In this document: positions 1-64,000 of the stretch, piece by piece | Layout of the letters: every line of letters begins with the position of its first letter | Numbering within the stretch: position 1 is the stretch's first letter | Virus record (IMG/VR): IMGVR_UViG_3300033076_000972 | Coordinates: 43,329-107,328 of that record | Reading direction: 5' to 3' (one strand) | DNA: 64,000 nt | Source: a virus | Taxonomy: Duplodnaviria > Heunggongvirae > Uroviricota > Caudoviricetes | Notes under the pieces: model-generated | The model's input: only the letters and a program-made list of their open reading frames with translations | What the model was told of the DNA's origin: nothing | Databases searched by the model: none | Made by a program: the position numbers and the translations under genes

Positions 1-1
1 G

Positions 2-301
2 ATTAATGGTTTTGCACCACCACCAATTATTCCAACCGCAGATACCAAGCCTTGGGAAATTAAAGCTCTTGATACTAAAGAATTATGGAACGGTACGAAC
101 CCATTCACAATCGCATCATTAGAATTAATTTCAGTTTCAATGGGATGTGAATCATCAAAAGGTGGTCCCGTTACAGGTGGTGTTGTTCACCATTCTTATT
201 GGGAAGCAGGAATTTTAGATAAAATTGCCGAATATTGTGAAGACGATGTAAAAGCGTTAGTAGACCTAATCGAAAAATTTGATAAATTACAATATGTTTA
301 A
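2..301 (+). CDS. DEDDy-type 3'-5' exonuclease-like protein, C-terminal fragment (5' end lies outside the window)
   Basis: Frame is open from the window edge to TAA at 299-301. The C-terminal YCEDDVKALVDL resembles the Exo III (Y-x3-D) motif of Klenow/DnaQ-type proofreading exonucleases. Confidence 0.3.
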   Translation: MNGFAPPPIIPTADTKPWEIKALDTKELWNGTNPFTIASLELISVSMGCESSKGGPVTGGVVHHSYWEAGILDKIAEYCEDDVKALVDLIEKFDKLQYV

Positions 302-890
302 AAATTTAAAACAAATGAATAACTTAATTTCTGAAATGAAGAAATTAACTAATGACCCCGACGCATTAAAAAACCCACAAGCCATGATGGACTCTATGGG
401 TATTAACCAAGAAGAATTGGAAAAACAATTATCGGGTCTGTTGTCCAAAAAAGCAACATTAAAATATACTAAAATACACCCTGAATCTGTTGACCCAAAG
501 TATAATTACGAAAGTGACTCAGGATTTGATTTACATTCAACAGAGGATATTACTGTAGAAGGACTAGGTAGAGCGTTGGTTCCAACAGGATTAAGGTTTG
601 ATATTCCAATGGGTCACGAAATACAAGTTAGACCAAAGAGTGGTTTAGCATTAAAAGAAGGTTTAACAGTTTTAAACACACCGGGAACTGTTGATGCCGG
701 ATATGATGGAGAAGTTAAGGTTATTATTTACAATACAAACCCACAGTCATATCAAGTAAAAAAAGGACAAAAAATTGCACAAGCTGTTTTATGTCCGGTA
801 TTAAATGGTAAATTTGTAACATTACACGAAGTAGTTGAATTAAATGAAAAAGAACGAGGCTCAAACGGATTTGGTTCCACAGGAATCTAA
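294..890 (+). CDS. dut: dUTP diphosphatase (dUTPase) with an N-terminal extension of about 55 aa
   Basis: Canonical dUTPase motifs are present: SGFDLHS (motif 1), GTVDAGYDGEV (motif 3), and a C-terminal RGSNGFGSTG (motif 5). The ORF track starts at TTG 279; the first ATG is at 294. Confidence 0.9.
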   Translation: MFKNLKQMNNLISEMKKLTNDPDALKNPQAMMDSMGINQEELEKQLSGLLSKKATLKYTKIHPESVDPKYNYESDSGFDLHSTEDITVEGLGRALVPTGLRFDIPMGHEIQVRPKSGLALKEGLTVLNTPGTVDAGYDGEVKVIIYNTNPQSYQVKKGQKIAQAVLCPVLNGKFVTLHEVVELNEKERGSNGFGSTGI

Positions 891-1266
891 TATCAGTCCA
901 GTATTACCTAACGGTGTTAAAAACTACTTGATTGATATTGATGGTACCATCACAGAAGATGTACCTAATGAAGAACCAGAACGTATGGCAACTTGTTTAC
1001 CATACAAAGGTTCTGTTGATATGATTAATTCTTGGTATGATGAAGGAAATGTTATTACTTTCTTTACTTCAAGAACCAATGAACATGAAGTAGTTACCAA
1101 ACAATGGTTAGATAAACACGGTTTTAAGTACCATTATTTATTACTTAATAAACCAAGAGGTGGAAATTATCATTGGATTGATAATCACATTGTCAGAGCA
1201 ACTCGTTATGACGGTAAATGGAGTGAATTAGTTAAGAAAGAACACACAATAGAAGTATTTGAATAA
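844..1266 (+). CDS. HAD-superfamily phosphatase, possibly a nucleotidase or a Pnk-like 3'-phosphatase domain
   Basis: LIDIDGTITED matches the DxDGT HAD motif I. Its size and position next to dUTPase fit that reading. The annotated start overlaps dut by 47 nt, so the true start is uncertain. Confidence 0.55.
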   Translation: MKKNEAQTDLVPQESNISPVLPNGVKNYLIDIDGTITEDVPNEEPERMATCLPYKGSVDMINSWYDEGNVITFFTSRTNEHEVVTKQWLDKHGFKYHYLLLNKPRGGNYHWIDNHIVRATRYDGKWSELVKKEHTIEVFE

Positions 1267-2906
1267 TGATTACAATTGGATATAGTACCCGAAGTTCAAA
1301 ACCTGAACTACAAGAATATTTTAAAAAAACTTGTGGTGTAAAAAATATACAGGTTATTGAAAAAGTTAACCCAAATGGTCAGTCGTTAACTGACGTTTAT
1401 AACGATATTTTAAATGAATCTGAAAATGACATTGTTGTACTTTGTCACGATGACATTTATTTTGAAAATAAAAGTTGGGGTTTTAAATTAATTGAGCACT
1501 TTAAAAAAAGTGATTACGGTATTTTAGGTGTTGCCGGGTCAACTTCGTTACCAAAGTCAGGGATGTGGTGGGAAGACCGTCGTAAAATGGTTGGAATTGT
1601 AAATCACGAACATGAAGGTAAGAAATGGGAATCAAAATACTCAAATGATTTAGGTAACAAAATTTATCAAACAGTATTGATTGATGGATTATTTATGGTG
1701 ATTAACAAGAGTCGTATTAAAGAAAATTTTGATACATCAGTAAAAGGTTTTCATTTATACGACGTTGATTTTTGTTTTAGAAATTATTTACAAGATGTTA
1801 AAATTGGTGTTTTATTTAATATTAGAATTACTCACAAATCTATTGGTATGACCAATGAGCAATGGGAGTTAAATCGACAAGAGTTTTCAAATAAGTATAA
1901 AGATAAACTACCAATTAAAATTAAAAAAAATAAACAAGATAGATTAAAAATATTATTATCTTGTTTGAATTTTAAAACCTTTACAGGTTCCGAAGTTTAT
2001 GTTTATGAATTAGCTAAAGGTTTGGTAAAAATGGGACATGATGTAACTGTTTTATCTGAAATTGGTGGACCATTAACCGACAAAGCCAAAAACTTAGGTA
2101 TTAAAGTAAAACCTTTTAGTGAACCACCAGGTTTTAAAATGGGTGATGGAAAATGGGGAATGACTACACCAAATGGAACCGAAGTTTCCAAAGAAGGAAT
2201 GTTATATAAAATACAAGATATGAACTATGATATTATTCACGTTCAACACGAACCTGTAACAAATATGATTTTACAATTATATCCGAATATTGAAAAGATT
2301 GCCACTATTCATTCTGAAGTTATTGACTTGGAAAAACCAATAAAACATGAATCAATCAAAAGATATATTGCAATTAGACCTGAAATAAAAGAACACATTA
2401 TTGAACAAGATGGTATTGATGAAAAGTTAATTGATGTTATTTACAACCCAATTGATGAATCAAGATTTAATCAAAAAGATAATGTTGAAGAAAATGCGGT
2501 TTTATTTGTAGGTACTATTGATTATTTAAGAGAACAATCAATTAAAGATTTAGTTGAATACACAAAAGAAAATCAAATGGAGTTATGGATTGTAGGTGAA
2601 AATAAATCAAATTATTTAGACGATATTTTAATAAATTCTCACGTCAAAAGATTTACGCCGACATGGAATACTGAAACATTTGTTAGAAAGGCAAAAGAAA
2701 CCGCTGGTATTCTTTTAGGTAGAACAACAATTGAAAGTTGGATGTGTGGTAAAAAATCTTGGATTTATAATGTTGATAAATCAGGTGGAATTTTAGGTAA
2801 AGAACTTACTTCACCCCCATCAGATATTGATAAATTTTACAGCTCAACAGTTTGTGATAAATTGGTTGAGTCATATTTGAATATAATTAATGAAACTTCT
2901 AATTAA
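1266..2906 (+). CDS. Two-domain glycosyltransferase (N-terminal GT-A-like, C-terminal GT-B/GT4-like)
   Basis: The N-terminal half has a VVLCHDD acidic motif after a hydrophobic strand, as in a GT-A DxD. The C-terminal half has KILLSCLNF...GSEVYVYELAKGLVKMGHDVTVLS and a distal ...VGTIDY... block typical of the GT4 N- and C-lobes. Confidence 0.55.
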   Translation: MITIGYSTRSSKPELQEYFKKTCGVKNIQVIEKVNPNGQSLTDVYNDILNESENDIVVLCHDDIYFENKSWGFKLIEHFKKSDYGILGVAGSTSLPKSGMWWEDRRKMVGIVNHEHEGKKWESKYSNDLGNKIYQTVLIDGLFMVINKSRIKENFDTSVKGFHLYDVDFCFRNYLQDVKIGVLFNIRITHKSIGMTNEQWELNRQEFSNKYKDKLPIKIKKNKQDRLKILLSCLNFKTFTGSEVYVYELAKGLVKMGHDVTVLSEIGGPLTDKAKNLGIKVKPFSEPPGFKMGDGKWGMTTPNGTEVSKEGMLYKIQDMNYDIIHVQHEPVTNMILQLYPNIEKIATIHSEVIDLEKPIKHESIKRYIAIRPEIKEHIIEQDGIDEKLIDVIYNPIDESRFNQKDNVEENAVLFVGTIDYLREQSIKDLVEYTKENQMELWIVGENKSNYLDDILINSHVKRFTPTWNTETFVRKAKETAGILLGRTTIESWMCGKKSWIYNVDKSGGILGKELTSPPSDIDKFYSSTVCDKLVESYLNIINETSN

Positions 2907-3552
2907 ATTTCCGACAAGGTCTCGTAGAAAACAATTTTTTGAAACTTTTGATAAATACCAACAGTTTATTACTGAACCCACTACTAAATTTTTAATTACC
3001 ATAGATGAGGATGACTCAGATATGAATAATGATGAAGTATTGGCAATACTTGAGTCATATGAAAATGTAACATTTGTGGTTGGTAAGAGTAATTCTAAAA
3101 TTCATGCTATTAATAGAGATATTAATAAAAATGATGATTGGGATATTATTCTTTTAGCATCTGACGATATGATACCACAAGTTAAAGGGTTTGATAAAGT
3201 AATAAACACTTTGATGTCTTCAAATTATCCCGATACTGACGGTATCTTATTTTTTAATGACGGATTTAAAGGTCAAGAATTAAACACACTTTGTATATTG
3301 GGTAAGAAATATTATGAAAGATTCGGATACATTTATTACCCTGAGTATAAATCAACATGGTGTGATAATGAATTTATGATGGTTGGTAATATTCTTAAAC
3401 GACAAAAATATTTCCCAATGGTGATTATTAAACATGAACACCCTGATTGGGGATATGGAAAACACGATATTATACATCATAAAAATCATTCAGATTTGTC
3501 GTTTGACATGAATCTATATAAAGACAGAAAATCCAAAAACTTTTACATATGA
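2890..3552 (+). CDS. Hypothetical protein, possible GT-A-fold glycosyltransferase
   Basis: IILLASDDM is a hydrophobic strand followed by an acidic pair, DxD-like. The gene sits inside the glycosyltransferase cluster. Confidence 0.3.
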   Translation: MKLLIKFPTRSRRKQFFETFDKYQQFITEPTTKFLITIDEDDSDMNNDEVLAILESYENVTFVVGKSNSKIHAINRDINKNDDWDIILLASDDMIPQVKGFDKVINTLMSSNYPDTDGILFFNDGFKGQELNTLCILGKKYYERFGYIYYPEYKSTWCDNEFMMVGNILKRQKYFPMVIIKHEHPDWGYGKHDIIHHKNHSDLSFDMNLYKDRKSKNFYI

Positions 3553-4208
3553 AAAAAATAATTTCATTTTCATTATGGGGTGACAACCCAAAATATACAA
3601 TTGGTGCAATTGAGAACGCTAAATTAGCTAAAATAATATATCCTGATTGGGTATGTCGATTTTATGTTGGTACATCAACACCTGATGAAATTTGGGATGA
3701 ATTATATGATATGGACAATACTGAAATGATTAATATGGATATTGAGGGAGATTGGTCAGGAATGTTTTGGAGATTTTATCCTGCATCTGAAAATGATGTA
3801 GATGTTTTTATTGTTAGAGATACCGATTCAAGATTAAGTAAAAGAGAAAAACAAGCCGTTGATGAGTGGTTATCATCAGATAAAGGATTACATATAATGA
3901 GAGACCATCCTTATCACAATAGTTTAATTATGGGTGGAATGTGGGGAATGAAAAAAGGTACATTTCCTAAAATGAAAGAATTAATTGAAATTTACAAGGG
4001 TGGTGATTTTTGGCAAGTTGACCAAAACTTTCTAAATGAAATGGTTTACCCTTTATGTAAAAACAATACATTTATACATGACGAGTTTATGACATTTGAA
4101 ACTTGGAAAAAACCATTTCCAAGTGAAAGAAATGATAAAGAATTTGTTGGAGATGTTTTTGATGAAAAAAATCAAAGGCACCCCGAATATTATAAATTTT
4201 TAAACTAA
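3549..4208 (+). CDS. Hypothetical protein, possible DxD glycosyltransferase
   Basis: FIVRDTDSRL is a DxD-type motif. An ATGA overlap with the upstream gene indicates co-translation with the cluster. Confidence 0.3.
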   Translation: MKKIISFSLWGDNPKYTIGAIENAKLAKIIYPDWVCRFYVGTSTPDEIWDELYDMDNTEMINMDIEGDWSGMFWRFYPASENDVDVFIVRDTDSRLSKREKQAVDEWLSSDKGLHIMRDHPYHNSLIMGGMWGMKKGTFPKMKELIEIYKGGDFWQVDQNFLNEMVYPLCKNNTFIHDEFMTFETWKKPFPSERNDKEFVGDVFDEKNQRHPEYYKFLN

Positions 4209-4214
4209 AGAGAT

Positions 4215-4874
4215 ATGAAAACAACTGAAGAAATATTAGAAATGTTCCCAGCGAGACTGGTTGAATCAAGAAACTTTAATTACAATGGTAAAACGTATTT
4301 TCAACCATATGAAACAATTTACATAAATGGAGAAAAATTTGACGGACTTAGAAAAAATACAGACCGTGCTGAATTGTTTGATAAAATATTAGAATCAAAA
4401 AATGTTGACTATGACCGTCATTTAGACGTTGGTTCTAATTTAGGTTTTTTTGTTCACCATTTTAGTAAAAAATTTAAAACTAATAATGGTGTTGAAATGG
4501 AAAAATTTTACACAGATATGTGTAATGATATTTTATATCCTGAAATTAGTGGTAGATTCATCAACAATGATTTAAATGTTAAACCTTTAAGAGACTTGTT
4601 TTCTGAACAATTTAACGTTATCACAGCACTTTCAATGATTGAGTATATTAACGATAAATCAAAATTTGTTGAGGACTTATATAATTTAACAAAACAAGTT
4701 TGTATTGTTGAGGGACATAGTGAAGATATTAAAAAAGGATTAGATATTGTTTATGAAAACCATTTAAAATCTCAAGATTGGGAAGTTGAAAGATATTCAG
4801 AACTTACAGAAGCTGGTACTAACGCACCATCAGATTCACCGGGAAGACCTTTATGGATTTGTACTAAAAAATGA
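4215..4874 (+). CDS. Class I SAM-dependent methyltransferase
   Basis: HLDVGSNLGFFVHHF resembles the Rossmann motif I (hh-D/E-h-G-x-G-x-G) of SAM methyltransferases. Confidence 0.45.
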   Translation: MKTTEEILEMFPARLVESRNFNYNGKTYFQPYETIYINGEKFDGLRKNTDRAELFDKILESKNVDYDRHLDVGSNLGFFVHHFSKKFKTNNGVEMEKFYTDMCNDILYPEISGRFINNDLNVKPLRDLFSEQFNVITALSMIEYINDKSKFVEDLYNLTKQVCIVEGHSEDIKKGLDIVYENHLKSQDWEVERYSELTEAGTNAPSDSPGRPLWICTKK

Positions 4875-5344
4875 AAACTTTCATACCCAAAACAAATACA
4901 GTAAATAAAGACAGGATGTATTTTGTCGATAATGATGTATTCATTAAAATTGATACAAATGTTGATAGAGGTAAAAATGAATCAAAAATATTAAATGAAC
5001 TTAAGGGTTTTAAGTATGTACCACAAATTGTTGAATCGATTGAACAGAGTTCAACCCACACACTTAAAATGAATTTTATTTCAGGTGAAACTATAGAAAA
5101 TTGTATATCATTATTATCACTTGATGATAAATTAAAAATCATTAAAGACTTAACAAAAATTATACAATTTTTATTTGACAAAAATATTGTTCATGGTGAT
5201 ATAAATGAAAGTAATATTATTTTTAATTTAGAAACAAAAGAAACATATTTGATTGATTTTGAAACAGGTAAAATTGAAAATAGTATTTTTGATTTGGGGA
5301 GTTATCGTGGTTTACAATATATTATAAATTTTTTTAAATTATGA
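4871..5344 (+). CDS. Small protein-kinase-fold phosphotransferase (APH / choline-kinase / Kdo-kinase-like)
   Basis: Catalytic-loop IVHGDINESNIIF (HGDxxxxN) and LIDFE (DFG-like) motifs are present. At 157 aa it is shorter than typical kinases. Confidence 0.45.
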   Translation: MKTFIPKTNTVNKDRMYFVDNDVFIKIDTNVDRGKNESKILNELKGFKYVPQIVESIEQSSTHTLKMNFISGETIENCISLLSLDDKLKIIKDLTKIIQFLFDKNIVHGDINESNIIFNLETKETYLIDFETGKIENSIFDLGSYRGLQYIINFFKL

Positions 5345-6012
5345 AAATTAAAGATTATCTAAAAAAAGATTTTATTGAGGAGTGTTTATCATTCTTTGGT
5401 GAAAGTGTTAGTGAAATATTAAATGAGGATGTTGATGAGGTTTTATTACATTCGATGAATTTAAGACCTGGTGATTCTTTTTCGTTTTATTCACTTCCGT
5501 TATATGTTGTGGTTAGGATGATAAAACCTGAAAATATTATTGAGACGGGTACACAAAATGGTGGTTCGGCACAAACAATGTTATATGCCTTACACAAAAA
5601 CGGAAAGGGTACATTACATTCAATTGATTCAGGTAATGTGTCAACTGATAATACACATGTCATAACAATTGGTTTACCAGGTGAAAAAATAACAAAATTT
5701 TTAAAAGAAAGATGGAAATTACATTTAGGATTTTCATACGATGTTTTAAGACCTTTATTGGATGAAATAAAAACTGTTGACTTATTTTTTCATGATTCTG
5801 ACCACTCAAAAAAATGTATTGAGTTTGAATTTTCCGAAATAATAAAAAATATAACCAATACATCATTAGTTGGTTTACATGACCATTATGACCAGTGGGA
5901 TTCTAAATCAATTCTTAATGGATTTGAACAAATATTTGCAAAAACAAGACCAAACCAACATTTAGTAAATGGTGAATATCACAATGTATTAAGACTATGG
6001 AAAAGAAGTTAA
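5341..6012 (+). CDS. TylF/MycF-type or CmcI-like SAM-dependent O-methyltransferase
   Basis: IIETGTQNGGSAQTM matches the E-x-G-x-x-x-G-x-S signature of macrocin-O-methyltransferase-family enzymes. Confidence 0.5.
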   Translation: MKIKDYLKKDFIEECLSFFGESVSEILNEDVDEVLLHSMNLRPGDSFSFYSLPLYVVVRMIKPENIIETGTQNGGSAQTMLYALHKNGKGTLHSIDSGNVSTDNTHVITIGLPGEKITKFLKERWKLHLGFSYDVLRPLLDEIKTVDLFFHDSDHSKKCIEFEFSEIIKNITNTSLVGLHDHYDQWDSKSILNGFEQIFAKTRPNQHLVNGEYHNVLRLWKRS

Positions 6013-7079
6013 ACGTAATGCATTATGTTGGCGGATTAAATTACGCAGGTACAAATCGAACTATGGAAAGATTTGTACGAGAAATGGATAAAAATAAATT
6101 TAATGTTTACGTTTTATATAATGAGGTCACAAATGAATTGTATAATCGAACTGATGAATTATCTCGATTAGAGTATTTTAAAAACATTCCAAACATAACT
6201 TTAGTTCCATATAAAATGTGGGACAGGGATGCTGAATACTATTCACCAAATAACACTGATTTTTTTGAAGTTATTTCATCTTTACCTGAAAAAATTGATA
6301 TTTTTCACTTTCACAGAAGTGGTCACACTGAATGGCCAATAACACCAAAGACTGTTAATTTATTTAATAAAGTTGTTGAAACTAATATATTTGCTAGTAG
6401 TGATAATGTAATAAATTTGGATTTATCATTATGCGTGTCAAACCATATTTACTCAAGAAAATCAAATAAAAATAATACCAAAGTATTATACAATGGTATT
6501 GAATTACCTAAAACAGACAAAAATTTACGAGATAAATTAGATATATCTAATGATACATTTGTTTTTGGTAGAATTGGTCGAGATAGTAATTTTACTGATA
6601 TTGCGCTAAAAGCATTTAAAGAAGTTGAAGACAGAAGGGCAAATGTTAAATATATAATTGTAAATCCTTGTAGTAACACAAAAGAATTTGTTTCTAATAA
6701 TAACATTAAAAATGTAATTTTTTTAGACAAAATAATTGATGATGTTGAAATATCAAAATTTTTCAACACAATTGATTGTTTGGCCCATTATAGGTCAGAT
6801 GGTGAGTGTTGTCCTGTTAACATACAAGAATCCATGATTCATGGAAAACCTGTTATATCACACACATCAAATACATTTAATGGACAGGCTGAAATTATAT
6901 CTGATTGTGGTTTTGTGACCAACAACAGTTATGAATATTTTGCAAAGATGATGACACTTATTGATGATAAAAATTTATATCAAGAATTATCCAAAAAATC
7001 ATTTGATTTGGCAAATTCAACATATAGAATTGATGTGATTACAAGACAACTTGAAAATTATTATTTAGAATTGTTTTAA
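5997..7079 (+). CDS. GT-B (GT4-family) glycosyltransferase
   Basis: The C-terminal YRSDGECCPVNIQESMIHGKPVISH fits the E-x7-E / EAMA-G-PVI motif of retaining GT4 enzymes. Confidence 0.65.
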   Translation: MEKKLNVMHYVGGLNYAGTNRTMERFVREMDKNKFNVYVLYNEVTNELYNRTDELSRLEYFKNIPNITLVPYKMWDRDAEYYSPNNTDFFEVISSLPEKIDIFHFHRSGHTEWPITPKTVNLFNKVVETNIFASSDNVINLDLSLCVSNHIYSRKSNKNNTKVLYNGIELPKTDKNLRDKLDISNDTFVFGRIGRDSNFTDIALKAFKEVEDRRANVKYIIVNPCSNTKEFVSNNNIKNVIFLDKIIDDVEISKFFNTIDCLAHYRSDGECCPVNIQESMIHGKPVISHTSNTFNGQAEIISDCGFVTNNSYEYFAKMMTLIDDKNLYQELSKKSFDLANSTYRIDVITRQLENYYLELF

Positions 7080-7080
7080 A

Positions 7081-7776
7081 ATGGAAAAATATATTAGAAT
7101 GGATGATTACCCTCATGGTATGCCAAATTACAGACCAAATTACAAAGAAATAGTTACCGAGTGGGTTAATATATTTGAAAAATATAATATAAAATACATT
7201 TTAGGTGTGACACCACTTTTATTAAAAATGGATGACATACCCCTACTTCAAAAGATTATTAAAAAAGGTAAGATAGTAATGCACGGATTTAACCATAAAT
7301 TTGACCACCCTGGTGATTGGAATACCATTGTTGATACATGGGAACATGGCGGTGAGTTTATGAATATGAGTGAGAATAATATTGATATAAAATATAATCA
7401 ATCAAATAAAATTTTATCTATTTTTGATTCATATGATTCATCACATTTTATACCACCATTTAATTGTCTAACTCAAAATTTAATAAACGTTTTGTCTGAA
7501 AAAGGTGTCAAATACATTCACACTTGTGATAAAGAATACGATGAGTATAATTACAAAAATTTAGATTTTAAAAACATAACCCCAATCATATCAAAATATC
7601 ATAAAGGGTACGACCATGTACACGAAGTAACTAAAAGAATTGGTGGTGATATTGGACAGATTACCCTACACTGGATTTTTGATTCTAATTTTAATGGGTG
7701 GATAAACAATTATGAAAATTTTGCAAAAATATTAAATGAAGATACTGATTATACAGGAGAATGGCAGACACCCTGA
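7081..7776 (+). CDS. Hypothetical protein
   Basis: Long ORF in the co-oriented block. No confident motif found. Confidence 0.5.
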   Translation: MEKYIRMDDYPHGMPNYRPNYKEIVTEWVNIFEKYNIKYILGVTPLLLKMDDIPLLQKIIKKGKIVMHGFNHKFDHPGDWNTIVDTWEHGGEFMNMSENNIDIKYNQSNKILSIFDSYDSSHFIPPFNCLTQNLINVLSEKGVKYIHTCDKEYDEYNYKNLDFKNITPIISKYHKGYDHVHEVTKRIGGDIGQITLHWIFDSNFNGWINNYENFAKILNEDTDYTGEWQTP

Positions 7777-8596
7777 AAACCGAGAATTTAGAGAGTGTTT
7801 CAACTTACAAAGAGCACTTTTAAGAAAAAATATTGATGTCATTGTGTGGGGGTTGGGTCATGAAAACTTTAACACACCTTTTCAAGAAATAATAAAAGAT
7901 ATTGACGTTATTATTCTTTTAGAAAATTACGAATCAAATGGTTGGTTGCCAGATTTAAGTAATCTTAAAATATTGAAAGTATTTTGGAGTATTGATTCGC
8001 ACATGGTTCCAATGAATCACATCACAACTGTGGTTAAAAATAAAATAGATATTGTCTTAAACGCCATAGAATCACACCAAAATTATTTTAAAACATCAAA
8101 AACTTTTTATTTTCCAAATGCGTACCCATCTGATTTAATACAACCAATCAATGGGATTGAGAAAAATATATTTTTAGGATTTTGTGGCTCATTACTTAAT
8201 CGTAATGATATTCTTAACTCATTAGAAACCAAATTTAATTTAAAAAGAGATATTTGGAAATTGGGAAATGAAATGGTAAAAACAATAAACGGATATAAAA
8301 TCCATTTCAATAAAACGTTGTCAAATGATATTAATTACAGAATTTTTGAAACAATGGGATGTAATACTTTAATATTAACTAACAACACCGAAAATATTAA
8401 CACATTTTTTAACGATATGGAAAATGTTGTTGTTTATAACAATGAACCTGAATTGTTTGAGAAATTAAACTTATTATCATCTAACGATGACTTAATTAAA
8501 AAAATTAGTAACTCAGGATATGAATTAGTTAAAAACAATCACACGTATGATAATCGTGCGGATGTTTTACTTAAAATAATTAACGATTACATTTAA
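7736..8596 (+). CDS. Hypothetical protein with a GT-B C-terminal-like tail
   Basis: The C-terminal region (…NEPELFEKLNLLSSNDDLIKKISNSGYELVKNN…) resembles the terminal helix region of GT1/GT4 enzymes. Confidence 0.35.
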   Translation: MKILIIQENGRHPENREFRECFNLQRALLRKNIDVIVWGLGHENFNTPFQEIIKDIDVIILLENYESNGWLPDLSNLKILKVFWSIDSHMVPMNHITTVVKNKIDIVLNAIESHQNYFKTSKTFYFPNAYPSDLIQPINGIEKNIFLGFCGSLLNRNDILNSLETKFNLKRDIWKLGNEMVKTINGYKIHFNKTLSNDINYRIFETMGCNTLILTNNTENINTFFNDMENVVVYNNEPELFEKLNLLSSNDDLIKKISNSGYELVKNNHTYDNRADVLLKIINDYI

Positions 8597-8605
8597 AATT
8601 AAATT

Positions 8606-9355
8606 ATGGATAATAAAAAACCGAGAAGAAAACCTACAGTATCTGTAGAAGACGTAAATCAACAACATAAATCAAAAAAAGAAATTATCAGTACTTTAAT
8701 AAAAAAGAAAACAAAAGATAAATTTTTGTCTAACAGTCAAAGAGAGTATTATGATATTTTACAAAATAGTCAAATAACAATTTGTTCAGGACCTGCAGGT
8801 GTTGGTAAATCATACATCGCAATGAAAGCGGCTGTTGATTTATTGGCAGACCCAAACAATTCTTATGAAAAATTAATTATTGTTAGACCTGCGGTTGAAG
8901 CAGAAGAAAAATTAGGTTCTTTACCTGGTAATGTTGAGGAAAAATTGGACCCGTACATTTTCCCGTCTTATTACCTTTTGAATAAAATTATTGGTAAAGA
9001 TGTTAGAGAAAAATTAAAAGACTTAGAAATTATTGAGGTGTTCGCCTTGGCATATATGAGAGGTATGAACATTGATAACTCAATTCTTATTTTTGAAGAA
9101 GCTCAGAACTGTACACCAAAACAAATGAAACTTCTTATGACAAGAATAGGATTCAATAGTAAATTTTTCATATCAGGAGATTTAGAACAAACTGACCGAT
9201 ATAAAGATAAAACACAATCAGGATTGTGGGATGCATTGGGTAAATTCAAAGACATTGAAGATATTGGAACTTTTACATTTAAAGATTCTGACATTGTAAG
9301 AAATCCAATAATAACTAAAATATTGAAACAATACGAAGATGAAGTTCGCTTTTGA
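8606..9355 (+). CDS. phoH: PhoH-like ATPase
   Basis: Walker A GPAGVGKSYIAMKAAVDLL is present, with an overall PhoH layout including a downstream EEAQNCT Walker B region. Confidence 0.85.
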   Translation: MDNKKPRRKPTVSVEDVNQQHKSKKEIISTLIKKKTKDKFLSNSQREYYDILQNSQITICSGPAGVGKSYIAMKAAVDLLADPNNSYEKLIIVRPAVEAEEKLGSLPGNVEEKLDPYIFPSYYLLNKIIGKDVREKLKDLEIIEVFALAYMRGMNIDNSILIFEEAQNCTPKQMKLLMTRIGFNSKFFISGDLEQTDRYKDKTQSGLWDALGKFKDIEDIGTFTFKDSDIVRNPIITKILKQYEDEVRF

Positions 9356-9950
9356 TACCGATGAAGTTTTAAGGGATACTCTTTCCAAAATAAAAGCAAC
9401 TTATGAAAAGTTTTTTATTGAGGATTATGTATCTGAAGAAGGTGAAGAAGAATTTGAATACAAAATTATAGAGCCAATTACGACTCATAAATTTTCAGAT
9501 TACTTTTTATTTCCATCTGAAAGTGATTATATAAATTTTTTATATTTGGATTTTCCTATGAATATTTTTGGTCACGCACCATCAATATCCGCAAATACAT
9601 TTAACACATTTTCTGAAATACAAAAAAATGTTTTATCAAAAAGAGATAAATTAAGTGTTATTGGTATGGGTATTGCTAAAACAAAACCAGCATCATTATT
9701 TTTTTATTCAAAATATGGGATGGAAGTAGATAACATACTTTTTTATAATAAAAAAACTATAAAAAACATATGGTCAAAATTCGATGTTATTGTTACTGCA
9801 AATCCTGATTTACTTGAAATTAAACCAAAAAATAAAATTTCAATCAAAATAAACACTGAATATAACCAAGATTATGAATCTGATTTTTCAATTGATTCTA
9901 TAGAAGGTTTTACTTCGGTATATAATCAATTAAAATTAAAACATGTTTAA
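9339..9950 (+). CDS. Hypothetical protein
   Basis: ORF in the co-oriented block. Confidence 0.5.
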   Translation: MKFAFDTDEVLRDTLSKIKATYEKFFIEDYVSEEGEEEFEYKIIEPITTHKFSDYFLFPSESDYINFLYLDFPMNIFGHAPSISANTFNTFSEIQKNVLSKRDKLSVIGMGIAKTKPASLFFYSKYGMEVDNILFYNKKTIKNIWSKFDVIVTANPDLLEIKPKNKISIKINTEYNQDYESDFSIDSIEGFTSVYNQLKLKHV

Positions 9951-10209
9951 TATACTTGGTGAAAAATATCACATTGATTTTCAAAAAATTGAAGATTTAA
10001 TTACAATAAAACAAACCGAATCTGGTGACACTGAACAAAACGTAAGTATTGTTAAGTTTGAACTAATTAAAACTATGTTAGATGTTGTCTTATCAGAATC
10101 AGGAGACATTGATGAGAAGATGGGAATGAAAGGGTCAAATGACTTAACTCTTCCCTTTAAATTTGCTTTTAATACATTATTAAGATACGGTATAATACAA
10201 ACATTATGA
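9943..10209 (+). CDS. Hypothetical protein
   Basis: ORF with overlapping start and stop relative to its neighbours. Confidence 0.45.
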   Translation: MFNILGEKYHIDFQKIEDLITIKQTESGDTEQNVSIVKFELIKTMLDVVLSESGDIDEKMGMKGSNDLTLPFKFAFNTLLRYGIIQTL

Positions 10210-11261
10210 ACACAGAACTTATAACAAAATTAGAATTATCAGTTAGTAATCTGAAAAATAAAAAATCAAGAATATATTTTTTAGTTCAGGATACTAAGGG
10301 GAATGCCAAAGCCTCAATTAGAGTAATTTATGAAATGGCTTACCATCTTTTTGAAAGTGGTTATAACGCAATTATTATGCATGAACAAAGTGATTACAAA
10401 GGGGTATCATCTTGGTTGGATGAAAAATATATGAGCTTACCTCACAGAGCAATTGAGGGTCAAAACTTAGAAATTTCACCTGAAGATTTAATGATAATAC
10501 CTGAACTTTATGGTCATGTGATGGAACAAGTTTCCAAATTCCCATGTGGTAAAATTGTATTTTGTCAATCATACGATTACATTATGGAGACATTAAGTCC
10601 AGGTGCATCTTGGTCACAATACGGATTTTTAAAATGTATTACAACAAGTGAGGAGCAAAAAAATTACTTAGAAAAAGTAATGAAAAATGTTTCATTTGAT
10701 GTTATCAAACCAACAATATCAACTTGTTTTGAAAAGAAATCAGTACCCGCAAAACCAATAGTTTCGGTGCACACAAGAGACCAAAGAGACACAATGAAAT
10801 TAATTAAAACTTTTTATCTTAAATACCCACAATTTAGATGGGTCACTTTTAGAGATATGAGAGGTTTAAGTGAATGGGAATTTGCAACAATATTAAAAGA
10901 TTCGTATGTTTCAGTTTGGGTCGATGATGTTTCAGGATTTGGTACATACCCATTAGAGTCAATGAAAACTGGTACACCTGTTATTGGTAAAATACCAAAT
11001 TTAAAACCTGAATGGATGGATGAACATAATGGTATTTGGACTAACGACGTTATAAATATGGTAGACGTATTAGCTGAGTTTACTCAGAATTGGTTAGAAG
11101 ATAATATTTCTGAAAAATTGTATGAATCAGGTTACACCACCGCTGAAAAATACTCAAACCAAGACGAATTTAAATCTGAAGTTTTAAAAAACTTTTCATT
11201 ATATATAAACACAAGATTAGCAAATTTTGAATCACAATTAGAAAAATTAAAGGCAGAATAA
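10206..11261 (+). CDS. GT-B (GT4-like) glycosyltransferase
   Basis: VSGFGTYPLESMKTGTPVIG matches the EgFGlvxlEAMaxGxPVI motif of the GT4 C-lobe. Confidence 0.5.
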   Translation: MNTELITKLELSVSNLKNKKSRIYFLVQDTKGNAKASIRVIYEMAYHLFESGYNAIIMHEQSDYKGVSSWLDEKYMSLPHRAIEGQNLEISPEDLMIIPELYGHVMEQVSKFPCGKIVFCQSYDYIMETLSPGASWSQYGFLKCITTSEEQKNYLEKVMKNVSFDVIKPTISTCFEKKSVPAKPIVSVHTRDQRDTMKLIKTFYLKYPQFRWVTFRDMRGLSEWEFATILKDSYVSVWVDDVSGFGTYPLESMKTGTPVIGKIPNLKPEWMDEHNGIWTNDVINMVDVLAEFTQNWLEDNISEKLYESGYTTAEKYSNQDEFKSEVLKNFSLYINTRLANFESQLEKLKAE

Positions 11262-11263
11262 TT

Positions 11264-12073
11264 ATGGAACCAATATTAGATATTTCAGTTATATTACCAA
11301 TCGCATCGTCATTTGGAAAAGATTTTGATGAGTTGTTTGAAAAAGCAATTCAATCAATAAAAAAACAACAGGTAAAAATAAATGAATTAATTATTGTTCA
11401 TTCGGATGAAGAATCATTATGTAATAAATTAAACACATTTGATTTTGGTGATTTAAATGTTGTTAAAATTTTAAATGATTCAAAAGATACTGATTACGCA
11501 TCTCAAATTAATTTAGGTATTAAAAACGCTAAATCTACATGGGTTAGTTTTTTTGAACATGATGATGAATATGCGTTTATTTGGTTTAAAAATGTTGCGG
11601 AGTATATTAATTTTCATCCCGAATGTGATGGTTTTTTACCAATTGTCGTTGATGTTAATGAACAAGACATGTTTGCCGGATATACAAATGAAGCAACATT
11701 TGCAGCGTCATTTAACTCCGAAATTGGAATTTTAACTAACGAATTATTAAATCAATATCAAAACTTCCAATCAAGTGGAATGGTGGTTAAAAAATCAGTG
11801 TTGGACAATTTTGGTGGGTTTAAAAAATCAATGAAATTAACTTTTGTTTATGAATTTTTACTTAGATTAACATATAATTCTGCAAGAATTATGACTATCC
11901 CAAGATTAGGATATAAGCATGTTAATATGAGAGAATCTTCTATTTTTTGGAATTACAAAAACGGAAAAAATATTCTAACAGATAATGAAGTTAAATTTTG
12001 GGTAGATACGGCCAAAAAAGAATATTTTTTTACAAATGACCGTAACATAAAATACGAAGAAACCAATAGTTAA
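11264..12073 (+). CDS. GT2-family (GT-A) glycosyltransferase
   Basis: The N-terminal DISVILPIAS is a typical GT2 start. FFEHDDEYA provides a DxD-like motif. Confidence 0.55.
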   Translation: MEPILDISVILPIASSFGKDFDELFEKAIQSIKKQQVKINELIIVHSDEESLCNKLNTFDFGDLNVVKILNDSKDTDYASQINLGIKNAKSTWVSFFEHDDEYAFIWFKNVAEYINFHPECDGFLPIVVDVNEQDMFAGYTNEATFAASFNSEIGILTNELLNQYQNFQSSGMVVKKSVLDNFGGFKKSMKLTFVYEFLLRLTYNSARIMTIPRLGYKHVNMRESSIFWNYKNGKNILTDNEVKFWVDTAKKEYFFTNDRNIKYEETNS

Positions 12074-12828
12074 TGTTATTAGCTGAAGAAATTCAAAGTG
12101 GAACTACCGAGTCCTTAGAATCAAAACGCAGTAAAAAAGTTAAGTCAAATAATTACTTTGACGTAAGAGAAGAAACTGCGGTTGTTATGTTTTTACAGGC
12201 AGAGACAATGAAAGAAAGGAACGAAATCTACAATGAATTTTTAAAAAAACCAATTGAGAAAATGGTATCTTCAATTATTAGAAGATACAAACTATATAGG
12301 AAAGATATGTCGTTTGAGGAAATCTTAAACGACACTCATTCTTTTCTGATTACCAAGTCAGACAAATTTATACCCGACAAAAATAAAAAGGCTTACTCTT
12401 ATTTTGGTACAATCTGTAAAAATTATTTGATGGGTCAAATAATTAAAGACCAAAAAGATACAAATAGAAAAGTATCATATGAAGATATATCATCTAGTTT
12501 AGAGGAAAGACCTGATTTGGTTTACTATATTGAAAATGATGTTGTTGAAACCGACAAAATAATCATGGATTATATTGGTCAACTAAAGTCTTTTATTGAG
12601 TCGTCATCTTTAAATGAAAATGAAGTAAAATTAGGTTATGCCTTATTAGAGTTATTTGAAAATTATGACAGTATTTTTGTAGGTAATGATAATAAAAAAT
12701 TTAATAAAAATTTAGTATTAATGTCTATCCGTGAGATGACAAATTTATCGACAAAGGAAATTAGGTTAAGTATGAAAAAGTACAAAAAACTATACTTTGA
12801 TTTTGTTAAAAACATTGATAACAGATAA
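12073..12828 (+). CDS. Hypothetical protein (weak sigma-factor region-2-like stretch)
   Basis: The segment EIYNEFLKKPIEKMVSSIIRRYKLY loosely resembles sigma-70 region 2.1-2.2. This is not conclusive. Confidence 0.3.
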   Translation: MLLAEEIQSGTTESLESKRSKKVKSNNYFDVREETAVVMFLQAETMKERNEIYNEFLKKPIEKMVSSIIRRYKLYRKDMSFEEILNDTHSFLITKSDKFIPDKNKKAYSYFGTICKNYLMGQIIKDQKDTNRKVSYEDISSSLEERPDLVYYIENDVVETDKIIMDYIGQLKSFIESSSLNENEVKLGYALLELFENYDSIFVGNDNKKFNKNLVLMSIREMTNLSTKEIRLSMKKYKKLYFDFVKNIDNR

Positions 12829-12853
12829 AATCTGTTATTAAATATTTATAAGT

Positions 12854-13231
12854 ATGTCAAGACCTAAGAAAAAAGAAATATCGTTAAATAAAGAATCTGT
12901 ATTATCTTTAATGCAAGAAATTTATAATGAGCTTGTTGAACAAAGAGCAACTGCATTAAGAATTCAAAACAAAATGTTGGCATTAATGAAAGACACTTCC
13001 GACATGGCGGTTATTGGTCCAATCATTAAAGAACAACAAAAAATAATTAACGACACTGTTGAAAAAAAGTTAACTTTATCCAAACTACAATCAACTGTTT
13101 GGGACAAATCACAACAAAAAAATAATGATGAAAACTTCTCAATATCTGATATTGATGATACATTAATTCAAGACTTACTTAAAAAAGACATTTCAAACGA
13201 AGGTTCAGACGGGTATAAACTTAATAAATAA
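12854..13231 (+). CDS. Hypothetical protein
   Basis: ORF. Confidence 0.5.
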   Translation: MSRPKKKEISLNKESVLSLMQEIYNELVEQRATALRIQNKMLALMKDTSDMAVIGPIIKEQQKIINDTVEKKLTLSKLQSTVWDKSQQKNNDENFSISDIDDTLIQDLLKKDISNEGSDGYKLNK

Positions 13232-13240
13232 TTTAATGTT

Positions 13241-15406
13241 ATGGCTGAAGAAACACCTTCCGAAGGACACAAAAAAGTTAGGAAAAAAATTAATGTTTAT
13301 AAAACCGCTGTAGACATTAATAAAAAACAAAAAGAGATTAAAAAAAAGGTTGAGAAAGGTGAATATGATTCAGTTGTCAACCAAGTTGAGGGTAAATTTA
13401 AAAAAGATTTACAATCATACAGTGAAAAAGTTAAAGACAAACAAAAACATTTCACTGAGGCTGCAAAAAACCAGCTTTCCCAACTTATTGAGACATTTAA
13501 AATGTCAGTATCAAGTGGTGAGGACTCAAGCACTAATTCACAAACAGATACTAAACAATTAGATAATTTAAAAACACAACTATCCGAAAAAGAGTCTTTA
13601 CTTGCACAGGCAAAAAAAGATAAAAATCAGGGTAATATTGATTTGTACCAATCTGAAATTAACGATTTAAATAAAGAAATCAACCAAATTAATTTTAGTA
13701 ATTTTAAAAGTGATAGTGCTAAAAACGCAACAGAAGCACTTAGAAATACATTTATACAAACAGTTAATAGAACCAAAGAAAAACTACAACAAGTTTTATT
13801 TAATGAAACCGTTTCAGCCTTAGGATGTTCACAAGAACAAAATTACGAAACTAACAAGCCAATCTATATTAAGGTTGCTAGTATTGATATTTTTGGTAAA
13901 ACATTACAAACCAATCCAAATGAATCACCAGGTAAATACATTTACGAAGTTAAACCATTCTCACCGAGAAAACAACCTTATTCATTTAACCGAGAATTAT
14001 ATAATAGATTACAAAACCCTGGTAAAAGTTACAAAACTGAATACAATGTAAACTTTTTGGGTTCAACAGCACAAGATTTATTTAATATCACTTATGTTAA
14101 AGACCCAATACCTGTTGGTAAACCACAGTTATATGGTGATTATTATAAAGTAGAATTATCACCAAGATTAACGGGTGTTAAAGTTGTTGATTTTTTAAAT
14201 GATTATTATAATACAATTGACATTTTAAATTTCAATGAATTATATTGTAATGTTTTAAATTTATTAACGGGAGCCGTTTCAATGAAACTTAGTATTGGTG
14301 AAGATGATGCTAGAAAACAAACTGAATTTGAAAAAATATTACAAAGAATATTGGGTTTGTGTTTTGATAATCGACAAGAAATTGATGTAAGTGGTACTGG
14401 AAAACTTGATGCTTTGGACCAAATAGATGATAGTTTCTTTGTTTTAAGCCCAAAAGAAATGGTTGAGGTTGAAAACAAAGTTAAAAACATATTAGAAAAA
14501 GTTGTTCAATATAGAGATTGTGGTACTTTGTCATTACCTGTTAATGTTGATGCGAATTTATCATTATTAGATAAATTTTTAACTGATGGTGTAAACGCTT
14601 CTAATGCTGACAAATACGCTCAAGATTTAATTGATGGTATAACAAAGAATCCTGAGTGGAAAATCCCAACAAACATTGATATACAGTTAGCGGTTAATAC
14701 AGAATTTTTAAACTTAATACCAATTGCAATTACAAATTCATTATTGTCACCAAAGCATTTATTTCCTTTAATGGTAATGGCAAAGGCGTTACAAAATGAA
14801 TTTGTTGATAGTATTGAAACGTTAGAAGATTTTTTACGTGAATTTAAAAAGTTTATTATAAACCTACAATCAAAAATATCCGCAATATTTGTTGAGGAAT
14901 TAGTAAAACAAATTCGTAAAAATATTAAAGAGTTAATGCAATCAATTGTTCAACAAACAACAAATGAACTACTTGATAAAAAATCAAAAATTATTTTAGC
15001 GAGTATAAATTTGGCATTAACGTTAGCATCTGCAATTGAAGATTATAGAAGATGTAAAAGTGTAATTGACGAGTTACAAAAAATGTTACAATTAGCACTT
15101 CAAATAAGAAGTTTAACAGGGGGTAGTATTCCACCGTTAATTAATTATTTGGCTAATTTAAAACCAGGAATGTCACCAACATCTATGTTAACAAGATTTA
15201 TAGATAAGTTAGAAGAAGCTGGTGTACCAACGGGTGATTTACCTGACGGTAGTCCAAATTTAGGTATTATAATTCAACAGTCTTTTAATCAAACATTAAT
15301 TGATGAAATGGCTGAAAATGGAAAAACGGAAGTAACCATAACAGGTATTGAAGTTGGCGATTTATCGGCAAAAGGATTTACCAAAGTATCAGGAAATTTA
15401 CTATAA
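13241..15406 (+). CDS. Large coiled-coil protein, probably virion- or tail-associated
   Basis: 721-aa ORF, Lys/Glu-rich heptad-like N-terminus, first gene of the large-protein block. Confidence 0.45.
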   Translation: MAEETPSEGHKKVRKKINVYKTAVDINKKQKEIKKKVEKGEYDSVVNQVEGKFKKDLQSYSEKVKDKQKHFTEAAKNQLSQLIETFKMSVSSGEDSSTNSQTDTKQLDNLKTQLSEKESLLAQAKKDKNQGNIDLYQSEINDLNKEINQINFSNFKSDSAKNATEALRNTFIQTVNRTKEKLQQVLFNETVSALGCSQEQNYETNKPIYIKVASIDIFGKTLQTNPNESPGKYIYEVKPFSPRKQPYSFNRELYNRLQNPGKSYKTEYNVNFLGSTAQDLFNITYVKDPIPVGKPQLYGDYYKVELSPRLTGVKVVDFLNDYYNTIDILNFNELYCNVLNLLTGAVSMKLSIGEDDARKQTEFEKILQRILGLCFDNRQEIDVSGTGKLDALDQIDDSFFVLSPKEMVEVENKVKNILEKVVQYRDCGTLSLPVNVDANLSLLDKFLTDGVNASNADKYAQDLIDGITKNPEWKIPTNIDIQLAVNTEFLNLIPIAITNSLLSPKHLFPLMVMAKALQNEFVDSIETLEDFLREFKKFIINLQSKISAIFVEELVKQIRKNIKELMQSIVQQTTNELLDKKSKIILASINLALTLASAIEDYRRCKSVIDELQKMLQLALQIRSLTGGSIPPLINYLANLKPGMSPTSMLTRFIDKLEEAGVPTGDLPDGSPNLGIIIQQSFNQTLIDEMAENGKTEVTITGIEVGDLSAKGFTKVSGNLL

Positions 15407-15603
15407 TGGAGCCAAGTAAAATTAAAGAAGTTATTAGTGACCCAAAAAACCAGTCAAATACTGTTTTGATTGAAAGTTTGGATTATTTATCAAACGAACA
15501 TGAAGAATTAAAAAACACGATATTAAAATTGACTTACCATTTGGATGAAGTTGAATTTTCATATAATAAAATTTTGGAAGAATATAAAAATAGAACCAAA
15601 TGA
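15406..15603 (+). CDS. Small hypothetical protein
   Basis: TAATG overlap upstream and ATGA overlap downstream indicate translational coupling. Confidence 0.45.
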   Translation: MEPSKIKEVISDPKNQSNTVLIESLDYLSNEHEELKNTILKLTYHLDEVEFSYNKILEEYKNRTK

Positions 15604-17159
15604 TGGATGATGTAAAACACCACTCCTCGTTACCCAAAAAGTATACGCAAGTTGTTAACTACGGAAAAGTAGTTAGTAATAATGACCCTATGAATTTAGG
15701 TAGGATTAGGGTGGAACCTGTTGCGTGGCAAAACGAAGACCAATACAGTGCATTTAAAGGGACTTTTGGTCAACCACTAACTGAAAAAGATTTTTGGAAA
15801 ACTCAGGACCCTTTTGTTTTCATGCCGTTATTACCTATATTTGTTTACCAAGTACCAAAAGTTGGTGAATATGTTCACGTAATATATTATAACACTGAAT
15901 TACAAGATAGAAATAAATTTTATATTCAAGGTGTTTTTTCAAGTCCAAATAATACAAAATTTGAACCTTATGATTCTTCATTAGCATTTACAGCAAAAGG
16001 TGAAAGAAACGCTTTACCAAACAATATTAGAAATATTAATGGTGATTACATCAATGTTGAACAAGTTGGTCTTTATCCTGACGTAAATACAATTGGTTTA
16101 TTAGGTAGATATAATTCAGATATTTTACTTCCTGAAAATGGTGTTGTTTTAAGAGCAAATACTATTTTAGATGGTTCTGACCAATTAAACCCAACCTTCA
16201 ATAAAAAACATAGTTTTGTTTCTTTACAAAAATACCAATCCAAAAATGTGGACAATGGTAACACAACATATTTTGAAAACAACAAAGTTGTTCAAAGAGT
16301 TAAATACTTGGTCGAATACAATGTTTACGGTGGTTTGGGTACTTTGACAGGAAACTATTCAGCGTATGCGTATGTTTACAAAATTTCAGAGTATCAACCA
16401 GTATACACTAATAGTGTTGATAATACATGGTATGAATTTCCTGAGGTTTCTAAAATAGGTCCAATATATAAAGAAGATTACACATTTAAAAGTTTTGATG
16501 ATGTAGTAACAGGAATTAATAATTTAATTCAAAGAGTTAATAGTGGTAAATTTTTAGTTGGTAACACACTAATAAATGATGTTTTTCCTTTTGTTTTTCA
16601 ACCTGAAAAATCACTATTTGACAAATATAGTTTAAACACAATTACTGATGTTACCGAATCTATAAATGCACAAAGATTTATATCTGCAGTTCACTTAAAT
16701 AAAACCGATGCCAATGTAGGTTTGGGATTAGTTTCAAAACAAGGTGAATTAGGACCCCTAACCGAACTTAAATCATTTGATGTTCCAAATATAACAGTTG
16801 AGCCAAATCCAATAACTTATGGTATTAATGTTTCAGATATATCATTTTGGTTATCACATGATTCACAAATTCCCGGTACAAATAAAATTGATTTTGATAC
16901 CGCAAATTTTTCAGGAAACTCACTTGCGCAAGATTTTGTCGAAAACTCAATATTACCAAATACCAATTCTATGGTAAGGGGAGAACAACTTTTAAACCTT
17001 ATTGAATTAATTGTTAAATACTTAGTAACACACGTTCACCCATATCACGGGATGGGTCCAAATCCAGTTTCTTTGGATGGAACACAATCACAAAAAATAC
17101 TTGCAGAATTATTTAATGCAACTGAAACAGTTTTAAATAAAAACTTACGAATTAATTGA
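15600..17159 (+). CDS. Hypothetical structural protein
   Basis: 519-aa ORF. Confidence 0.45.
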   Translation: MMDDVKHHSSLPKKYTQVVNYGKVVSNNDPMNLGRIRVEPVAWQNEDQYSAFKGTFGQPLTEKDFWKTQDPFVFMPLLPIFVYQVPKVGEYVHVIYYNTELQDRNKFYIQGVFSSPNNTKFEPYDSSLAFTAKGERNALPNNIRNINGDYINVEQVGLYPDVNTIGLLGRYNSDILLPENGVVLRANTILDGSDQLNPTFNKKHSFVSLQKYQSKNVDNGNTTYFENNKVVQRVKYLVEYNVYGGLGTLTGNYSAYAYVYKISEYQPVYTNSVDNTWYEFPEVSKIGPIYKEDYTFKSFDDVVTGINNLIQRVNSGKFLVGNTLINDVFPFVFQPEKSLFDKYSLNTITDVTESINAQRFISAVHLNKTDANVGLGLVSKQGELGPLTELKSFDVPNITVEPNPITYGINVSDISFWLSHDSQIPGTNKIDFDTANFSGNSLAQDFVENSILPNTNSMVRGEQLLNLIELIVKYLVTHVHPYHGMGPNPVSLDGTQSQKILAELFNATETVLNKNLRIN

Positions 17160-17171
17160 TATTTATATATA

Positions 17172-18665
17172 ATGTCAATACACAAATCGTACTTCAATAA
17201 GAATAATACTATTATTTACAATAGTTCTGGAAATACAGGACAAAATCCTGTGACTGAATTATTTTTTGGTAGAACTGAAAATGTGTTATCAACACCGGGA
17301 TACTCAAGATTTATTTTTAATGTTGACTTAACAGAATTACAACAAAAAATTGCGGATGGTGTTGTATACACAGGTAGCCCAATGACTCATAAATTAAAAA
17401 TGACCAATACTATCATGTTTAATTATGAGTTATTAAACACAACAACATCTGATAATAGAAGAAGAGCAACAGCTTTTGATTTATATCTATTTAGAATACC
17501 TAAAGTTGGTGCTGTTGCACAAACATGGGATGAAGGTGTTGGATATGATTACTATGATAATAATACTCAAAACACATCAAATTCAAGTTTGACATCAAGA
17601 AATTATCGAGATAACGATAAGTCATATTCAAACAGACCTTCAAATTGGTATAGAAGAAGTATTTCAAACGCTTGGTCAACACCTGGAATATATTACAATG
17701 ATAATAGTGGTACAGGTACATCTGTAAACTATTCAGCATTAACACAAGTTGACTTTCAACATTTTGAATTTGGTAATGAAAATATTGAATTCGATATGAC
17801 AAATGAAATTAATAGTATATTGACCGGTGCAACAACAGGAGTATCTGGTTATATTATTGCATTTGCCCCTGATTTAGAAAATTTAACAGGTTTAACAGAA
17901 AATTACTCAGTCGGTTTCTTTACTAGACACACACAAACATTTTACGAACCATATTTAGAAACAACATACGATGATTTAATTTTAGATGATAGAACCGCAT
18001 TTTATGAAAATAAAGTAAATAAATTGTATCTATATTCATATATCAACGGAACCCCAACTAATTTTGATTTTAACCCCAAAGTAAATATTGCCGATGCTAA
18101 TGGTGATTTAATATCATCATTAACTGGTTTGACAACTGTTAGACGTACTGAAGGTGTTTATGAGTGTACAATTCCAATAATGACAGGGTACACAACACCA
18201 TGTCAATTTAGTGATATATGGAGTGGTGTAACAATTAATGGTGTTTCATTAGGTGACATTACTAATGATTTAATATTAAAACCAGCGTCAGAATATTATA
18301 TTGTAGGACCCGTAGCTAAAGACCCTGTATTATATGGATTTGATTTCTCAGGTATCAAACAAGATGAAAAAATATTAAACACGGATATTCGTAAAGTTGT
18401 CGTTCAAATTAAACAAGCATATACATCTAATGTGATATACCCTAATTTTAAAGCGTATTATAGAATATATGTTAAAGAAGGTACAACCGAAGTTTTAGTA
18501 CAAGATTGGACAAGAATAAATCAAACACCTAATGAATATTATTTTATGTTTGACACTAGAGACAAAATCCCTAATGAATATTATGTTGATATCAAAGTAT
18601 TAACTTCAGGTGAAGTAGATACTTATAAAAGAGAATTAAAATTTCAAATAGTTAATCAAAAATGA
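17172..18665 (+). CDS. Hypothetical structural protein (Asn/Thr/Tyr-rich, fibre-like)
   Basis: 497-aa ORF with a beta-rich composition. Confidence 0.45.
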   Translation: MSIHKSYFNKNNTIIYNSSGNTGQNPVTELFFGRTENVLSTPGYSRFIFNVDLTELQQKIADGVVYTGSPMTHKLKMTNTIMFNYELLNTTTSDNRRRATAFDLYLFRIPKVGAVAQTWDEGVGYDYYDNNTQNTSNSSLTSRNYRDNDKSYSNRPSNWYRRSISNAWSTPGIYYNDNSGTGTSVNYSALTQVDFQHFEFGNENIEFDMTNEINSILTGATTGVSGYIIAFAPDLENLTGLTENYSVGFFTRHTQTFYEPYLETTYDDLILDDRTAFYENKVNKLYLYSYINGTPTNFDFNPKVNIADANGDLISSLTGLTTVRRTEGVYECTIPIMTGYTTPCQFSDIWSGVTINGVSLGDITNDLILKPASEYYIVGPVAKDPVLYGFDFSGIKQDEKILNTDIRKVVVQIKQAYTSNVIYPNFKAYYRIYVKEGTTEVLVQDWTRINQTPNEYYFMFDTRDKIPNEYYVDIKVLTSGEVDTYKRELKFQIVNQK

Positions 18666-19372
18666 AAAATATAAATGAATTAGACGTGGCAAGTATGTTA
18701 AAAAACCTTGCTGGTGACACAGCTAGAAATGTATTAACAAGTATTCCTGGTCTTGGTACTGCGGTTGGTGTTGGAGCGTCTGTAAAAAATTACAGTGAAT
18801 TAAATGATGATTTAGATAAATACAAAGAATTAAAGGCTAGTATTGTTGATGGTGAAGATATGAATCCTGATACGTTTGAAAAGTTACTTGATGTACAAGA
18901 CGAATTAGAAGTTGATTTTATTGATTTATTACAATCAATCGCAGGTATTACTAGTATTCCTGGATTAGGGTTTGTTGCTCAGGGATTAGGACCATTATTA
19001 GTTAAATTAAGTATTGAGGAAATACTTGAAAAAATTAGTGATATTGTTCCAATTGATAAAGATGTAGAAAAATCTGTTATTCCATATTTAGCAGCAATTA
19101 AAGATATTGAGGATTTAAAAATTAAATCTAAAGAATTAGAACCAATTGCCAAAGATGCGGATAAATTTATGGACCAAATGTTGGAAAAAACAAATTTGGA
19201 AGAGGGGAGAAAAAAAACAGGAACTAAATTATGTTCTCGTGGTAAATCAGCAGCTAAATCAAAATTTGATGTATATCCATCAGCATATGCCAATGGTTAT
19301 GCAATTCAAGTCTGTAAAGGTAAAATTAAAGGATTAGACGGAAAAAAAAGGTGTTCACCACCATATTGTTAA
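18662..19372 (+). CDS. Hypothetical protein
   Basis: ORF ending at a bidirectional terminator. Confidence 0.45.
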   Translation: MKNINELDVASMLKNLAGDTARNVLTSIPGLGTAVGVGASVKNYSELNDDLDKYKELKASIVDGEDMNPDTFEKLLDVQDELEVDFIDLLQSIAGITSIPGLGFVAQGLGPLLVKLSIEEILEKISDIVPIDKDVEKSVIPYLAAIKDIEDLKIKSKELEPIAKDADKFMDQMLEKTNLEEGRKKTGTKLCSRGKSAAKSKFDVYPSAYANGYAIQVCKGKIKGLDGKKRCSPPYC

Positions 19373-19378
19373 GAAAAT

Positions 19379-19408
19379 AAAAAAAGGGGTTTTAAGACCC
19401 CTTTTTTA
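19379..19408. terminator. Bidirectional intrinsic terminator
   Basis: AAAAAGGGGTTTTAAGACCCCTTTTTT sits between convergent genes. Confidence 0.7.
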
Positions 19409-20105
19409 ATGTATATAAAACAGTATTAACCCATCGTTTTGTTTCATCACCACCTAATAAAAGATAATTTAATTTATCTTTTGTTGATTCTGAAATTAAA
19501 TTATTATTTAATAATTCGCTCAACTCCATAATCATTTTTTCAGTAAATGGTACTCTATTATAAAGGTTTTTTATTGTTGATAAATTTTCTGTAATTTTAT
19601 TTTTTTTAGCTTCGTATAATATTTTACCTGCCAAATTTACTAATTTAATTGGTGGTAAAAACTCAACAGACTCTTTTCTTGGTTTATAAGATGAATATAC
19701 AGGTGTTTGTCCTTTACCTGATTGAGTATCTTTCTTTTCAGCCTTTCTTTTTTTAGCACACGCTGATTTTTTTTGTGAATCACTCATTTTAGATGCCACA
19801 CTTTTTGCTCTACACTTAGGATACCCTTTCGGGTCAGCATCAGGTCTTCCGCATGGTGGATGTTTTCCATCAACTTTTCTGCAAATATTAACCCAAGGCC
19901 CCTGTGGTTGTTTTGACCCTTTTGGTTTTTTCTTAGTACCAAACCATACCGCCAAATCTTCATTAAGAATATCTTCGACTTGTACTTTATTATTATTCAT
20001 TTTTTTACGATTATTATATAAATATCTAATTATGATTAATAACACACAAAAACTATTTGATTTTTTACAGTATAATTCTAATGAAGAGTTTGAAAAGATA
20101 ATCAA
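19392..20105 (-). CDS. Basic Lys-rich hypothetical protein
   Basis: ORF; its stop lies inside the terminator hairpin. Confidence 0.45.
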   Translation of the reverse strand: MIIFSNSSLELYCKKSNSFCVLLIIIRYLYNNRKKMNNNKVQVEDILNEDLAVWFGTKKKPKGSKQPQGPWVNICRKVDGKHPPCGRPDADPKGYPKCRAKSVASKMSDSQKKSACAKKRKAEKKDTQSGKGQTPVYSSYKPRKESVEFLPPIKLVNLAGKILYEAKKNKITENLSTIKNLYNRVPFTEKMIMELSELLNNNLISESTKDKLNYLLLGGDETKRWVNTVLYTLKKGS

Positions 20106-20259
20106 CTCAATAGAAAAAGAACAATCTTTATTTTATATAATACAAGGAATTAAATCAGCATATAAGAGGGGTTGTTTTACTTTAGAAGAATCCGAAATTA
20201 TTTCAAAATCTATCCGTGTGTTAAGTACACCTGAAAAACCAAAAACTGAAGAAGCATAA
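20032..20259 (+). CDS. Small hypothetical protein
   Basis: 75-aa ORF, not antisense to any other gene, followed immediately by a terminator. Confidence 0.35.
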   Translation: MINNTQKLFDFLQYNSNEEFEKIINSIEKEQSLFYIIQGIKSAYKRGCFTLEESEIISKSIRVLSTPEKPKTEEA

Positions 20260-20290
20260 AAAAAAGGGACAATTTCTTGTCCCTTTTTTA
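20258..20290. terminator. Bidirectional intrinsic terminator
   Basis: AAAAAAAAGGGACAATTTCTTGTCCCTTTTTT. Confidence 0.7.
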
Positions 20291-20306
20291 TTACCTTTAG
20301 AAAAGA

Positions 20307-22136
20307 TTATCTCAATTCTCTCAAGTCAAACGTTCTAACGCCATCAACTGTGATTTTACCGTAGAAACGGTTGTTCACCATCTTCTTAGCGTATCTTGTC
20401 ATGATACCTTTGATAGGTGTGAAGTTGAATGGGTTATACATTGTTGGAGTTAATTGTAATGGTACGTATGGTGCGTACACATAACCTGTATCTAACAACG
20501 AGTTACCTTTGTGACCCAACAATACTGTGTTTGGTGGGAAATAAGGGTCTCTGTAAACTTGGTATCTACCAGCCAAAGTACCAACTCTTTCAATACCCAT
20601 GTTGTATTGGTCTTGCTCAGGAGCTGCATTTGATACGTGGAAGTATTCCAAATCATCAAAGATTGCACTGATTTCAGAAGAAACAACAATCCAGTTAGCT
20701 CCACCTCTCAATGTTGATTTGTGGATTTGTGCTGAAATTTGGTTGATTGCTGTAATCAATGTTTGGTTCCAATCTTTTTGAGTGTATTGTGTTAATGGAT
20801 TAGCAGATGTACCTCTCTTCCATCCGTTGTAATCCCATCTCAATGACCATGCCGCACCTTTTCTCAAATCTCTCAAGATTTCTCTGTCGATTTCAGCCGC
20901 AACTTGCTCAGACAATAAAGCTGTCAATTCAGCTTCAGCGTCGATGTTGTGGAATGCTGCAACGTCTTGTGCCATTTCAGGTGACCATTGAGCTCTTAAT
21001 TTTCTTTCAGTTACAGAAACTGTTACTGACTGAAGGTCAAATGATACTTCACCAATTTTATCTTCAAATTCTAACTCTTCGTATCTTCTCCAAGTCGCCA
21101 AGAAAGGAGCTTGAGCCAAAGTACCAATTGTTTGAGTTGTGAAACCTGAATAACCATCTAATGAACCTGCACCAATAGCACATGGTACTTGAGTGTCAAC
21201 TTCTAAGTAGATGATACCTTCTTGACTACAGATATTATCATAAGTACCACCGTTACCTAATGAATCAAATGTAGCTGTTGATTGTGTACCATATTGTACT
21301 ATACCTTTACCGTATTTTTGAGTAACAACTCTAAACAACAATGGACCAGTACCTAAAGAAGTACCGTTAGTTGTTCCTGTGAATCCGTTACCTGCCAAAC
21401 CAGTACGAACTGTGATTTGTAATGAAGATAAGAATTCTTCAGTATCCATTTCGTTACCGCTTGGGCCAATTAATTTACCTTCACCAGCAGTTGCAAAACC
21501 TGACATAGCAAGTAATACTTTTCTATATTCAGTTGTTTGTGTGTATGCACTAGGTACTAAATCAGAACCACTCCATGCAACTGTACCACAGTTAGAAGTT
21601 TCAGCACTGAATCTACCTTTTGAGTAGTCAAATAAACCTGGTGGGTCTAATGCTGGTTCGTTACCTTCGTAGAATCTGTCATACAAATTCTTGTCAGTAG
21701 CTTGGTTGTAACCTGCAGTTGCAGATGCTGGACCGTTTGGTGCTCCATAAGGTGCGTAGTGTGTACCACCCGCAGTTGGGTCAGTCAAGTTAGGGTCGTA
21801 AGCCTGAATTTTAGGTACGAAGTAGAACAATTTACCGATAGGTAAGTTCATTGCTTGTACAGAAACGATGTCGTTAGCTAACAACTTAGAGAAAACTCTT
21901 CTTACGATTGGAAATACAACCGTTTCGAAAGAACCGTCTGAAGATGTAGTAGCAGCTTCGTTGATTAAGTGTGATGCTTGGTTTTCATAAAGTTGAGCGA
22001 TGTTTTCTTTAACATGACCTCTCAAACCTTCCAAGAATCCTAATTTGTCCCATTTGTTAATAGTATCTTCTTTGATAACTTTAAGGTGCTTAAGACCGAT
22101 GTTACCAACAAGACCTGATTCTAATAATGCTCCCAT
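20307..22136 (-). CDS. Major capsid protein candidate
   Basis: 609 aa with strongly biased, high-expression codon usage. It is the last gene of the terminase-portal-protease-scaffold series and sits immediately after the acidic scaffold gene. Confidence 0.65.
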   Translation of the reverse strand: MGALLESGLVGNIGLKHLKVIKEDTINKWDKLGFLEGLRGHVKENIAQLYENQASHLINEAATTSSDGSFETVVFPIVRRVFSKLLANDIVSVQAMNLPIGKLFYFVPKIQAYDPNLTDPTAGGTHYAPYGAPNGPASATAGYNQATDKNLYDRFYEGNEPALDPPGLFDYSKGRFSAETSNCGTVAWSGSDLVPSAYTQTTEYRKVLLAMSGFATAGEGKLIGPSGNEMDTEEFLSSLQITVRTGLAGNGFTGTTNGTSLGTGPLLFRVVTQKYGKGIVQYGTQSTATFDSLGNGGTYDNICSQEGIIYLEVDTQVPCAIGAGSLDGYSGFTTQTIGTLAQAPFLATWRRYEELEFEDKIGEVSFDLQSVTVSVTERKLRAQWSPEMAQDVAAFHNIDAEAELTALLSEQVAAEIDREILRDLRKGAAWSLRWDYNGWKRGTSANPLTQYTQKDWNQTLITAINQISAQIHKSTLRGGANWIVVSSEISAIFDDLEYFHVSNAAPEQDQYNMGIERVGTLAGRYQVYRDPYFPPNTVLLGHKGNSLLDTGYVYAPYVPLQLTPTMYNPFNFTPIKGIMTRYAKKMVNNRFYGKITVDGVRTFDLRELR

Positions 22137-22171
22137 TTTTTAAAATATTTAGTTTGTTTTTAGTTTATTTT

Positions 22172-23452
22172 TTATTTATTCATTTTTGACATAAGGTCCT
22201 TCATTCTTAAGAATTGTGGATTTTCATATGTCTTGTTTTCAACCAAATTAGTTGAACCTTTAGATGGTGTTCTATCAATGTTTTCAACGATAGATTCTTT
22301 AACCATTGGTTTTTCAACTGAACCTAATTCATCTTTAATAGTTTGATAAAGATTTTTAGATTCTTTGATTGTTTCGACGTTGTCAAAACGTCTCATAATA
22401 TTTATTTTTTCTTGTTTTGTAGTTGTATGTTCTGTAAACAATCTTGTTGCGTAAGCCAAGTTAGAATTGAAAACAGCTACTTCATTTAATTTTTCTCTGA
22501 AAATATTTAATGCTTTTCTGTATTCTTCATTTTTAGCTCTCAACTTTTCAACTTCTTCTTGTAAAGCGTCATTTGTAATAACTTTCATTTTTGGAAGACC
22601 TTTTCTTTTTGGGAAATTTCTACTTCCATTACCTAAAGTTCTTGCTGCTTCTTTTGTTTCAGTTTCTTTTGTTTCAACTTCATCTTCTTCACCTTCCTTG
22701 AACTCAAATTTCTTAGGACCTTTGAAACTTTCTTTGTGTTGTTTCATGTCTTCTTTAAAACCTTTCATGTTCACTTTACCTGAAGGAGTTTCAGATTTAG
22801 CTTTTCCCATACCCATACCTTTTGGTTTAACCATCATACTAGATTCCGTTACTGTTGATTCATCTTGTTGGTCGTCATCATCGTCATCGTCATCGTCGTC
22901 ATCATCTTCACCTAATTCAATTTCATAAACAATTTCCTCATCAATTGATTCATCCATATCATCATCTTTATCGTCATCATCTGACTCTTCTAATGATTCC
23001 ATCATGTCTTCGTCTTGGAAAGTAATTTTGTCTACATCTAAATCGTCACCAGTCTTTTTAATGATTACACCGTCATTATCGCCCATACCATCAAGTACTG
23101 CCATAATTTCTTCCATAGATGCTCCCGTCATATCTAACGGTTCTAGTTCATCATCATCTTCCATTCCCATGTTGTCCATGTTCATAGAATCTGAATCATC
23201 AGACATATCATCACCCATAGGTTCTTCAATGCCCATAACCTCCAATGAATCTTCATCTTCAGTAACTTCCTCGTTACTCCAAGATTCATCTTCAGTGCTC
23301 TTCTCAGCCTCTTCAAGAGACTCTTTTACTAACTCTTCGATTTCTTCCTTCATTGTAGAAGCAAGTATTCCCTTTGCGTTTTCGGTAACAACCTGTTCCA
23401 AATTTTTCATTTGTAACAATGCTTCCTCAACTAATGATTTTTTTTCGCTCAT
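22172..23452 (-). CDS. Scaffolding / prohead core protein (highly acidic)
   Basis: Long Asp/Glu runs (D13 and others), a coiled-coil C-terminus, and a position immediately upstream of the capsid gene. Confidence 0.55.
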   Translation of the reverse strand: MSEKKSLVEEALLQMKNLEQVVTENAKGILASTMKEEIEELVKESLEEAEKSTEDESWSNEEVTEDEDSLEVMGIEEPMGDDMSDDSDSMNMDNMGMEDDDELEPLDMTGASMEEIMAVLDGMGDNDGVIIKKTGDDLDVDKITFQDEDMMESLEESDDDDKDDDMDESIDEEIVYEIELGEDDDDDDDDDDDDQQDESTVTESSMMVKPKGMGMGKAKSETPSGKVNMKGFKEDMKQHKESFKGPKKFEFKEGEEDEVETKETETKEAARTLGNGSRNFPKRKGLPKMKVITNDALQEEVEKLRAKNEEYRKALNIFREKLNEVAVFNSNLAYATRLFTEHTTTKQEKINIMRRFDNVETIKESKNLYQTIKDELGSVEKPMVKESIVENIDRTPSKGSTNLVENKTYENPQFLRMKDLMSKMNK

Positions 23453-23533
23453 TTTTTGTGCAATAAAATATTTTTATTTACACTATAAATATGCCCTTAA
23501 TCAAAAAAATCTTAAATGGTGATATAAATAAAA

Positions 23534-23559
23534 TAAAAAAACCCGATTTCTCGGGTTTT
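23534..23559 (-). terminator. Intrinsic terminator
   Basis: CCCGATTTCTCGGG hairpin flanked by A and T runs. Confidence 0.5.
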
Positions 23560-23562
23560 AAG

Positions 23563-23772
23563 TTAATCAAAAACTTCGTCAATTTTACTTTCACTGACTG
23601 ACGTTATTCGCCAATCGTGTTGAAATCCTGTAAACTTTTTTGTTACTTTGGCTTCAACATCTGTTACACTGTAACCTTTAACCAATTTTTCTTCTCTTAC
23701 TTTTTTGATTTTTCCTGAGTTCTCATCAATCAAATCATACTGAATTTTTGCTACAAAATATTTTTCGTCCAT
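23563..23772 (-). CDS. Small hypothetical protein
   Basis: 69-aa ORF. Confidence 0.4.
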   Translation of the reverse strand: MDEKYFVAKIQYDLIDENSGKIKKVREEKLVKGYSVTDVEAKVTKKFTGFQHDWRITSVSESKIDEVFD

Positions 23773-23782
23773 AATAATAATT

Positions 23783-24505
23783 TTATCTATATCCCAAAAA
23801 ATCGTTCAATTTTCCCATTAAGTCAAGCGATTTACCCAAACCACCATCAATTCTTCCTTCTTCTTTTGATTTTTTTTCTTCTTCAAGATTTTCATCGTAT
23901 TTGTGACGGTCATCTTTATTAAGGAATAGATATGCACCAGGAGTGGACGGATTCATAACCAAGTCAAAACAAATCATTTCATAATCTTCTTGGACTTCGT
24001 TGTGTTCACCTTTTTTTGCCAATGAACCAACACCACGTGAAGATACACCCATAGTAACACCTTGTCTCATTAAGTTTGCTGCAACATCTCCTTTAGATGA
24101 TACAACACCTCTTTCGTGAAAACCTGGTGTTGTTAACAATCTTAGTTTACCCATAAGAACATTATCATCCCACCAAATATCATCAATAATGTGTGACACT
24201 CTATCTAAATCAATTAAAGATGATTCAGGGTGATTTAATTCTGAGGTTGCTAAACCTTTAGCAATTGTTTTCTTATATTTTTCAGCTTCTCTTTTAAGAA
24301 TCTTTTCAGGGTATACACGACCATTTCTATTTGGTACACCATACTTTTGTAATGTTGCATAAAATACAAATGGTTTAGAATGGTCTAATTGTGTTTTTTG
24401 TTCATTAACAAAATCATTATCTACGGCATTTTTCATAGATATATGACCTGCATCATATTCTATTAATATTCCTTTACCTATTTCATTCGGTTTGAGTATC
24501 TTCAT
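23783..24505 (-). CDS. Prohead maturation protease candidate
   Basis: Sits between the portal-side genes and the scaffold, as T4 gp21 does. Contains His- and Ser-bearing segments (NHPESS, GVSSRGVGS). Confidence 0.35.
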   Translation of the reverse strand: MKILKPNEIGKGILIEYDAGHISMKNAVDNDFVNEQKTQLDHSKPFVFYATLQKYGVPNRNGRVYPEKILKREAEKYKKTIAKGLATSELNHPESSLIDLDRVSHIIDDIWWDDNVLMGKLRLLTTPGFHERGVVSSKGDVAANLMRQGVTMGVSSRGVGSLAKKGEHNEVQEDYEMICFDLVMNPSTPGAYLFLNKDDRHKYDENLEEEKKSKEEGRIDGGLGKSLDLMGKLNDFLGYR

Positions 24506-24528
24506 ATCAAAATATTTATTGATAAATA

Positions 24529-24987
24529 TTAAGAAATCTCAAAGTTTTTATTTTTTAACTTGCTTTTAGAATATTGAATAGTAAAATATTTTGTTTTCTC
24601 TAAAACATTATCATGAACTTCCTTTAAAATACGATTAAGTTCTTTTGATAATTCATCTGATTTGAAGTCGATATCTTGTTTGGTAAAAAAAGTTATTTCA
24701 AGATTTAGAAAACTTGCCTTGTCAACTTTAATTCCACTTGTTCTTAAATCTAAATCAACTATAAAATGTTCTCTAAATAATGACTTATTATATATTTCTA
24801 AAATTTTATGTTTAATACTTCGAGATATTGTACCCACGACTCTTTCCCAATTATCTCTTTCTTCGGTTGGTTTTACCCATGTTTGTAATACTAAATAAAT
24901 TGATTTTAATTCTGTAGCATCTACACTACCATAATAACATTTAGCATCTTGGAATAAATCCAATTTTGATGTTTTCCCTTTTTTCAT
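24529..24987 (-). CDS. Hypothetical protein
   Basis: ORF. Confidence 0.45.
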   Translation of the reverse strand: MKKGKTSKLDLFQDAKCYYGSVDATELKSIYLVLQTWVKPTEERDNWERVVGTISRSIKHKILEIYNKSLFREHFIVDLDLRTSGIKVDKASFLNLEITFFTKQDIDFKSDELSKELNRILKEVHDNVLEKTKYFTIQYSKSKLKNKNFEIS

Positions 24988-25098
24988 TCTTTTTCATTTG
25001 TGTAATGTTTATTTCTTAGTAAAAATATACTAAAAAAAAACTTATTAACAAATTTATTTTTTTTCCTATATTTATATCAATAACACATATTTTTTTAT

Positions 25099-25293
25099 AT
25101 GATAAAAATTATTATTCAAAAGGGTGAAAGTTTAGATAAAGCCTTAAAACGTTACAAGTACAAAGTCATCAAAACAAAACAAATTGAAGAACTTCGTGCA
25201 AGACAAGAGTTTGTTAAAAAAACAACTGTCAAAAGGGAACAAATGAAAAAGGCTAAATACAAACAACAAATAGCTCAAAGTAACATTGACTAA
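25099..25293 (+). CDS. rpsU: Ribosomal protein bS21
   Basis: MIKIIIQKGESLDKALKRYKYKVIKTKQIEELRARQEFVKKTTVKREQMKKAKYKQ matches the bS21 signature (KALKRFKRK…ELRxRQ(Y/F)(F/Y)xKP-like), has the right length (64 aa), and is Lys/Arg-rich. Confidence 0.8.
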   Translation: MIKIIIQKGESLDKALKRYKYKVIKTKQIEELRARQEFVKKTTVKREQMKKAKYKQQIAQSNID

Positions 25294-25320
25294 TATTTAT
25301 TGGTAACAAATACCAAGAAT

Positions 25321-25560
25321 ATGAAAAACTTTATCATGAATTTACTAGGAAACGGTTCAGACGTTTCATCAAAAAGATTTGCATCTTTATTCACTTTATT
25401 AAACGTAATTATTTTAGCATATGTTGCAACATTTACATCTAAAGATGGTGTAACACCTGAATATATGTTTGATGCACTTTGTTTAATCGCTGGTGGTGGA
25501 TTGGGTCTTACAGTTGTTGAGAAGATTTTCTCAAAAGGTTCAGACAAAAAAGCTGAATAA
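25321..25560 (+). CDS. Small membrane protein
   Basis: Two hydrophobic helices, a terminator directly downstream, and co-transcription with rpsU. Confidence 0.45.
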   Translation: MKNFIMNLLGNGSDVSSKRFASLFTLLNVIILAYVATFTSKDGVTPEYMFDALCLIAGGGLGLTVVEKIFSKGSDKKAE

Positions 25561-25561
25561 C

Positions 25562-25591
25562 AAAAAACCCCTCTTTTGAGGGGTTTTTATT
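25562..25591. terminator. Bidirectional intrinsic terminator
   Basis: AAAAAACCCCTCTTTTGAGGGGTTTTTATTTT. Confidence 0.7.
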
Positions 25592-26317
25592 TTAAAGTCC
25601 TTCTGACAACTTTTTAAGTTTGTAGTATGATAATGAATCAATTGGTGTTGATTCAATCCTCATTTTTGTCTCATTTAATTTCTTATTGGTATCTTCGTCA
25701 CTTTCATTAATATTTGAAAGTTTTCCTAAAACTTCAACCTTTAATCTTTCAATACCTTCTGTCAATTCTTCTTGTGACATTCTTAATATTGATTTTAACT
25801 CAAATAACTCAGATTCACTTAATTGTGAATATTCTTTTGCAAATGTGTCAGCAGCCACACCAAACATTGATTCTAATGGGATGTTAACAGATTCCGTAAT
25901 TGTTGATTCCTCTTTTGTTTCAGTCATTAACTTCCACATTTGTTTTCTTGATTCAACTAATTTAATAAAATCATCAGCTGTTTTTGCAAAAATCATATTA
26001 TCTAATAACTCATATTGATTTTCAACACCTTCACCTAAAGTTTCCACCCAAGCATCAAATTGTTCAAATTCACGTTTGTTGTTATTGATTGTTGATTTAA
26101 TGTTATCAACTGAAAGTCCTAAAAATTCTTTAGCAACTTCCTCGTTCAATCCTTTAGTTTTCATTAAAGTACCGTACTCAACGTATAGTTCACCTACGGC
26201 TTTATTATCTTTAATGAAATCTCTAAATTCTTTTATAATTTGTTTGAAATCTTCAGTTTTATATGTTTTAACCAAAGAATTTTCAACAATACTTTTTAAT
26301 AATCCAAAATTTCTCAT
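25592..26317 (-). CDS. Hypothetical protein (prohead core protein position)
   Basis: ORF between the portal and protease candidates. Confidence 0.4.
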   Translation of the reverse strand: MRNFGLLKSIVENSLVKTYKTEDFKQIIKEFRDFIKDNKAVGELYVEYGTLMKTKGLNEEVAKEFLGLSVDNIKSTINNNKREFEQFDAWVETLGEGVENQYELLDNMIFAKTADDFIKLVESRKQMWKLMTETKEESTITESVNIPLESMFGVAADTFAKEYSQLSESELFELKSILRMSQEELTEGIERLKVEVLGKLSNINESDEDTNKKLNETKMRIESTPIDSLSYYKLKKLSEGL

Positions 26318-26330
26318 ATCAATAAATATC

Positions 26331-28169
26331 TTAACTATTTAATAGTTCATTTAATTTAGTTTCAATCTCATTAATTGAAGTTCTACCTTTTGATAAATCG
26401 ATTTCATCTCTTCCGCTAATTAAATCATCTTCCAAAATTAAATTCAAATCATTCATTCTACTTTCAGGTGTAACCTCACCTCCTGCTGGTGGTTCAGGTG
26501 TCTCAGGTGCTTCAGGAGCTCCACCTTCTTCAGGTCCTCCTCCTAATCCACCTAAACTACTCATACCTCCTGATGGTGGTCCTCCACCCATTTCTTCACC
26601 TTCTGCTGGCGGTGTTGCAACCTCACCAGGTTTTTTACCGTATAATCTATCAATGTTATCAAATATACCTGTATGAATAATAACCTCAGGTGTTTTTTGT
26701 AATTCAGCTCCAACCGCTTTTTCAATTCTTTGTTGTTGGATATCCAATTTGATTTCTTCGTCAGAGAATCCAAGAATATGTTTTTTAGCCCATGTTGTTG
26801 ATACCGCCTGAATACCATTACCAGGGTCAGCAACCGCATCTTTATAAAGAAGAATTTTTTCTTTCCAATTCTCAATCTTTAACAAATCTGCTTGAGTTGA
26901 TGGGTTTGTTAATCCTAATGTAAAGTTTGTTAATTCATCTTCAAAACCAAGTATAAATAAGTGAATAATTGCAATCTTATTTAATTCTTGAATCATTGAT
27001 TTTTGAATTCTATTAATTGTTCTTGCAAAACGAATATCTTGTAATGCTAAGTTCTTCCCATCACCAACAACCTCTTCAAAACCTAAGAATGCTTTTGGTA
27101 CACGAAGAGCTGTCAATAATTTCTTTTGGATATATTCAATATCCGCAATTTCAGAAAGGTTTTGCGCTCCCGCTAAAGTTTCAATTGGACTTGTTTGTGC
27201 TGGGTCACGAACAGGGATAAAATAATCTTGGTCAACCGCCATTTGGTTCATACGTAAATCTACGTTACCTGTCTTTGAGTCAACAACTTGGTCTCTCTTA
27301 AACTTATTGGCAATTCTTTGGATATATGGTTCGACATCCTTATCATCCATATTACCAACATAAACTTTAAATACACGTCTTTCAGGTGCTCTTGATGTTC
27401 GATAAACCAACATCGCATCTTCAGATAATAATAATTGTTTCCAAGTACGTCTTGCTTTTTCCAACATTGATGTACCATAAGGAAGTTTTCTATCATCACC
27501 TAACAAACGGAAATGTGCTACCTCCCAAGTGTTCATTTCCATATCTTTTACTTTCCATACGAATTTCAAAGATTTGGCATCTTCAACAGTATTGTGAGCA
27601 GGTTTGATTTTCATACCACGTTCCAAACGTTCAATTTCAATATTTGGAAGTTGTTGACAACCCATAATACCCTTTTCAGAGTCTAATTTTAAATAAACGA
27701 AGTTATCACCGTACTTACATGTGTTTCTTGTCCACATAGGTAAGTTAGTGTTAATATCCAATCTGTTATTAAATAAATCCGCTAATATTCCCTTAATTCT
27801 ATTTGATTCAGAATAGATTTGTAAAATAAACCCATCTTCATTTGTTGTTGTAGATTCCTCAGCGTAGATATCAAGAGCGGCAGAAATCTCAGGGGTATAT
27901 TCCATACTCTCGTAATCGTAGTATGATGCCAATCTTGTTGGTTCGTAATAAATTGCTTGAGAATATAAATTATTTTCAATCTTACCCCACTGTTGACCAA
28001 GATACATTGTTTGTTGAGCTTGGAGTTTTTCCTTCTCGTATTCTTGTTTGTCAGTGGTTTTTAATAATTCTTTTTTGTCAAATTTATATACTGGAGGCTG
28101 TTGACCCAAAGTTGAGTCGGGACCAAAGACTTTTGTAAGTCGTTGCCATATGGTTAAATTATCTGCCAT
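26331..28169 (-). CDS. Portal protein candidate
   Basis: 612 aa, immediately downstream of the large terminase, with a Gly/Pro/Glu-rich disordered region and a C-terminal tail. Confidence 0.55.
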   Translation of the reverse strand: MADNLTIWQRLTKVFGPDSTLGQQPPVYKFDKKELLKTTDKQEYEKEKLQAQQTMYLGQQWGKIENNLYSQAIYYEPTRLASYYDYESMEYTPEISAALDIYAEESTTTNEDGFILQIYSESNRIKGILADLFNNRLDINTNLPMWTRNTCKYGDNFVYLKLDSEKGIMGCQQLPNIEIERLERGMKIKPAHNTVEDAKSLKFVWKVKDMEMNTWEVAHFRLLGDDRKLPYGTSMLEKARRTWKQLLLSEDAMLVYRTSRAPERRVFKVYVGNMDDKDVEPYIQRIANKFKRDQVVDSKTGNVDLRMNQMAVDQDYFIPVRDPAQTSPIETLAGAQNLSEIADIEYIQKKLLTALRVPKAFLGFEEVVGDGKNLALQDIRFARTINRIQKSMIQELNKIAIIHLFILGFEDELTNFTLGLTNPSTQADLLKIENWKEKILLYKDAVADPGNGIQAVSTTWAKKHILGFSDEEIKLDIQQQRIEKAVGAELQKTPEVIIHTGIFDNIDRLYGKKPGEVATPPAEGEEMGGGPPSGGMSSLGGLGGGPEEGGAPEAPETPEPPAGGEVTPESRMNDLNLILEDDLISGRDEIDLSKGRTSINEIETKLNELLNS

Positions 28170-28206
28170 CCTTTAAAATATAGTATCTTTTTTTTATGAA
28201 TAAACT

Positions 28207-29976
28207 TTATCTTCTACCGAATAACCATAAATACTGTTCATAATCCTTTTTTGTTGGATTTGATGAAAAAGTATCATTATGACTTGATGGTGATAAAACA
28301 GGAATACCAGGATGAAATTGTGTTATTTCTCTGTTTGTACTATCATCGGCAACAGTCCAAGAACTTAACATGGCTTTAGTTTGTTCATTAACTTTTTCAA
28401 GTTGATTATAAGCGTTTTGACCTACATATAAAGCCATTGATATTGACATAATTAAATCATCATGATGTCCTTTCATGTGGTCAGGTCTTCCGTTCATATA
28501 CACAAACGTATTCATTTCACCAAGTAATCTTTGTGAATACAATTTAAATCCGTGTCTTAAAGCTTCCTCAAATGCTGATATAATTTGAACCCTTTTACTG
28601 TTGAAGTTAATACCTGGTATTTTTTCGTTTGACTTAACTGTTGATTCCCAAATATTTCCATAATTGATACCATCAACATATAAATTTTTATATCCCATTT
28701 CTTGTAACTTTCTTGATGTAGATACACCCATACCACCTGTGATATCAATTACAATAAATGCATCATAATAATTTCCCCACTTATATGCAATTTCAGCTGC
28801 AACATCAGGAGGTAGTTTTCCAACATATTCAGCAACTTGTTCTCTTTCATCAAAATCAATAACTTGAAACGATGTAAAGTCTTCTGAATCACCTCTTGAT
28901 ACGTCCATACCCATAATGTATCTGTGTCCAACAACTGGTTCTTTCCAAATCCACAATTGATTCTGAACCATCTTTGATTCAGGATGACGAACCATTTCAG
29001 TTCTAATTTTGTCGGTTAATTGTGCGTCAAACACGTTATCACCTGAACCCAAAAAGTTACATTCCAATTCCTGAGAAATTTTTCTCTTATCAAACTTTAA
29101 CTTTTTAGCCATGGTTTCAAACCAAGTAGAACTTACTTTGTAACCATCATCCATCAATTTTTTAAACTCATCAAAATTTCTCTCACTTTGTGGAATACCT
29201 TCATAACTTATAATTTCAGGGTTAGGATATTCTTCACGATTCAAAAAATAATGTATAATATCTTTAACCTTAATAAAATATAAATCTTTAGTATATCTTG
29301 GGTCTCTCCACCAAAACATTTCAGTAATCTTGAAATTATTCATCGCCTTTACAGCTTGTTCATAGATACTGTAATAAATTGCGTCATATCCATTCGGTGT
29401 GGAAATAACAATAACTTTACCACCTGTAGAAAGTGAAGCCATACAAGCTGCCCAGAAATCATCACCAGCCTCAATATACGCCGCCTCGTCAAATATTAAC
29501 ACGGTAGGGGTATAACCACGAAGTGCGTCATTTGACGTTGCAACGGCTTTAACCTCACAACCATTACTTAATTTCCAATGTCGAGCAGCATTTTTTTCGG
29601 TGGAAAATGTAACTCCCATCCATGCTGGCCATTGTTCTGTAAATTGTTTAATTTTATTTGCAAATTCAACAGATGTATCTAACTTGTTTGCAATAATCAA
29701 AATTTTCTCAGGTTTTTCTTTTTTAGCAAAAACCAATTTTTTTGAACTCCAAGCAGCAGTTACTGTTGATACACCCGCTTGACGATACTTTAAAGCAATG
29801 TTTTCTTCGTAGTTGTCATAATCTTCAACTAACTGAATTTGGTCGGCAAATAAATCTAAGGGAACGTATTTTGACTGTGTATTGTCATACGTTTGTAGAT
29901 ATGTTCTTAAAGCATATGGTGTGTTTCTTACACACTTGGCATATTCTATAAGGGCTTGTTCTTTTGTGATACTCAT
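28207..29976 (-). CDS. terL: Terminase large subunit
   Basis: N-terminal ATPase with a Walker A-like YRQAGVST and Walker B VLIFDEAAY. A C-terminal nuclease-sized domain is present; total 589 aa. Confidence 0.8.
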   Translation of the reverse strand: MSITKEQALIEYAKCVRNTPYALRTYLQTYDNTQSKYVPLDLFADQIQLVEDYDNYEENIALKYRQAGVSTVTAAWSSKKLVFAKKEKPEKILIIANKLDTSVEFANKIKQFTEQWPAWMGVTFSTEKNAARHWKLSNGCEVKAVATSNDALRGYTPTVLIFDEAAYIEAGDDFWAACMASLSTGGKVIVISTPNGYDAIYYSIYEQAVKAMNNFKITEMFWWRDPRYTKDLYFIKVKDIIHYFLNREEYPNPEIISYEGIPQSERNFDEFKKLMDDGYKVSSTWFETMAKKLKFDKRKISQELECNFLGSGDNVFDAQLTDKIRTEMVRHPESKMVQNQLWIWKEPVVGHRYIMGMDVSRGDSEDFTSFQVIDFDEREQVAEYVGKLPPDVAAEIAYKWGNYYDAFIVIDITGGMGVSTSRKLQEMGYKNLYVDGINYGNIWESTVKSNEKIPGINFNSKRVQIISAFEEALRHGFKLYSQRLLGEMNTFVYMNGRPDHMKGHHDDLIMSISMALYVGQNAYNQLEKVNEQTKAMLSSWTVADDSTNREITQFHPGIPVLSPSSHNDTFSSNPTKKDYEQYLWLFGRR

Positions 29977-29993
29977 CCCTTATAAATACTCCG

Positions 29994-31325
29994 TTACTTG
30001 GTTGGCGGAGTATCTATACCTAAATCGCTTAGGAAACTTAGGTCAATATCATCGTCATCATCGTCTTTTGACGGATAACCCATAGTATCGTCATCATCAT
30101 CTTCCTCATAGTTTGAACTACCCAAAATTTCTTCCAAATCTTGTTTATTAAGTTCATCAATGATTTGGTCGGCAATACGTTCCATTTCAGTATACGCAGT
30201 TGCATCACCTTTATTAACTCTTTGTGCTAAAGATGTGAATTTGTTTTTTGGTAATTTAGAAAATTCTCTAAAAATTAAACTCTGAACAATTTTCATGTTA
30301 TCTTCTAAAACTTTTGCAGGATATGATTCTAACAATTTTTCCCATAAATAAGTTCCTGTGATGATATCAAAAATTTCATTTACTAATGTATCTGCGGTTT
30401 GTTTAACCATTTGAGCCTGAATTGGGTCAGTAGGTAAAGAAGCGGCTCCTAATATATCGTAATAACCTTTAATTAATTCATGAACTAAGATTGGAAACAT
30501 AACCGCCTTTGCTTTAACAACAAAGTTACCTGTATATTCACCATCCTCATCTTGCTCCATTTCAATCTCTTCAGAACCACCCATATTTTGTCCTGATGCA
30601 GCCATTTGTTGAACCATTTGTGGTGGTAATAACCAATACAAATAATCATTCATAGCCATCAAAGCTCCATATTTGTCAGTAATACCAGGTTCCATCTCTT
30701 CTAACCCATCTCTAATTAATTCAAACATAAAATGACCTTTTTTAGCTGCTCCTTGAATAATTGCGTTCATAAATCTACGTTTAGCAACCATGTAATCGAA
30801 GTTTTCAAACGCATCTACAAATTCTTCCAAATCCTCACCAGAATCCTCAAACGCTAATTCAATATCTTCTGATGAAAATTCTTCAGGTTCTGCTTGGAAA
30901 TTTTCATTTCCTGTTTCACCCATCCCAACTAACTTAGGGTCAAATTTAATAAATTCGGCATATTTTGGGTCAACTAACTCTTTAGAAACTAAGTCTTTTG
31001 CCATTTGTTCAAGTTGTTCTTTTCTTGAACTTTCAAATTGCATTACTTCACCAAAAAGTCTCATCATCATCATTTGAAGACCACCCATGTTGTTAGGTAC
31101 ATTCATACCCAAATATCTTTCAAGTTTTGAAACAACATCTCTAAATCTTTTTGAAGCTGCAATCTCCTCAAATGATTGTCTATCACCTTCACCTTTCTTT
31201 GGTATAAAAGGACTGTTTGAAAGTGGCGTTTCACCTCTTTCAATAGCTCTTTTTAAATCAGGGTTCATTCTAAAACCACCTGGCTCATCAATAGGAGCTT
31301 CAAATATATTATTCTTGTTTTTCAT
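29994..31325 (-). CDS. Hypothetical protein with an acidic C-terminus
   Basis: 443-aa ORF ending in EEDDDDDTMGYPSKDDDDDDIDLSFL. Confidence 0.45.
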   Translation of the reverse strand: MKNKNNIFEAPIDEPGGFRMNPDLKRAIERGETPLSNSPFIPKKGEGDRQSFEEIAASKRFRDVVSKLERYLGMNVPNNMGGLQMMMMRLFGEVMQFESSRKEQLEQMAKDLVSKELVDPKYAEFIKFDPKLVGMGETGNENFQAEPEEFSSEDIELAFEDSGEDLEEFVDAFENFDYMVAKRRFMNAIIQGAAKKGHFMFELIRDGLEEMEPGITDKYGALMAMNDYLYWLLPPQMVQQMAASGQNMGGSEEIEMEQDEDGEYTGNFVVKAKAVMFPILVHELIKGYYDILGAASLPTDPIQAQMVKQTADTLVNEIFDIITGTYLWEKLLESYPAKVLEDNMKIVQSLIFREFSKLPKNKFTSLAQRVNKGDATAYTEMERIADQIIDELNKQDLEEILGSSNYEEDDDDDTMGYPSKDDDDDDIDLSFLSDLGIDTPPTK

Positions 31326-32278
31326 TATTTTAATGTATACCCCATAGAGGTGAATGTGTTATAGCTTAACCATTTTGGTCCCTTAGCCTTTGGATTTGGT
31401 TTTTGTGCTGGTTCTATTTTAAATGGATTTTTCTTACCAGGTGCTTTACTTGGTGTTTTTGTTGGAGTTTTAACAGGTGCTTTTGTTGGTGCAGGTGCTC
31501 CAACTCCCGCTTCAGTCATTTCAGCCTTTGGATTTGGTTTTTGAGCCGGCTCAATTTTAAATGGATTTTTCTTACCGGGTTTTACTTTTTCACCTGGTTT
31601 AACAGTAGGAACCTTTGTTGGTGCCGGAGCCGATTTTGTTGAACCTTCTAACATTTCCATCAATTTTGATTTAGTTATATGTTCAGGTATATGCTTTTCA
31701 ACTAACTTTGTCAAGCTCTCCTCTAATTCTTTAACGTCTTTCTTCTTTTTTTCAGGTAATTTACTAAAATCAGTATCGGCAGAAAACTCTTTAGCCCATT
31801 TACACCATTTTTTCTTGGCCTTTTCAGTTCTTGAATTTTCACATTTTGCCCAAAACAATTTTTGTTGTGCTTTTGATTGGAATTTTTCAGTCACTTCCAT
31901 TTCTTTCATCATACTTCTATCATTTCCACTGTCATCATCCATTCCATCATTTGGCATATCATTCTCATCATCAGGTGATAATTGACCTGTTACTTTTGTT
32001 GTGTAGTATTCTTCTTCAGAATCATCTCCTTCGTTTTGTACTGTAATTCCACCATCAGGATTAGGTATAATAGCTTTACCACCAGGAATTGGCATTCCTT
32101 TTTGTCTCATCGCTGAAATTTCAGAACCTGTATATGTTGTTGATGTGGTTGTTTTTGTTTGTGCCTCAACCAATCTTGTATATAATAAACCAATCTGAGA
32201 TTCATTCAAACCTCTTAAGGTATTATAAGTAAAACCATTACTTATTAATTTTTCTATTTTTGAGCCAATGTTAGACAT
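31325..32278 (-). CDS. Hypothetical protein carrying an internal 18-aa duplication
   Basis: GKKNPFKIEPAQKPNPKA occurs twice, from a direct DNA repeat of about 58 nt. Confidence 0.45.
   Translation of the reverse strand: MSNIGSKIEKLISNGFTYNTLRGLNESQIGLLYTRLVEAQTKTTTSTTYTGSEISAMRQKGMPIPGGKAIIPNPDGGITVQNEGDDSEEEYYTTKVTGQLSPDDENDMPNDGMDDDSGNDRSMMKEMEVTEKFQSKAQQKLFWAKCENSRTEKAKKKWCKWAKEFSADTDFSKLPEKKKKDVKELEESLTKLVEKHIPEHITKSKLMEMLEGSTKSAPAPTKVPTVKPGEKVKPGKKNPFKIEPAQKPNPKAEMTEAGVGAPAPTKAPVKTPTKTPSKAPGKKNPFKIEPAQKPNPKAKGPKWLSYNTFTSMGYTLK
31385..31580. repeat. Two copies of a ~58-nt direct repeat separated by ~80 nt
   Basis: AGCCTTTGGATTTGGTTTTTG…AAATGGATTTTTCTTACC occurs twice. Confidence 0.75.
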
Positions 32279-32675
32279 GTGTTAAATTCTTTTCAAATGT
32301 TAATATTATATCCCTTTCATATAGTTTTGACATAACATCTTCTTCACTATCACCATAATGAAAAACTAATCTTGTATCGTCTTCATTATAGTATTCATGT
32401 TCGATGTCCTCCCACGACAATGCGATAACTTTATCAACAGCATCATAGAAAGAAAAAAAGTCAGAGTTCTGAATAACGTTAAGTTTTATTTTATCGTTTT
32501 TTAGAACTCCAACTTTAGTTATATAATCTATATGAGGGGGTTGTGGATTTCCACCAGCTGGCGTTGATTCCCAATCCTCACCACTTACGTCTTCGTTGTT
32601 TGAGAATATAAACTCATAAAGGTTGTCACCTTTAAAGTTCGGACCTAACTCATTTACGAAAACTAAACGGTTCAT
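32271..32675 (-). CDS. Hypothetical protein
   Basis: ORF. Confidence 0.45.
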   Translation of the reverse strand: MNRLVFVNELGPNFKGDNLYEFIFSNNEDVSGEDWESTPAGGNPQPPHIDYITKVGVLKNDKIKLNVIQNSDFFSFYDAVDKVIALSWEDIEHEYYNEDDTRLVFHYGDSEEDVMSKLYERDIILTFEKNLTHV

Positions 32676-33907
32676 AGAATCTCACCTTTTGGAGAAACCT
32701 TGATTTGTTTTCCCTCGTTTTCAAATACTAAGTTTTTCAAGTTAGTTTTACCAATGAATTTAGCGTTTTCATTTTCTCTTAAGATAAATTCAGATGTTAA
32801 TTCTTGTTCAATAGTTTCTGAAAGATTTTTAACTTCATCCATAACACTAACTTTGTTTATTTTTTTCTTAATATAAGTTTGTACTTTTTTTGATTCGTTA
32901 AGTTCCTTTTCTTCAGGTGTCTCAACAAAATATTTAGATAAAATTTTGTCAACTTTAGATTCAGTAAAAATACCATCCATAATTGCATTTATTTTACCCA
33001 TGTGTCTGTCTTCACCTACTTCAGGTTCAGCAGTAATTTCACCACCCATATCTAAATCAGAAGTGTCAGGTTCAGTCGGTTCCATACCAATCTCGTCATA
33101 ATTAGAACCTTCTTCACCCCCTTCCTCACTTTCGAATCTTGATAAGATATCTTCCTTATCAGTTTCGTCTAACAAATTCAAATCTACGGCAGATAAGATT
33201 GAATTTAAGACATATTTTACATCTTCAGATGTCATTTCTTGTTCAGATGCATAAGCTCTTAATTTTTGACCTAATTTACCTGTCAATTTTTGAACTTGTT
33301 TTAATGTAACAGGTCCTTCATCACCTTCACCACCCATTGGTTCATCCATTGATGGTTCGTCCATTGCTGGTTCGTCCATTGATGGTTCATCCATTGATGG
33401 TTCGTCCATACCCATATCATCACTTGGTGGTTCAGGAGCAACATCATCACCCACAGGTGCTGGTGCTGGTTCAGGAGCCGGTGCAGGTGCAACAGGTGCT
33501 GGTGCCTCAGGAGCAGGTGCTGAAGATTTTGGTGTTTTCAAAACAAACTTTTTTTGTTCACCAAATAATTCAGTACCTTGTTCATTCTCAGTCAATCTAT
33601 TTAGTTCACCCGCAATTAAATTTAATTTCTTTAATGCTTGTGAATAAGATGAATGATATTTTCTATTTTTCATTGGGTCAATGTAATCCAAAGTAGATTC
33701 ATCAATACCTTTTTTAATGATGTATCCATTTCTTTCTTTAACAATACCATACACATTACCATCAGCAAGTATTCTAGTATAATCAGTTGTTTCATTTACA
33801 TTGATTTCTTGTTTAGGTGCTTCACCGTATCTTGCAATTTCCATTATTCTTGCAATTTTATCGGCTCCTTGAAGTTTTTCACTACCTATTGGTTTTAAAT
33901 CTGCCAT
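32672..33907 (-). CDS. Hypothetical protein with Pro/Ala-rich and (M/S)DEP(S/A) pentapeptide repeats
   Basis: PAPEAPAPVAPAPAPEPAPAPV, and DEPSMDEPSMDEPAMDEPSMDEP from 15-nt tandem repeats. Confidence 0.45.
   Translation of the reverse strand: MADLKPIGSEKLQGADKIARIMEIARYGEAPKQEINVNETTDYTRILADGNVYGIVKERNGYIIKKGIDESTLDYIDPMKNRKYHSSYSQALKKLNLIAGELNRLTENEQGTELFGEQKKFVLKTPKSSAPAPEAPAPVAPAPAPEPAPAPVGDDVAPEPPSDDMGMDEPSMDEPSMDEPAMDEPSMDEPMGGEGDEGPVTLKQVQKLTGKLGQKLRAYASEQEMTSEDVKYVLNSILSAVDLNLLDETDKEDILSRFESEEGGEEGSNYDEIGMEPTEPDTSDLDMGGEITAEPEVGEDRHMGKINAIMDGIFTESKVDKILSKYFVETPEEKELNESKKVQTYIKKKINKVSVMDEVKNLSETIEQELTSEFILRENENAKFIGKTNLKNLVFENEGKQIKVSPKGEIL
33340..33412. repeat. 15-nt tandem repeat (GGTTCRTCCATTGMT x ~5), in-frame within the Pro/Ala-rich protein
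   Basis: Seen directly in the sequence. Confidence 0.8.
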
Positions 33908-33933
33908 TTTATATATTTTTTAAGTTTTATCTT

Positions 33934-34434
33934 TTATGAGTTTAGTCCTCCAAATCCACCTAATTCTACCGCTCCTCCTTGTGGTGCAATTCCTCTTTGA
34001 TTTCCCATAAACATAGGGTTATTTGTGTTGAAAGTTACAACACTTCCATCCGTACTTCCTGTGCCTGGTACATAACCAACAATAGGTTGATTATAAATGT
34101 TTACAGGTGCAGTTCTTGGATAGTTTGAAGGTGTAGGAGTAATAGTAGGTGTTATTGTTGGTGTAACCGTAACAGTTGCAGTTGGAGTTATTGTTGGTGT
34201 TTGAGTTACTGTTGGTGTAACTGTTTTGGTTGGCGTAAGAGTTGGTGTAACAGTTCTAGTTGGTGTAATACTTGGTGTTACACTAATTGTAGGAGTTACA
34301 GTTGGTGTTGGTGTTTTTGTTGCGGTAACACTTGGGGTTGGCGTTTTTGTTGGCGTAATACTTGGTGTTACGGTAATTGTTGGGGTTACCGTAGGTGTTG
34401 GTGTAGGAGTAGGTGTCGGTGTTTCGGTCGCCAT
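33934..34434 (-). CDS. Pro/Thr-repeat (mucin-like linker) protein
   Basis: About 115 residues of (T/V/I/S)P T repeats, then a C-terminal folded region of about 50 aa. Confidence 0.45.
34140..34420. repeat. Degenerate 6-9-nt Pro/Thr codon repeats (GGTGTn / GTTGGn)
   Basis: Seen directly. Encodes TPTxTPT on the - strand. Confidence 0.7.
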
Positions 34435-34465
34435 GATAATTTTTCTTTATAAATATGTTATTATA

Positions 34466-35221
34466 TCAAAATAATTCATCTTCCTCTAAAGAAAGACGTT
34501 TATCCATTAGTTCATTTTCAAAATCAAATAATTTTTGAAGGTATCCATTTCTTCTTAAAACTTTAAATGTTAAATTTTCATACGAATATTCACCTTCTTT
34601 TTCTAACCCACTTGTTCTATATTTTTTAATCTTATCTTTGACTTTTTTAATCATTTCTTTGGCATCATCCAATTCTTCATCTTCAGCATTATTGATTACA
34701 GTATCAATAACATCTTGCATTTGACCTACTTTTTGAATCAAAATATCTTTATCAATATGAACGTCTTCTTCTTTTTTTGGAACGGTTTCCCATTCATCGT
34801 TCATAACTGAATAAACTCCTGATGAAAAATGAGCCTCGTTTGAATCTTGAATATATAACTCAACTTCAAATCCTCTAATTGTAATATTGTGTGAAGAATT
34901 AAATAAGGTTTTTTTTAATTTGAATAATTCAGAGTATAAATCTTTTTGTTCACCAAAATCTTCAAAATTTACAATAATATGTAAATCAACATCTGAATAT
35001 TCTGACCAATTGTAATTACATAGTGAACCCGTCATGATGATATCTTGAACAAACATATCAACATTAACAAATTTGATAAATTCTTCCGCAATTTCTTGTA
35101 GTTGGTCTCTAATCTCCAACTTCATGTGTGATTCAGGCGCATTGTCAGGATTTACCCATATCTCAGGGTTTAATTCTTCCTGTACACCAAAACTGGTGAT
35201 GATTTTTTCCAAGTCTTTCAC
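34466..35221 (-). CDS. Nucleotidyltransferase-fold protein (Pol-beta superfamily)
   Basis: MTGSLCNYNWSEYSDVDLHIIV matches the minimal nucleotidyltransferase signature hG-S-x9-13-D-h-D/E. Confidence 0.4.
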   Translation of the reverse strand: MKDLEKIITSFGVQEELNPEIWVNPDNAPESHMKLEIRDQLQEIAEEFIKFVNVDMFVQDIIMTGSLCNYNWSEYSDVDLHIIVNFEDFGEQKDLYSELFKLKKTLFNSSHNITIRGFEVELYIQDSNEAHFSSGVYSVMNDEWETVPKKEEDVHIDKDILIQKVGQMQDVIDTVINNAEDEELDDAKEMIKKVKDKIKKYRTSGLEKEGEYSYENLTFKVLRRNGYLQKLFDFENELMDKRLSLEEDELF

Positions 35222-35241
35222 ATTAATAAATACAAAGAATA

Positions 35242-35484
35242 TTACAATTTTTTGTATTTATAATTTTTACTGATTTCAGTGGTGAAAAATTTACCTTGAG
35301 ATTCGGTTAATCTGAATTGTGCGTAAACTTTGTGAGGTACATTTTCATACTCATACTTGGTACCATTTTTAAATGTAACAACCATTTTTTCGGTTGACAT
35401 ATCGTATTGTGATTCTGTGATGTTTGATGATTCAATTACATTGTAAATCATCATTCCTTTGATTTCTTCTTTTAAAATTGCCAT
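35242..35484 (-). CDS. Small hypothetical protein
   Basis: 80-aa ORF. Confidence 0.4.
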   Translation of the reverse strand: MAILKEEIKGMMIYNVIESSNITESQYDMSTEKMVVTFKNGTKYEYENVPHKVYAQFRLTESQGKFFTTEISKNYKYKKL

Positions 35485-35496
35485 ATTAATAAATAC

Positions 35497-35529
35497 AAAA
35501 AAACCCCTACTTTGTGTAGGGGTTTTTAT
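35497..35529. terminator. Bidirectional intrinsic terminator
   Basis: AAAAAAACCCCTACTTTGTGTAGGGGTTTTTATTT. Confidence 0.7.
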
Positions 35530-35988
35530 TTAGGATTTTATTTTATTTATTTTATCCCTTAATTTTATCGACTCTTCAAAATTTTGTTCTTTAATTGATT
35601 TGTCAAGTTGTGATTGTAATTCAGCAATCTTATCTCTATTAGATTCAATCTTTTGAATTTTATCTCTCAATTCACAAGCCTTTTCAAATTCCTGTGTCTC
35701 AATCGCATTTTCTAATTCTCGTCTTAATGAAGTTAATTCATTACTTTCTTTAGGTGATTTTGTTTTTGGTCCACCATAAGATGTTGTAGTAATAACGTAC
35801 CTAAACATTCCGTTTGGTGATGTGTACGTTTCTGTTTTCCATTCACCATTTTCATCTGAACCTTCTTTAATTTCAGATTTTTCATGTGAGATTGATGAAA
35901 ACTCTCGGTCTACTGAACCCAACATTTCATCCAATTCATCCATCATTTCTTTTAAACTTTTTCTGTTTCTTCCAAATAAATCAAACAT
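35530..35988 (-). CDS. Protein with two UVR motifs (UvrB/UvrC-type; also found in the ClpC M-domain)
   Basis: EFEKACELRDKIQKIE and a second EESIKLRDKINKI coiled-coil UVR-like motif. The gene is transcribed divergently from the Clp ATPase gene. Confidence 0.45.
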   Translation of the reverse strand: MFDLFGRNRKSLKEMMDELDEMLGSVDREFSSISHEKSEIKEGSDENGEWKTETYTSPNGMFRYVITTTSYGGPKTKSPKESNELTSLRRELENAIETQEFEKACELRDKIQKIESNRDKIAELQSQLDKSIKEQNFEESIKLRDKINKIKS

Positions 35989-36132
35989 ATTTTTTTTTCT
36001 TATTTTTTTAGTTTATCTTTGTAATTCCAATTATACAAAATTATGCCAAATAAACAATACTGACTTTTTGTCATATCAGTATGACATTTTGACATTATTG
36101 ATAAATTAGAATAAAAACTTATACTTTAACAT

Positions 36133-38217
36133 ATGATTGAATCACAAGACCAAAACGAAAAAATGGGTGGAAACCGAAAAGGTAAAACAGATACTATTAA
36201 CTCTAAAACACCGGTTTTAGATAATTTTTCTCGTGACCTTATTAAGTTAGCCAAAGAAGGTAAACTTGACCCTGTAATCGGTAGAGAGCATGAGATTGAA
36301 AGGTTGGCTCAAATTATATCAAGAAGAAAGAAAAACAACCCTATTCTTATAGGTGAACCTGGTTGTGGTAAAACCGCAATTGTTGAAGGTTTAGCAATGA
36401 AGATTTTTCAAGGGGATTGTCCACAAAATTTAATAGATAAACGAATTGTAAGTTTAGATATGACTTCTATTGTTGCTGGTACAAAATATCGTGGACAGTT
36501 TGAAGAACGTATTAAAGTTATTTTGGATGAATTAAGTGATAACCATGATGTTGTTGTGTTTATTGATGAAATACACACCATTATTGGTGCTGGTAATTCA
36601 TCAGGTTCATTAGACGCATCAAATATCTTCAAACCAGCTCTTGCACGTGGAGAACTCCAATGTATTGGTGCCACCACATTAGATGAATACCGTGAACATA
36701 TTGAAAAAGATGGTGCGTTAGAACGTCGTTTCCAAAAAGTTCACGTTGACCCAACATCAATTGAGGATACAATTAAGATTATGTACCGTGCTAAAGAAAA
36801 TTATGAAAAACATCATAAGGTTCATTTTAGTGATGAGGTAATCAAAACTTGTGTTATCTTGGCAGACCGTTATATTACTGACCGTGAGTTTCCAGATAAA
36901 GCAATTGACATTATGGATGAAGTTGGCGCAAGATGTCAAATCAATGTAACAGTTCCTGAAATTATTGAAAAACTTAAAGAAGAAGCGAACCAAATAAAAG
37001 AACGTAAAGTTGAAGTAGTTAGAAGTCAAAAATATGAAGAGGCTGCCGAACTACGTGATATGGAACGTAAAGTGTTGAGTCGTCTTCAAGAAGAAAAAGA
37101 AAAGTTTGAAAAGGAACGTTTAACCAATAAAAAAGAAGTTAGTGAGGAAATGGTTTATGAAGTTGTTGCTCAAATGACAAAAATTCCAATTTCAAAACTT
37201 TCACAATCTGAATCAGAATCATTGATTAATTTGGAAGAAAATTTAACAATGTCTGTTATTGGTCAAGAAGATGCTGTGTCTAAAATATCAAGAGCAATTC
37301 GTAGAAACCGTGTTGGAATTAAAGACCCAAACAAACCAATTGGTTCATTTATTTTCTTGGGTTCAACAGGTATTGGTAAAACACATTTGGCAAAACAATT
37401 GGCTAAAGAAATTTTTGGTAGTACAGATGCGTTGATTCGTGTTGACATGTCAGAATACCAAGAAAAGTTTACTATGACTAGATTGGTTGGTTCTCCTCCA
37501 GGTTACGTTGGTCACCAAGAAGGTGGACAATTAACTGAACAAGTTAAGAACAAACCTTATTGTGTTATTTTATTTGATGAAATTGAAAAGGCACACAAAG
37601 ATGTATATTCATTGTTACTTCAAGCAATGGATGAAGGTCACTTAACTGACGGACTTGGTAGAAAGATTAATTTCAAAAACACATTGATTATTATGACATC
37701 TAACATTGGCGCCAGAAAAGTTCAAGATTTTGGAACAGGTGTTGGTTTTGGTACTCGTTCTAAAAATGAAAAAGAAAGTGAGATTAAACAAATGATGGTT
37801 GAAGATGAACTTAAGAAATTTTTCCCACCTGAATTTTTAAACCGTGTTGATGATGTTATTTTCTTTAATCCACTTAAAGAAGAAGAAATTAAACAAATTG
37901 TTTCTTTGGAAATTTCAAAACTTACAACACGTTTGAAATCTATGAATTATGATATTGCAATTGGTGAGTCTTTAATCAAACAAATTTCTGATATTGGTTT
38001 TGATGAGAAATTTGGAGCTCGTCCAATCAAAAGAGCAATCCAAAATCAAATCGAAGATTTTATCTCTGATGAAATTTTAAAGAAGAATATTCTTCCTGAC
38101 ACAGTTTATTTCTTGGACTTTGTAGATGACAAGGTCCAAATAAATGAAAAAACATCAGAGTTACCTGATGTTTCAGAAAAACCAAAAAGGGGTAGAACAA
38201 AAAAAGGGGTCAATTAA
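36133..38217 (+). CDS. clpC: ClpC/ClpA-like two-ring AAA+ unfoldase that lacks the Clp_N domain and has a VGF ClpP-docking loop
   Basis: D1 carries GEPGCGKTA and [13 protein letters not shown] motif ([15 protein letters not shown]) sits in the linker. D2 carries [12 protein letters not shown] and [12 protein letters not shown]. The segment [10 protein letters not shown] contains the (I/V)GF tripeptide, and the sensor-2 GARP(I/L)KR is present. Confidence 0.9.
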
Positions 38218-38230
38218 GACCCCTTTTTTT
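38199..38230. terminator. Bidirectional intrinsic terminator
   Basis: AAAAAAAGGGGTCAATTAAGACCCCTTTTTTT. Confidence 0.7.
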
Positions 38231-39068
38231 AATCCCATAACATCCATCGTTCAGTTTTAGGTTTGTGTTCGTGGAATGTGTTACCCAAACTTTCAATCAT
38301 TTGTTTAACCATTTCAATTGCGTTGAACACATCTTCAATAACAACATACTCATTTGGTGTGTGGTAATTGTAATAACCACAAGATACATTCAAACAAGCA
38401 ATGTTAAATTTTGATGCAATTTGTGAAACGTCGGTGTACGGGTGTTTCATCAATTCATGTTTGTCTCCAAAATGTTCTTGAAGCAAAGGTCCAACCTTTT
38501 CAAAGAAAGGTGAATTACGGTCAAAAAGTTTTACACCCCAACAATATTCAGTTACCATCCAAGATTCGGGAGCATCAAACTGAATGCAGTAACCAACGTT
38601 AGAGAAAAACTCAGGACTTGCTTTTCTTGAACCATGACAACCTGTTTCTTCAGATACGAAGAAAGCGGCTTTAATTACTGGTAGTTGTTCAAGGAGATTC
38701 AAACATGAGTAGACACCACATTTGTCATCACCACCAATTCCTGTTGGGTGACCAGTCACAGCCTGGTAAGCCTTAAAAGAATCTTTTAGTTCCCCATAAA
38801 CATTTGGGAGTTGTTCTTCCTCTACAACCATTTCGGTAATCGAGTGTACGGTGTCCGTATGTGAAATTACACAAGGATAGATATCCGCATCACCTTTAGT
38901 GACATAAACGTTACCAAACTCATCGATTGTGTGGTTGTATCCTTTTTCAGTAAAATACTTGTCAAGATACTCAATCATAAGAGTTTCTTGATAAGTTTTA
39001 GTCGGAATAGAAAGGACTTCTTTTAGGTGTTGTATTTTTTCTGGTGTCATTTGACCACAAAGATACAA
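38229..39068 (-). CDS. M20/M28-like zinc metallopeptidase (short form)
   Basis: Metal-ligand motifs are ISHTDTVH (H-x-D), GIGGDDKCG (G-x-x-D-D-K-G) and SEETGCHGS (EE-G). Confidence 0.5.
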   Translation of the reverse strand: MYLCGQMTPEKIQHLKEVLSIPTKTYQETLMIEYLDKYFTEKGYNHTIDEFGNVYVTKGDADIYPCVISHTDTVHSITEMVVEEEQLPNVYGELKDSFKAYQAVTGHPTGIGGDDKCGVYSCLNLLEQLPVIKAAFFVSEETGCHGSRKASPEFFSNVGYCIQFDAPESWMVTEYCWGVKLFDRNSPFFEKVGPLLQEHFGDKHELMKHPYTDVSQIASKFNIACLNVSCGYYNYHTPNEYVVIEDVFNAIEMVKQMIESLGNTFHEHKPKTERWMLWD

Positions 39069-39076
39069 AAAATATT

Positions 39077-41227
39077 TTAAACTTCAAAAAGTTGATAATT
39101 TTTTAATAAAGAAATTAGTTGTTCAAAAGTTAATGTGTATTTATTAACCTTTGCTGAAAACCCATTAGTTTTTTCAATTTTGACAATTATTGAATTATCG
39201 GGCTCAACACCCAAAACTGTAATACCAGTATCCTTCAATGTTGGTATTTCTTTTTTAACATTAAATCCAATTTTATCAATAATATATGAAACAATTTTCT
39301 GATATTCTTCAATATCATCAAATACACCATCTTCTTCATCAATTAAATTTTCATATAATTCATCTAATAATTTTTCGGATTCAGAATTAAACCCTACGTT
39401 AAAAGTATCATAATCTCTATATTCATAGAAATTATCAAAGATGTCAGGTACTGAGATTTTTGAATCAATCGCTTCGGTAATAACGGCTCTAATTGATTTT
39501 TGTGGTGAACCATATTTTTCATAAAGTGATAACATATTGTCAACCGATGTATAATATTTACGAAAACAAACTTTGGGTTCAATATCAATTGGTTCTAAAG
39601 CATTACAATATTCATCATTAACCGCCGCCTCAATTCCAACTGTATATGCATCATCGGTAGCATATTGATATTCATCTGTCATCCCATCTTTGAACTTTTC
39701 ATGAGCACTTAAAACTTCAGCACATTTAGAATAATAATCACCCGTATAATTTTCCATCAATTCATCTTTTTGTAGAAATAATTGTGGCGAAATTATTTTG
39801 ATGATTTTATCCAATTTTTCTTTATTTTCTTCATTTAAAGATGATAAAACATAACCTTCCTTCCAATCTTCTTCTGCCATATAAGAATCCGTCCATTCAG
39901 TTTGTCTACCATAACTATTACCGGCAAATGATTCTAACTGAGATATTGTGTATTCGTACAGTTGGTGTTTAAACAATTTAAAATAATCTTCAGGGTCGAA
40001 AAGTAACATAACATTTCCGTCAACAATTTCAAAAGTTTCTTCATCACTTGTAATATTAAATGATGTGTCTGTTTTACCGTTTTTATAATTAATTAACGCT
40101 TGGTAGTCAGTACCACCTATGTTTAGAATATTACTTAATATTTCATCCATTCCTGGCATTGAGGCGTATAACACATCAAAATTTGAACGGTTGTCTTGTT
40201 GGTCCCAAACCTCAGGTTTTCCACTTTCAGGTATTCTAATTGCAAATTTTGAATTCCTTAAATTAGTTCCTTTTTTGTTTATCACATAAACAAATTTTGA
40301 ATTTCTGATATAGTCATCAAAATATCTTGAACTATCTCTTGATGCAACACACCATTTTGTTTCAGCACCATAAACACAAGACGCTTGGTGAGTCATTGGT
40401 TGAACAATCAAATATTTTTGGTCTTCATATAATTTTTTAGATTCATTTTTTGCTTTTTTAAGCTCGTCAGTTGTATATGTTCTTTTTTTGATTTGTCCAT
40501 AAAATTCTCTTATAGAATTTACGTCAGGATATGAATTGATGTCTTTTGGAGCTTTAACAATTTTATCGTATGACAAAGCAAAATTTTCCAAATCACCTCT
40601 TTTTAATCTCGCAGCCAATTCTTCGGTATCTTTTTTAGAAACTCTTCTATCGATAAAACTCATCATATCACTAACCTGAGCCATTGAATTTAAAAAACTA
40701 ATCCAATCAAGTTTTCCCAATTGTTTGCCTTGTGCTAATACCCATGGCAAATATTTTTTTGTTGGACTATTGTCACGAGCCCAAAGAGAGTCAAATATTT
40801 CTTTTTTTAAATTTTCATCATCAACATCCTTTCCCCAATCAATATCCAACTTTTTAAATTCATCAAACAAATCAGATTGTTTGTCTTCTTTAATTAACCC
40901 TTCAAAAAGTGTTCTAAGGTCTTCAGCAGGACCATTAAGGATTACGTCAATATAATGTGATGTTTCTTCAGGTTGGTCTTCTACACTACCCACAAATTCA
41001 GTTTTATCGTTAAACTCACAGTAGATACCACCATCATAAGTAATTGTCAAAGTAAAAGTTATTCCATCTCCTTCAATAACATATTGTTCAGTTCCAACAT
41101 CCATTGACTCATCATACACACATGAAATTCTTTCCGGTACAAAATTAAATTTTTCCAAAATTTCTTGTACTTTTGATATATATGAAAAATATGAGGCGGG
41201 TTGTCCGAAATAACTTATTTGTTTCAT
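39077..41227 (-). CDS. Large hypothetical protein (716 aa)
   Basis: ORF with no motif I could assign. Confidence 0.5.
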   Translation of the reverse strand: MKQISYFGQPASYFSYISKVQEILEKFNFVPERISCVYDESMDVGTEQYVIEGDGITFTLTITYDGGIYCEFNDKTEFVGSVEDQPEETSHYIDVILNGPAEDLRTLFEGLIKEDKQSDLFDEFKKLDIDWGKDVDDENLKKEIFDSLWARDNSPTKKYLPWVLAQGKQLGKLDWISFLNSMAQVSDMMSFIDRRVSKKDTEELAARLKRGDLENFALSYDKIVKAPKDINSYPDVNSIREFYGQIKKRTYTTDELKKAKNESKKLYEDQKYLIVQPMTHQASCVYGAETKWCVASRDSSRYFDDYIRNSKFVYVINKKGTNLRNSKFAIRIPESGKPEVWDQQDNRSNFDVLYASMPGMDEILSNILNIGGTDYQALINYKNGKTDTSFNITSDEETFEIVDGNVMLLFDPEDYFKLFKHQLYEYTISQLESFAGNSYGRQTEWTDSYMAEEDWKEGYVLSSLNEENKEKLDKIIKIISPQLFLQKDELMENYTGDYYSKCAEVLSAHEKFKDGMTDEYQYATDDAYTVGIEAAVNDEYCNALEPIDIEPKVCFRKYYTSVDNMLSLYEKYGSPQKSIRAVITEAIDSKISVPDIFDNFYEYRDYDTFNVGFNSESEKLLDELYENLIDEEDGVFDDIEEYQKIVSYIIDKIGFNVKKEIPTLKDTGITVLGVEPDNSIIVKIEKTNGFSAKVNKYTLTFEQLISLLKNYQLFEV

Positions 41228-41246
41228 TATAAATAAATACTTTGAT

Positions 41247-41277
41247 TTGGCAGTTTGAGATAATATTTATATCTTTG
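41247..41277 (+). promoter_or_regulatory. Bacteroidetes-type sigma-A promoter (TTG-N20-TATCTTTG) upstream of the tmRNA
   Basis: TTG at 41247-41249 and TATCTTTG at 41270-41277 match the Bacteroidetes -33/-7 consensus TTG / TAnnTTTG. Confidence 0.5.
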
Positions 41278-41381
41278 TATAACAAATCAGGAATAACCGT
41301 AAAAATGTACCTGAAGTGAGGATACCAAAGAGTATCACACCAAACGGTTGGGAGTTTCTGAATTATGTTCTTTGAAAATAT

Positions 41382-41765
41382 GGGGATGAATGGAATCGAC
41401 AGGTATTGTTGATTGATGGATGCACGTATGAGCTGAGTTAACTCATTAAAAACTGATTTAAAAAATTAGACGGCAACGTTTTGAACAAAATGGCAGCTAT
41501 CGGTTTAATCCGTGAAGATGCTTCTGTATTAGCTTAATTGTTAGTACAACTCAGGTCGGGGGACATATAACCTAGGAACAGAAGTCTTGAGAGATGTGGT
41601 TTCTATCTTAAAAGAAACAAGTGGAGGATTAGTTCTCAGTAAACCGAACCACTATAAAATAAGGGAATTGTGAAGTTCGGAACATTAGCAAATGTTGACC
41701 TAAACGTGTAGTATCTATTGGTTAAGGTAGACTGGACGAGGGTTCGATACCCTCCATCTCCACCA
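41382..41765 (+). ncRNA. ssrA: tmRNA (SsrA), phage-encoded, with the CCA encoded in the DNA
   Basis: The 5' end GGGGATGAATGGAATCGACAGG aligns with E. coli GGGGCUGAUUCUGGAUUCGACGGG. The 3' end GGACGAGGGTTCGATACCCTCCATCTCCACCA aligns with GGACGCGGGUUCAACUCCCGCCAGCUCCACCA. A 7-bp acceptor stem (GGGGATG/CATCTCC, one G-U pair) and a T-arm GAGGG-TTCGATA-CCCTC are present. Upstream of the tag, AAAAAUUAGAC is followed by the resume codon GGC at 41472, giving the tag GNVLNKMAAIGLIREDASVLA and a TAA at 41535. Confidence 0.8.
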
Positions 41766-41771
41766 AATTAA

Positions 41772-41800
41772 AGTGGTCAAATTTGACCACTTTTTTTTTT
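41772..41800 (+). terminator. Intrinsic terminator after the tmRNA
   Basis: AGTGGTCAAATTTGACCACT hairpin followed by T10. Confidence 0.75.
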
Positions 41801-41856
41801 GTAAATTAGAAAAATTGTCGTATCTTTGTATTGTTAATCACTACCACTATGACAAC
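41791..41856 (+). repeat. Direct repeat copy 1 (T-run + promoter + 5' gene start), about 65 nt
   Basis: Near-identical to 42331-42395, with three mismatches. Confidence 0.8.
41799..41828 (+). promoter_or_regulatory. Promoter TTG-N19-TATCTTTG (duplicated cassette, copy 1)
   Basis: TTG at 41799 and TATCTTTG at 41821-41828. The ATG at 41849 is about 14 nt from the predicted TSS. Confidence 0.55.
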
Positions 41857-42310
41857 AAAAACAAACATCAACTCAATCATAACTCTCACTGAAGGCGTAA
41901 TGTCAGGAGACGTATTCTACGGTTCTTTTAACACCGTACCTAAAGACAAAAAAATCACCGTAATGGTTTCCAACCACATCAAAGATGTCAACAAAGAATA
42001 TGAATTCCGTATCGCAGGAAAATGCAAGGCAGGTTTCATCAGCATCCATGATACCAAAGGAACTCCTCACAGTATCATCGCAGGATACAAGAAAAACGCT
42101 TTGGTTAATATCCAAGTAAAATCTGAACACGGTCATTGGATGAACGTATTCACCACTAAGGGTAGCAAGTGGTACGGAATTGACAAAGGGTTCTTAGAAG
42201 TGTTGACCGTAGGTGATATGAGACAGTCTTTCCCTGACATGTGTGACTCAAACATTTGGCAGTCGATGGGAGCTCAAACTTGGGCTGATAAAGCTTTCAC
42301 CCAAAATTAA
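41849..42310 (+). CDS. Hypothetical protein, paralog A (153 aa from the ATG)
   Basis: The ORF track starts at TTG 41831, inside the promoter; the first ATG is at 41849. Its N-terminus is shared with paralog B. Confidence 0.55.
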   Translation: MTTKTNINSIITLTEGVMSGDVFYGSFNTVPKDKKITVMVSNHIKDVNKEYEFRIAGKCKAGFISIHDTKGTPHSIIAGYKKNALVNIQVKSEHGHWMNVFTTKGSKWYGIDKGFLEVLTVGDMRQSFPDMCDSNIWQSMGAQTWADKAFTQN

Positions 42311-42311
42311 A

Positions 42312-42339
42312 AATTTCCCTCTTCGGAGGGATTTTTTTT
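42312..42339 (+). terminator. Intrinsic terminator
   Basis: CCCTCTTCGGAGGG hairpin followed by T8. Confidence 0.75.
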
Positions 42340-42395
42340 GTAAATTAGAAAAATTGCCGTATCTTTGTATTGTTAATCACTACCACTATGACAAA
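42331..42395 (+). repeat. Direct repeat copy 2
   Basis: Near-identical to 41791-41856. Confidence 0.8.
42338..42367 (+). promoter_or_regulatory. Promoter TTG-N19-TATCTTTG (duplicated cassette, copy 2)
   Basis: TTG at 42338 and TATCTTTG at 42360-42367. Confidence 0.55.
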
Positions 42396-43128
42396 CACAA
42401 CCACTAAACTCAACGCTAAAATCAGAAACTACAACGGTAAAAACGACTTCATCATCAAAATGAAACAAGTCGTATTCCAATACGGAGGTCTAACTGAAAA
42501 ACAAGCCCAAGTCGCAGAAAAAGCCTTGGCAGAACCAACAAAGGTTGAAACTCGTTTTCTTCCTGACAATATGAGAAGAATCGCCGACTACGCAGGTGAA
42601 AACACATTTGTGTTGGATGTGAAAGGTAAATTCCTCAAATACGGTACCTTGTCAGACGCACAAGTAACCGCAGCCAACAAACAAATCCAAAAAGAAGAAG
42701 ACGCCAAAAACCGAATGGACGTGAACATCGACGTAATTGGTGAGACAATCGTGGTGGGTCGTAAAACAGGTGAAGATTTGAAAAAACAAAAAGGTTTGGA
42801 ATTTAACCCCTTGTTGTTGGATATCACTGAGGTTATGACCTTAACCGCAAAAGCAGTGAAATTCAAAGGTAAGTTGACAACCAAAAACTGTGGTGTATGT
42901 AAATCATGTGGTCGTACATTGACCGATGAGTTCTCTCGTCTAACAGGATACGGTAAGACATGTGCTAAACACTTGAAAGTTGAGTACATCAAAGACAAGT
43001 CTGAAGTTGAACGTTTCAATAAAGATGTCCTTGCAAGAATCGAGGAAATTGGTGAAATGGAATTTTGGGTTCCTCGTCGTCAAATCAAAGTGTGGAACGG
43101 AGTTTCAGCAATGTTGTTGAAATTTTAA
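42388..43128 (+). CDS. Hypothetical protein, paralog B, with a C-terminal Cys cluster
   Basis: First ATG at 42388. The N-terminus MTNTTTKLN parallels paralog A. The C-terminus has CGVCKSCGRTL…CAKH, a CxxC…C…C zinc-ribbon-like arrangement. Confidence 0.55.
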   Translation: MTNTTTKLNAKIRNYNGKNDFIIKMKQVVFQYGGLTEKQAQVAEKALAEPTKVETRFLPDNMRRIADYAGENTFVLDVKGKFLKYGTLSDAQVTAANKQIQKEEDAKNRMDVNIDVIGETIVVGRKTGEDLKKQKGLEFNPLLLDITEVMTLTAKAVKFKGKLTTKNCGVCKSCGRTLTDEFSRLTGYGKTCAKHLKVEYIKDKSEVERFNKDVLARIEEIGEMEFWVPRRQIKVWNGVSAMLLKF

Positions 43129-43143
43129 TAAGAATAAAAAACA

Positions 43144-43179
43144 GATAAGTATTTGATACTTAGGTGTCAAATACTTATC
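43144..43179. repeat. Perfect 13-bp inverted repeat (hairpin GATAAGTATTTGA / TCAAATACTTATC with a 10-nt loop)
   Basis: Seen directly in the sequence. No T-run follows it. It overlaps the upstream TTG of the HNH ORF. Confidence 0.6.
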
Positions 43180-43193
43180 ATTACACAGAGTAT

Positions 43194-43703
43194 ATGGAAA
43201 AAGTATTAGTATTAAACAGCGATTACACACCCTTGAACGTAACAACAATGCGTAGAGGATTTGTATTGGTTGATAAGGGTAAAGCTGAAGTATTGAAAAA
43301 AGATGAAAATCCGATTGTTACTACTATTGGTAATTTTGTAAGACCAATCATCATTAGATTACTCAGTTATATCAGAATTAAGAAAAACGCCAAAGACATC
43401 AAGATTTCTCGTTCAAGAGTTTATCAAAGGGACGGACATGCTTGTGTATATTGTGGAGGAAATAAGAAATTGACAATTGACCATGTAATACCAAAATCTC
43501 GTGGTGGTGATAATACTTGGGAAAACATGGTCACTTGTTGTTTTGATTGTAACTCAAGGAAGGGAAGTAAGACACCTGAAGAAGCTGGTCTTAAATTTAG
43601 GGTTCGTCCTTATAGACCTTCAGTGTTTTCTGAACTTGTTGCGGGTCGTGCTGCACATATTTGGGAAGAATTCCAACACGATTTATTTGGTTTTTCAAAT
43701 TAA
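43194..43703 (+). CDS. Free-standing HNH endonuclease
   Basis: CVYCGGNKKLTIDHVIPKSRGGDNTWENMVTCCFDCNSRKG is an HNH motif with a Cys4 zinc site. The first ATG is at 43194 (the ORF track starts at TTG 43164). Confidence 0.75.
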   Translation: MEKVLVLNSDYTPLNVTTMRRGFVLVDKGKAEVLKKDENPIVTTIGNFVRPIIIRLLSYIRIKKNAKDIKISRSRVYQRDGHACVYCGGNKKLTIDHVIPKSRGGDNTWENMVTCCFDCNSRKGSKTPEEAGLKFRVRPYRPSVFSELVAGRAAHIWEEFQHDLFGFSN

Positions 43704-43716
43704 TTTCTTATCTTTG
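43687..43716 (+). promoter_or_regulatory. Promoter TTG-N19-TATCTTTG upstream of the tRNA-Leu gene
   Basis: TTG at 43687 and TATCTTTG at 43709-43716. The tRNA 5' end is at 43748. Confidence 0.5.
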
Positions 43717-43781
43717 TATAAGAAGTAAAAATGTTCTTTGATTTAATGCTCGGGTGATGGAATGGTAGACATGAAAGACTT

Positions 43782-44474
43782 AAACGTATTTTGTATACCT
43801 AATTGATATTTATCAATATGGGAAATGAAAAATATACAAAAGAGTTTTTGGAATCTATCGTTAAAGAATGTGGGTCAATAAGACAAGTTTTAATAAAACT
43901 TGGACTTAAAGAAGCTGGTGGTAATTATCATAATATTAAAACAAGAATAAAATTGTTTGATATTGATATTACCCATTTTCACGGAATGGTTTGGAATAAA
44001 GGTAAAAAATGGTCAAAAACCAAAGATTTATCTTCTAAATTAGTTGAACACTCAACATATTCGTCAGGTCTTCCAATTAATACATATGTTTTGAAAAATC
44101 AATTGTTAAAAATTGGTATTAAAACCCACATATGTGAAAATTGTGAATCTATTGAATGGTTGGGTGTTGAAATTCCTTTAGAATTACACCACATAAATGG
44201 TAATCGGTTTGATAATCGTATTGAAAATATACAACTATTATGTCCGAATTGTCATGCTTTAACTGAAAATTATAGAGCCAAAAATATGAGTGCTAGATGA
44301 GAAATTGTCTAAGTAGAACTCCGTAAATTCGGTGAACCCTGTAAAATGGGAATACCGAGCCAAGCCGAAAGGAAGGTGTAGAGACTAGACACGGAGAACC
44401 TAAGTCAGTTGATATGGTTAAGGTATAGTCCAGACCACAAACTATAAATAGGTAACGAAAGTTATAGTGGTAAG
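43782..44474 (+). mobile_element. Group I intron (carries an HNH ORF) in the tRNA-Leu anticodon loop
   Basis: The conserved core is present: an R-like GAGACTAGACACGG (44381-44394) and S element AAGGTATAGTCC (44420-44431) form P7 (GACTA/TAGTC). A U precedes the 5' splice site and the intron ends in a G (44474). This is the same insertion site as the cyanobacterial and plastid tRNA-Leu(UAA) intron. Confidence 0.7.
43818..44300 (+). CDS. Intron-encoded HNH homing endonuclease
   Basis: CENCESIEWLGVEIPLELHHINGNRFDNRIENIQLLCPNCHALTE is an HNH motif with CxxC…CxxC. The ORF lies entirely in the 5' part of the intron, before the ribozyme core. First ATG at 43818. Confidence 0.7.
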   Translation: MGNEKYTKEFLESIVKECGSIRQVLIKLGLKEAGGNYHNIKTRIKLFDIDITHFHGMVWNKGKKWSKTKDLSSKLVEHSTYSSGLPINTYVLKNQLLKIGIKTHICENCESIEWLGVEIPLELHHINGNRFDNRIENIQLLCPNCHALTENYRAKNMSAR

Positions 44475-44526
44475 AAAATCTTTTGGGTAGTAATACCCGT
44501 GCGGGTTCGAGTCCCGCCCCGAGTAC

Positions 44527-44560
44527 TAAAAGAAAAAGGTGTCTCACGACACCTTTTCTT
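44527..44560. terminator. Bidirectional intrinsic terminator
   Basis: AAAAGAAAAAGGTGTCTCACGACACCTTTTCTT. Confidence 0.65.
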
Positions 44561-44596
44561 AGATTAAGGACCCCTCCTTTCAGTTAAATGTTTATC

Positions 44597-45235
44597 CTAT
44601 ATGGAATTCCGAATCTCTTCGGCTTTAGCATCCATTTTATCGGACACCTTTTTGAGCTCTGAACAAATTTCTCCCATCATTTTATCTTGTAAATCTCTGT
44701 GGAAATTATCATCACCCATGATTGTTTGAACTGAAGATTTAAATACCTGACCTGTTTTTGACCCTAATTCGGTGTCAATTCCTGTTGCCAAGATATTATC
44801 ACCAAAACCTTGTATCATTCCTTTAGACACTTTGTCTGTCAAAAATCTACAATCTGAAAAAAGTTTTGGAACATCTTCATCACTTACATTTTCAATTTCT
44901 GCTTTTACTGCGTTTCTTACCCAACCATCAAATTCCATTTTATCTGAAATCCAATCTGCCAATCTTGATTTAACTGTTGCAAAAAACTCACTATCAAATT
45001 CACCAAATAAACCTTGTAACATGTTGAACAAAGATTCGTTGATTAATTTGTTTGAGAAATTTTTACTTTGGAAAATATTAACTTTATGTATTGTGGTTTC
45101 TATTAACGAATCTAAATCAGAACAGTTTTTTAATGTTCCGAAATGATTGTCAAGAATTTTACTTTCAATCATCAAAGAAGTTTTGTTCTGTTTTTCTTCT
45201 AATAAAGCCCCACGCAATTTCTTTCTAAGATTCAT
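44597..45235 (-). CDS. Hypothetical protein
   Basis: ORF. Confidence 0.45.
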   Translation of the reverse strand: MNLRKKLRGALLEEKQNKTSLMIESKILDNHFGTLKNCSDLDSLIETTIHKVNIFQSKNFSNKLINESLFNMLQGLFGEFDSEFFATVKSRLADWISDKMEFDGWVRNAVKAEIENVSDEDVPKLFSDCRFLTDKVSKGMIQGFGDNILATGIDTELGSKTGQVFKSSVQTIMGDDNFHRDLQDKMMGEICSELKKVSDKMDAKAEEIRNSI

Positions 45236-45261
45236 AACAATAAATATCTGTTGTTTTGAAT

Positions 45262-46398
45262 TTATTTAGTATATAATTCAGGAATGCTGAATGGATTGTT
45301 TGTATTAATAATATATTTTTTATCCAATGGATAAAAAGTCTTTTTAATTCCAATCTTACAACGTTTAACAGCTGTTTTAGCATTTGTTAATAACTCAGCT
45401 GTAATTGCTGTATTTGGTTGGCCAGCTTTATTTCCTATATCCCAATTTTTCGCTTGTTGTATATAATAATCTAATAGTGACTTACACGCTCCTTCTGATG
45501 GTGTCCCTGTTCCAACAGCAGTTGCATAATCATTTAAATATTTTACTTCAATCGGAACCTGTGTTTGTTTTTCAGGCGATGTTGTCTTTTGTGATGATAA
45601 TGTTGAACACAAACTCTTATATTGGTCGATACTACAAATTAAATCTTGATTGATGTTACCATTATCATTTGCTAAACCTTTTTTACCTTTATAATCAATA
45701 ATAAACTTGTCAAAATCTTCAGTAAAATAAGGTGTTTCATCTTTTGTATAACCTAACGCAATTTTAATTCTTTTAATTGTGTCACCTTTTTCACCTCTTC
45801 TAATTGCATCTCCACCACCAATAATTGTGCTAATTGTTTTATTTGATGCGTCTTTATATTTGTCAGATTCATCTTCAACTCGTGGTATTCCATTTTCAAT
45901 ATATACGGTAACCAAAGGTTCATCTTTTTGTTCTAAAATTAATGCCAAACCACGAACCTTTTTTAAAAATATTGATTCATTTAAAGATTTTAAACGAGCT
46001 TGTAAATTTGGTAAATAAGAATCAATTGCTTTTTGAGTTTGTTTATCAGTTTTATATTTTGTAAGTAATTTACCATGTATTTCTAATACCGCGCCAATAT
46101 AGGCGGCCGTTTTATCATAATTTTGACCTAAATAATATTTTATTTTTTTTCCAATTTGTGGTGAATAGTAAACATTGAAAATTTCATTATTTTTAGAGTA
46201 AAAATAAAATAAGTCATTAAAATTATCAAATATTTCTTTTGCCTCATCAACAGGTTGTGTTGGTTGAGGAGGTTGTACAGGTTGTACAGGTTGTACAGGT
46301 TGTACAGGTTGTACAGGTTTATTTTTAGACGTATTAACCTTTTGAGGTTTACCTGCTTTTTTTGGTTTGTCTTCTAATAATATTTTCTCTAATCCCAT
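45262..46398 (-). CDS. Hypothetical protein with an N-terminal (PVQ)n repeat
   Basis: KPVQPVQPVQPVQPVQPPQPTQPV from a 9-nt tandem repeat. Confidence 0.45.
   Translation of the reverse strand: MGLEKILLEDKPKKAGKPQKVNTSKNKPVQPVQPVQPVQPVQPPQPTQPVDEAKEIFDNFNDLFYFYSKNNEIFNVYYSPQIGKKIKYYLGQNYDKTAAYIGAVLEIHGKLLTKYKTDKQTQKAIDSYLPNLQARLKSLNESIFLKKVRGLALILEQKDEPLVTVYIENGIPRVEDESDKYKDASNKTISTIIGGGDAIRRGEKGDTIKRIKIALGYTKDETPYFTEDFDKFIIDYKGKKGLANDNGNINQDLICSIDQYKSLCSTLSSQKTTSPEKQTQVPIEVKYLNDYATAVGTGTPSEGACKSLLDYYIQQAKNWDIGNKAGQPNTAITAELLTNAKTAVKRCKIGIKKTFYPLDKKYIINTNNPFSIPELYTK
46272..46319. repeat. 9-nt tandem repeat GTTGTACAG x5 (in-frame; encodes PVQ on the - strand)
   Basis: Seen directly in the sequence. 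Confidence 0.8.
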
Positions 46399-46403
46399 GA
46401 TAA

Positions 46404-47726
46404 TTATTCTTCAAGATATTTAAAACTGTTACCATCCTCAATGTATTTATAATCAACACCATTTACATCAGTTACTATATAAACATTACCTTCTTTTTTA
46501 AATGTTTCTTTACCTGTATAGTCAGCACCCCAATCTTTTTTGATAAATTCTTTAAAATTAAATAATGGGTCAACTTTCTGTATTTGTTTTTTACCTTTTT
46601 CCCACAATTTATTAGCCTCTTCCATTGAAATGTTTTCAGATAACGTATCTTTGATATCCGATATAAATGTTGCTGGTAACCATAATGGTGTGTAGAAAAA
46701 CTTCATACCAATTTTACTTATAAAGTAATCATGCCATTCAGCTAAAGCAACTTCTCTTTGACTGTCAGTCATTGTTTCCCATTCAGGGTACTTCGCATTA
46801 ACCCATTTTAAAAAAAGTGCTTCTTTTATTCTCAAACTCTGAATTATTGAGTACCCGCTAATTACTAACCCAATTGTAAAATACCACTGTAGTACTCCTG
46901 TCAATTTATTACCTTCAAATTTATAATTTTTTAAAAACTTAGTTATCCATGATGTTTTATAATTTGCCGGTAACTCATCATAAATTTTTTGAACATCATT
47001 GGTTAAATATGTTAAAATATTTTCATATGTAGGGTCAGATACATTTTTAATAATTTTATTATATAAACCATCTAAAAATTCTTGAGAATTTCTTTTTTTA
47101 GTTATTGTGTTAAATTGGTCTCTTGTATTTGGGTCGGTAAGTAATTCAACTAAAGCATCATCAGCATTTTTAGTTATTGTATTTTTATCAACTTTGATTG
47201 TTTCATAAGCCCATTTAAATATTTTTTTTGGTGTTAGAATTGATGGGTCGGTTAAAAGTGAGTTTGTAATTTTTTTAATATTTACAGTGTCTTCTATACC
47301 TACTTTTTTCAAAAATAATTTAAAGTCATCGTATTCAAGAGCCCCCAAATCTTTAAGTAATGGTTTGTTTGTTAATAAATTATCAACAAAAGTTGTTTCT
47401 AATTTAGTATTGCTATTTATTAATTTTAAAAATTTTGATATTGCGGCTTCGTTAGTTGAAGTTGCTAATTCAGAAACTATTTTACTAGCTCTTGCAAATT
47501 CATCATCAACATTTGTTATAGTTCTACCTAAATCAGGAAACTCAGTCAAAAAATCATCAATTGAATTTGCGAATATATTTCTTTCGGCTCTTGAAAATGT
47601 TTTAATTCCTGTTAGTACGTTATCTAATACACTTAAAACTGTTGGGAGTAATCCTTCACCTTCTGTTATCAACATCAATTCTCTATATCTTTTGATTTCA
47701 CTAATAATATTTTGTTTCATAATCAT
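46404..47726 (-). CDS. Hypothetical protein
   Basis: 440-aa ORF. Confidence 0.45.
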   Translation of the reverse strand: MIMKQNIISEIKRYRELMLITEGEGLLPTVLSVLDNVLTGIKTFSRAERNIFANSIDDFLTEFPDLGRTITNVDDEFARASKIVSELATSTNEAAISKFLKLINSNTKLETTFVDNLLTNKPLLKDLGALEYDDFKLFLKKVGIEDTVNIKKITNSLLTDPSILTPKKIFKWAYETIKVDKNTITKNADDALVELLTDPNTRDQFNTITKKRNSQEFLDGLYNKIIKNVSDPTYENILTYLTNDVQKIYDELPANYKTSWITKFLKNYKFEGNKLTGVLQWYFTIGLVISGYSIIQSLRIKEALFLKWVNAKYPEWETMTDSQREVALAEWHDYFISKIGMKFFYTPLWLPATFISDIKDTLSENISMEEANKLWEKGKKQIQKVDPLFNFKEFIKKDWGADYTGKETFKKEGNVYIVTDVNGVDYKYIEDGNSFKYLEE

Positions 47727-47744
47727 ATAAATATATTGTAAAAA

Positions 47745-49685
47745 TTATTTATTTGTTTGTGTAGTATCTGCATTAATAAATAAATTCTTTTCATCTGGTT
47801 TTAATTCAACATCAAACATACCTGATAAATCAATTTCATTATCCATGTTATTAATTGTTGTGTCTAAACCATTTGTAATTTTTTCTAAGAACGCATTATA
47901 TTTTTCTTTTGCGGTTTTTTCTTTTAATTTATTAACAATATCTCTTTTTTTCTTAATTTCATCTAAAATTTCTTCAGCATTCTTAAATTTTTTTGCGGTG
48001 AATAACTTTTCAAAATTTGTTTTTAATTGATTTCTCTCATTTTCTGTTAGGTTTTGGTCCAAAGACAATGAATTAAAGATTAAATCAAACATTTCTAATC
48101 TAGTTTTAGATTGTATTTCAGCATCATCCAATGTATCCCAAAGAGAATATAAGGCTAATCCTGTCGCACCAAGTTCCGCACCTATTTTTTGACCAATTAT
48201 ATTAGATTTAACAGGACTTAATTTTACAAGTTCTTTAATTTTATTTTGTGCGTTTGTATTTTTTACTGAATTTATTACCTTTTCTAAATTACCTGTTTTT
48301 GATAACGCATCCATTATTTTTAACTCTTCGTCAGTCAATGTTTTGAATATATTCGCAACATCACTTTTTGTAGATGCGTTTGCAAACTTTTTGGCCAAGT
48401 TTGTGGCCTCCGAAGGACTAACTTTAATACCAAATGATGCAAATGGTGTAAATGCAAGTATGGTACTCAACAAAGCTCCCGCAGAATCACCTGAATCTGA
48501 TTGTATTTTTGCAGCAACTAAATCTAAACCAAGAGATGCTAAATAAGCAATTAAATTACCTTTACCAAGTACACTAACAATCATGGAAACCCCATTTAGT
48601 ATTAAAGCACCATATTCTTCTATAAATGAGGCGTTACCATATCTTAATTTATCGTAAGGAATTAATTTATCATTTGATTTGAAATAATATTTTTTTGATA
48701 TTTCGTAATTTCCTTCGTTATTTACAAATAAATTTTTTTTCCAAATATATTCATCATATGGTGGCGGTAATATAAAATCTTTTACAGTATCTTTAATTTT
48801 ACTAAATATCCATTGATATAAATCACCATTTTTAGGTACGTTACCTGATTGATAAAGTCCTTTAGGTGAATTTGTAAAACGTCTTAATTCATCATCTGTT
48901 AATTTGGTTATGAATGATTTTTTAATTGAGTCTACCGAATTAAAATCTTCGTAAGTAAAATAACTAACTTTACTATTTTTTGGTAGGTCAACATCACCAT
49001 ATTCATTAAAGGATGCAAATTTTGTTTTACCATATTTATCATTCAATTTTTTAACCTCTTGGCAGTACTCGGGATAGTACGCACAGCTACCCAAATTTTT
49101 TTGATATTGTATAATATAATCATCCAATTCTTTTCCAGATAAACCACTCCCATATGGTGAAACCATTTTTTTGGTACCAACACCAAATTGTTTTTTTAAT
49201 TCGGCTAATTCTCTTTGATATAAAGATTCAATATTTTTAAGTTGTTCTTTTTGTTTTAAAACCGGTGCTAATTTTTCTTGTTGTTTTGGGTCATACTCAG
49301 GAAATTGTTGTTGAAATCTTCCACCTGGTCCTAAGTAGTCTGATTGAGGTATTTGAGGTTTTTCAAATTTCGGAATTTGAGTTGTTTGTGTTTTTGGCAT
49401 CTGAGAAACAATTTTATTAATGTTTCTTCCTGCCAATGCTGTTTGAATTTTATTAAAATCGGCGGTTTGTGGGTATTGATTATTTGTGATATTTGGATAT
49501 ATATCTTTTGCTGGTATGTTTGAGTTGTTAGTACCAGGGTACCCAACTAATTTACCTGATGGTGTATAATAATATCCACCTTGTTCCAATATTATTTCTC
49601 TGTTTTCAGAAAGCGTTTTTGAACTATCGTACTTCATGCGAAGTAAAATCTCATTCAATATTTCTTGTGGATTCTGATTGTTCAT
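47745..49685 (-). CDS. Large hypothetical protein with a hydrophobic central segment (possible tail or tape-measure-like)
   Basis: 646 aa. Hydrophobic stretches GALILNGVSMIVSVLG…LASLGLDLVAAKI and a coiled-coil C-terminus. Confidence 0.35.
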   Translation of the reverse strand: MNNQNPQEILNEILLRMKYDSSKTLSENREIILEQGGYYYTPSGKLVGYPGTNNSNIPAKDIYPNITNNQYPQTADFNKIQTALAGRNINKIVSQMPKTQTTQIPKFEKPQIPQSDYLGPGGRFQQQFPEYDPKQQEKLAPVLKQKEQLKNIESLYQRELAELKKQFGVGTKKMVSPYGSGLSGKELDDYIIQYQKNLGSCAYYPEYCQEVKKLNDKYGKTKFASFNEYGDVDLPKNSKVSYFTYEDFNSVDSIKKSFITKLTDDELRRFTNSPKGLYQSGNVPKNGDLYQWIFSKIKDTVKDFILPPPYDEYIWKKNLFVNNEGNYEISKKYYFKSNDKLIPYDKLRYGNASFIEEYGALILNGVSMIVSVLGKGNLIAYLASLGLDLVAAKIQSDSGDSAGALLSTILAFTPFASFGIKVSPSEATNLAKKFANASTKSDVANIFKTLTDEELKIMDALSKTGNLEKVINSVKNTNAQNKIKELVKLSPVKSNIIGQKIGAELGATGLALYSLWDTLDDAEIQSKTRLEMFDLIFNSLSLDQNLTENERNQLKTNFEKLFTAKKFKNAEEILDEIKKKRDIVNKLKEKTAKEKYNAFLEKITNGLDTTINNMDNEIDLSGMFDVELKPDEKNLFINADTTQTNK

Positions 49686-50026
49686 TATAATAACGTGTTA
49701 CCTTTCCCTCTTTTAATTCCTGATTCCCATTTAGTGACACCAACTTGATTGGCTTTACCTCTTGTCAAACCTGATTCCCATTTAGTATTACCAACAGGAT
49801 TTGCCTTACCTCTTGATACACCTGATTCCCATTTTGTAACTGATGGGTATCCTTTTCCGCCCTTTTCACTTGTTGATGTACTTGATGAAGATGAAGAAGG
49901 TGCTGACGATGATGGTGTTGATGGTTCAGGAGCAGCCGCTGGTTCAGCAGCAGGTTCCTCATCTTCTACCATCATAAGTTGTTTGATTCTTTTTAATTCT
50001 TCATTCAGCATTACCAATAAATACAA
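49685..50026 (-). CDS. Small protein with a 3x 17-aa tandem repeat (TKWESG-x3-RGKAN-x-VG)
   Basis: Comes from a 51-nt DNA tandem repeat at 49719-49871. The N-terminus is Ala/Pro/Ser-rich. Confidence 0.45.
   Translation of the reverse strand: MYLLVMLNEELKRIKQLMMVEDEEPAAEPAAAPEPSTPSSSAPSSSSSSTSTSEKGGKGYPSVTKWESGVSRGKANPVGNTKWESGLTRGKANQVGVTKWESGIKRGKGNTLL
49719..49871. repeat. 51-nt tandem repeat x3
   Basis: The CCTGATTCCCATTT… units begin at 49719, 49770 and 49821. Confidence 0.8.
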
Positions 50027-50038
50027 CGTTATTGTATA

Positions 50039-50371
50039 TTATTCGTATTCTGCAGGTGGAATTTTATCAGGGTAAACAACATAGAATTCATTTAAAAAAG
50101 ACATAAGTTCATCTTCATCCAAATATTCAGGGAACTCATTATCAAATTCTAAAGAATCATCATCAAATAACCAGTCAGTCGCTGGTGCTAAATAATCAAA
50201 CCCAAATTCTTCAAAGAAGTTGTTTTCGATTACATCGGTCCTAACCATGTCCTCTTCATCGTTCATTAATCTAAAGGTGACTTCAGTAATGTTTTCAGAT
50301 TGGTGGTAGGAAATAATTTCAACTATTTCCATTTTGTTTTGTTGCAAAAAATATTTATCTTTGCTTATCAA
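50039..50371 (-). CDS. Acidic hypothetical protein
   Basis: ORF. Confidence 0.4.
   Translation of the reverse strand: MISKDKYFLQQNKMEIVEIISYHQSENITEVTFRLMNDEEDMVRTDVIENNFFEEFGFDYLAPATDWLFDDDSLEFDNEFPEYLDEDELMSFLNEFYVVYPDKIPPAEYE
50334..50363 (+). promoter_or_regulatory. Promoter TTG-N19-TATCTTTG
   Basis: TTG at 50334 and TATCTTTG at 50356-50363, upstream of the small + strand gene at 50415. Confidence 0.45.
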
Positions 50372-50414
50372 AATATCTTAATAAATTACAAAAGACACAG
50401 TAAATCCAAAAAAT

Positions 50415-50627
50415 ATGTTATTTAAAAAAACTAAATCCGAACCAAATTTGATTGAATTTCGTAAAGCTTGCGTTGTTATTGATTCATGTAAGACATATTC
50501 ACAACTAAAAACAGCGTTGAATTATGCCAATCTTTATTACGCTAAAAATAAAGATTATGCAACTCATCAACACTTGATGAAGTTAATTGCCAAAAAACTT
50601 GAGGAAACTAAATTAGTTAAATTTTGA
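50415..50627 (+). CDS. Small hypothetical protein
   Basis: 70-aa ORF with its own consensus promoter. Confidence 0.45.
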   Translation: MLFKKTKSEPNLIEFRKACVVIDSCKTYSQLKTALNYANLYYAKNKDYATHQHLMKLIAKKLEETKLVKF

Positions 50628-51311
50628 GAATCTTTTAAACCAATTCAAAGATTCTTGGATTGATTCTTTTACTTTTTCAGGGTCTTCAATACCTTCAAAA
50701 GTATCTGTTGAACCAAATGGTCCTGGTGAATCAAACTCGTATGCTGGTTTTTCTTCAGGGTACATTTCTTCACCGTCAGCTGATAAATCTAATGACATGT
50801 CATTTTTATCATCTAATGAATAAACATCATCGTGTTGGAATTGTTCAGGACCTTTAGAATCAAAATCATAATTATCAAAGTCTAATTCTGAATAAGGTTC
50901 AGCAACTTCATTTACACCTTCGTACATTCCACCACACTCATTACAAACACCTTCATTATACATTCCACCACATTCACACATTTCATTTTCAACATAATCA
51001 AATGCTCCGTAATGTGGTTCAGCAACAGGTCCACCTGCTTTGTATCCACACTCCATACATTCACCTTCATACATGTTACCACCACACTCACATTTTTCAC
51101 CCATTGATTCATTAATACCAACGTTGGTATAAGATTTAACCTCACCTTTATTATTAACTGTTACACCGCCTTTATCACCCGCTGGGTCATAAGTGTGAAT
51201 TCTGTTATCAGGTTCAGGAAATCTTAATGTTTGATAACCATCATATGGTTTATTATGTTGGCTTAATAAGGCTTGTTTTTCTTCGTCAGAAATGTTTAAC
51301 ATGTATCTCAT
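50613..51311 (-). CDS. Cys-rich repeat protein (3x CECGG-x-MYEG-x-C-x-ECG)
   Basis: KCECGGNMYEGECMECGYKAGG, MCECGGMYNEGVCNECGGMYEG and related units suggest zinc-ribbon-like repeats. Confidence 0.45.
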   Translation of the reverse strand: MRYMLNISDEEKQALLSQHNKPYDGYQTLRFPEPDNRIHTYDPAGDKGGVTVNNKGEVKSYTNVGINESMGEKCECGGNMYEGECMECGYKAGGPVAEPHYGAFDYVENEMCECGGMYNEGVCNECGGMYEGVNEVAEPYSELDFDNYDFDSKGPEQFQHDDVYSLDDKNDMSLDLSADGEEMYPEEKPAYEFDSPGPFGSTDTFEGIEDPEKVKESIQESLNWFKRFSKFN

Positions 51312-51471
51312 ACCTAATAAATATAATAATTTTCTAAAATCTACTTGATTCTAAAATTAAACTTTATTACAATTTCATTACAGGGTTAGGGAATGGTAAT
51401 TTAAGTCTCAAAGCATCTTGGTAATTTGTAAAAGCCCTAAATTCCATTCCACCCTTTTTTAAAACTAAAAA

Positions 51472-51768
51472 ATGAACTTTAATATAGATTTGGATGAATA
51501 CGCTGAAGGAGCCATTTTATTAGATGGACTTGAAGAAGCAATTATTGGTATTGTTGAAGAATTTGGAAACGGAAGAAGGGTCTTATATTCAAAACCAAAA
51601 ATATTATCAATCCTATGTGAAAGAGATTTGATGACAATGGGTGAGGCAGAAGAATTCTATGACTATAACATTTTAGGTTTACATGCTGGTGAACAAAATG
51701 CGGTTTTCTTGGATGTAGAAATTTTACCTGAAAAAACCGATGACGGTTACAAATATTTGATTCCTTAA
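51472..51768 (+). CDS. Hypothetical protein
   Basis: 98-aa ORF. Confidence 0.4.
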   Translation: MNFNIDLDEYAEGAILLDGLEEAIIGIVEEFGNGRRVLYSKPKILSILCERDLMTMGEAEEFYDYNILGLHAGEQNAVFLDVEILPEKTDDGYKYLIP

Positions 51769-51787
51769 TTTTTTTATTGTATCTTTG
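51757..51787 (+). promoter_or_regulatory. Promoter TTG-N20-TATCTTTG; the ATG lies about 5 nt from the -7 box, which implies a leaderless or near-leaderless mRNA
   Basis: TTG at 51757, TATCTTTG at 51780-51787, and the first ATG at 51792. Confidence 0.5.
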
Positions 51788-51791
51788 TAAC

Positions 51792-52442
51792 ATGAAATTG
51801 ATTTTAGAAAAGAATCAACAATTGTTTTTTACAAGTGATACTCACTATTCACACTCAAACATCTGTCGTGCAACGACTCGTTGGAACGGTGCGGATAATT
51901 TGACTCGTGATTTTAAATCGCTTGAACACATGAATGACACATTGGTAAACAATATCAATGAAGTTGTTGGTGAAAATGACATTTTGATTCACTTGGGTGA
52001 CTGGTCTTTTGGTGGATTTGAACAAATTCAAGATTTCCGTAATCGAATTTTGTGTAAAAACATTCACTTAATTTACGGAAACCACGACCACCACATTAGA
52101 AGAAATAAAGGTGATATACAAGAGATTTTTAGTTCAACTCAAGATTATATACACTTGGATTTAAGGATTCCAAACGGTAAAGAAGTTGATAAAATGACTT
52201 TGGTTTGTATGCACTACCCAATTGCAAGTTGGGATGGAATGAACGATGGTGTAATCCACTTACACGGTCACGTTCACTTACCACCTAATTTAAGACTTGC
52301 CGAAGGTAAAGCGATGGATGTTGGTGTTGACGGAAATAATTTGTATCCTATCAACATAAAAGAAATCCGTTCTATTATGAAAGATAGACCTCACAGAAAA
52401 TTAACATTACCTAAAGACCATCACGAAAAAAGAATTGACTAA
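51792..52442 (+). CDS. Calcineurin-like metallophosphoesterase
   Basis: Motifs SDTHYSH (D-x-H), GDWSFGG (GD), GNHDHH (GNHD/E) and HGHVH (GH-x-H). Confidence 0.75.
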   Translation: MKLILEKNQQLFFTSDTHYSHSNICRATTRWNGADNLTRDFKSLEHMNDTLVNNINEVVGENDILIHLGDWSFGGFEQIQDFRNRILCKNIHLIYGNHDHHIRRNKGDIQEIFSSTQDYIHLDLRIPNGKEVDKMTLVCMHYPIASWDGMNDGVIHLHGHVHLPPNLRLAEGKAMDVGVDGNNLYPINIKEIRSIMKDRPHRKLTLPKDHHEKRID

Positions 52443-52443
52443 T

Positions 52444-52866
52444 ATGACAACTTATACATCACAAGGAAAAAACCTTTATCTATTACGTGGAGTACCAGGA
52501 GCTGGTAAATCTACATTGGCAAAACAACTTGGTTGTACTCATTTTGAGACTGACACTTATTTTATGGTAGACGGTGAATACAAATTTGACCCGTCCAAAT
52601 TAAAAGATGCTCACAAGTGGTGTCAAGATGAAGTACATAATGCGATGATTCTGAATATCACCACAGGTGAACATTCTGATATTGTAGTTTCTAATACATT
52701 TACCCAAGCATGGGAAATGGAACCATATATGGAACTTGCTAAAAGTTGGGGATATAGAGTATTTTCATTGGTTGTTGAGCATAGACACGAGGGGTCTAAT
52801 CAACACAATGTTCCCGAAGAAAAGTTACAACAAATGACTGACAGATTTGAACTTAAATTAAAATAA
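52444..52866 (+). CDS. P-loop polynucleotide kinase-like protein (5'-OH kinase candidate)
   Basis: Walker A LLRGVPGAGKSTLAKQLG resembles the T4 Pnk and bacterial Pnkp kinase domains. It is 143 aa and starts 1 nt after the phosphoesterase stop. Confidence 0.55.
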   Translation: MTTYTSQGKNLYLLRGVPGAGKSTLAKQLGCTHFETDTYFMVDGEYKFDPSKLKDAHKWCQDEVHNAMILNITTGEHSDIVVSNTFTQAWEMEPYMELAKSWGYRVFSLVVEHRHEGSNQHNVPEEKLQQMTDRFELKLK

Positions 52867-52871
52867 AATAT

Positions 52872-53699
52872 ATGATTAAAAAACTAACACTTACGATGAT
52901 GGTGTTGTTTGCCACCTTAACAGCAAACGCAAGATGTGATTGGAGTAAAGTTACTCTCCAACAATGGAATTCTGGAACTTATTACAAATGGTACTTGAGA
53001 GGTTTTGATGTTGATTCTTGTAAATCAATGACGTTCCTAATGTATGATTTTCAGACTAAAAAAATTGACACGTTGTACCAACTTAACGGTTTGTGTCAAG
53101 TATCGTTTAATGTACCTGGTACATATAAACTCTATGTCAAATTGATTGACAAATGTAACAAGTGTGATACCGCTTTGTATCGTACGGTTGAAATTCAAAG
53201 ATGGTCACCAAAGGCATCTTATTCGGGTAAATTGGTAACTTGTGATAGTTTGGTTGGTGAAATGACCAAAGTAACTACAACTGACACTTGTTACCGTTAT
53301 TATTACACATTATATCATGGTGATGAATTAGATTCACTAACTCAACAACAATGGGATACTATGAGTGAAATGGATTTAGCAGTATCATATTCTTGGAACC
53401 CAAATGATGTTCATTATTATTCTGATAATTCAAGATTGATTAAATATAAATTTCCACATAATGGTAGATTCTTATTATTAGTTCAATACTATAATACATG
53501 TAATGAACAAGATACGTTCTTTATTCGAAAATATACGATTAATTGTAATTCTATTGGTCTTACAGAGTTGAAAAAATCGGAACCTAAATTGATTGGTGTT
53601 TATGATATGATGGGTCGACCTGTTCCATATATTCGTAAAGAAGAAATTTTAATTTACCTTTATGATAATGGAACAACCAAAAAGGTATTAATACACTAA
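52872..53699 (+). CDS. Secreted Cys-rich protein with a putative T9SS type-A C-terminal sorting domain
   Basis: Signal peptide MIKKLTLTMMVLFATLTANA. The C-terminal VYDMMGRPVPY…IYLYDNGTTKKVLI resembles the Por_Secre_tail (vYDllGRkV…GvYfv) consensus. Confidence 0.4.
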   Translation: MIKKLTLTMMVLFATLTANARCDWSKVTLQQWNSGTYYKWYLRGFDVDSCKSMTFLMYDFQTKKIDTLYQLNGLCQVSFNVPGTYKLYVKLIDKCNKCDTALYRTVEIQRWSPKASYSGKLVTCDSLVGEMTKVTTTDTCYRYYYTLYHGDELDSLTQQQWDTMSEMDLAVSYSWNPNDVHYYSDNSRLIKYKFPHNGRFLLLVQYYNTCNEQDTFFIRKYTINCNSIGLTELKKSEPKLIGVYDMMGRPVPYIRKEEILIYLYDNGTTKKVLIH

Positions 53700-53720
53700 T
53701 TTTATTTATTTCAAATATTT

Positions 53721-53756
53721 AAAATCCCCCACCTTAAAAATGGGGGATTTTTTTTA
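53721..53756 (+). terminator. Intrinsic terminator
   Basis: AAAATCCCCCACCTTAAAAATGGGGGATTTTTTTT. Confidence 0.7.
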
Positions 53757-53803
53757 CACTCAGAATACCTTTTAATGACTATTATTGTCTATACTTATAA
53801 AAT

Positions 53804-56800
53804 ATGAAGAAGTTATTGCTTTTTATGATGTTCTTGTTCAGTTTCTTGACTGTACAAGCAACCCACATGATGGGTGCAGATGTTTCCTACAAATGTTTGG
53901 GAAATGGAAAATATAAAATTATTGCTAAAGTTTACCGAGATTGTAGGGGTGTGTCTATGGGTACACCATCATTTGGTGCTTATGCAGGGTTAAACGGTGG
54001 AAATGGTTGTGGTAACTATACACTAAGTGGATTATCAAGGGTTTCAATTAAAGATGTTACCACAAGATGCTCAACTACTAGTAACCCGTGTGGTTCACCT
54101 AACTCAGCGTTTGCTAATAAAGGTGTTGAGGAACACACATTTGAAGCTACGATTGATTTTAATACGTCACCATTAAATAATTTTGTTAATAAATCAACAT
54201 GTTGTGAGGTTACATTTTATGTAAATGAATGTTGTAGAAATGGTGCAATTAGTACAGGTCAAGCCTCTCAAAATTTTTATGCAACTGCAATGATTAATAT
54301 TTGTAACCTTCAGAAAATGAAGGACAAATGTAACAGTTCACCACAACTATCAAACCCACCTATTGCCTTTCTATGTTGTAATCAGCCTTGGTATTATAAT
54401 AATGGTGCCATAGATACAATAGATTATGATTCAATTTCATATAAATTAGTCAATGGACTTCAAGGTATTCCAAATAGTTCGGTATCATACGCCTCACCAT
54501 TTACCGCAAAAGTTCCCATGACACCGTATTGTGTACCACCTACAACCATAAACTGTGTGCCAAACCCAAAAACAAATCCACCGAGAGGTTTTTATTTTGA
54601 CACCACAAATGGTGATGTTATTACGACACCAACTAAATGTGATGAATCTGCCGTTATATGTGTTGAACAGACTGAATGGAGAAAAGATACGTCAGGTGTA
54701 TGGCGTGTAATTGGTAGAACAAGACGTGACATGCAAGTTTGGGTTAGGGATGATTGTGGTTATAATAAAGCACCAACTCTTGGTCCAAAGTTTACATATC
54801 AAGTTTGTGAGGGTGAAACATTAAAATTCAAAGTGGAATCTGACGATGAAACATTTACACCGTATCAAACAACTCCTGACACAACAACAATGAAGTGGAA
54901 TGCGGGTATTCCCGGTGCAAAGTTTACATTAGCAAATAAAAGTGATTGGCCTGAAAAACGTAAGTCATATGCTTGGTTTGAATGGACACCTCCGATTGGT
55001 TCAGCTTCTGATATATCATATTCATTTACAGTTACAGTTAGTGACCAACACTGTGAACCACCAGCAACATCAATTCGTTCATTCAAGATTAAGGTTAATC
55101 CAAAACCTAAATCAAAACGTAGATATACACAATTAAAGTGTGGTAGGTTTGCCATGGAAGCATATGAAATATATGCAGCATCAAGTTATTCTTGGAGTGT
55201 TAGAGATACCTTAGCGAAAGAATTATTTTACTCTTCAAAGAAAACAGATACCATGAACTATTACTATGAAGGTAAGTACATTATAGTTCATAAATTAACA
55301 AGTGCTCAGTCATGTGTAACAATTTATAGTGATACTGTTTATCTAACACAACCACCAAAAGTAATATTGGCCGATGCTGATAGTTTTGCTTGTTATGGAA
55401 CAACTTTCAATCTCAAAGCAAAAGTTATTGCGGGTAAACCTACGTTGAAATATAAGTGGAACAACGGTGATACTTTGGACTATACCACAATCAAAAACTT
55501 CAAAAAAGATTCAACATTGATGTTGGAAGTAACGGATGGTGATGGTTGTAAATTCCGTGATACAACAAAAACATTTGTTAAACCATTACCTGTTGTTAGT
55601 TTGGGTTCAGATAAAGTTATCTGTACATATGAAACTAACACATTTGATGGTCAAAACAACGATACCGTAAAATACTTGTGGAGTACTGGTGATACTACCC
55701 GTTACATGACAACTAATCTCAAGGGAATCTATTGGGTTAAAATTACTGACACCACATATATGTGTGTTAAATACGACACGGCAATATTAGTTGTGAATGA
55801 TACTGTAATATCCAATGCGGGACCAAACCAAGCAATTTGTGATAAAGACACATTCATATTAAAGGCAACACACAATCCGTTTATTTTAACTCCAACATAT
55901 ACTTGGGGTGGATTGGGTAATTTGTCAACCTATAAGTTGAAATCTGATATAACAAAATCAGCTTATATGTTTACATTGAAGACGGTGATTACTCAAAATG
56001 GTCACACCTGTGAAGACATGGATACTATTTTTGTTAGAGTTAAACCATTACCAAAAATTAGTTGGAATCCAAAACCATTAAAACCACAATGTTATTCTTA
56101 TGGTGATATTTGGATGGAACCATTCTTGGTTAAACCTCATAACTTTGGAACATATGAAATATGGAGCGGAAGCAAAAATAAAATAGGAAACATTGTTACG
56201 AATCCATCTAACGGACGATTCCTGTTCAACACCCAATCATTGGACAACAGCAAACTACAGGGAGGTAATAACTACACCACCAAAATGTATGTTAAGTTTA
56301 ATGATACAAATGGTTGTTATAATATAGATTCAACAACCCAAGTAATTTATGGTACTCCATTAATTCAGTTAAAAAGTGCAACTGTTTGTCAGAACGCTAA
56401 ATTTTTAATGATGGACAATGTGAGAGTAAGACCCGCAACCAAAAACGGTGTAAGTATGTTATGGCAGGTAGTGAGAGGACCTGCAGGTGTTGACACTTCC
56501 AAGTTATTGATGAATATCTCAACAAATTCAACACCAAACATAATGTTTTGGTTTGGCACTGGCAATTCAAATTACTATAAGGGAAAATATACATTCAGAC
56601 TTACTGTTAAAGACGTACTCACTGGTTGTCAAAGCACAGATACTGTTGACATAAACGTTGCTGGTGAACCCGTTGTTTCATTAAAACCTCTACCAATATT
56701 CTGTGAGAACTCAGGTGTGAATATCAATTTGTTTGATTATGTTGATGTCAGTTATGTTACGGGTGGAATTGTAACAAAAAAACTGTCTATTCAAGATGTT

Positions 56801-58345
56801 AACGGTGATAAAAATGACCCAAGAGTGTTGACTGATTTATCCTCAGGATTTTTCAGAACAAGTCTTGGTGTGGGAACATATAAGATTAAAGTTCTTAGTA
56901 CAATATTGGACCCTAATTATTTAGTAACATGCTCAAGAGTAGATAGTTTCGATGTTGTTATCAGTTATAAACCTGACCTCAGAAAAATAGATATGGGTTT
57001 TTGTTCTACTCGTCCTTGGCCATTTGATTTGAAAACAGTAATTACATCTGAAAGTTGGGGTGTTGTAAAAATCACTTATCCTGATGGGGAATTTTTTACA
57101 CCCACTCCAAAGGCAAAAGGGTATATTGGTGGATTTAATAATCCCTATAAATTCATGATGGTAGGTGAAAGTCAATATGGTTGTAAAGATACTGAAATAC
57201 TAAAACTCACTGTGATGAATCAACCTGAGATTAAATTTGTTCCACCATTTGTAAGTTGTGGTAAAGATACTTGGACTCTAAAATTGGATACTGCGAATAT
57301 TGACCCAGCAGTTAAATTTAGATGGGTTGTTAATACAGGTCTTTATGATACTTTAACACCTCCTGGTGGAGAAGTGATTGGTGGAAAATGGGGGTTTGGT
57401 AAAAAACAATATATTCCAGATAACAAAGATACCTCAAGGGGTTACTTCACGGTAAAATTCAAATCATGGAATGCACCTCTTTGTGCTAAAGTTATTGACT
57501 CTGTTAAAGTTTTAATAACACCTTATCCTGAACCAGACTTTATAACAACAAATGGGTGTCAACCACATTCTATAATGTTCACACCAACAGAAAAAAGAGG
57601 TATCAAATCGATGACTTATTCTTGGGGAATAAATGATACATTTTCACAAGGTGGTAATTCAAGTTGGTCAAAGACATTTACTGACGTTGGATATTACAGA
57701 ACATCTTTAAGTGCTGTCAATACAACATTTACTCCCGACAAAATATGTGGAACTGTGATTACTAAAACATTTGAGGTATATCCAAAACCATACGCAATAT
57801 TTAGTACTGACCCATTATATAAAACAACAATTGCTTTACCTAGATTTAAGACGATAAACTCATCAAGTGTTAGTCAAAATCCATTTATAACTAAATTGGA
57901 TTACAGTTGGAGTTGGGGAAAAACATTCAAAACGGGTACTGACTCTACCAAGTCACCAAACATTATATTTGGTAAAGATACAGGACTATATTGGATTAAG
58001 TTAGTAACGACTACAGATAAAGGGTGTAAAGATTCTACCATGACTCGTGTTGTTATTGGACCTGATATTATAATATTTGTCCCTGACGCATTCACACCTG
58101 ATAATGCTGGTCCAAATGAAAACAATACATTTATTCCAAAAGTTACTAATCATAAAACATTTTATATGGGTGTTTACAACCGCTGGGGTGAAAAATTGTA
58201 TGAAACAACTGACCTAACAAAAGGTTGGGATGGTAATTATTTAGGAAAATCAGCACAACAAGGGGTTTATGTATATAAAATTATTGTAACTTCAATGGAA
58301 GATAAGGTTTTTCAATATAACGGAACTTTTACATTACTTAGATAA
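53804..58345 (+). CDS. Giant secreted adhesin-like protein with a T9SS type-B (gliding-motility-associated) C-terminal domain
   Basis: Signal peptide MKKLLLFMMFLFSFLTVQA, then 1513 aa that are Cys/Thr/Asn-rich. The C-terminal FVPDAFTPDNAGPNENNTFIP…GVYNRWGEKLYETTDLTKGWDGNYLGKSAQQGVYVYKI matches the SprB-type CTD consensus (fsPNGDGiND…FNRWGekvf…gWDG…GvYyY). Confidence 0.8.
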   Translation: MKKLLLFMMFLFSFLTVQATHMMGADVSYKCLGNGKYKIIAKVYRDCRGVSMGTPSFGAYAGLNGGNGCGNYTLSGLSRVSIKDVTTRCSTTSNPCGSPNSAFANKGVEEHTFEATIDFNTSPLNNFVNKSTCCEVTFYVNECCRNGAISTGQASQNFYATAMINICNLQKMKDKCNSSPQLSNPPIAFLCCNQPWYYNNGAIDTIDYDSISYKLVNGLQGIPNSSVSYASPFTAKVPMTPYCVPPTTINCVPNPKTNPPRGFYFDTTNGDVITTPTKCDESAVICVEQTEWRKDTSGVWRVIGRTRRDMQVWVRDDCGYNKAPTLGPKFTYQVCEGETLKFKVESDDETFTPYQTTPDTTTMKWNAGIPGAKFTLANKSDWPEKRKSYAWFEWTPPIGSASDISYSFTVTVSDQHCEPPATSIRSFKIKVNPKPKSKRRYTQLKCGRFAMEAYEIYAASSYSWSVRDTLAKELFYSSKKTDTMNYYYEGKYIIVHKLTSAQSCVTIYSDTVYLTQPPKVILADADSFACYGTTFNLKAKVIAGKPTLKYKWNNGDTLDYTTIKNFKKDSTLMLEVTDGDGCKFRDTTKTFVKPLPVVSLGSDKVICTYETNTFDGQNNDTVKYLWSTGDTTRYMTTNLKGIYWVKITDTTYMCVKYDTAILVVNDTVISNAGPNQAICDKDTFILKATHNPFILTPTYTWGGLGNLSTYKLKSDITKSAYMFTLKTVITQNGHTCEDMDTIFVRVKPLPKISWNPKPLKPQCYSYGDIWMEPFLVKPHNFGTYEIWSGSKNKIGNIVTNPSNGRFLFNTQSLDNSKLQGGNNYTTKMYVKFNDTNGCYNIDSTTQVIYGTPLIQLKSATVCQNAKFLMMDNVRVRPATKNGVSMLWQVVRGPAGVDTSKLLMNISTNSTPNIMFWFGTGNSNYYKGKYTFRLTVKDVLTGCQSTDTVDINVAGEPVVSLKPLPIFCENSGVNINLFDYVDVSYVTGGIVTKKLSIQDVNGDKNDPRVLTDLSSGFFRTSLGVGTYKIKVLSTILDPNYLVTCSRVDSFDVVISYKPDLRKIDMGFCSTRPWPFDLKTVITSESWGVVKITYPDGEFFTPTPKAKGYIGGFNNPYKFMMVGESQYGCKDTEILKLTVMNQPEIKFVPPFVSCGKDTWTLKLDTANIDPAVKFRWVVNTGLYDTLTPPGGEVIGGKWGFGKKQYIPDNKDTSRGYFTVKFKSWNAPLCAKVIDSVKVLITPYPEPDFITTNGCQPHSIMFTPTEKRGIKSMTYSWGINDTFSQGGNSSWSKTFTDVGYYRTSLSAVNTTFTPDKICGTVITKTFEVYPKPYAIFSTDPLYKTTIALPRFKTINSSSVSQNPFITKLDYSWSWGKTFKTGTDSTKSPNIIFGKDTGLYWIKLVTTTDKGCKDSTMTRVVIGPDIIIFVPDAFTPDNAGPNENNTFIPKVTNHKTFYMGVYNRWGEKLYETTDLTKGWDGNYLGKSAQQGVYVYKIIVTSMEDKVFQYNGTFTLLR

Positions 58346-58346
58346 T

Positions 58347-58532
58347 ATGAAATTGATTAAAATTATTTTTTTGTGTATTTTATTAGTAGGGTGTGAAAAA
58401 GAACCAATTAACATAAACACTGAAAAACTTAAAAAATATCAAAGTGAAATTAAAACAACTCCTAAAAAAAATAGAAGAAAGTTTAAATTGGGTAAAAAGT
58501 CGTTCCATCTTTCAAAAATTCTAAAGAAATAA
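58347..58532 (+). CDS. Small lipoprotein
   Basis: Lipobox LLVGC (MKLIKIIFLCILLVGCEK), 61 aa, with a terminator after it. Confidence 0.45.
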   Translation: MKLIKIIFLCILLVGCEKEPININTEKLKKYQSEIKTTPKKNRRKFKLGKKSFHLSKILKK

Positions 58533-58535
58533 TTT

Positions 58536-58569
58536 AAAAACCCAAGATTTGATTATCTTGGGTTTTTTT
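58536..58569 (+). terminator. Intrinsic terminator
   Basis: AAAAACCCAAGATTTGATTATCTTGGGTTTTTTT. Confidence 0.75.
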
Positions 58570-58583
58570 ATTATAATAACTTC

Positions 58584-59264
58584 ATGAAAAAAAATATAAT
58601 AGGGATGATACTTTTAATCATTTTAGTAATTTTCTGTTTTATTAATATAAGTTCGAATTTATATTCAAAACCAAATTTACCAAATGATACCATAATTGTA
58701 ATACCAAAAGTTCAAGATACCGTTGTTGATATTAACGGAAAGTATGGAACTTTTATTGGTGATTCACACACATCAAATCATAATTCAGGATGGCAAGTTA
58801 TTGTTTGTAAAAAAACGGGTTTAAGAATGAACAATTTGTCTGTTTCAGGTAAAACAACAGGTTGGATGCTTGAAACTGCTAAAGTATCATTACACAAAGG
58901 TATTGATTATTGTTTTGTCTATGGTGGTGCCAATGATATGTATACAAAATCAATCACACCTAAAAGAGCGGTTTCAAATATTCAACAAATAGTTGATTTA
59001 TGTCACACATATAACATTCATTGTGTTGTTTTAACAGGTTTTGACCCGATTAAATGTACAAGAACATCAAATCCGGCTTATGGTCCAAGATACGCTCAAT
59101 TTCAAAAAATGTTAATGGATTCAATATCAGGTGCAACTGTTGTTGACACACGTGTAATTGATAGAACTGGATGTTGGGATGAATTATGTCATATGAATCC
59201 TGAAGGGCACAAAAAGATTGGGATGGAAGTAATTAAAACAATGAAATTTCATATTATCAAATAA
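58584..59264 (+). CDS. SGNH/GDSL-family hydrolase with an N-terminal signal anchor
   Basis: Block I FIGDSHT (GDS-x), block III GGANDM (G-x-ND) and block V DELCHMNPEGH (D-x-x-H). Hydrophobic N-terminus. Confidence 0.7.
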   Translation: MKKNIIGMILLIILVIFCFINISSNLYSKPNLPNDTIIVIPKVQDTVVDINGKYGTFIGDSHTSNHNSGWQVIVCKKTGLRMNNLSVSGKTTGWMLETAKVSLHKGIDYCFVYGGANDMYTKSITPKRAVSNIQQIVDLCHTYNIHCVVLTGFDPIKCTRTSNPAYGPRYAQFQKMLMDSISGATVVDTRVIDRTGCWDELCHMNPEGHKKIGMEVIKTMKFHIIK

Positions 59265-59270
59265 TTTTAT

Positions 59271-59278
59271 TATCTTTG
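59271..59278 (+). promoter_or_regulatory. -7 box TATCTTTG (no clear -33 TTG) directly upstream of the RNA ligase gene
   Basis: The motif sits 5 nt before the GTG at 59283. Confidence 0.3.
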
Positions 59279-59282
59279 TACT

Positions 59283-60317
59283 GTGTTACCTAAACTGAAC
59301 AAATATCATAATGATGGACTGTTATATAAACAGACACACCCAACATTACCGTTAACTATATGGAACTACACACCTGCGGTTCAATACGGTGAAAAATGGG
59401 ATGAAGTTACCTTGGCTTGTAGAGGTTTAGTTACTGACAACGAAGGTAATATTGTTGCAAGACCATTTAAAAAATTCTTCAATATAGAGGAAAACAAACA
59501 CACACCTACCCAAGATTTTGAAGTTTTTGAAAAAATGGATGGTTCTTTGGGTATTATATTCAAATACAATGGTGAAGTGATTTACGCAACTCGTGGTTCA
59601 TTCACATCTGACCAGGCGAAATGGATGGAAAACTACTGTAAAGAATATAACTTCAAAGATATATTAGTTGAAGGATTTACCTACCTATTTGAAATTATCT
59701 ATCCTGAAAACCGTATTGTTGTTGACTATGAAGGTCAAGAAAGATTGGTTTTACTCGGTATAATTAAAACTGAAACAGGTGAAGAAATACCGTATGATGA
59801 TATTGTGGTTGCGCCTTGGGATATTGTAGAAAAATATGATGGTATTCGGGATTATTCCGAATTAAAGAATAAAGTTTTACAAAATCATGAGGGATTTGTA
59901 GTTCGTTTTTCTAATGGAGACCGAATGAAAATCAAAGGTGAGGAATATCTACGTCTACATAAAATAATGACCAATATATCAACTACTGGTGTATGGGAAC
60001 ACTTATCAAAAGGTGGTGATATAAATGATTTACTCAAAGACGTACCTGATGAATTTTACAAGAAAGTAAAAGAATATGCGGATTTACTTAAGTATGGTTA
60101 TTATCAAGTTTCTGAATATTGTGGAAAAGCTCACGACTATTTCCGATATGGAAAGTATAATGATAGAGAAGTAGAACCAACTAAAAAACAATTTGCAGAC
60201 CACGTTATGAATTATGGTCATCCACCATATAGAGCAGTAATGTTTGCAATGTGGGATAAAAAACCTTATGATAAATTGATATGGAACATATTAAAACCGG
60301 AATTTAAAAAACTATAA
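59283..60317 (+). CDS. ATP-dependent RNA ligase, Rnl1 family (T4 RnlA-like)
   Basis: Motif I FEKMDGSLG (K-x-DGSL), motif IV HEGFVVRF and motif V MKIKGEEY. The N-terminal stretch ACRGLV…RPFKKFFNIEEN parallels T4 Rnl1 ECRGIMF…RPMEKFFNLNEN. The only in-frame start is GTG. Confidence 0.75.
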   Translation: MLPKLNKYHNDGLLYKQTHPTLPLTIWNYTPAVQYGEKWDEVTLACRGLVTDNEGNIVARPFKKFFNIEENKHTPTQDFEVFEKMDGSLGIIFKYNGEVIYATRGSFTSDQAKWMENYCKEYNFKDILVEGFTYLFEIIYPENRIVVDYEGQERLVLLGIIKTETGEEIPYDDIVVAPWDIVEKYDGIRDYSELKNKVLQNHEGFVVRFSNGDRMKIKGEEYLRLHKIMTNISTTGVWEHLSKGGDINDLLKDVPDEFYKKVKEYADLLKYGYYQVSEYCGKAHDYFRYGKYNDREVEPTKKQFADHVMNYGHPPYRAVMFAMWDKKPYDKLIWNILKPEFKKL

Positions 60318-60321
60318 AATT

Positions 60322-60591
60322 ATGCCAGATTTTACATCAGAAATTGAAATTGACGTTGAGGAGTTTTGGGACGAGTGCTCAAGACATGAACGTGAAGAAT
60401 TAGTTGACCTTTTAGAAGAACAAGGATATGTTAAAAGAGCTATCCCTAAAGGTGTTAAACCATCTCATTACACACCAAACTTAATGGAAATTGAGTGGAA
60501 TGAAACTATGGATAAGTTATCACAATTAAGATTACGAATTACTCGTGATGAAGAAGAAATTATAAAAGCATTGGTAAAAAAATATCTATGA
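60322..60591 (+). CDS. Hypothetical protein
   Basis: ORF. Confidence 0.4.
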   Translation: MPDFTSEIEIDVEEFWDECSRHEREELVDLLEEQGYVKRAIPKGVKPSHYTPNLMEIEWNETMDKLSQLRLRITRDEEEIIKALVKKYL

Positions 60592-60965
60592 GAAACTCAA
60601 AAACATATTACTCAGAAAAGAGTGAAAAAAACGAATTTTTGGAAATCTATTGGGTTAAAGATAAATACATCCCTAAAGAATACCAAGAGCTAACGGTTAA
60701 TTTAAATGGTAGTTATCACAGCTATGACATAAATAATTTTAATAGGTACACTATTGAGTCAATATCAAGAGGTTATATCCAAAATGTAACTTTTGGCGAT
60801 AAGTGGATTACCGATACTGAGTTTGTTAAAAAATTTACAAAAATATTGATACCAATCGTTGAGGAATTTAAAAAAGATGTTGAATACCGTTATTCACTTG
60901 ATGGATGGATTGGTAGAATTTTTATAGAACCTGTTGAGAATTTTTTTGACTGGTTAAAAAAATAG
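60588..60965 (+). CDS. Hypothetical protein
   Basis: ORF with an ATGA overlap. Confidence 0.4.
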   Translation: MRNSKTYYSEKSEKNEFLEIYWVKDKYIPKEYQELTVNLNGSYHSYDINNFNRYTIESISRGYIQNVTFGDKWITDTEFVKKFTKILIPIVEEFKKDVEYRYSLDGWIGRIFIEPVENFFDWLKK

Positions 60966-60981
60966 TTGTATATTTGAAGAC

Positions 60982-61239
60982 ATGTTAAAGAAATTTTATA
61001 ACCTCGAGTTTGGATTACAGATGCTAATTACAGCATTAGTACTGTTTTTCAGTAATCAACTGACAACTTATACATTAAGTATGTGTAACCTACCAAGTAC
61101 CATTATTGTAAATCTTGGATTAATTCTAACTTTTGTAATATTTTTAATTCAAACAATTGCAATCTTTGTTGGAATCAAAGCAATTATTAATTACGTAAAA
61201 CAAACAAAAACAAAAAATAACGATGAGCAATCTAACTAA
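60982..61239 (+). CDS. Small membrane protein (two TM helices)
   Basis: Hydrophobic segments ITALVLFFS and LILTFVIFLIQTIAIFVGI. Confidence 0.4.
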   Translation: MLKKFYNLEFGLQMLITALVLFFSNQLTTYTLSMCNLPSTIIVNLGLILTFVIFLIQTIAIFVGIKAIINYVKQTKTKNNDEQSN

Positions 61240-62077
61240 ACTTTTAATCGGAGTATCGGCATTGGTACTTTTGATTTTCGGATTCACAGGATGTGAACGA
61301 ATTGACGCAGGACACGTAGGTGTTAAAGTAAATCTTTATGGTGATGGTAAAGGTGTGGACGATGTAACTGAGGTTACGGGATGGGTATTGTATAACCCAA
61401 TCTCAACCAAAATTGTCGAGTTCCCAACTTACGTTCAACACAAAGAATATAAGAAAACTGAAGATGGTATTGACGAATCTTTTGTAGTAAACTCTAAAGA
61501 TGGTTCTGAATTTCATTGTTCTCCAATGGTGAACTACGCTGTAAAACGTGAGAAGGTTCCATATATCTTTGCAAAGTATCGTGTTGAGTTGGACCGAATT
61601 GAATCGGGTTTCTTGAAGACATCTATATTTGACGCATTCCGTGTGGTAGCCAACAGTTATACTGCGGACGCACTTATATCTAATCGACAGGAATTTGAAA
61701 TCAAAGTACGACAGGTATTGGAAAAACAACTCGCACCTGAAGGTTTTATATTACAACAATTTACATCAAACTTGGTTTACCCTGAAACGTTTAAAAAGGC
61801 AATTGAAGCTAAGAACAACGCAGTACAGTCGGCACTTATGGCGGAAAATCAGGTTAAAACTGCTGAAGCACAGGCAAGAATTAAAATTGCAACCGCAGAA
61901 GGTAACGCACAGGCTTTATTGACAAACGCAAGAGCTGAGGCGGAATCTAACAAGTTGAGACAACAAACTTTAACACCGTTGTTACTTCAACAAATGTGGA
62001 TTGAGAAATGGCAAGGAAGTGTACCAAGTACTGTACTTGGAAGTGGTCAAAACTTAATGTTTGGATTGAACAAATGA
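61223..62077 (+). CDS. SPFH/band-7 (prohibitin / HflC-like) lipoprotein
   Basis: Lipobox LLIFGFTGC. The IDAGHVGVKVNLYG stretch marks the SPFH domain start, and the C-terminal coiled coil AEAQARIKIATAEGNAQALLTNARAEAESNKLRQ is typical of HflK/C and prohibitins. Confidence 0.55.
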   Translation: MSNLTKLLIGVSALVLLIFGFTGCERIDAGHVGVKVNLYGDGKGVDDVTEVTGWVLYNPISTKIVEFPTYVQHKEYKKTEDGIDESFVVNSKDGSEFHCSPMVNYAVKREKVPYIFAKYRVELDRIESGFLKTSIFDAFRVVANSYTADALISNRQEFEIKVRQVLEKQLAPEGFILQQFTSNLVYPETFKKAIEAKNNAVQSALMAENQVKTAEAQARIKIATAEGNAQALLTNARAEAESNKLRQQTLTPLLLQQMWIEKWQGSVPSTVLGSGQNLMFGLNK

Positions 62078-62295
62078 TAAACGTCTATTTACCATACTTA
62101 AATGATTTCTTTGATGAAATGGAATCGGCTCAAGAATCTTGGGACAAAAAGATTGAAGAAGTCAAAAGAGAATATTTTGAGGTAACGCCAAATCTTCCTC
62201 GTAAACAAAAAAAGAGACGAAGAAAGGAATTGAATGAAGAATATCGTTTTTTGGTAAGTATAAAAGATTATCAAGCAAACATGTTTACTTATTAA
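62074..62295 (+). CDS. Small basic hypothetical protein
   Basis: An ATGA overlap with the SPFH gene's stop is preferred over the longer 62008 start. A terminator follows. Confidence 0.4.
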   Translation: MINVYLPYLNDFFDEMESAQESWDKKIEEVKREYFEVTPNLPRKQKKRRRKELNEEYRFLVSIKDYQANMFTY

Positions 62296-62334
62296 AATAA
62301 TTAACCCGAGACTTTGTTATCTCGGGTTTTTTTT
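62296..62334 (+). terminator. Intrinsic terminator
   Basis: CCCGAGACTTTGTTATCTCGGG hairpin followed by T8. Confidence 0.75.
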
Positions 62335-62351
62335 ATTATATTTGTGGTAAT

Positions 62352-62528
62352 ATGGAACTATTATATATTGTACTTGGAACGTGGATTGGAATAGTTTTTA
62401 CTTATTTTCAATGGTACAGACCTATGGATGAAAAAATCAAAAACCTTGAAGAAGGAATTCACGATTGTATTAAAGCGGGTTTGATGGGACCAACAAACGG
62501 TGGTTCTGTCGATAAAGACATGGATTAA
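62352..62528 (+). CDS. Small membrane protein (58 aa, single TM; holin-like size)
   Basis: MELLYIVLGTWIGIVFTYFQW is one hydrophobic helix, followed by a charged tail. It is below the cutoff of the ORF track, and its stop abuts the next gene. Confidence 0.3.
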   Translation: MELLYIVLGTWIGIVFTYFQWYRPMDEKIKNLEEGIHDCIKAGLMGPTNGGSVDKDMD

Positions 62529-62532
62529 AATT

Positions 62533-62994
62533 ATGATAACATTTCAGGAAATTGAACGTAAGTTTTTATTAAAACGGTTCCCACGTCTTGCAAAAATTAA
62601 TACGGTATATCAAATCGAACAATGGTACCATGCCGATGGGTTTAGGTATAGACATCAACTTGAAATCACAACCGGTGATATCAAGATATTCAAGACAAAA
62701 AAAACCAACATTTCAAAAGGGGTAAACCAAGAAGAAGAAACTATTTTAAGCCAAAATGAGTTTCAACAACTTGATTTGGCAAATTCTCTTCATATTAAAA
62801 AGACAAGAACTGTTGTAAAACACAAAGGACACAAATTAGAAATTGATAAATACGAAGGTATGAACATTGTCATTATGGAAATCGAACTTGGTGACATTAA
62901 TGAAAAATACTCACTACCAAAATATATCGAAAAAGAAATTTTATACGAGGTGACGGGTATTAAAGAATTTAGTAATAAAAGTTTAGCAGAATGA
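62533..62994 (+). CDS. CYTH-domain protein (triphosphate tunnel metalloenzyme, CyaB / ThTPase-like)
   Basis: The N-terminal EIERKFLL is the defining ExExK motif of the CYTH fold. Length (153 aa) and downstream acidic residues fit this family. Confidence 0.6.
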   Translation: MITFQEIERKFLLKRFPRLAKINTVYQIEQWYHADGFRYRHQLEITTGDIKIFKTKKTNISKGVNQEEETILSQNEFQQLDLANSLHIKKTRTVVKHKGHKLEIDKYEGMNIVIMEIELGDINEKYSLPKYIEKEILYEVTGIKEFSNKSLAE

Positions 62995-63085
62995 GAAAAA
63001 TAGTAGACAAATTCATTATTTTTTTACTATGTTTAATACCGGGACCAATAATAATGCGGTTCATAAGAAATAATAAAAAAGACAA

Positions 63086-63406
63086 TTGGTTAATATGACA
63101 AACGAAGAATGGGTTGAAGAATTGTATCATTTGGCAAATGATATTGGGGTGTTTAATGAAATGCATCCAAAAATTGATGAATTAAAAAAGAAACATAACG
63201 ATTTAAGTCACACTGAATTGGTGGAATTGGCATATATCGAGTTAAAACGAAAGTATGAAGAATCAATTTCAAATGAAGAATTGATTAAAAACTCATATAT
63301 AAAATATGCTGTTAATGAAATTACCGACAACACAATGACACAAGGTGAATTTTTAAAAAAAATAGTTACAGATAAAAAATTTAGAGCAAAACATTTACAT
63401 GAATAA
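63086..63406 (+). CDS. Hypothetical protein
   Basis: ORF. Confidence 0.4.
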
Positions 63407-64000
63407 TTTAGATAAACAATACCAAGACTTGCTCCAATCCATTTTGGATTATGGTGTAGAAAAAAAAGACCGTACAGGTACAGGAACTAAATCTATTTTT
63501 GGTTATACAATCCGTCATAAAATGTCTGATGGGTTTCCATTACTTACAACCAAGAAAATGGCTTGGAAGACAATGGTGACTGAGTTACTTTGGTTTTTAA
63601 GAGGTGATACTAATATTAAATTCTTAGTTGATAATGATTGTCATATTTGGGATGGTGATGCGTATAAAGCGTATCTAGAATGTGAAAAAAATAATTCAAA
63701 AAAAGAGTATTTAGGTAGCAAATGTTCTTTATGTGGTAATATATCGAACCATGATACGGACTATCCTAATGAATATGATACTAATTGTATTCATTGTGGT
63801 AAAGAAGATGAATGGGAACACCAATATAAAAATTTACCTTCTTTAACTCAAGAAGAATTTATCAACAAAATCAAAACAGATGATGAGTTTGCTAAGAAGT
63901 GGGGTGAGTTAGGACCAATTTATGGTAAACAATGGAGAAGTTGGGATGCTCATAATAAATACGATATTGACCCAACACCAGTAGACCAAATATCAAACCT
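63399..64000 (+). CDS. thyA: Thymidylate synthase family protein (ThyA, or a dNMP hydroxymethylase homolog), N-terminal part; the 3' end lies outside the window
   Basis: [53 protein letters not shown] and [12 protein letters not shown] are ThyA hallmarks. A Cys4-containing insertion of about 60 aa lies between them. The frame is open to the window end. Confidence 0.8.

Follow-up and report, generated by a model that had tools for sequence, protein, structure and literature searches.

A tmRNA lineage of uncultured phages with a long, conserved predicted tag, encoded near a ClpC-type unfoldase that lacks the N-terminal domain

To our knowledge, phage tmRNAs appear in genome papers but have almost never been studied in their own right. 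Earlier examples come from Bxz1-like mycobacteriophages, Bacillus phage G and huge phages, and the same literature includes a two-piece tmRNA in the OM43 phage Melnitz (PMC4131195, PMC9004378, PMC7162821); the published surveys used ARAGORN to find them (PMC7162821, PMC9004378). Among bacteria, the tag of Bacteroides tmRNA is GETNYALAA, nine residues long (bioRxiv 10.1101/2025.03.18.644028), and Mollicutes tags end in FA, so that an (A/L)-A-A ending is typical of ssrA and not defining (PMC9382460). In Mollicutes, a longer ssrA tag that does not end in LAA has co-evolved with a protease other than ClpXP, as in the mf-SsrA/mf-Lon pair of Mesoplasma florum (PMC9382460), which is the best precedent for a matched tag and protease specificity. 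The earlier phage tmRNAs likewise belong to large lytic phages, in some cases alongside smpB and tRNA genes; the tmRNA described here differs from them in belonging to a separate lineage, in its conserved long tag and in its position near an N-domain-less ClpC and an M20 peptidase. The preliminary description of this DNA had presented a phage-encoded tmRNA; the gene is real, whereas phage tmRNA as such was already known (PMC4131195, PMC9004378, PMC7162821). In the literature, we found no description of a long-tag phage tmRNA, an N-domain-less ClpC and an M20 peptidase together.

The stretch of DNA analysed, hereafter the window, comprises 64 kb of a genome that is probably 130 kb or more. A one-piece tmRNA (ssrA) gene lies 41 kb into it, at 41382..41765 on the + strand. 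The Rfam model RF00023 returns coordinates identical to those first proposed from the letters and is covered in full, from position 1 to 374; the match scores 100.8 bits (E 3.4e-38), where the gathering score is 47. Homologues occur in 132 viral loci. Similarly, the SsrA-like acceptor stem, T-arm and encoded CCA that had been claimed are all present when the sequence is read. The 5′ strand of the acceptor stem, GGGGATG (41382..41388, +), contains the G3 of a G3:U pair and lies opposite the 3′ strand CATCTCC (41755-41761). A G3:U pair is the alanine identity element; it is kept in 90 of the 92 parsed family members, with compensatory changes at acceptor positions 5-7. The segment 41738..41765 (+) reads as a T-arm GAGGG-TTCGATA-CCCTC (41738-41754) followed by CATCTCC, the discriminator A and CCA, the last two occupying 41762-41765. 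Across the family, all five T-stem pairs show covariation, and 60 of the 92 members encode ACCA. The tRNA-Ala-like domain of the window copy is complete, with its 7-bp acceptor stem, G3:U, T-arm, discriminator A and CCA. Further in, the PK1 nested hairpin aligns to RF00023 with two non-canonical pairs, the covariance model leaving the pseudoknot pairing unrepresented, and the PK2 region holds a conserved 19-mer, TAACCTAGGAACAGAAGTC (41568..41586, +), that recurs with at most two mismatches in 36 of the 59 tmRNAs of a sample retrieved through ClpC. A promoter-like box, TATCTTTGTAT (41270..41280, +), precedes the 5′ end of the mature tmRNA by about 100 nt, and an intrinsic terminator, a 10-bp stem and then a T-run (41770..41801, +), begins 5 nt past the CCA. 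By sequence and covariance model, the phage RNA is a tmRNA with its own promoter-like box and terminator, and it keeps all of the features predicted to allow charging with alanine.

The reading frame of E. coli tmRNA is set by A86 and U85 (PMC2481249), to which the A at −4 (41468) and the U at −5 (41467) of the phage tmRNA correspond. Both lie in the A-rich frame-setting sequence AAAAAAUUAGAC (41460..41471, +), which together with the following GGC aligns with the Rfam consensus AAAAAAUAAuU plus GCa; all 131 family sequences have A at −4, and 130 of the 131 have a pyrimidine at −5. From the GGC resume codon at 41472 the frame runs for 21 codons (GNVLNKMAAIGLIREDASVLA) to a TAA at 41535-41537 (whole frame 41472..41537, +), so that the full tag reads (A)GNVLNKMAAIGLIREDASVLA. 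ARAGORN at default settings reports no tmRNA in the window, and at the 80% threshold (-ps80) the tmRNA does come up, but labelled 'Tag not identified' and with a resume site (VSTTQVGGHIT) that is implausible; we dropped this output as a guide to the tag. Because ARAGORN calls no tag, the frame was settled by comparison with relatives, a set of 132 related tmRNAs from viral contigs with 93 distinct tags. Frame-0 tags are 20-22 codons long in 132 of 132 members, while the lengths of the other two frames are erratic. Entropy at codon positions 1, 2 and 3 is 0.80, 0.70 and 1.21, third positions being the most variable, and G1, N2, G11, L12, A21 and the stop are near-invariant, within a conserved internal motif G-N...K-[ML]...G-L-[ILV]-R; tag positions 14-17 read, for example, REDA, RTEE, AEEA or RGSE in different members. 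The stop codon sits in the loop UUAAUU of a helix 5 hairpin, UGUAUUAGC / GUUAGUACA (41525..41548, +), and such a hairpin encloses the frame-0 stop in 64 of 64 distinct family sequences even as the stem sequences differ. These patterns indicate purifying selection at the protein level on the 21-codon frame, whose stop is the one in the helix-5 loop. The comparison upholds the GGC resume codon at 41472 and the 21-codon tag proposed earlier; of the two programs, Rfam confirms the tmRNA and ARAGORN yields no alternative canonical tag. A functional tmRNA with a 21-residue GNVLNKMAAIGLIREDASVLA tag is, in our judgement, very probable.

Other readings of this segment were considered and rejected. The +1 frame, GCA ACG TTT TGA (tag ATF), varies from 3 to 49 codons across the family and also places a G, not the invariant A, at −4. 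Its GCA would be a canonical Ala resume codon, and its stop is kept in the closest relatives (TGA becoming TAG in L003). An ancestral nine-residue tag GNVLNKMAA, extended by loss of a stop, finds no counterpart in the family, in which no member has a stop at that point and positions 7-9 are M/L, A/E/S/Q and A/T with no conserved xAA. Rfam itself draws helix 5 on CGG-UUUAAU-CCG within the tag, with a TAA that is out of frame and a low posterior probability; we rejected this placement because the hairpin around the TAA at 41535 holds across the family.

A comparison with bacterial SsrA places the phage RNA close to it in architecture and apart from it in the tag. The shared features are the G3:U pair, the T-arm, the CCA, the A-rich upstream sequence, U and A at −5 and −4, the helix-5 stop and a C-terminal hydrophobic-Ala ending, and the Gly resume codon is shared with Bacteroides tmRNA. 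In contrast to E. coli SsrA (ANDENYALAA) and Bacteroides, whose tags have 9-10 residues, the phage tag has 21 with a conserved internal motif, and in place of the bacterial LAA the family tags end in V-[VA]-A. The preliminary description suggested that the tag, being without the canonical ALAA degron, could keep products away from host ClpXP. The comparison does not support this, since 90 of the 93 distinct tags end in Ala, preceded by V, A or T, which makes for an ssrA-like hydrophobic C-terminus. Among the distinct tags, AVA (18), VVA (18), VAA (16) and TVA (15) occur besides other endings; the VLA of the window tag is a rare variant of V-[VA]-A, and as it lacks the canonical (A/L)-A-A proteolysis ending the tag is ssrA-like yet non-canonical. 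In an E. coli screen the strongest 5-mer degron was FKLVA, with ClpXP degradation about equal to that of YALAA, and LVA-ending tags are strong ClpXP degrons (PMC10862746). On these grounds the phage tag is likely to be a proteolysis signal. None of the 137 ORFs of the window encodes a protein with a tag-like [VAITL][VATLGS]A ending.

A gene 3.2 kb upstream of the tmRNA (36133..38217, +) encodes a ClpC-type double-AAA+ unfoldase of 694 aa. The protein aligns in one uninterrupted stretch to residues 154-813 of S. aureus ClpC (E 1e-222), has the Pfam domains AAA, AAA_lid_9, AAA_2 and ClpB_D2-small, and contains a short, ClpC-like M-domain with a UVR-like motif; ClpB structures match it in two separate stretches. 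An (I/L/V)-G-(F/L) tripeptide in D2 docks ClpP and is absent from ClpB. Here the docking loop is G-V-G-F at residues ~535-539, where GTGVGFG aligns with the loop of S. aureus ClpC, and G534, G538 and F539 are invariant in 7 ClpC homologues. The Walker motifs and pore loops (GEPGCGKT / DE, GSTGIGKT / DE, KYR and GYVG) are likewise invariant in the homologue alignment. A look-up of public assemblies for the exact sequence of the window ClpC gave no record. Canonical ClpC normally requires its N-domain, the binding site for adaptors and phospho-arginine, as well as adaptors. The window protein has no Pfam match to Clp_N, and its start corresponds to residue ~154 of ClpC; because Clp_N is missing we name it a ClpC-type unfoldase without N-domain and not a canonical ClpC. 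It shares two AAA+ modules, a short M-domain and the V-G-F loop with the ClpC of Firmicutes and Actinobacteria (S. aureus and B. subtilis; ClpC1 of M. tuberculosis) and differs from them in lacking the whole N-terminal domain, in being phage-encoded and in having no clpP found nearby. For S. aureus, a 2014 study by Donegan, cited in PMC7016130, is said to have found that SsrA-tagged proteins are under the control of ClpPC together with the adaptor TrfA.

Two genes on the opposite strand lie between clpC and the tmRNA. The first (38229..39068, −) encodes an M20/PepT-like metallopeptidase of 279 aa that consists of the catalytic domain only (Pfam Peptidase_M20; phrog_4191 'peptidase', E 3e-42). 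Its motifs HTDTVH, GGDDKCG and EETG and a C-terminal H align to the PepT structure 3gb0, the active-site motifs being intact, and the gene is found in 47 of 47 complete ClpC loci. The second, orf716 (39077..41227, −), diverges from the tmRNA promoter region and encodes a fast-evolving 716-aa protein with no Pfam or NCBIfam match, homologues of which are found in 42 of the 47 loci at a mean identity of 27%. On the far side of clpC lie genes for a 152-aa UVR-motif protein (35530..35988, −; Pfam UVR E 3e-12), an 80-aa KTSC-domain protein (35242..35484, −; Pfam PF13619 E 2e-16) and a Pol-beta-type nucleotidyltransferase of 251 aa (34466..35221, −; phrog_36119, with weak matches to Pfam NTP_transf_2 and MTPAP-like_central). 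The last two are present in 47/47 loci and the UVR-motif protein in 27/47; the latter weakly resembles the C-terminus of McsA (NCBIfam McsA E 4e-8, far under the family cut-off).

The unfoldase gene and the tmRNA recur together. A family tmRNA lies 2-5 kb downstream of clpC in 51 of the 52 loci retrieved through ClpC, clpC is near 30 of the 40 tmRNA variants in a sample collected from the tmRNA side, and the two are linked in 11/11 loci of a further sample; the linked ClpC is encoded in more than 590 viral stretches. The remaining 10 of the 40 variants, all of a subclass with ...ATS..VA tags, have no clpC within 5.5-11 kb and lie in unrelated gene neighbourhoods; they keep the same tag architecture, and jumbo phages on contigs of ~334 kb, such as IMGVR_UViG_3300027804_000001, belong to this subclass. 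Among GenBank records, the nearest ClpC homologues are those of the more distant huge phages LR745206, LR756502 and LR756508, in which no tmRNA of the family turns up within 12 kb. The entire upstream block, including the terminase-adjacent genes, is collinear in 47 of 47 loci, and the linkage of clpC with the tmRNA may therefore merely reflect conserved gene order; nor do the two form one operon, since the M20 gene and orf716 stand between them on the opposite strand. The earlier suggestion that the ClpC-like gene is a candidate partner of the tmRNA gains support from the protein, a ClpC orthologue with a docking loop, and from the linkage in 51 of the 52 loci retrieved through ClpC, and is weakened where it leans on proximity by the collinear block. 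The phage ClpC is a reasonable candidate partner of the tmRNA; that it is the receiver of the tag is, in our estimate, rather less likely than not.

A mechanism can be proposed in which host factors are assumed, because the 64-kb window contains no smpB (searched by tblastn and HMM from four phage SmpBs) and no clpP that we could find; in the relatives L066, L087, L098 and L112 smpB adjoins the tmRNA. Host AlaRS would charge the phage tmRNA, and host SmpB would deliver it to ribosomes stalled on broken mRNAs, of which there should be many after phage destruction of host mRNA. Ala plus GNVLNKMAAIGLIREDASVLA would then be added to the nascent chain, with AGNVLNKMAAIGLIREDASVLA as the C-terminus expected of tagged products. 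With less certainty than these tagging steps, the tag would serve as a two-part degradation signal, in which the C-terminal Ala after small hydrophobics is the part engaged by a Clp-type unfoldase and G-N...K-[ML]...G-L-[ILV]-R confers specificity or binds an adaptor. As a dedicated receiver, the phage ClpC without N-domain would be the likeliest, docking on host ClpP through its VGF loop, and the PepT-like M20 peptidase may help to break the products down to amino acids that feed phage synthesis. Taken whole, this reading of a working phage tmRNA, a two-part degron tag and phage ClpC as the likeliest receiver has, in our estimate, slightly better than even chances. The tmRNA and ClpC together hint at a phage-run clean-up pathway. 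A bolder form of it, a private tag-and-destroy channel in which the phage tmRNA writes the 21-residue degron, the phage ClpC reads it and host ClpP is hijacked, we regard as rather doubtful; stalls would then arise from phage-induced mRNA decay, the M20 peptidase would finish degradation, and the nucleotidyltransferase and KTSC protein may contribute. Such a channel, if true, would turn the unfinished host proteome into amino acids while neither competing with nor being controlled by host ssrA/ClpXP. The Mollicutes switch followed the loss of ClpXP in a cellular lineage, whereas the phage pairing is one that we only infer, and here, unlike in Mollicutes, a virus would bring both tag and unfoldase into a host with a system of its own.

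The evidence that bears on the receiver can also be read without the phage ClpC. The tmRNA and tag may work as described while host proteases alone (ClpXP, ClpAP, Lon, FtsH or Tsp) handle the tagged proteins; ClpC would then remodel or degrade host or phage proteins, and its proximity would follow from conserved gene order. The ssrA-like C-terminus of the tag, with xVA-type endings that are good E. coli ClpXP degrons, the collinearity of the whole upstream block, the ATS subclass with its tag architecture kept but no clpC nearby, and the separate transcription units of clpC and the tmRNA all agree with this. It leaves a conserved 21-residue tag with an internal motif unexplained when a host-type tag has nine residues, and other phage tmRNAs with short canonical tags show no clpC in their (short) flanks; we consider it somewhat unlikely. 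The internal conservation leads to a different thought, that the tag is not mainly a degron. The tmRNA would then serve to release ribosomes so that they can translate for the phage, or to offset host defences based on mRNA or tRNA cleavage, and the peptide might sequester chains, saturate or inhibit host proteases or adaptors, or mark host proteins. The length of the tag and its motif, with N2, K6, M/L7, G11-L12 and R14, are indeed conserved well past the needs of a simple C-terminal degron. However, a near-invariant Ala after small hydrophobics is the hallmark of Clp-recognised ssrA tags, and adaptor-binding regions, of which the SspB site in the E. coli tag is one, can account for internal conservation as well. 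A role of phage tmRNAs in maintaining the hijacked translation machinery has been suggested (PMC9004378). We hold a tag that is not mainly a degron to be improbable.

Two further explanations would deny a phage tagging RNA altogether. The gene might be decaying, or its RNA might be inhibitory, for instance through titration of SmpB, as has been proposed for a TLD-only molecule of mycobacteriophage DS6A (PMC4131195). In the close relatives L001, L003 and L004 the T-loop is indeed aberrant (GGCAGTA), and L004 does not reach the Rfam threshold, but the window copy has a canonical TLD, and 132 copies show conservation of the tag frame and its stop, of the −4 A and of helix 5, with codon-like substitutions, which is not what an untranslated decoy would maintain; a non-tagging RNA is thus very improbable. 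The DNA might also be that of a host, either a bacterial ssrA at a prophage boundary, given that ssrA is a common prophage integration site (PMC9004378), or a bacterial region. Against this, the window encodes a T4-like major head protein, a portal and a large terminase at a distance of 11-21 kb upstream of the tmRNA, HNH endonucleases and phage ORFs lie on its other side, the Bacteroides tag differs, and the family 19-mer TAACCTAGGAACAGAAGTC is found exactly in 101 viral stretches compared with one 7.4-kb contig among 185,579 species genomes, so that the chance of a host origin is negligible. The structural genes in the window and an RNA family essentially confined to viral contigs agree with the phage origin first claimed for the gene. 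These comparisons point to a large tmRNA lineage found almost only in phages, which appear to be uncultured T4-like myoviruses whose host is probably a member of the Bacteroidota, with Flavobacterium hinted. A blastn search of 50,697 GenBank phage records with three divergent queries gave no family match, and hence no cultured phage with this tmRNA, the only hits being generic T-arm matches of 33-50 nt.

The lineage bears on how phage tmRNAs have been counted. ARAGORN, the program on which the published surveys relied, misses 46 of 80 family members, more than half, and when it does detect one it truncates the tag about half of the time. If ClpC does read the tag, the two would be the first virus-encoded matched tmRNA-unfoldase pair, a natural orthogonal degradation system that could become a synthetic-biology part like mf-SsrA/mf-Lon, and a concrete way for large phages to recycle the products of host translation. 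Without the ClpC link too, the family is a clean comparative dataset on the evolution of tmRNA frame-setting, helix 5 and the tag.

The signals that flank the gene offer a last observation on its expression. A terminator scan observes one site, the one behind the tmRNA, against 0.4 expected from shuffles. With one mismatch allowed, TATCTTTGTAT has 8 copies, no significant excess over shuffles. The box fits TAnnTTTG, which we take to be the consensus of the Bacteroidota −7 element. The + strand has four exact copies of the 11-mer, at 41270, 41821, 42360 and 43709, and every copy precedes either the tmRNA or a small + strand ORF.

The RNA at 41382–41765 (+) is matched over the full model length by the Rfam tmRNA covariance model (RF00023; 100.8 bits, E 3.4e-38, against a gathering score of 47), at coordinates identical to those of the preliminary description, and is the sole Rfam RNA family match in the 64-kb window. 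Read from the sequence, GGGGATG at 41382–41388 pairs with CATCTCC at 41755–41761 (+) in an acceptor stem that includes a G3:U pair, the T-arm GAGGG-TTCGATA-CCCTC (41738–41754, +) is canonical, and the discriminator A and an encoded CCA occupy 41762–41765 (+). An intrinsic terminator (41770–41801, +) begins 5 nt past the gene. About 100 nt upstream, at 41270 (+), lies the 11-mer TATCTTTGTAT, repeated exactly at 41821, 42360 and 43709, so that four copies within 2.5 kb precede the tmRNA and small plus-strand ORFs; it fits the Bacteroidota −7 promoter element, TAnnTTTG, and is likely a phage promoter of that type. Covariation was assessed in the 92 family members with parsable ends: the G3:U pair is kept in 90 acceptor stems, which show compensatory changes at positions 5–7, the T-stem covaries at all five pairs, and ACCA is encoded in 60. 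Together, these features are the signature of a functional RNA predicted to be chargeable with alanine. As smpB is absent from the 64-kb window, host SmpB has to be assumed; an SmpB gene adjoins the tmRNA in four relatives.

Comparison of relatives upholds the tag and the resume codon, GGC at 41472, of the preliminary description. Relatives were gathered in three independent ways, through a 716-aa neighbour protein, short DNA anchors outside the tag, and the ClpC-like protein. With nhmmer, the first two routes gave 111 copies (80 distinct) and the ClpC route 59 further copies, only 3 of which contain the exact DNA anchor. In the merged set of 132 family tmRNAs, each read from the column aligned with GGC 41472, the frame spans 20, 21 or 22 codons in 9, 109 and 14 members, respectively, with none outside this range, and encodes 93 distinct peptides; the +1 and +2 frames vary erratically in length. 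Among the 56 distinct 21-codon tags, mean entropy at codon positions 1, 2 and 3 is 0.80, 0.70 and 1.21, and G/D1, N2, G11, L12, A21 and the stop are near-invariant. All 131 family sequences have A at −4, and 130 of them have a pyrimidine at −5. In E. coli the corresponding bases are A86 and U85: changes at A86 either destroy function or move the frame, but the RNA tolerates U85C (PMC2481249). A hairpin encloses the frame-0 stop in all 64 distinct sequences, with stems that vary in sequence among them, and in the window this helix 5 is formed by UGUAUUAGC/GUUAGUACA (41525–41548, +), whose loop UUAAUU agrees with the canonical helix-5 loop. The Rfam alignment instead places helix 5, at low posterior probability, on an out-of-frame UUUAAU inside the tag, a placement that we reject. 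Sequence and comparison thus show a self-contained gene whose tRNA-like domain is of the alanine type and whose resume codon is set by the −4 A; its 21 translated codons are under purifying selection, and their stop codon lies in helix 5. We consider it very probable that this is a functional tmRNA with the 21-residue tag.

The preliminary description had proposed confirmation with ARAGORN or Rfam; Rfam confirms the tmRNA, but ARAGORN fails on its tag. Under default settings ARAGORN finds no tmRNA in the window, and at an 80% threshold it reports one, though the output reads "Tag not identified" and the resume site given is implausible. The out-of-frame UUUAAU that misled the Rfam helix 5 probably defeats ARAGORN as well. 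Only 34 of 80 family members tested are detected by this program, and in about half of these the tag is cut to its last 8 residues, so the family is under-detected by standard tools.

The appended peptide, tmRNA-borne Ala included, is AGNVLNKMAAIGLIREDASVLA, and the family follows the pattern G-N-[VT]-[LFIY]-x-K-[ML]-x-[AT]-[LIV]-G-L-[ILV]-R-[ET]-[ESD]-x-V-x-V-A. That the tag lacks the canonical degron, as originally proposed, holds literally for the window, where it ends in VLA, but the family as a whole keeps an ssrA-like Ala ending: 90 of the 93 distinct tags have a terminal Ala that follows V, A or T, most commonly as AVA, VVA, VAA or TVA, and VLA is rare. An unbiased E. coli screen found FKLVA to be the strongest C-terminal 5-mer, with ClpXP kinetics like those of YALAA (PMC10862746). 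Given this result and the Ala endings, the sequence offers no reason to expect escape from Clp-type proteases, and the tag is probably a degradation signal. Its unusual points are its length and its conserved internal motif, which resemble an extra element for specificity or adaptor binding. The native Bacteroides tag, the 9-residue GETNYALAA (bioRxiv 10.1101/2025.03.18.644028), likewise starts with Gly but differs from the phage tag in other respects.

The ClpC-like gene upstream (36133–38217, +), put forward earlier as a candidate receiver of the tag, encodes a product that aligns in one piece with residues 154–813 of S. aureus ClpC (E 1e-222). It keeps both AAA+ modules, a short M-domain and the ClpP-docking loop GVGF, and lacks the entire N-terminal domain; seven divergent homologues show no variation at the ATPase, pore-loop or G-F residues. 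Two opposite-strand genes separate clpC from the tmRNA, one for a PepT-like M20 peptidase whose metal and catalytic motifs are intact and one for the fast-evolving 716-aa protein. Of the 40 distinct tmRNA variants whose upstream flank reaches at least 5.5 kb, 30 have clpC and the M20 gene directly upstream. In the reverse direction, starting from ClpC, a single-protein query finds the tmRNA in 11 of 11 loci with enough flank, and an alignment query finds it 2.0–5.2 kb downstream, on the same strand, in 51 of the 52 loci that extend at least 4.5 kb on that side.

This linkage could be merely inherited gene order. In 47 loci with 6 kb on either side of clpC, the upstream block of two uncharacterized proteins, a nucleotidyltransferase, a KTSC-domain protein, clpC and M20 is equally conserved (a UVR-motif protein is present in 27), terminase lies close by, and the whole block is collinear, so that the tmRNA marks its edge. 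Ten tmRNA variants without a nearby clpC form a single tag subclass (...NVY..ME..G[IL][IL]ATS.VA) in unrelated neighbourhoods, and distant huge phages with clpC (50–59% identity) have no family tmRNA within 12 kb. S. aureus ClpPC with the adaptor TrfA reportedly controls SsrA-tagged proteins (Donegan 2014, as cited in PMC7016130). In Mollicutes, a longer tag evolved and is read by Lon (PMC9382460). By analogy with these two precedents, a tag–ClpC pairing is plausible, and the association of the tmRNA with a phage ClpC-type unfoldase is suggestive but unproven. Host AlaRS would charge the phage tmRNA, host SmpB would bring it to ribosomes that stall on damaged mRNAs as infection proceeds, and the stalled chains would receive the phage tag. 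With less certainty, the tag may act as a two-part degron whose receiver is the N-domain-less ClpC, itself docked on host ClpP, and the M20 peptidase may help to recycle amino acids. We assign the receiver role to phage ClpC only tentatively. The main rival reading, in which host proteases carry out all degradation and the position of clpC is coincidental, has a comparably low probability, as does an orthogonal phage-encoded tmRNA–unfoldase pair.

The Pol-beta-type nucleotidyltransferase (251 aa; 34466–35221, −) and the KTSC-domain protein (80 aa; 35242–35484, −) belong to the clpC–tmRNA block in 47 of 47 loci. In other settings, KTSC domains form the C-terminal end of some lysyl-tRNA synthetases. 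One might imagine these proteins acting on the tmRNA, for example in 3′-end repair, as no CCA is encoded by 32 of the 92 parsed genes of the family, but this is pure speculation. In two uncultured ~640-kb phages, represented by comparison loci L114 (LR745206.1; 9538–9943, +) and L115 (LR756502.1; 6064–6470, +), a GOLLD RNA (RF02032, 275–287 bits) and tRNA genes lie 2–6 kb upstream of the ClpC homologue.

The tmRNA is phage-encoded, as first described. The window also carries a T4-type major head protein (20307–22136), portal (26331–28169) and large terminase (28207–29976), and orthologous loci of 39–134-kb IMG/VR contigs carry a tmRNA at the matching position. The nearest major capsid proteins, 41–45% identical, are from an uncultured 484-kb phage, Microcystis phage Mel-JY01 and Flavobacterium phage immuto. 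A conserved 19-mer in the PK2 region, TAACCTAGGAACAGAAGTC (41568–41586), is exact in 101 viral stretches that differ in tags and tRNA-like domains despite sharing it, and occurs with at most two mismatches in 36 of the 59 tmRNAs of the independently retrieved ClpC-route sample. Across 185,579 bacterial and archaeal species (one genome each), it appears in only one 7.4-kb contig, binned into a Flavobacterium MAG, and blastn of three divergent members against 50,697 GenBank phage records returned generic T-arm matches only. Phage tmRNAs are known from mycobacteriophages and Bacillus phage G (PMC4131195), from ~2.3% of isolate genomes (PMC9004378) and from huge phages (PMC7162821), the latter two surveys having used ARAGORN. 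As a class, then, they are already known; what we describe is a large lineage restricted to phages with a conserved long tag, and we found no description of this tag family or of a link to ClpC in the literature. Unrelated phage tmRNAs with the same 19-nt 5′ end, in L005 (1754–2092, −), L006 (2274–2608, −) and L007 (2606–2940, −), have short canonical tags (DTFARPMAA, ANTQYRLAA) and are embedded in tRNA arrays; ClpC was not found in their short flanks.

Set against other loci, the window tmRNA is a mosaic. Its tRNA-like domain is of the L076/L017 type (100% at the 5′ end, 93–94% at the 3′ end), PK1 and the tag match L001 at 98–100%, the PK3–4 region matches L004/L010 at 99–100%, and the remaining segments are only 54–69% identical to L001 and L004, a pattern suggestive of modular recombination among tmRNA genes of phages. 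Group I introns (RF00028, 68–73 bits) split the T-loop of the family gene in L060 (1787–2006, +), L032 (343–548, −) and L112 (1689–1903, −), as TT / ~206–220 nt / CGACT, leaving the second exon (the 3′ half of the T-stem and the acceptor strand) ~207 nt downstream; such split genes score below the Rfam tmRNA threshold. Two HNH endonuclease genes (43164–43703 and 43803–44300, +) lie just downstream of the window tmRNA. Next to the tmRNA of the subclass-2 locus L070 (3958–4620, −), a SegE-like GIY-YIG gene is matched weakly, short of the Pfam cut-off. Such free-standing homing-type endonuclease genes beside the tmRNA gene fit its mosaicism and introns. In a subclade that includes the window's nearest relatives (L001 5453–5845, −; L003 5461–5844, −; L004 5456–5837, −, which falls below the Rfam gathering score; also L009, L050 and L100), the T-loop is GGCAGTA or GGCGGTA rather than the canonical TTCGAxx and AG replaces GG in the D-loop analogue, a correlated change at the D-loop/T-loop tertiary contact.

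What the first reader, a model, noticed from the sequence alone, without database searches (positions are those of the whole stretch)
43748..44525. Phage tRNA-Leu(UAA) split at U34/A35 by a group I intron that carries an HNH homing endonuclease
The locus folds by hand into a complete class-II tRNA-Leu only if 693 nt between the U of the anticodon and the following AAAA are removed. Those 693 nt contain an HNH ORF (43818-44300) followed by a recognisable group I core: the R-like GACTAGAC and the S element AAGGTATAGTCC form P7, and the intron ends in a G. The insertion point is exactly the one used by the ancient cyanobacterial and plastid tRNA-Leu(UAA) intron. Here it sits in a Bacteroidetes-phage gene and carries a homing endonuclease, which the cyanobacterial introns normally lack. 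This bears on the mobility and origin of that intron family.
Basis: partly seen in the sequence, partly recalled or inferred. Interest (0 to 1): 0.85.

Follow-up and report, generated by a model that had tools for sequence, protein, structure and literature searches.

The report
Mobile self-splicing intron in phage tRNA-Leu
A phage leucine-tRNA gene is split in its anticodon by a self-splicing group I intron carrying its own DNA-cutting (HNH) enzyme; the same intron turns up in many phage and bacterial genomes, where annotation misses it, so phages may help spread this classic "ancient" intron.

Summary
Removing 43782-44474 (693 nt) turns a locus where ARAGORN finds nothing into a clean class-II tRNA-Leu(UAA). 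The intron follows U34 and ends in G. Rfam's group I model hits 44270-44455 (40.2 bits, E 1.5e-8, below the cut-off of 50).

One correction: the HNH gene (43818-44300) is not simply followed by the core. It fills the P1 loop, and its last codons are the internal guide (GAGU, 44288-44291) and the 5' strand of P2.

A hand-built structure holds across 26 viral homologues: 97.5% of cells paired against 33-40% when slid, and 44 of 72 pairs change on both sides.

Sibling phage contigs carry an intron-less tRNA-Leu(UAA) at the same locus, between the same promoter box and terminator. A third sibling keeps only a tRNA remnant.

The intron is not unique. At least 31 of 80 sampled IMG/VR contigs, the cultured Agrobacterium phage Atu_ph07 and two published megaphages have it, unannotated. 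The HNH family lies in or beside tRNA-Leu(UAA) introns in 51 of 80 sampled bacterial loci.

Verdict: a real, probably mobile element and a new phage-borne member of a known kind. Splicing and homing are inferred, not shown.

The parts
43708..43716 (+). Promoter-like box TTATCTTTG, resembling the Bacteroidetes -7 motif TAnnTTTG, 32 nt upstream of the tRNA
   Evidence: The same box lies upstream of the intron-less allele in sibling contigs L215/L216 and of the remnant in L214. It occurs 5 times on the + strand of the window against 2.0 expected. Function is inferred.
43729..43747 (+). tRNA leader, shared with unrelated intron-bearing phage loci but not with sibling phages
   Evidence: Homology to L002, L004, L005, L064 and L066 begins at about 43726-43748. 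The motif TGTTCTTTGA is shared with L001 and L003 (alignment A1). Siblings L215/L216 have a different, shorter leader.
43748..43781 (+). tRNA-Leu(UAA) 5' exon (positions 1-34, ending C32 U33 U34)
   Evidence: ARAGORN on the spliced sequence. Acceptor, D and anticodon stems covary across 26 homologues.
43782..44474 (+). Group I intron, 693 nt, following U34 and ending in the terminal G at 44474
43779..43782 (+). P1 5' strand (exon CUU plus the first intron A); the 5' splice site follows U43781
   Evidence: C-G, U-A and U.G pairs with GAG 44288-44290 are invariant in 26 of 26 sequences. ORF-less homologues place the same GAGU 8-15 nt after the splice site.
43818..44300 (+). HNH homing endonuclease gene (160 aa): N-terminal helical domain, C-terminal zinc-binding HNH domain; lies in the P1 loop
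   Evidence: PHROG 10822 at 1.9e-41. Pfam HNH_3 at 23.9 bits. The cysteines, histidines and asparagines C106, C109, H125, N137, C142, C145 and H146 are invariant. AlphaFold mean pLDDT is 84.5. 1378 homologous clusters.
44288..44291 (+). Internal guide sequence GAGU (P1 3' strand), inside codons Met-Ser of the ORF
44294..44311 (+). P2 hairpin (UAGAUGA / UUGUCUA) with a GAAA tetraloop at 44301-44304; the ORF stop codon TGA 44298-44300 is in its 5' strand
   Evidence: All 7 pairs change on both sides across homologues (helix 6).
44319..44396 (+). P3 (44319-23 / 44392-96), enclosing P4 (44329-34 / 44353-58), P5 (44337-39 / 44348-50), P6 and P6a (44359-44372) and the P7 5' strand (44383-90)
   Evidence: Rfam alignment. 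P3 has 5 of 5 pairs with compensatory changes, and P4/P5/P6a covary. Coordinates.
44397..44419 (+). P8, containing the 11-nt tetraloop-receptor motif CCUAAG...UAUGG
   Evidence: Read from the sequence. Helices 12 and 13 covary. The receptor role is inferred from general knowledge of group I introns.
44423..44430 (+). P7 3' strand (GUAUAGUC), forming the guanosine-binding helix with 44383-44390
   Evidence: The A-U pair becomes U-A in 7 of 26 sequences.
44435..44474 (+). P9 domain: P9 (44435-38 / 44467-70), P9a hairpin (44442-51), P9b hairpin with GAAA loop (44452-65), then UAAG ending in the terminal G
   Evidence: P9 and P9b covary (helices 14 and 15). Coordinates.
44475..44525 (+). tRNA-Leu(UAA) 3' exon (A35 to A73); no encoded CCA
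44533..44558 (.). G+C-rich hairpin flanked by A and T runs: terminator-like, possibly bidirectional
   Evidence: Conserved in L214-L216.

Best explanation
This is a phage-encoded tRNA-Leu(UAA) gene interrupted between U34 and A35 by a 693-nt self-splicing group I intron of the bacterial tRNA-Leu type. The intron carries a homing endonuclease gene in its P1 loop.

Proposed mechanism:
1. The unit is transcribed from the promoter-like box at 43708 to the hairpin at 44533-44558.
2. The core P3-P9 folds. The exon end CUU pairs with GAG of the GAGU guide (44288-44291) across the 504-nt loop, putting a U.G wobble at the splice site.
3. A free guanosine attacks after U43781. The terminal G44474 then enters the P7 pocket and the exons are ligated, helped by the anticodon stem that holds them together.
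4. Host enzymes trim the ends and add CCA, giving an 85-nt tRNA that reads UUA and UUG. These make up 79% of the leucine codons in 19 large phage ORFs of the window.
5. The 160-aa HNH protein is translated from the precursor or the excised intron. Because its last codons are the guide sequence and P2, ribosome passage and ribozyme folding exclude each other.
6. The enzyme nicks or cuts intron-less tRNA-Leu(UAA) genes in co-infecting relatives, and repair copies in the intron plus flanking exon and leader sequence.

Shown here: the anatomy, the conservation of the structure, the intact ORF, and the presence/absence polymorphism at one locus. Inferred: splicing activity, endonuclease specificity, and the direction of transfer.
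For: - The spliced product is a canonical tRNA-Leu(taa).
- The Rfam group I model hits at E 1.5e-8, and a homologue reaches the curated cut-off.
- The hand-built structure, tRNA stems included, is 97.5% paired in 26 distinct viral sequences against 33-40% for slid controls. 44 of 72 pairs change on both sides, and 0 of 500 shuffles reach any observed value.
- The splice-site U.G pair and the terminal G are invariant.
- ORF-less homologues (LR756501, Atu_ph07, L069 and others) show that the ORF is an insertion into the P1 loop.
- The HNH catalytic and zinc-binding residues are invariant, and the protein aligns full length to homologues of 83-96% identity.
- Sibling contigs L215/L216 have flanks 89-91% and 77-78% identical and an intron-less tRNA-Leu(taa) at the same place. 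L214 has a deletion remnant.
- The window's exons are only 73% identical to the sibling allele but 81% to the intron-bearing allele of the otherwise largely unrelated L001. Homology to unrelated intron-bearing phages covers just the leader, tRNA and intron.
- TTA and TTG make up 57.7% and 21.6% of leucine codons.
Against: - There is no RNA or biochemical evidence.
- The Rfam score is below the gathering cut-off, and Pfam HNH_3 is 0.9 bit below its cut-off.
- P1 has only 3-4 pairs. P10 is weak in the ORF-bearing forms (AAUAU instead of AAUUU before GAGU), so splicing must rely on the anticodon stem.
- Sibling L214 has lost most of the tRNA, so the gene is dispensable and this copy could be decaying.
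- The polymorphism could reflect intron loss rather than gain.
- The structure was derived from the window sequence, which favours it over the slid controls.
- The viral homologues were collected with a 19-nt exact core motif, so they are a biased, closely related sample.
Confidence: 0.82

Rival explanations
1. The intron splices but is no longer mobile. The HNH protein is inactive, has been put to another use (for example as a splicing helper), or cuts some other target. The cassette is inherited vertically, and the intron-less siblings arose by precise intron loss.
For: No cleavage data exist. Closely related ORF-less introns are common, for example L069 at 87% identity in the 3' half, which shows that the ORF is often lost. 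The fold search gave no significant match to any characterised homing endonuclease.
Against: The catalytic and zinc-binding residues are invariant across 33 and 9 homologues. The same cassette sits in otherwise unrelated phage genomes. The window's exons and leader match those of other intron-bearing phages rather than its siblings. This HNH family is tied to tRNA-Leu(UAA) introns in 51 of 80 bacterial loci across several phyla and in different loops and orientations, which points to repeated invasion.
Confidence: 0.12
2. The locus is a decaying relic. The intron no longer splices efficiently, so the tRNA gene is effectively dead and is carried neutrally.
For: Sibling L214 has deleted most of the tRNA. 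Dulem virus 42 has the HNH ORF in a tRNA-Leu(UAA) gene with no ribozyme at all. The Rfam score is sub-threshold and P10 is weak.
Against: Every core helix of the window copy is intact; the structure tested was built from it. The ORF is full length. The tRNA keeps all stems, G18G19 and A73. The tRNA reads the phage's dominant leucine codons.
Confidence: 0.05
3. The cassette is host DNA. The phage captured a bacterial chromosomal tRNA-Leu(UAA) gene that already contained the intron and the HNH gene, rather than acquiring the intron by homing between phages.
For: Nine Bacteroidales genome loci share the sense-in-L1 architecture, and phages often pick up host tRNA genes.
Against: The bacterial proteins are only 42-53% identical, whereas viral and metagenomic ones are 72-96%. 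The 3' half of the ribozyme is 73-87% identical to most viral copies but 56-75% to bacterial ones, although the viral set was chosen by a shared motif. An intron-less phage allele occupies the same site in siblings.
Confidence: 0.06

Closest known systems
[quoted passage not shown]
   Same: Same host gene and same insertion point, 34/35 (PMC13011429). Same order of elements, as seen directly in a cyanobacterial assembly (Alkalinema, L151): guide UUGAGC, P2 hairpin with GAAA loop, AAAUUCGG...CCGAGC, GUAGAGACUAGAC, AUAGUCCAGAC, and a P9 hairpin ending GUAAG. My recollection of the Anabaena sequence agrees, but I could not check it with the tools.
   Different: The classical intron is about 250 nt with no ORF and is treated as largely immobile. 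This one is in a phage, carries an HNH gene in the P1 loop, and has an intron-less allele at the same locus in sibling phages. Identity of the 3' half to L151 is only 61%.
HNH-bearing tRNA-Leu(UAA) intron of Bacteroidota (noted in PMC13011429, Fig. 6) and the Bacteroidales loci found here (L155, L167, L169, L184, L186, L188, L207, L208, L211)
   Same: Same gene, same site and same HNH family. In the loci found here the ORF is in sense orientation, starts 2-36 nt after the 5' splice site and ends next to the guide sequence.
   Different: These are chromosomal or binned bacterial contigs. The proteins are 46-49% identical. The paper gives no structure, and its Table S6 could not be read, so identity with its example is not verified.
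Azoarcus tRNA-Ile group I intron (subgroup IC3)
   Same: A compact tRNA anticodon-loop intron (PMC13168695). From memory: a near-identical J6/7-P7 string (GGUGUAGAGACUAGACGG), GAAA loops on P2 and P9, and a receptor in P8.
   Different: Different tRNA and insertion site, no ORF, bacterial. The sequence comparison rests on memory, not on a tool result.
Phage group I introns with HNH or other endonucleases in protein-coding genes (T4 td/nrdB/sunY, SPO1 I-HmuI, Pf-WMP3 I-PfoP3I)
   Same: A phage setting and an intron-borne endonuclease. The same ribozyme clade also splits phage capsid and ribonucleotide reductase genes (HTVC120P, KT997847, RHph_N3_13).
   Different: The host gene is a tRNA. The 2014 review states that all phage introns then known were in protein-coding genes (PMC3984707). 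The core is of the tRNA-Leu/IC3-like type, whereas the classical phage introns are, from memory, IA2.
I-Ssp6803I in the Synechocystis tRNA-fMet intron, and LAGLIDADG genes in tRNA-Arg(CCU) introns
   Same: Endonuclease genes inside bacterial tRNA anticodon-loop group I introns.
   Different: Different endonuclease families (PD-(D/E)XK, LAGLIDADG), different tRNAs and sites, and not in phages.

Membership tests
Group I intron | Conserved catalytic core P3-P9, including the P7 guanosine-binding helix | tested here: met
   Rfam RF00028 at 40.2 bits, E 1.5e-8, below the gathering score of 50; homologue L002 scores 51.3. P3, P4, P5, P6a, P7, P8 and P9 are all kept by compensatory changes in 26 sequences.
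Group I intron | 5' splice site after a U that forms a U.G wobble with the internal guide sequence in P1 | tested here: met
   U43781 pairs with G44288. The three pairs C-G, U-A and U.G are present in 26 of 26 sequences, so they are invariant and give no covariation. The position of the guide is fixed by ORF-less homologues.
Group I intron | Intron ends in a guanosine | tested here: met
   G44474. All 37 validated introns end in G, but that screen only accepted 3' splice sites that follow a G, so the count is not independent evidence.
Group I intron | Guanosine-dependent self-splicing | not testable with these tools
   Needs an in vitro transcription and splicing assay, or RNA from infected cells.
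tRNA-Leu(UAA) intron family (IC3-type) | Insertion between U34 and A35 of tRNA-Leu(UAA) | tested here: met
   ARAGORN on the spliced sequence. Only this junction obeys the U-before and G-at-end rules; ARAGORN's own intron mode places the intron at position 37 and misnames the tRNA as Phe(aaa).
tRNA-Leu(UAA) intron family (IC3-type) | Sequence and structure homology to cyanobacterial and other bacterial tRNA-Leu introns; formal subgroup assignment | tested here: inconclusive
   The order of motifs matches a cyanobacterial assembly (L151) and other bacterial loci, with 56-75% identity in the 3' half. No subgroup-specific covariance models were available and no phylogeny was made.
HNH homing endonuclease | HNH (beta-beta-alpha metal) motif with catalytic His and Asn and zinc-binding cysteines | tested here: met
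   PHROG 10822 (HNH endonuclease) at 1.9e-41. Pfam HNH_3 at 23.9 bits against a 24.8 cut-off and HNH at 16.7 against 21.4, both just under. C106, C109, H125, N137, C142, C145 and H146 are invariant. The weak fold matches are to McrA-type HNH nucleases (not significant).
HNH homing endonuclease | Encoded within a self-splicing intron, with intron-plus and intron-minus alleles of the same gene in related genomes | tested here: met
   The ORF lies in the P1 loop. The intron-less allele is at the same locus in L215/L216.
HNH homing endonuclease | Cleaves or nicks the intron-less allele near the insertion site and drives intron inheritance | not testable with these tools
   Needs a cleavage assay and phage crosses.
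Bacterial-type tRNA-Leu | Class II cloverleaf: long variable arm, G18G19, A73 discriminator | tested here: met
   ARAGORN drawing. The stems covary. G1.U72 rather than G-C is found in 18 of 26 sequences. Aminoacylation is not testable.

The most novel reading that the evidence does not exclude
Phages are the vehicles that move the tRNA-Leu(UAA) intron between bacterial lineages. The HNH enzyme targets the nearly universal anticodon-loop DNA of tRNA-Leu(UAA), GACTT|AAAATC, so an infecting phage could seed the intron into the host's chromosomal gene as well as into other phages. That would explain the intron's patchy spread across Bacteroidota, Acidobacteriota, Gammaproteobacteria, Chloroflexota, Cyanobacteria and other groups. 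It would also weaken the classic argument that the cyanobacterial and plastid intron is ancient because it is immobile.
Probability: 0.3. Interest if true: 0.8.

Novelty: new member of a known kind. Interest (0 to 1): 0.6.

Why it matters
The tRNA-Leu(UAA) intron is the textbook candidate for an ancient intron inherited since before the plastid endosymbiosis. Whether it is immobile or moves sideways has long been argued.

This work shows a version equipped with a homing endonuclease sitting in a phage. An empty site exists in sibling phages, and the same cassette occurs in unrelated phage genomes. The matching HNH family is found in tRNA-Leu(UAA) introns of many bacterial phyla.

Together these give a concrete, testable route for lateral spread. 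They also contradict the 2014 review's statement that phage introns avoid tRNA genes.

There is a practical point too. ARAGORN and whole-window Rfam scans miss both the tRNA and the intron, so phage tRNA counts are underestimated. The cultured phage Atu_ph07, which has an unannotated ORF-less copy, offers an immediate experimental system.

Tried and rejected
- ARAGORN on the unspliced window and Rfam at gathering threshold found neither tRNA nor intron. A whole-window Rfam E-value scan also missed the intron.
- ARAGORN's intron mode places the intron at position 37 and calls the tRNA Phe(aaa). I rejected this because only U34|A35 follows a U and leaves a terminal G.
- I first took (A/G)AGU at 44313-44316 as the guide sequence, with UCU/UUU pairing to the intron start. 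I dropped this once ORF-less homologues showed the true guide, GAGU at 44288-44291, and showed that those bases belong to P2.
- The P9a hairpin was left out of the covariation test because its columns align poorly.
- A single-protein scan of genome contigs found nothing. The alignment-based scan succeeded.
- A PDB sequence search gave no hit. Foldseek against the PDB gave no significant hit; the best was EcoKMcrA at E 0.05.
- NCBIfam gave only weak IscB and ZorE HNH matches.
- Table S6 of PMC13011429, which would name the Bacteroidota genome, is not held.
- A full-text search for a remembered Anabaena intron string found nothing, so the comparison with Anabaena stays a recollection.
- Enrichment of TAnnTTTG in the window is not significant: 131 matches against 116 +/- 10 expected. 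The host phylum is therefore not settled.
- Literature searches found no description of a group I intron in a phage tRNA gene. The library covers open-access papers only.

Full report
**1. Observation**

ARAGORN finds no tRNA anywhere in the unspliced 64-kb window. Rfam at its curated thresholds finds only a tmRNA at 41382-41765. After deleting 43782-44474 (693 nt), ARAGORN calls a tRNA-Leu(taa) with a 7-bp acceptor stem, G18G19, a 5-bp anticodon stem, a long variable arm and an A73 discriminator.

When only 1.1 kb is searched, Rfam's group I model matches 44270-44455 over its full length at 40.2 bits, E 1.5e-8. That is below the gathering score of 50. A homologous locus scores 51.3.

The ORF 43818-44300 matches an HNH endonuclease PHROG at 1.9e-41. 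It matches Pfam HNH_3 0.9 bit under the cut-off. The window is from a phage: portal, large terminase and major head protein genes are present, and G+C is about 31%.

**2. Anatomy, with one correction**

ORF-less relatives show where the guide sequence lies. In the megaphage LR756501 and many IMG/VR contigs, the intron begins with 8-15 nt and then (U)UGAGUGC, followed by a hairpin with a GAAA loop.

In the window the same string is AAUAUGAGUGCUAGAUGA. This is the last five codons (N-M-S-A-R) plus the stop codon of the HNH gene.

- P1 is therefore exon CUU (plus intron A) 43779-43782 paired with UGAG 44287-44290, with the U.G wobble at the splice site.
- The ORF occupies the 504-nt P1 loop.
- P2 (44294-44300 / 44305-44311, GAAA loop) contains the stop codon.

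The rest of the core is:

| Element | Coordinates |
|---|---|
| P3 | 44319-23 / 44392-96 |
| P4 | 44329-34 / 44353-58 |
| P5 | 44337-39 / 44348-50 |
| P6, P6a | 44359-44372 |
| P7 | 44383-90 / 44423-30 |
| P8, with a CCUAAG...UAUGG receptor motif | 44397-44419 |
| P9 with two inner hairpins | 44435-44470 |
| Terminal G | 44474 |

A promoter-like box (TTATCTTTG, 43708) and a terminator-like hairpin (44533-44558) bracket the gene.

**3. Is the structure real?**

I aligned 26 distinct viral pre-tRNAs, with the P1-loop inserts trimmed (A2), and counted a hand-drawn structure of 72 pairs.

- 97.5% of cells are standard pairs, against 33-40% when the 3' partners are slid by 1-3 columns.
- 44 pairs change on both sides.
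- No shuffle out of 500 reaches any observed measure.
- Helices with compensatory changes: P2 (7 of 7 pairs), P3 (5 of 5), P4/P5, P6a, P7 (A-U to U-A in 7 sequences), P8, P9, P9b and all four tRNA stems.
- P1 is invariant, so it is neither supported nor contradicted by covariation.

Two caveats apply. The structure was drawn from the window sequence. The homologues were collected with an exact 19-nt core motif.

**4. An empty site and a travelling cassette**

The gene downstream of the tRNA (44597-45235, minus strand) finds three sibling contigs at 93-95% protein identity. Their DNA aligns with the window on both sides: 89-91% upstream to 43728-43736, and 77-78% downstream from 44489-44498. 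The interval between is not shared.

- L215 and L216 carry an intron-less tRNA-Leu(taa) there, between the same promoter box and the same hairpin.
- L214 keeps only the T arm and the 3' acceptor strand, which is a deletion remnant.

The window's exons are only 73% identical to the sibling allele. They are 81% identical to the intron-bearing allele of L001, which otherwise shares only the adjacent upstream HNH gene with the window. Its 19-nt leader resembles the leaders of L001 and L003.

Ten other HNH-intron contigs share with the window only the tRNA and intron, in five of them with the leader as well, and not the neighbouring genes. This is the pattern expected from homing with co-conversion, or from replacement of the whole tRNA locus. 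It does not prove the direction of transfer.

**5. How common is it?**

Of the 80 fetched, 31 were validated, by splicing followed by ARAGORN, as tRNA-Leu(taa) with an intron at 34/35. Most of these introns are ORF-less at 189-263 nt; six are about 690-760 nt and carry the HNH gene.

*GenBank phage records.* All of the following are unannotated.
- Agrobacterium phage Atu_ph07: a 278-nt ORF-less intron in tRNA-Leu(UAA).
- Megaphage LR756501: a 205-nt ORF-less intron.
- Megaphage LR756511: a homologous HNH gene in the P6 loop of its tRNA-Leu intron.

*The HNH family.* It has 1378 clusters at E <= 1e-10, and none carries a homing-endonuclease name.

*Bacterial genomes.* At least 562 loci encode relatives. 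Of the best 80, 51 are validated tRNA-Leu(taa) introns:
- 31 have the HNH gene antisense, between P4 and J6/7.
- 9 have it in sense orientation in L1, as in the window; all 9 are Bacteroidales.
- Several have it in sense orientation further 3', after P4 (two of them assigned to L6).
- 4 have an ORF-less intron with the HNH gene free-standing just downstream.

One of the 51 is a cyanobacterial assembly (Alkalinema), whose intron has the same order of motifs as the window's.

**6. Mechanism**

The mechanism is as set out under the best explanation:
- co-transcription of the tRNA and the intron;
- guanosine-initiated self-splicing, with the anticodon stem holding the exons because P1 is short and P10 is weak;
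- host processing to an 85-nt tRNA that reads the phage's dominant leucine codons (TTA 57.7%, TTG 21.6%);
- translation of a two-domain protein, an N-terminal three-helix domain plus a C-terminal zinc-binding HNH domain (AlphaFold mean pLDDT 84.5), which attacks intron-less alleles.

The overlap of the ORF end with the guide sequence and P2 implies that translation and ribozyme folding compete. All of these steps are inferred from the anatomy and from what is known of group I introns and HNH homing enzymes.

**7. Comparison with what is known**

- Position 34/35 in tRNA-Leu is the classical site (PMC13011429).
- That survey of complete bacterial genomes found endonuclease genes in only 12 of 333 tRNA introns. 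It lists an HNH gene in a Bacteroidota tRNA-Leu(UAA) intron, so the combination itself has been recorded.
- The 2014 review states that all phage introns known then were in protein-coding genes despite many phage tRNA genes (PMC3984707).
- Eight further full-text searches found no later report of a phage tRNA intron. The library holds open-access papers only.

The window element is therefore a new, phage-borne member of a known kind.

**8. Limits**

- Host phylum: Bacteroidota is plausible, from the L1 architecture and the promoter-like box, but unproven. The nearest isolates by portal protein are a Microcystis phage and a Flavobacterium phage at 38-39%.
- The subgroup label IC3 rests on resemblance, partly recalled from memory, not on a subgroup model.
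- No experiment supports splicing or homing.

Noticed in passing
window 41382-41765 (+): A phage-encoded tmRNA 2 kb upstream of the tRNA (Rfam RF00023, 100.8 bits, full length). ARAGORN did not report it. The region is about 80% conserved in sibling contigs L214-L216, and another viral contig (L011) has a tmRNA beside its tRNA array.
   Followed up: partly
window 43164-43703 (+): A second, free-standing HNH gene (Pfam HNH_5, 58 bits) directly upstream of the tRNA. It is conserved in the intron-less siblings, so it is not part of the intron. L001 has the same pair of genes.
   Followed up: partly
L214 (reverse complement about 3860-3930): A sibling phage keeps only the 3' remnant of the tRNA-Leu gene (T arm and acceptor 3' strand), joined to a leader like the window's. 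This looks like a deletion that removed exon 1, the intron and half of exon 2.
   Followed up: partly
L218 = Dulem virus 42, PP511876.1 about 85.2-85.9 kb: A homologous HNH ORF (47% identical, annotated 'NinG recombination protein') sits at the same U34 position of a tRNA-Leu(UAA) gene, but no ribozyme core follows. The ORF runs almost straight into the 3' half of the tRNA. This is either a dead tRNA or something unexplained.
   Followed up: partly
L219 = Agrobacterium phage Atu_ph07, MF403008.1 about 112.9-113.3 kb: A cultured jumbo phage has an unannotated tRNA-Leu(UAA) split at 34/35 by a 278-nt ORF-less group I intron. GenBank annotates a 'hypothetical protein' over part of it.
   Followed up: partly
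L217 = LR756511.1 about 408.7-410.4 kb; L013 = LR756501.1 about 190.2-190.6 kb: Two published megaphage genomes carry tRNA-Leu(UAA) introns. One is ORF-less (205 nt). The other has the HNH gene in the P6 loop instead of the P1 loop, which implies independent ORF insertions into the same intron family.
   Followed up: partly
L137-L210 (31 bacterial loci, e.g. L138, L151, L171): In Gammaproteobacteria, Acidobacteriota, one cyanobacterium and other groups, the same HNH family is encoded on the strand opposite to the tRNA-Leu(UAA) intron, between P4 and J6/7.
   Followed up: partly
L152, L158, L172, L202 (Bacteroidales assemblies): An ORF-less intron in tRNA-Leu(UAA) with the homologous HNH gene free-standing just downstream of the tRNA. 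This arrangement resembles the proposed precursor stage of mobile introns.
   Followed up: no
L141, L145, L168, L176, L190, L191, L195, L203 (Hymenobacter genomes): HNH homologues here are not in tRNA-Leu. ARAGORN's intron mode suggests tRNA-Gly genes with introns of about 610-640 nt in 7 of 12 Hymenobacter loci. This was not validated.
   Followed up: no
L025/L037/L075, L048, L068: Intron-containing viral tRNAs with a UAA anticodon but a short variable arm (73-75 nt after splicing). They are not class II leucine tRNAs, so their amino-acid identity is unclear.
   Followed up: no
L026, L045, L054 (Met CAT, 36/37); L072, L087 (Arg TCT); L055, L035 (Lys); L081, L090 (Thr); L014, L220, L221: The same ribozyme clade seems to interrupt other phage tRNA genes (tentative, from splice-and-ARAGORN screening). 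It also interrupts phage protein-coding genes: capsid in HTVC120P and KT997847, and ribonucleotide reductase in Rhizobium phage RHph_N3_13.
   Followed up: partly
L073 (intron ORF): In this copy the HNH reading frame lacks the usual stop and runs on through P2, P3 and P4 into the core (189 aa).
   Followed up: no
window 34632, 36013, 43708, 50355, 59270 (+): A recurring TTATCTTTG box on the + strand (5 found, 2.0 expected). The shorter TATCTTTG also precedes the tmRNA and two neighbouring ORFs (41270, 41821, 42360). It may be a phage promoter element.
   Followed up: partly
alignment A2, columns 2/320: The first acceptor pair is G1.U72 rather than G-C in 18 of 26 intron-containing viral tRNA-Leu genes, including the window's.
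   Followed up: no
window 28207-29976 (-) and 29994-31325 (-): The 589-aa terminase-like ORF matches terminase profiles only in its first 237 residues. The adjacent 443-aa ORF has no PHROG match.
   Followed up: no

Follow-up and report, generated by a model that had tools for sequence, protein, structure and literature searches.

What is a cluster of exported proteins, one of them 1513 aa long, doing between the RNA-repair genes of a phage? The window that we analysed, a 64-kb stretch, is phage DNA: its major head protein, portal and large terminase were all matched. The nearest major capsid proteins are those of T4-like Flavobacterium phage immuto, Microcystis phage Mel-JY01 and Rhodothermus phage RM378, and the carrier is a large T4-like phage of freshwater Bacteroidota. 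Four open reading frames on the same strand, encoding 275, 1513, 61 and 226 aa, lie where a sequence-only reading of this DNA had placed them (Table 1). That reading also set them among phage RNA-repair genes, as the flanking metallophosphoesterase, P-loop kinase-like protein and Rnl1-type RNA ligase bear out. The metallophosphoesterase is a piece of a split Pnkp-like RNA-repair set, the kinase-like protein also matches the polynucleotide kinase families phrog_2071 and phrog_505, and the ligase matches phrog_562 (E 2e-75) and TIGR02308 (94 bits, under the cutoff of that model). The export signals claimed for the cluster were recovered as signal-like N termini on four of four proteins, called by a hydrophobicity heuristic rather than SignalP; elsewhere in the window, only an 85-aa membrane protein and an SPFH lipoprotein (60982-62077) have such N termini.

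Table 1. Features of the exported-protein cluster and its flanks (positions in the window).
Feature	Position	Strand	Details
Metallophosphoesterase, 221 aa, left flank	51777..52442	+	phrog_547 phosphoesterase, E 1e-42
P-loop polynucleotide-kinase-like protein, 143 aa, left flank	52435..52866	+	PF13671 AAA_33, 51 bits
Exported 275-aa protein	52872..53699	+	signal peptide, two FN3/PKD-like beta-sandwich domains, linker, short conserved C-terminal module
C-terminal module of 275-aa protein, ~40 aa (aa ~235-275)	53574..53696	+	EPKLIGVYDMMGRPV...ILIYLYDNGTTKKVLIH
Intrinsic terminator after 275-aa gene	53721..53758	+	11-bp stem, 9-nt loop, U8 tail
Giant exported protein, 1513 aa	53804..58345	+	signal peptide aa 1-20
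Type B T9SS sorting domain, aa 1426-1513 of giant protein	58079..58342	+	TIGR04131 + CHU_C
Small predicted lipoprotein, 61 aa, very basic	58347..58532	+	lipobox LLVG-C16
Strong intrinsic terminator after giant + lipoprotein unit	58536..58574	+	13-bp stem, U-run
SGNH/GDSL esterase, 226 aa	58584..59264	+	PF13472 (Lipase_GDSL_2) 51 bits, cutoff 32.9; PF00657 27 bits
Rnl1 (T4 gp63)-type RNA ligase, 344 aa, right flank	59283..60317	+	PF09511, 79 bits

By its domains the giant protein is a genuine type B T9SS cargo, and its secretion is predicted from them. Its C-terminal sorting domain (CTD) matched TIGR04131 with 39 bits (cutoff 35) over positions 3-85 of 85, and Pfam CHU_C with 40.4 bits (cutoff 27). 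The type B assignment therefore stands, but the description of the CTD as an almost textbook gliding-motility domain was overstated, the TIGR04131 score being barely above the cutoff. The label SprB-like likewise holds for the class of the CTD and not for the repeats, as a profile search found no SprB repeats. Residues 21-535 form a Cys-rich, all-beta N-terminal region with Ig/cadherin-like domains, the best-conserved part of the protein, and are followed by more variable PKD/Ig-like repeats (aa ~536-1413); a PKD_4 match was also obtained. The folds recovered were all adhesin-like (Ig, cadherin and Siglec types), with no enzyme fold among them. For the temporal class of the giant gene, TATAAATA was not enriched and no common upstream motif was found.

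The preceding gene begins 5 nt after the kinase-like gene. Two consecutive genes had been read as encoding the two types of T9SS CTD; type B was confirmed on the 1513-aa protein, and type A on the 275-aa protein was not. No NCBIfam or Pfam type A profile matched even at E<=10, and hhalign of its C-terminal module against real type A CTDs aligned only a 14-15-column hairpin with a probability of 12-37%, so we reject this assignment. The tail resembles the type A CTD (PF18962 / TIGR04183) in standing at the very C terminus of signal-peptide proteins from Bacteroidota that have a T9SS, and in a 'YD..GR.V' hairpin motif; it differs in being about half as long (~40-50 aa versus 70-100 aa) and in missing the N-terminal strands together with their PNP motif. 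The module is the best-conserved portion of the 275-aa family, and paralogs P0231, P0235 and L003:14693-15541 carry a true Por_Secre_tail at the matching position. An exhaustive profile search found the ~40-aa module in 1,658 representative proteins; it ends <=3 aa from the C terminus in 143 of 144 proteins, behind diverse passenger domains. It belongs to a large family found at the extreme C terminus of secreted Bacteroidota proteins, for which neither Pfam nor NCBIfam has a model.

A lipoprotein and a secreted SGNH esterase do follow the giant gene, as first read, on the strength of the lipobox and the Lipase_GDSL_2 match. A single base separates the stop codon of the giant gene from the ATG of the lipoprotein gene (TAA-T-ATG), no hairpin lies between them, and the lipoprotein gene is predicted to be translationally coupled to the giant gene. 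Each gene had been credited with its own terminator; we found only two, after the 275-aa gene (hairpin at 53721-53751, -15.2 kcal/mol, z -2.8; overlooked by a pattern scanner because its loop exceeds 8 nt) and after the lipoprotein gene (hairpin at 58536-58567, -18.8 kcal/mol, z -6.4; none of 200 shuffles equally stable). The lipoprotein has no significant family match, its sole NCBIfam match being sub-threshold. Homologs (56-64%) occupy the same position in the related phage loci L007, L008 and L010 and also in L093 and L140, where the giant gene is missing. The esterase has a hydrophobic anchor or signal at its N terminus and readable GDSH (aa 59-62) and GGAND (aa 114-118) motifs; no close PDB or cultured-phage relative was found.

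Related phage loci were located with the metallophosphoesterase (79-89% identity among them) and RNA ligase genes as anchors. Comparison of these loci revealed that the slot between the 3' end of the kinase-like gene and the RNA ligase gene is a recombination hot spot with a variable cassette of exported proteins. The slot is empty in L151 and L152, where the kinase gene directly abuts the ligase gene. In L093/L140 it holds a lipoprotein and SGNH esterase; in the L097 group it is filled by a homolog of the 275-aa protein, two exported proteins and SGNH esterase; loci of the L008 type carry the giant gene together with two lipoproteins and SGNH esterase. Related phages without the island thus exist, and the suggestion of mobile cargo agrees with a slot that is empty or filled with other sets of exported proteins. 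The most constant member is the SGNH gene, always directly upstream of the ligase gene (identities of 93% in L007/8/10, 86% in L093, 49-51% in the L097 group and 48% in L108; also in L009 and L091). Close relatives, L093/L140 among them, lack the giant gene within +/-10 kb, which makes it non-essential, although another site in their genomes may carry it. The related loci encode additional proteins with CHU_C (5 clusters) or Por_Secre_tail (3 clusters) domains. Known families of defence or exclusion gave no match.

The giant gene is not a recent acquisition peculiar to this phage. Full-length homologs occur in 8 distinct phage-like contexts at differing genome positions, and clustering at 90% identity divides the phage clade, which is spread over several genome positions, into at least 68 clusters; the proposal of a moron does not fit such an old member of a phage clade. 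Against the flanking phage genes, GC (0.346), GC3 (0.236) and codon usage (RSCU distance 0.256; long genes of the window, mean 0.343, sd 0.116) fall within the range of the long genes of the window. Most sampled cellular copies have a GC of 0.38-0.47; the low-GC MAG copies L017 and L026 have a GC3 near that of the phage. Among phages, dN/dS is 0.08-0.14 at a dS of ~0.8-1.2, and purifying selection spans the whole length of the protein and is strongest at the N terminus. On its full-length homologs, composition and substitution rates together, the gene is retained and functional in phages.

The family also has a cellular branch. Homologs with 33-49% identity to the giant protein lie among housekeeping genes on contigs of up to 1 Mb, 435 stretches belong to uncultured freshwater Bacteroidota MAGs, and the paralogs are multi-copy in particle-associated freshwater Bacteroidota. 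In a neighbour-joining tree all loci of known phage context fall in one clade and all of known cellular context outside it; the tree is midpoint-rooted and does not prove the direction of transfer. The phage protein has two portions in common with its cellular paralogs, its N-terminal region and its CTD. Identity to the paralog CTDs is 57% (max 65%) over the last 100 aa; identity to the paralogs is 23-35% in the middle of the protein and 62-70% in the N-terminal region, compared with 90-100% for that region among phage copies. None of the cellular loci has any other window gene, and our neighbourhood check found no PorP/SprF-like shuttle gene adjoining either phage or cellular copies.

We propose that the slot carries a variable cassette of exported proteins whose giant member is the phage-adapted version of a family encoded in Bacteroidota chromosomes (~1500-aa, Cys-rich, all-beta, adhesin-like surface proteins with Ig, cadherin and PKD-like domains and a type B T9SS CTD), and that it is placed on the host surface through the host T9SS; we give this explanation as a whole a probability of roughly 0.6. 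Made during infection with a cleavable Sec signal, the protein would reach the periplasm, where the host T9SS would recognise its type B CTD. Type B cargo requires PorP/SprF-like shuttles; orphan cargos have a single shuttle in common, and cargos with similar CTDs can use each other's shuttles (PMC12618676). Such cargo is anchored through PorP-like proteins (PMC9143113). As the phage lacks such a shuttle and its CTD is 57-65% identical to those of paralogs that also lack an adjacent one, the protein would probably be passed to the same host 'orphan' shuttle that these paralogs use, and then be anchored at the cell surface like type B cargo (Paillat 2025, Gorasia 2022). There it may add to or displace the paralogous host adhesins and so alter what the cell displays. 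T9SS-exported adhesins, SprB and RemA, are thought to be Flavobacterium phage receptors (PMC9804748), and receptor masking or superinfection exclusion is therefore the benefit that we take as likeliest, perhaps with shielding of progeny from adsorption to debris; the chief alternative is that the infected cell adheres differently. The companions, an FN3/PKD-like protein, a basic lipoprotein and an anchored or periplasmic SGNH esterase, fit a theme of envelope remodelling, and the phage probably remodels the host surface during infection.

That alternative can be put more strongly, as an accessory gene of benefit to the host: with no masking at all, the adhesin and its companions would make or keep the infected cell able to stick to algae, particles or neighbouring cells, sustaining its nutrient supply or bringing new hosts within reach. 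We consider this unlikely, since a lytic T4-like phage has little time to gain from adhesion, and a small lipoprotein and an SGNH esterase are the kinds of gene that other phages use in receptor blocking or modification, T5 Llp being an example for blocking. The Ig, cadherin and Siglec folds and the many paralogous copies in particle-associated Bacteroidota do speak for it, as does the N-terminal region, presumably distal and ligand-binding, which is near-invariant in phages and best conserved with the cellular family; this conservation suggests that the phage copy keeps the same ligand and does not merely fill space. Added enzymatic or virulence capabilities have also been weighed by Bellas et al. 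(PMC7468147).

The passenger weighs likewise on the idea that the cargo saturates the T9SS or an orphan shuttle and halts host secretion or gliding, whatever it carries. Pairing of CTD and shuttle is specific and saturable in F. johnsoniae, in which highly produced CTD fusions stay unsecreted unless the shuttle is co-produced (PMC12618676), and a phage without its own shuttle but with a CTD closely matching those of host paralogs would suit this role. Strong purifying selection on a 1400-aa passenger, strongest N-terminally, would be needless in a plug, and the much shorter CHU_C proteins of related phages would suffice, which makes interference very unlikely. A virion fibre or decoration, with the N-terminal segment and CTD as relics or assembly aids, is still harder to credit. 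Phage structural proteins often bear Ig-like and PKD domains (Ig-like domains were reportedly described there by Fraser et al. 2006), and in L003 and L092 a few kb separate the giant gene from Laminin_G/Lectin_C tail-fibre-like and Mtd_N genes. Sec export, however, is incompatible with cytoplasmic virion assembly. Every phage copy retains both the signal peptide and the type B CTD under purifying selection, secreted proteins encoded in chromosomes are the nearest relatives, and ~25 kb separate the gene, which stands among other exported proteins, from the head/portal/terminase module of the window. Although the family is abundant in bacterial chromosomes, host DNA chimerically joined to the contig, or a decaying hitch-hiking insert, can be set aside: the order phosphoesterase-kinase-giant-lipoprotein-...-SGNH-ligase is seen again on independent contigs of IMG/VR that come from different samples, composition matches the phage window and differs from most cellular copies, the reading frame is intact with dN/dS ~0.1, and cellular loci share nothing else with the window.

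How does the locus compare with known systems? T5 Llp is a very small outer-membrane-type lipoprotein with which a lytic phage blocks its receptor after infection; the 61-aa protein is like it in size, as a predicted lipoprotein and in its place within a cell-surface cluster, a likeness of description and not of sequence similarity. SprB of F. johnsoniae has ~6500 aa, is built of SprB repeats and is encoded next to sprF. The giant protein is also large and repetitive, with a type B CTD and a predicted place at the cell surface; at 1513 aa, with no SprB-repeat match, a different Cys-rich N-terminal region and no adjacent shuttle, it resembles SprB, which is anchored via the PorP-like SprF (PMC9143113), in CTD class only. 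[quoted passage not shown] Like them, the phage protein is a type B cargo without an adjacent shuttle gene; their CTDs are similar enough (>44%) for one shuttle, and the phage CTD is 57-65% identical to those of cellular paralogs. The likeness is one of CTD type and gene context, the cargo being bacterial there and virus-encoded here.

A phage-encoded SprB-like adhesin had been called unusual. T9SS cargo on a phage has a precedent: 'Cryophage' was described as carrying type A cargo genes, with superinfection exclusion proposed (Bellas et al. 2020, PMC7468147), and sorting-domain ORFs occur on crAss-like contigs (de Jonge et al. 2019, PMC6949934). A literature search combining the type B sorting domain with phage found no report of phage type B cargo. 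All of these are Bacteroidota phages with genes for T9SS C-terminal sorting domains. The Cryophage cargo genes lie, as here, in variable ('flexible') regions, with a GDSL lipase among the variable genes, and for both the proposed role is that the phage hijacks host secretion to change the surface or to exclude superinfection. Cryophage-type cargos are type A, enzymes or PA14 proteins, in a 76-kb phage; the present one is type B, adhesin-like and ~1500 aa long, falls in a large phage clade that is under purifying selection and has chromosomal counterparts, and, as type B cargo, would need a shuttle protein for which the phage has no gene of its own.

We examined four consecutive plus-strand genes that the sequence-only reading had described as a phage-borne T9SS cargo island at 52872–59264, and found all four ORFs exactly where it had placed them. 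They encode a 275-aa protein, a 1513-aa protein (hereafter the giant), a 61-aa lipoprotein and a 226-aa SGNH protein. A hydrophobicity and charge screen of the 75 non-overlapping ORFs in the window detected signal-like N termini on all four and, outside the cassette, only on a small membrane protein and an SPFH lipoprotein. The phage itself has a major head protein (phrog_138), portal and large terminase at 20–30 kb, and its head protein is nearest (41–45%) to those of T4-like phages of Flavobacterium, Microcystis and Rhodothermus. Immediately next to the cassette are genes for a metallophosphoesterase (phrog_547) and an AAA_33 P-loop kinase on one side and for an Rnl1/gp63-type RNA ligase on the other; they make up a split Pnkp-plus-ligase set, in agreement with the RNA-repair flanks described earlier. 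Positions 50000–62000 gave no megablast match to cultured phages, and no defence families were matched by PADLOC in the cluster and its neighbours.

Each gene had also been credited with its own terminator. Two hairpins with U-runs were found, one 3' of the 275-aa gene and a stronger one 3' of the lipoprotein gene, but the stop codon of the giant gene lies one base from the lipoprotein ATG and no structure is found at that junction. The transcription units therefore appear to be phosphoesterase–kinase–275, giant–lipoprotein and SGNH–ligase onwards. The T4-type late promoter TATAAATA matched 16 times in comparison with 10.9 expected, which is not significant, with no match upstream of the giant gene, and inspection of all intergenic upstream regions revealed no common motif that would place this gene in a temporal class.

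Coordinates of the cassette and of further features in the window and in related viral sequences
Feature	Sequence	Position	Strand	Basis
275-aa ORF	window	52872-53699	+	ORF call
C-terminal tail of 275-aa protein	window	53574-53696
Hairpin + U-run 3' of 275-aa gene	window	53721-53751		-15.2 kcal/mol, z -2.8
1513-aa ORF (giant)	window	53804-58345	+	ORF call
61-aa ORF (lipoprotein)	window	58347-58532	+	ORF call
Hairpin + U-run 3' of lipoprotein gene	window	58536-58567		-18.8 kcal/mol, z -6.4
226-aa ORF (SGNH)	window	58584-59264	+	ORF call
Membrane protein (85 aa) overlapping SPFH/Band_7 lipoprotein (284 aa)	window	60982-62077	+	phrog_200 (SPFH)
tmRNA gene, full-length	window	41382-41765	+	Rfam RF00023, 100.8 bits (gathering score 47), E 3e-38
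Upstream repeat, first copy	window	41770-41830
Upstream repeat, second copy	window	42311-42369
Run of ~15 same-strand genes	window	1266-12828	+
166-aa ORF, Thr-Pro repeat	window	33934-34434	-
Relative of the giant's end	megaphage LR745206.1	578814-579626		tblastn
Relative of the giant's end	megaphage LR756502.1	518599-519387		tblastn
299-aa zinc-finger-like ORF	viral locus L093	10936-11835	-
Truncated (101-aa) kinase ORF	viral locus L093	12047-12352
Further exported protein	phage locus L123	7127-9016
Further exported protein	phage locus L171	2453-4261
Further exported protein	phage locus L154	11012-11575
Further exported protein	phage locus L132	15594-20108
Further exported protein	phage locus L121	14170-15924
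Further exported protein	phage locus L117	13822-15717
Tad6-domain protein	phage locus L003	3490-4257
Tad6-domain protein	phage locus L171	4454-5269

[quoted passage not shown] Many columns over the last 100 aa are invariant in phage and cellular copies, reading FxPxxFTPxxxGxN..F, NRWGE, GWDG, GxYxY and G[TS]xTLxR; type B CTDs are described in Paillat 2025 (PMC12618676) as having five conserved motifs, A–E, in their last 100 aa. The Sec signal is likewise predicted, by a heuristic that found a basic n-region, a hydrophobic core (Kyte–Doolittle 2.66) and a V-Q-A site in MKKLLLFMMFLFSFLTVQA, followed by TH; in the AF2 model, a helix spans aa 2–13 at the N terminus and a low-confidence linker comes next. 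The label 'SprB-like' holds for the CTD class only. The Pfam scan returned CHU_C and PKD_4 and no SprB repeats, and the gene 3' of the giant encodes the 61-aa lipoprotein, not a PorP/SprF-like barrel, so that a sprB–sprF type operon is absent; we rejected a SprB-family gliding adhesin on both grounds. An enzymatic N terminus is unsupported, as solely beta-sandwich adhesin folds were found.

We identified 680 homologues of the giant, nearly all of 1450–1580 aa and collinear over their full length. Those with at least 55% identity were phage-like in every context examined, on contigs with RNA ligases, Band_7, thymidylate synthase, Gp23, Mtd_N, endolysins and tail-fibre-like genes; the neighbourhood of the gene differs among these contigs, with other positions in the viral loci L001, L006/L121 and L123/L127. 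Homologues at 33–49% identity have housekeeping genes as neighbours, on contigs that reach 1 Mb. When one genome per species was scanned, 435 related stretches were obtained; the best 80 are all from metagenome-assembled genomes (MAGs) of uncultured freshwater Bacteroidota, several of them multi-copy. In a midpoint-rooted neighbour-joining tree, which does not by itself prove the direction of transfer, all sequences of known phage context fall in one clade, together with proteins P0001–P0068, and all those of known cellular context fall outside it. Identity to cellular copies is 62% at aa 20–330 and 54% at aa 331–535, falls to 23–35% in the middle (~aa 536–1413, with the minimum in aa 891–1413) and is 57% (maximum 65%) over the last 100 aa.

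That the segment is chimeric host DNA, the possibility that the sequence-only reading had held against itself, is not what we found. The GC content (0.346), GC3 (0.236) and codon usage of the giant gene are inside the range of the other long genes of the window; cellular copies sampled are mostly at GC 0.38–0.47, with two low-GC MAG copies of GC3 near that of the phage. Phage copies have a dN/dS of 0.08–0.14 at a dS of 0.8–1.2, which is near synonymous saturation, and cellular loci of the family share no other gene with the window. Conservation, dN/dS, composition and recurring phage contexts thus rule out both a chimeric assembly and a recent, decaying insertion. Identity among the phage copies is mosaic, which argues for recombination among them. 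T9SS is a cellular system, and synteny is conserved among the cellular copies; on these grounds we infer that the gene passed from a cell to the phage. When the giant was compared with the phage collection by tblastn, cultured phages held no full-length homologue, and only the last ~290 aa matched, on two uncultured megaphages of ~640 kb whose proteins are 31% identical to the end of the giant, including the type B CTD. Huge phages thus carry type B cargo too.

The gene for a cognate PorP/SprF-like shuttle usually lies directly 3' of a type B cargo gene. Such cargo requires this outer-membrane protein, which is also its surface anchor (PMC9143113 and PMC12618676). In phage loci, no PorP_SprF gene adjoins the giant gene, and none was among the matches listed for 70 exported-protein clusters from 1.58 Mb of related phage loci, of which ~20 kb per genome was covered. 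Nor does any such gene recur beside 18 cellular homologues, whose neighbours are PCMT, aminopeptidase P, MFS transporters, Mur ligase and ClpX. With no adjacent shuttle gene in either setting, phage and cellular proteins are both 'orphan' type B cargo, a recognised subclass, so that the missing neighbour does not exclude the giant from type B cargo. The orphan cargos of F. johnsoniae are likewise type B without an adjacent shuttle; according to Paillat 2025 (PMC12618676), one orphan shuttle serves three orphan cargos, and CTDs more than ~44–50% identical cross-use shuttles. The phage CTD is 57–65% identical to those of the cellular paralogues, above this level, and we therefore infer use of the paralogues' shuttle. 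The giant would then be exported and anchored through the host shuttle that serves the host's own paralogues, and would join or displace them on the surface.

In Flavobacterium, SprB and RemA, two adhesins exported by the T9SS, are thought to serve as phage receptors, and mutants defective in T9SS or gliding show broad phage resistance (PMC9804748). For these reasons, receptor masking or superinfection exclusion would be the most economical benefit to the phage, although this is speculative; the main rival is that the giant instead changes the adhesion of the infected cell. The identity of the parts and their export logic are well supported; the biological role is a proposed one. The earlier observation is partly confirmed and its interpretation partly supported.

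The 226-aa protein is an SGNH hydrolase, as proposed: it matched PF13472 at 51.2 bits (cutoff 32.9) and PF00657 at 27.3 bits (cutoff 23.6), and its catalytic blocks are readable as GDSH (aa 59–62), GGAND (aa 114–118) and a C-terminal D/E..H block. No relative was found by tblastn in the phage collection. The lipoprotein assignment of the 61-aa protein agrees with a pattern match, as the signal MKLIKIIFLCILLVG-C16 ends in a lipobox (LLVG-C16), and homologues retain LLVGCEKEP; no curated model passes, with Lp6.6 at 16 bits falling under its cutoff of 35.

Using the phosphoesterase and ligase genes as anchors, we retrieved 91 related viral loci and compared the interval, or slot, between kinase and ligase genes. 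It is empty in L151/L152, where the two genes abut, and holds at least four other gene combinations in other relatives: one 73-aa ORF in L147–L150; a small lipoprotein and SGNH in L093/L140; a 275-homologue, a 242-aa lipoprotein, a 143-aa signal-peptide protein and SGNH in the L097 group; a 132-aa signal-peptide protein, a ClpP-like protein, a 275-homologue and SGNH in L108/L156; and the giant, a small lipoprotein, a 241-aa lipoprotein and SGNH in loci of the L008 type, in comparison with 275-aa, giant, lipoprotein and SGNH genes in the window. The most constant member is the SGNH gene adjoining the ligase gene, and an export signal is present on almost everything encoded there. What had been called an 'island' is not fixed but a slot with swappable content; as to whether it is a moron, the cassette is exchangeable among relatives, whereas the giant gene has long belonged to the lineage. 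In the close relative L093, a reverse-strand ORF between the phosphoesterase gene and a truncated kinase ORF looks like a mobile-element insertion into or beside the kinase gene.

Pfam found five further clusters with CHU_C and three with Por_Secre_tail in related phage loci, and both T9SS cargo types are therefore recurrent in this phage group. Six further exported proteins (187–1504 aa) have C termini that are type B-like (...G[TH][FV]TL[LIV]R) or type A-like. Two proteins in related phage loci contain a domain of Tad6, a type I Thoeris inhibitor.

The type A CTD claimed for the 275-aa protein had to be abandoned. NCBIfam and Pfam, including TIGR04183 and PF18962, gave no match at E ≤ 10 to the whole protein or to its isolated tail, the conserved C-terminal module of ~40 aa, and the AF2 model has only three or four short strands (aa 240–274) after a linker, without a C-terminal Ig-like beta-sandwich of ~70–100 aa. 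Of 120 family members listed, 118 were without a precomputed Pfam entry and the remaining two have PF18962; seven more carry PKD only. Alignment of the tail with type A CTDs by hhalign was weak, at 12–37% probability over 14–15 columns (a YD..GR.V hairpin), with a type B control at 0.4%.

A word-indexed search with the tail profile returned only fragments of 30–76 aa and was replaced by an exhaustive HMMER search, which found 1,658 representative proteins at E ≤ 1e-3. Among the best 144 of these, which are 50–552 aa long, the tail lies within three residues of the C terminus in 143, a 275-type body is present in only 30, and 68 of the 87 proteins of at least 200 aa have signal-like N termini. 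Other passengers are Laminin_G_3, internalin-like LRR, PKD, HYR, BNR and a 'choice-of-anchor Q' domain. The tail is unrecognised in Pfam or NCBIfam at E ≤ 1. It is chromosomal in Bacteroidota, for example in a Crocinitomicaceae MAG and on contigs of 0.3–2.6 Mb, and some of these genes adjoin canonical Por_Secre_tail genes. The tails of cells and phages belong to a single family (hhalign, 99.4%), the cellular consensus (proteins P0342–P0452, cellular loci L184–L186) being GieEL...eKeLikIvDlMGRETefKPNTpLIYiYSDGTtErVfk.E. At ~40–50 aa, the tail reaches about half the length of T9SS CTDs of the known classes A, B and C (~80–100 aa each; PMC10202324). The sequence-only reading thus picked up a genuine feature, though not a type A CTD: the tail has the behaviour of a modular sorting or anchoring element at the C terminus, for which current libraries hold no model. 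It is possible, though we consider it rather unlikely, that the tail represents an unrecognised class of Bacteroidota sorting or anchoring signal, borne by many Crocinitomicaceae-type secreted surface proteins and taken up by phages, in which case the cassette would reach the surface by two routes, one for type B by way of a host orphan shuttle and the other by the short signal. In six of seven giant-bearing arrangements, a 275-homologue is found at most 6 kb from the giant gene. A strict functional link between the two is weakened by slots that carry one without the other: some with a 275-homologue have no giant gene within 10 kb, and loci of the L008 type carry the giant but no 275-homologue.

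Elsewhere in the window, the SPFH protein is 93–97% identical in the closely related viral loci L001, L006/L121, L007/L008/L010 and L093/L140, and is far better conserved in them than its neighbours, at 56–85%. The tmRNA gene was unreported by ARAGORN. Two near-identical sequences, ttttttgtaaattagaaaaattg[t/c]cgtatctttgta, lie upstream of ORFs that both start with MLITTTMT, each of them after a terminator-like hairpin; their TAtcTTTG element resembles the Bacteroidota -7 promoter motif. The same-strand run, of genes of ~200–550 aa, lies upstream of the structural module, and comparable runs in related loci encode glycosyltransferases and 2OG-Fe(II) oxygenases. The 166-aa ORF, with a long N-terminal Thr-Pro repeat, lies inside the structural gene block.

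Type B cargo depends on a specific outer-membrane shuttle, for which no gene was found in the phage loci covered; the giant must therefore fit a shuttle of its host, and this sets viral and host adhesins in a testable competition for one shuttle. The exported-protein hot spot offers a natural catalogue of candidate surface-remodelling or superinfection-exclusion genes in a phylum where hardly any such systems are known, and if the tail, widespread on secreted Bacteroidota proteins, is a secretion signal, T9SS cargo predictions miss a class. All three are within reach of existing Flavobacterium genetics.

Phage-encoded T9SS cargo is already known. The 76-kb 'Cryophage' encodes three type A cargo proteins and a GDSL lipase domain that is variable, called a unique occurrence by its authors, who suggested superinfection exclusion (Bellas et al. 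2020, PMC7468147), and T9SS sorting-domain ORFs have been described on crAss-like contigs (de Jonge et al. 2019, PMC6949934). A literature search pairing 'type B sorting domain' with 'phage' found no paper. New here are a shuttle-dependent type B adhesin family kept across a phage lineage, a defined exported-protein hot spot and an unmodelled short C-terminal module. Earlier reports of such cargo were a curiosity confined to type A sorting domains; the cargo of 'Cryophage' is type A, whereas the giant is type B, and a whole lineage of large freshwater Bacteroidota phages keeps this ~1500-residue cargo, apparently derived from a family of host surface proteins, under purifying selection.
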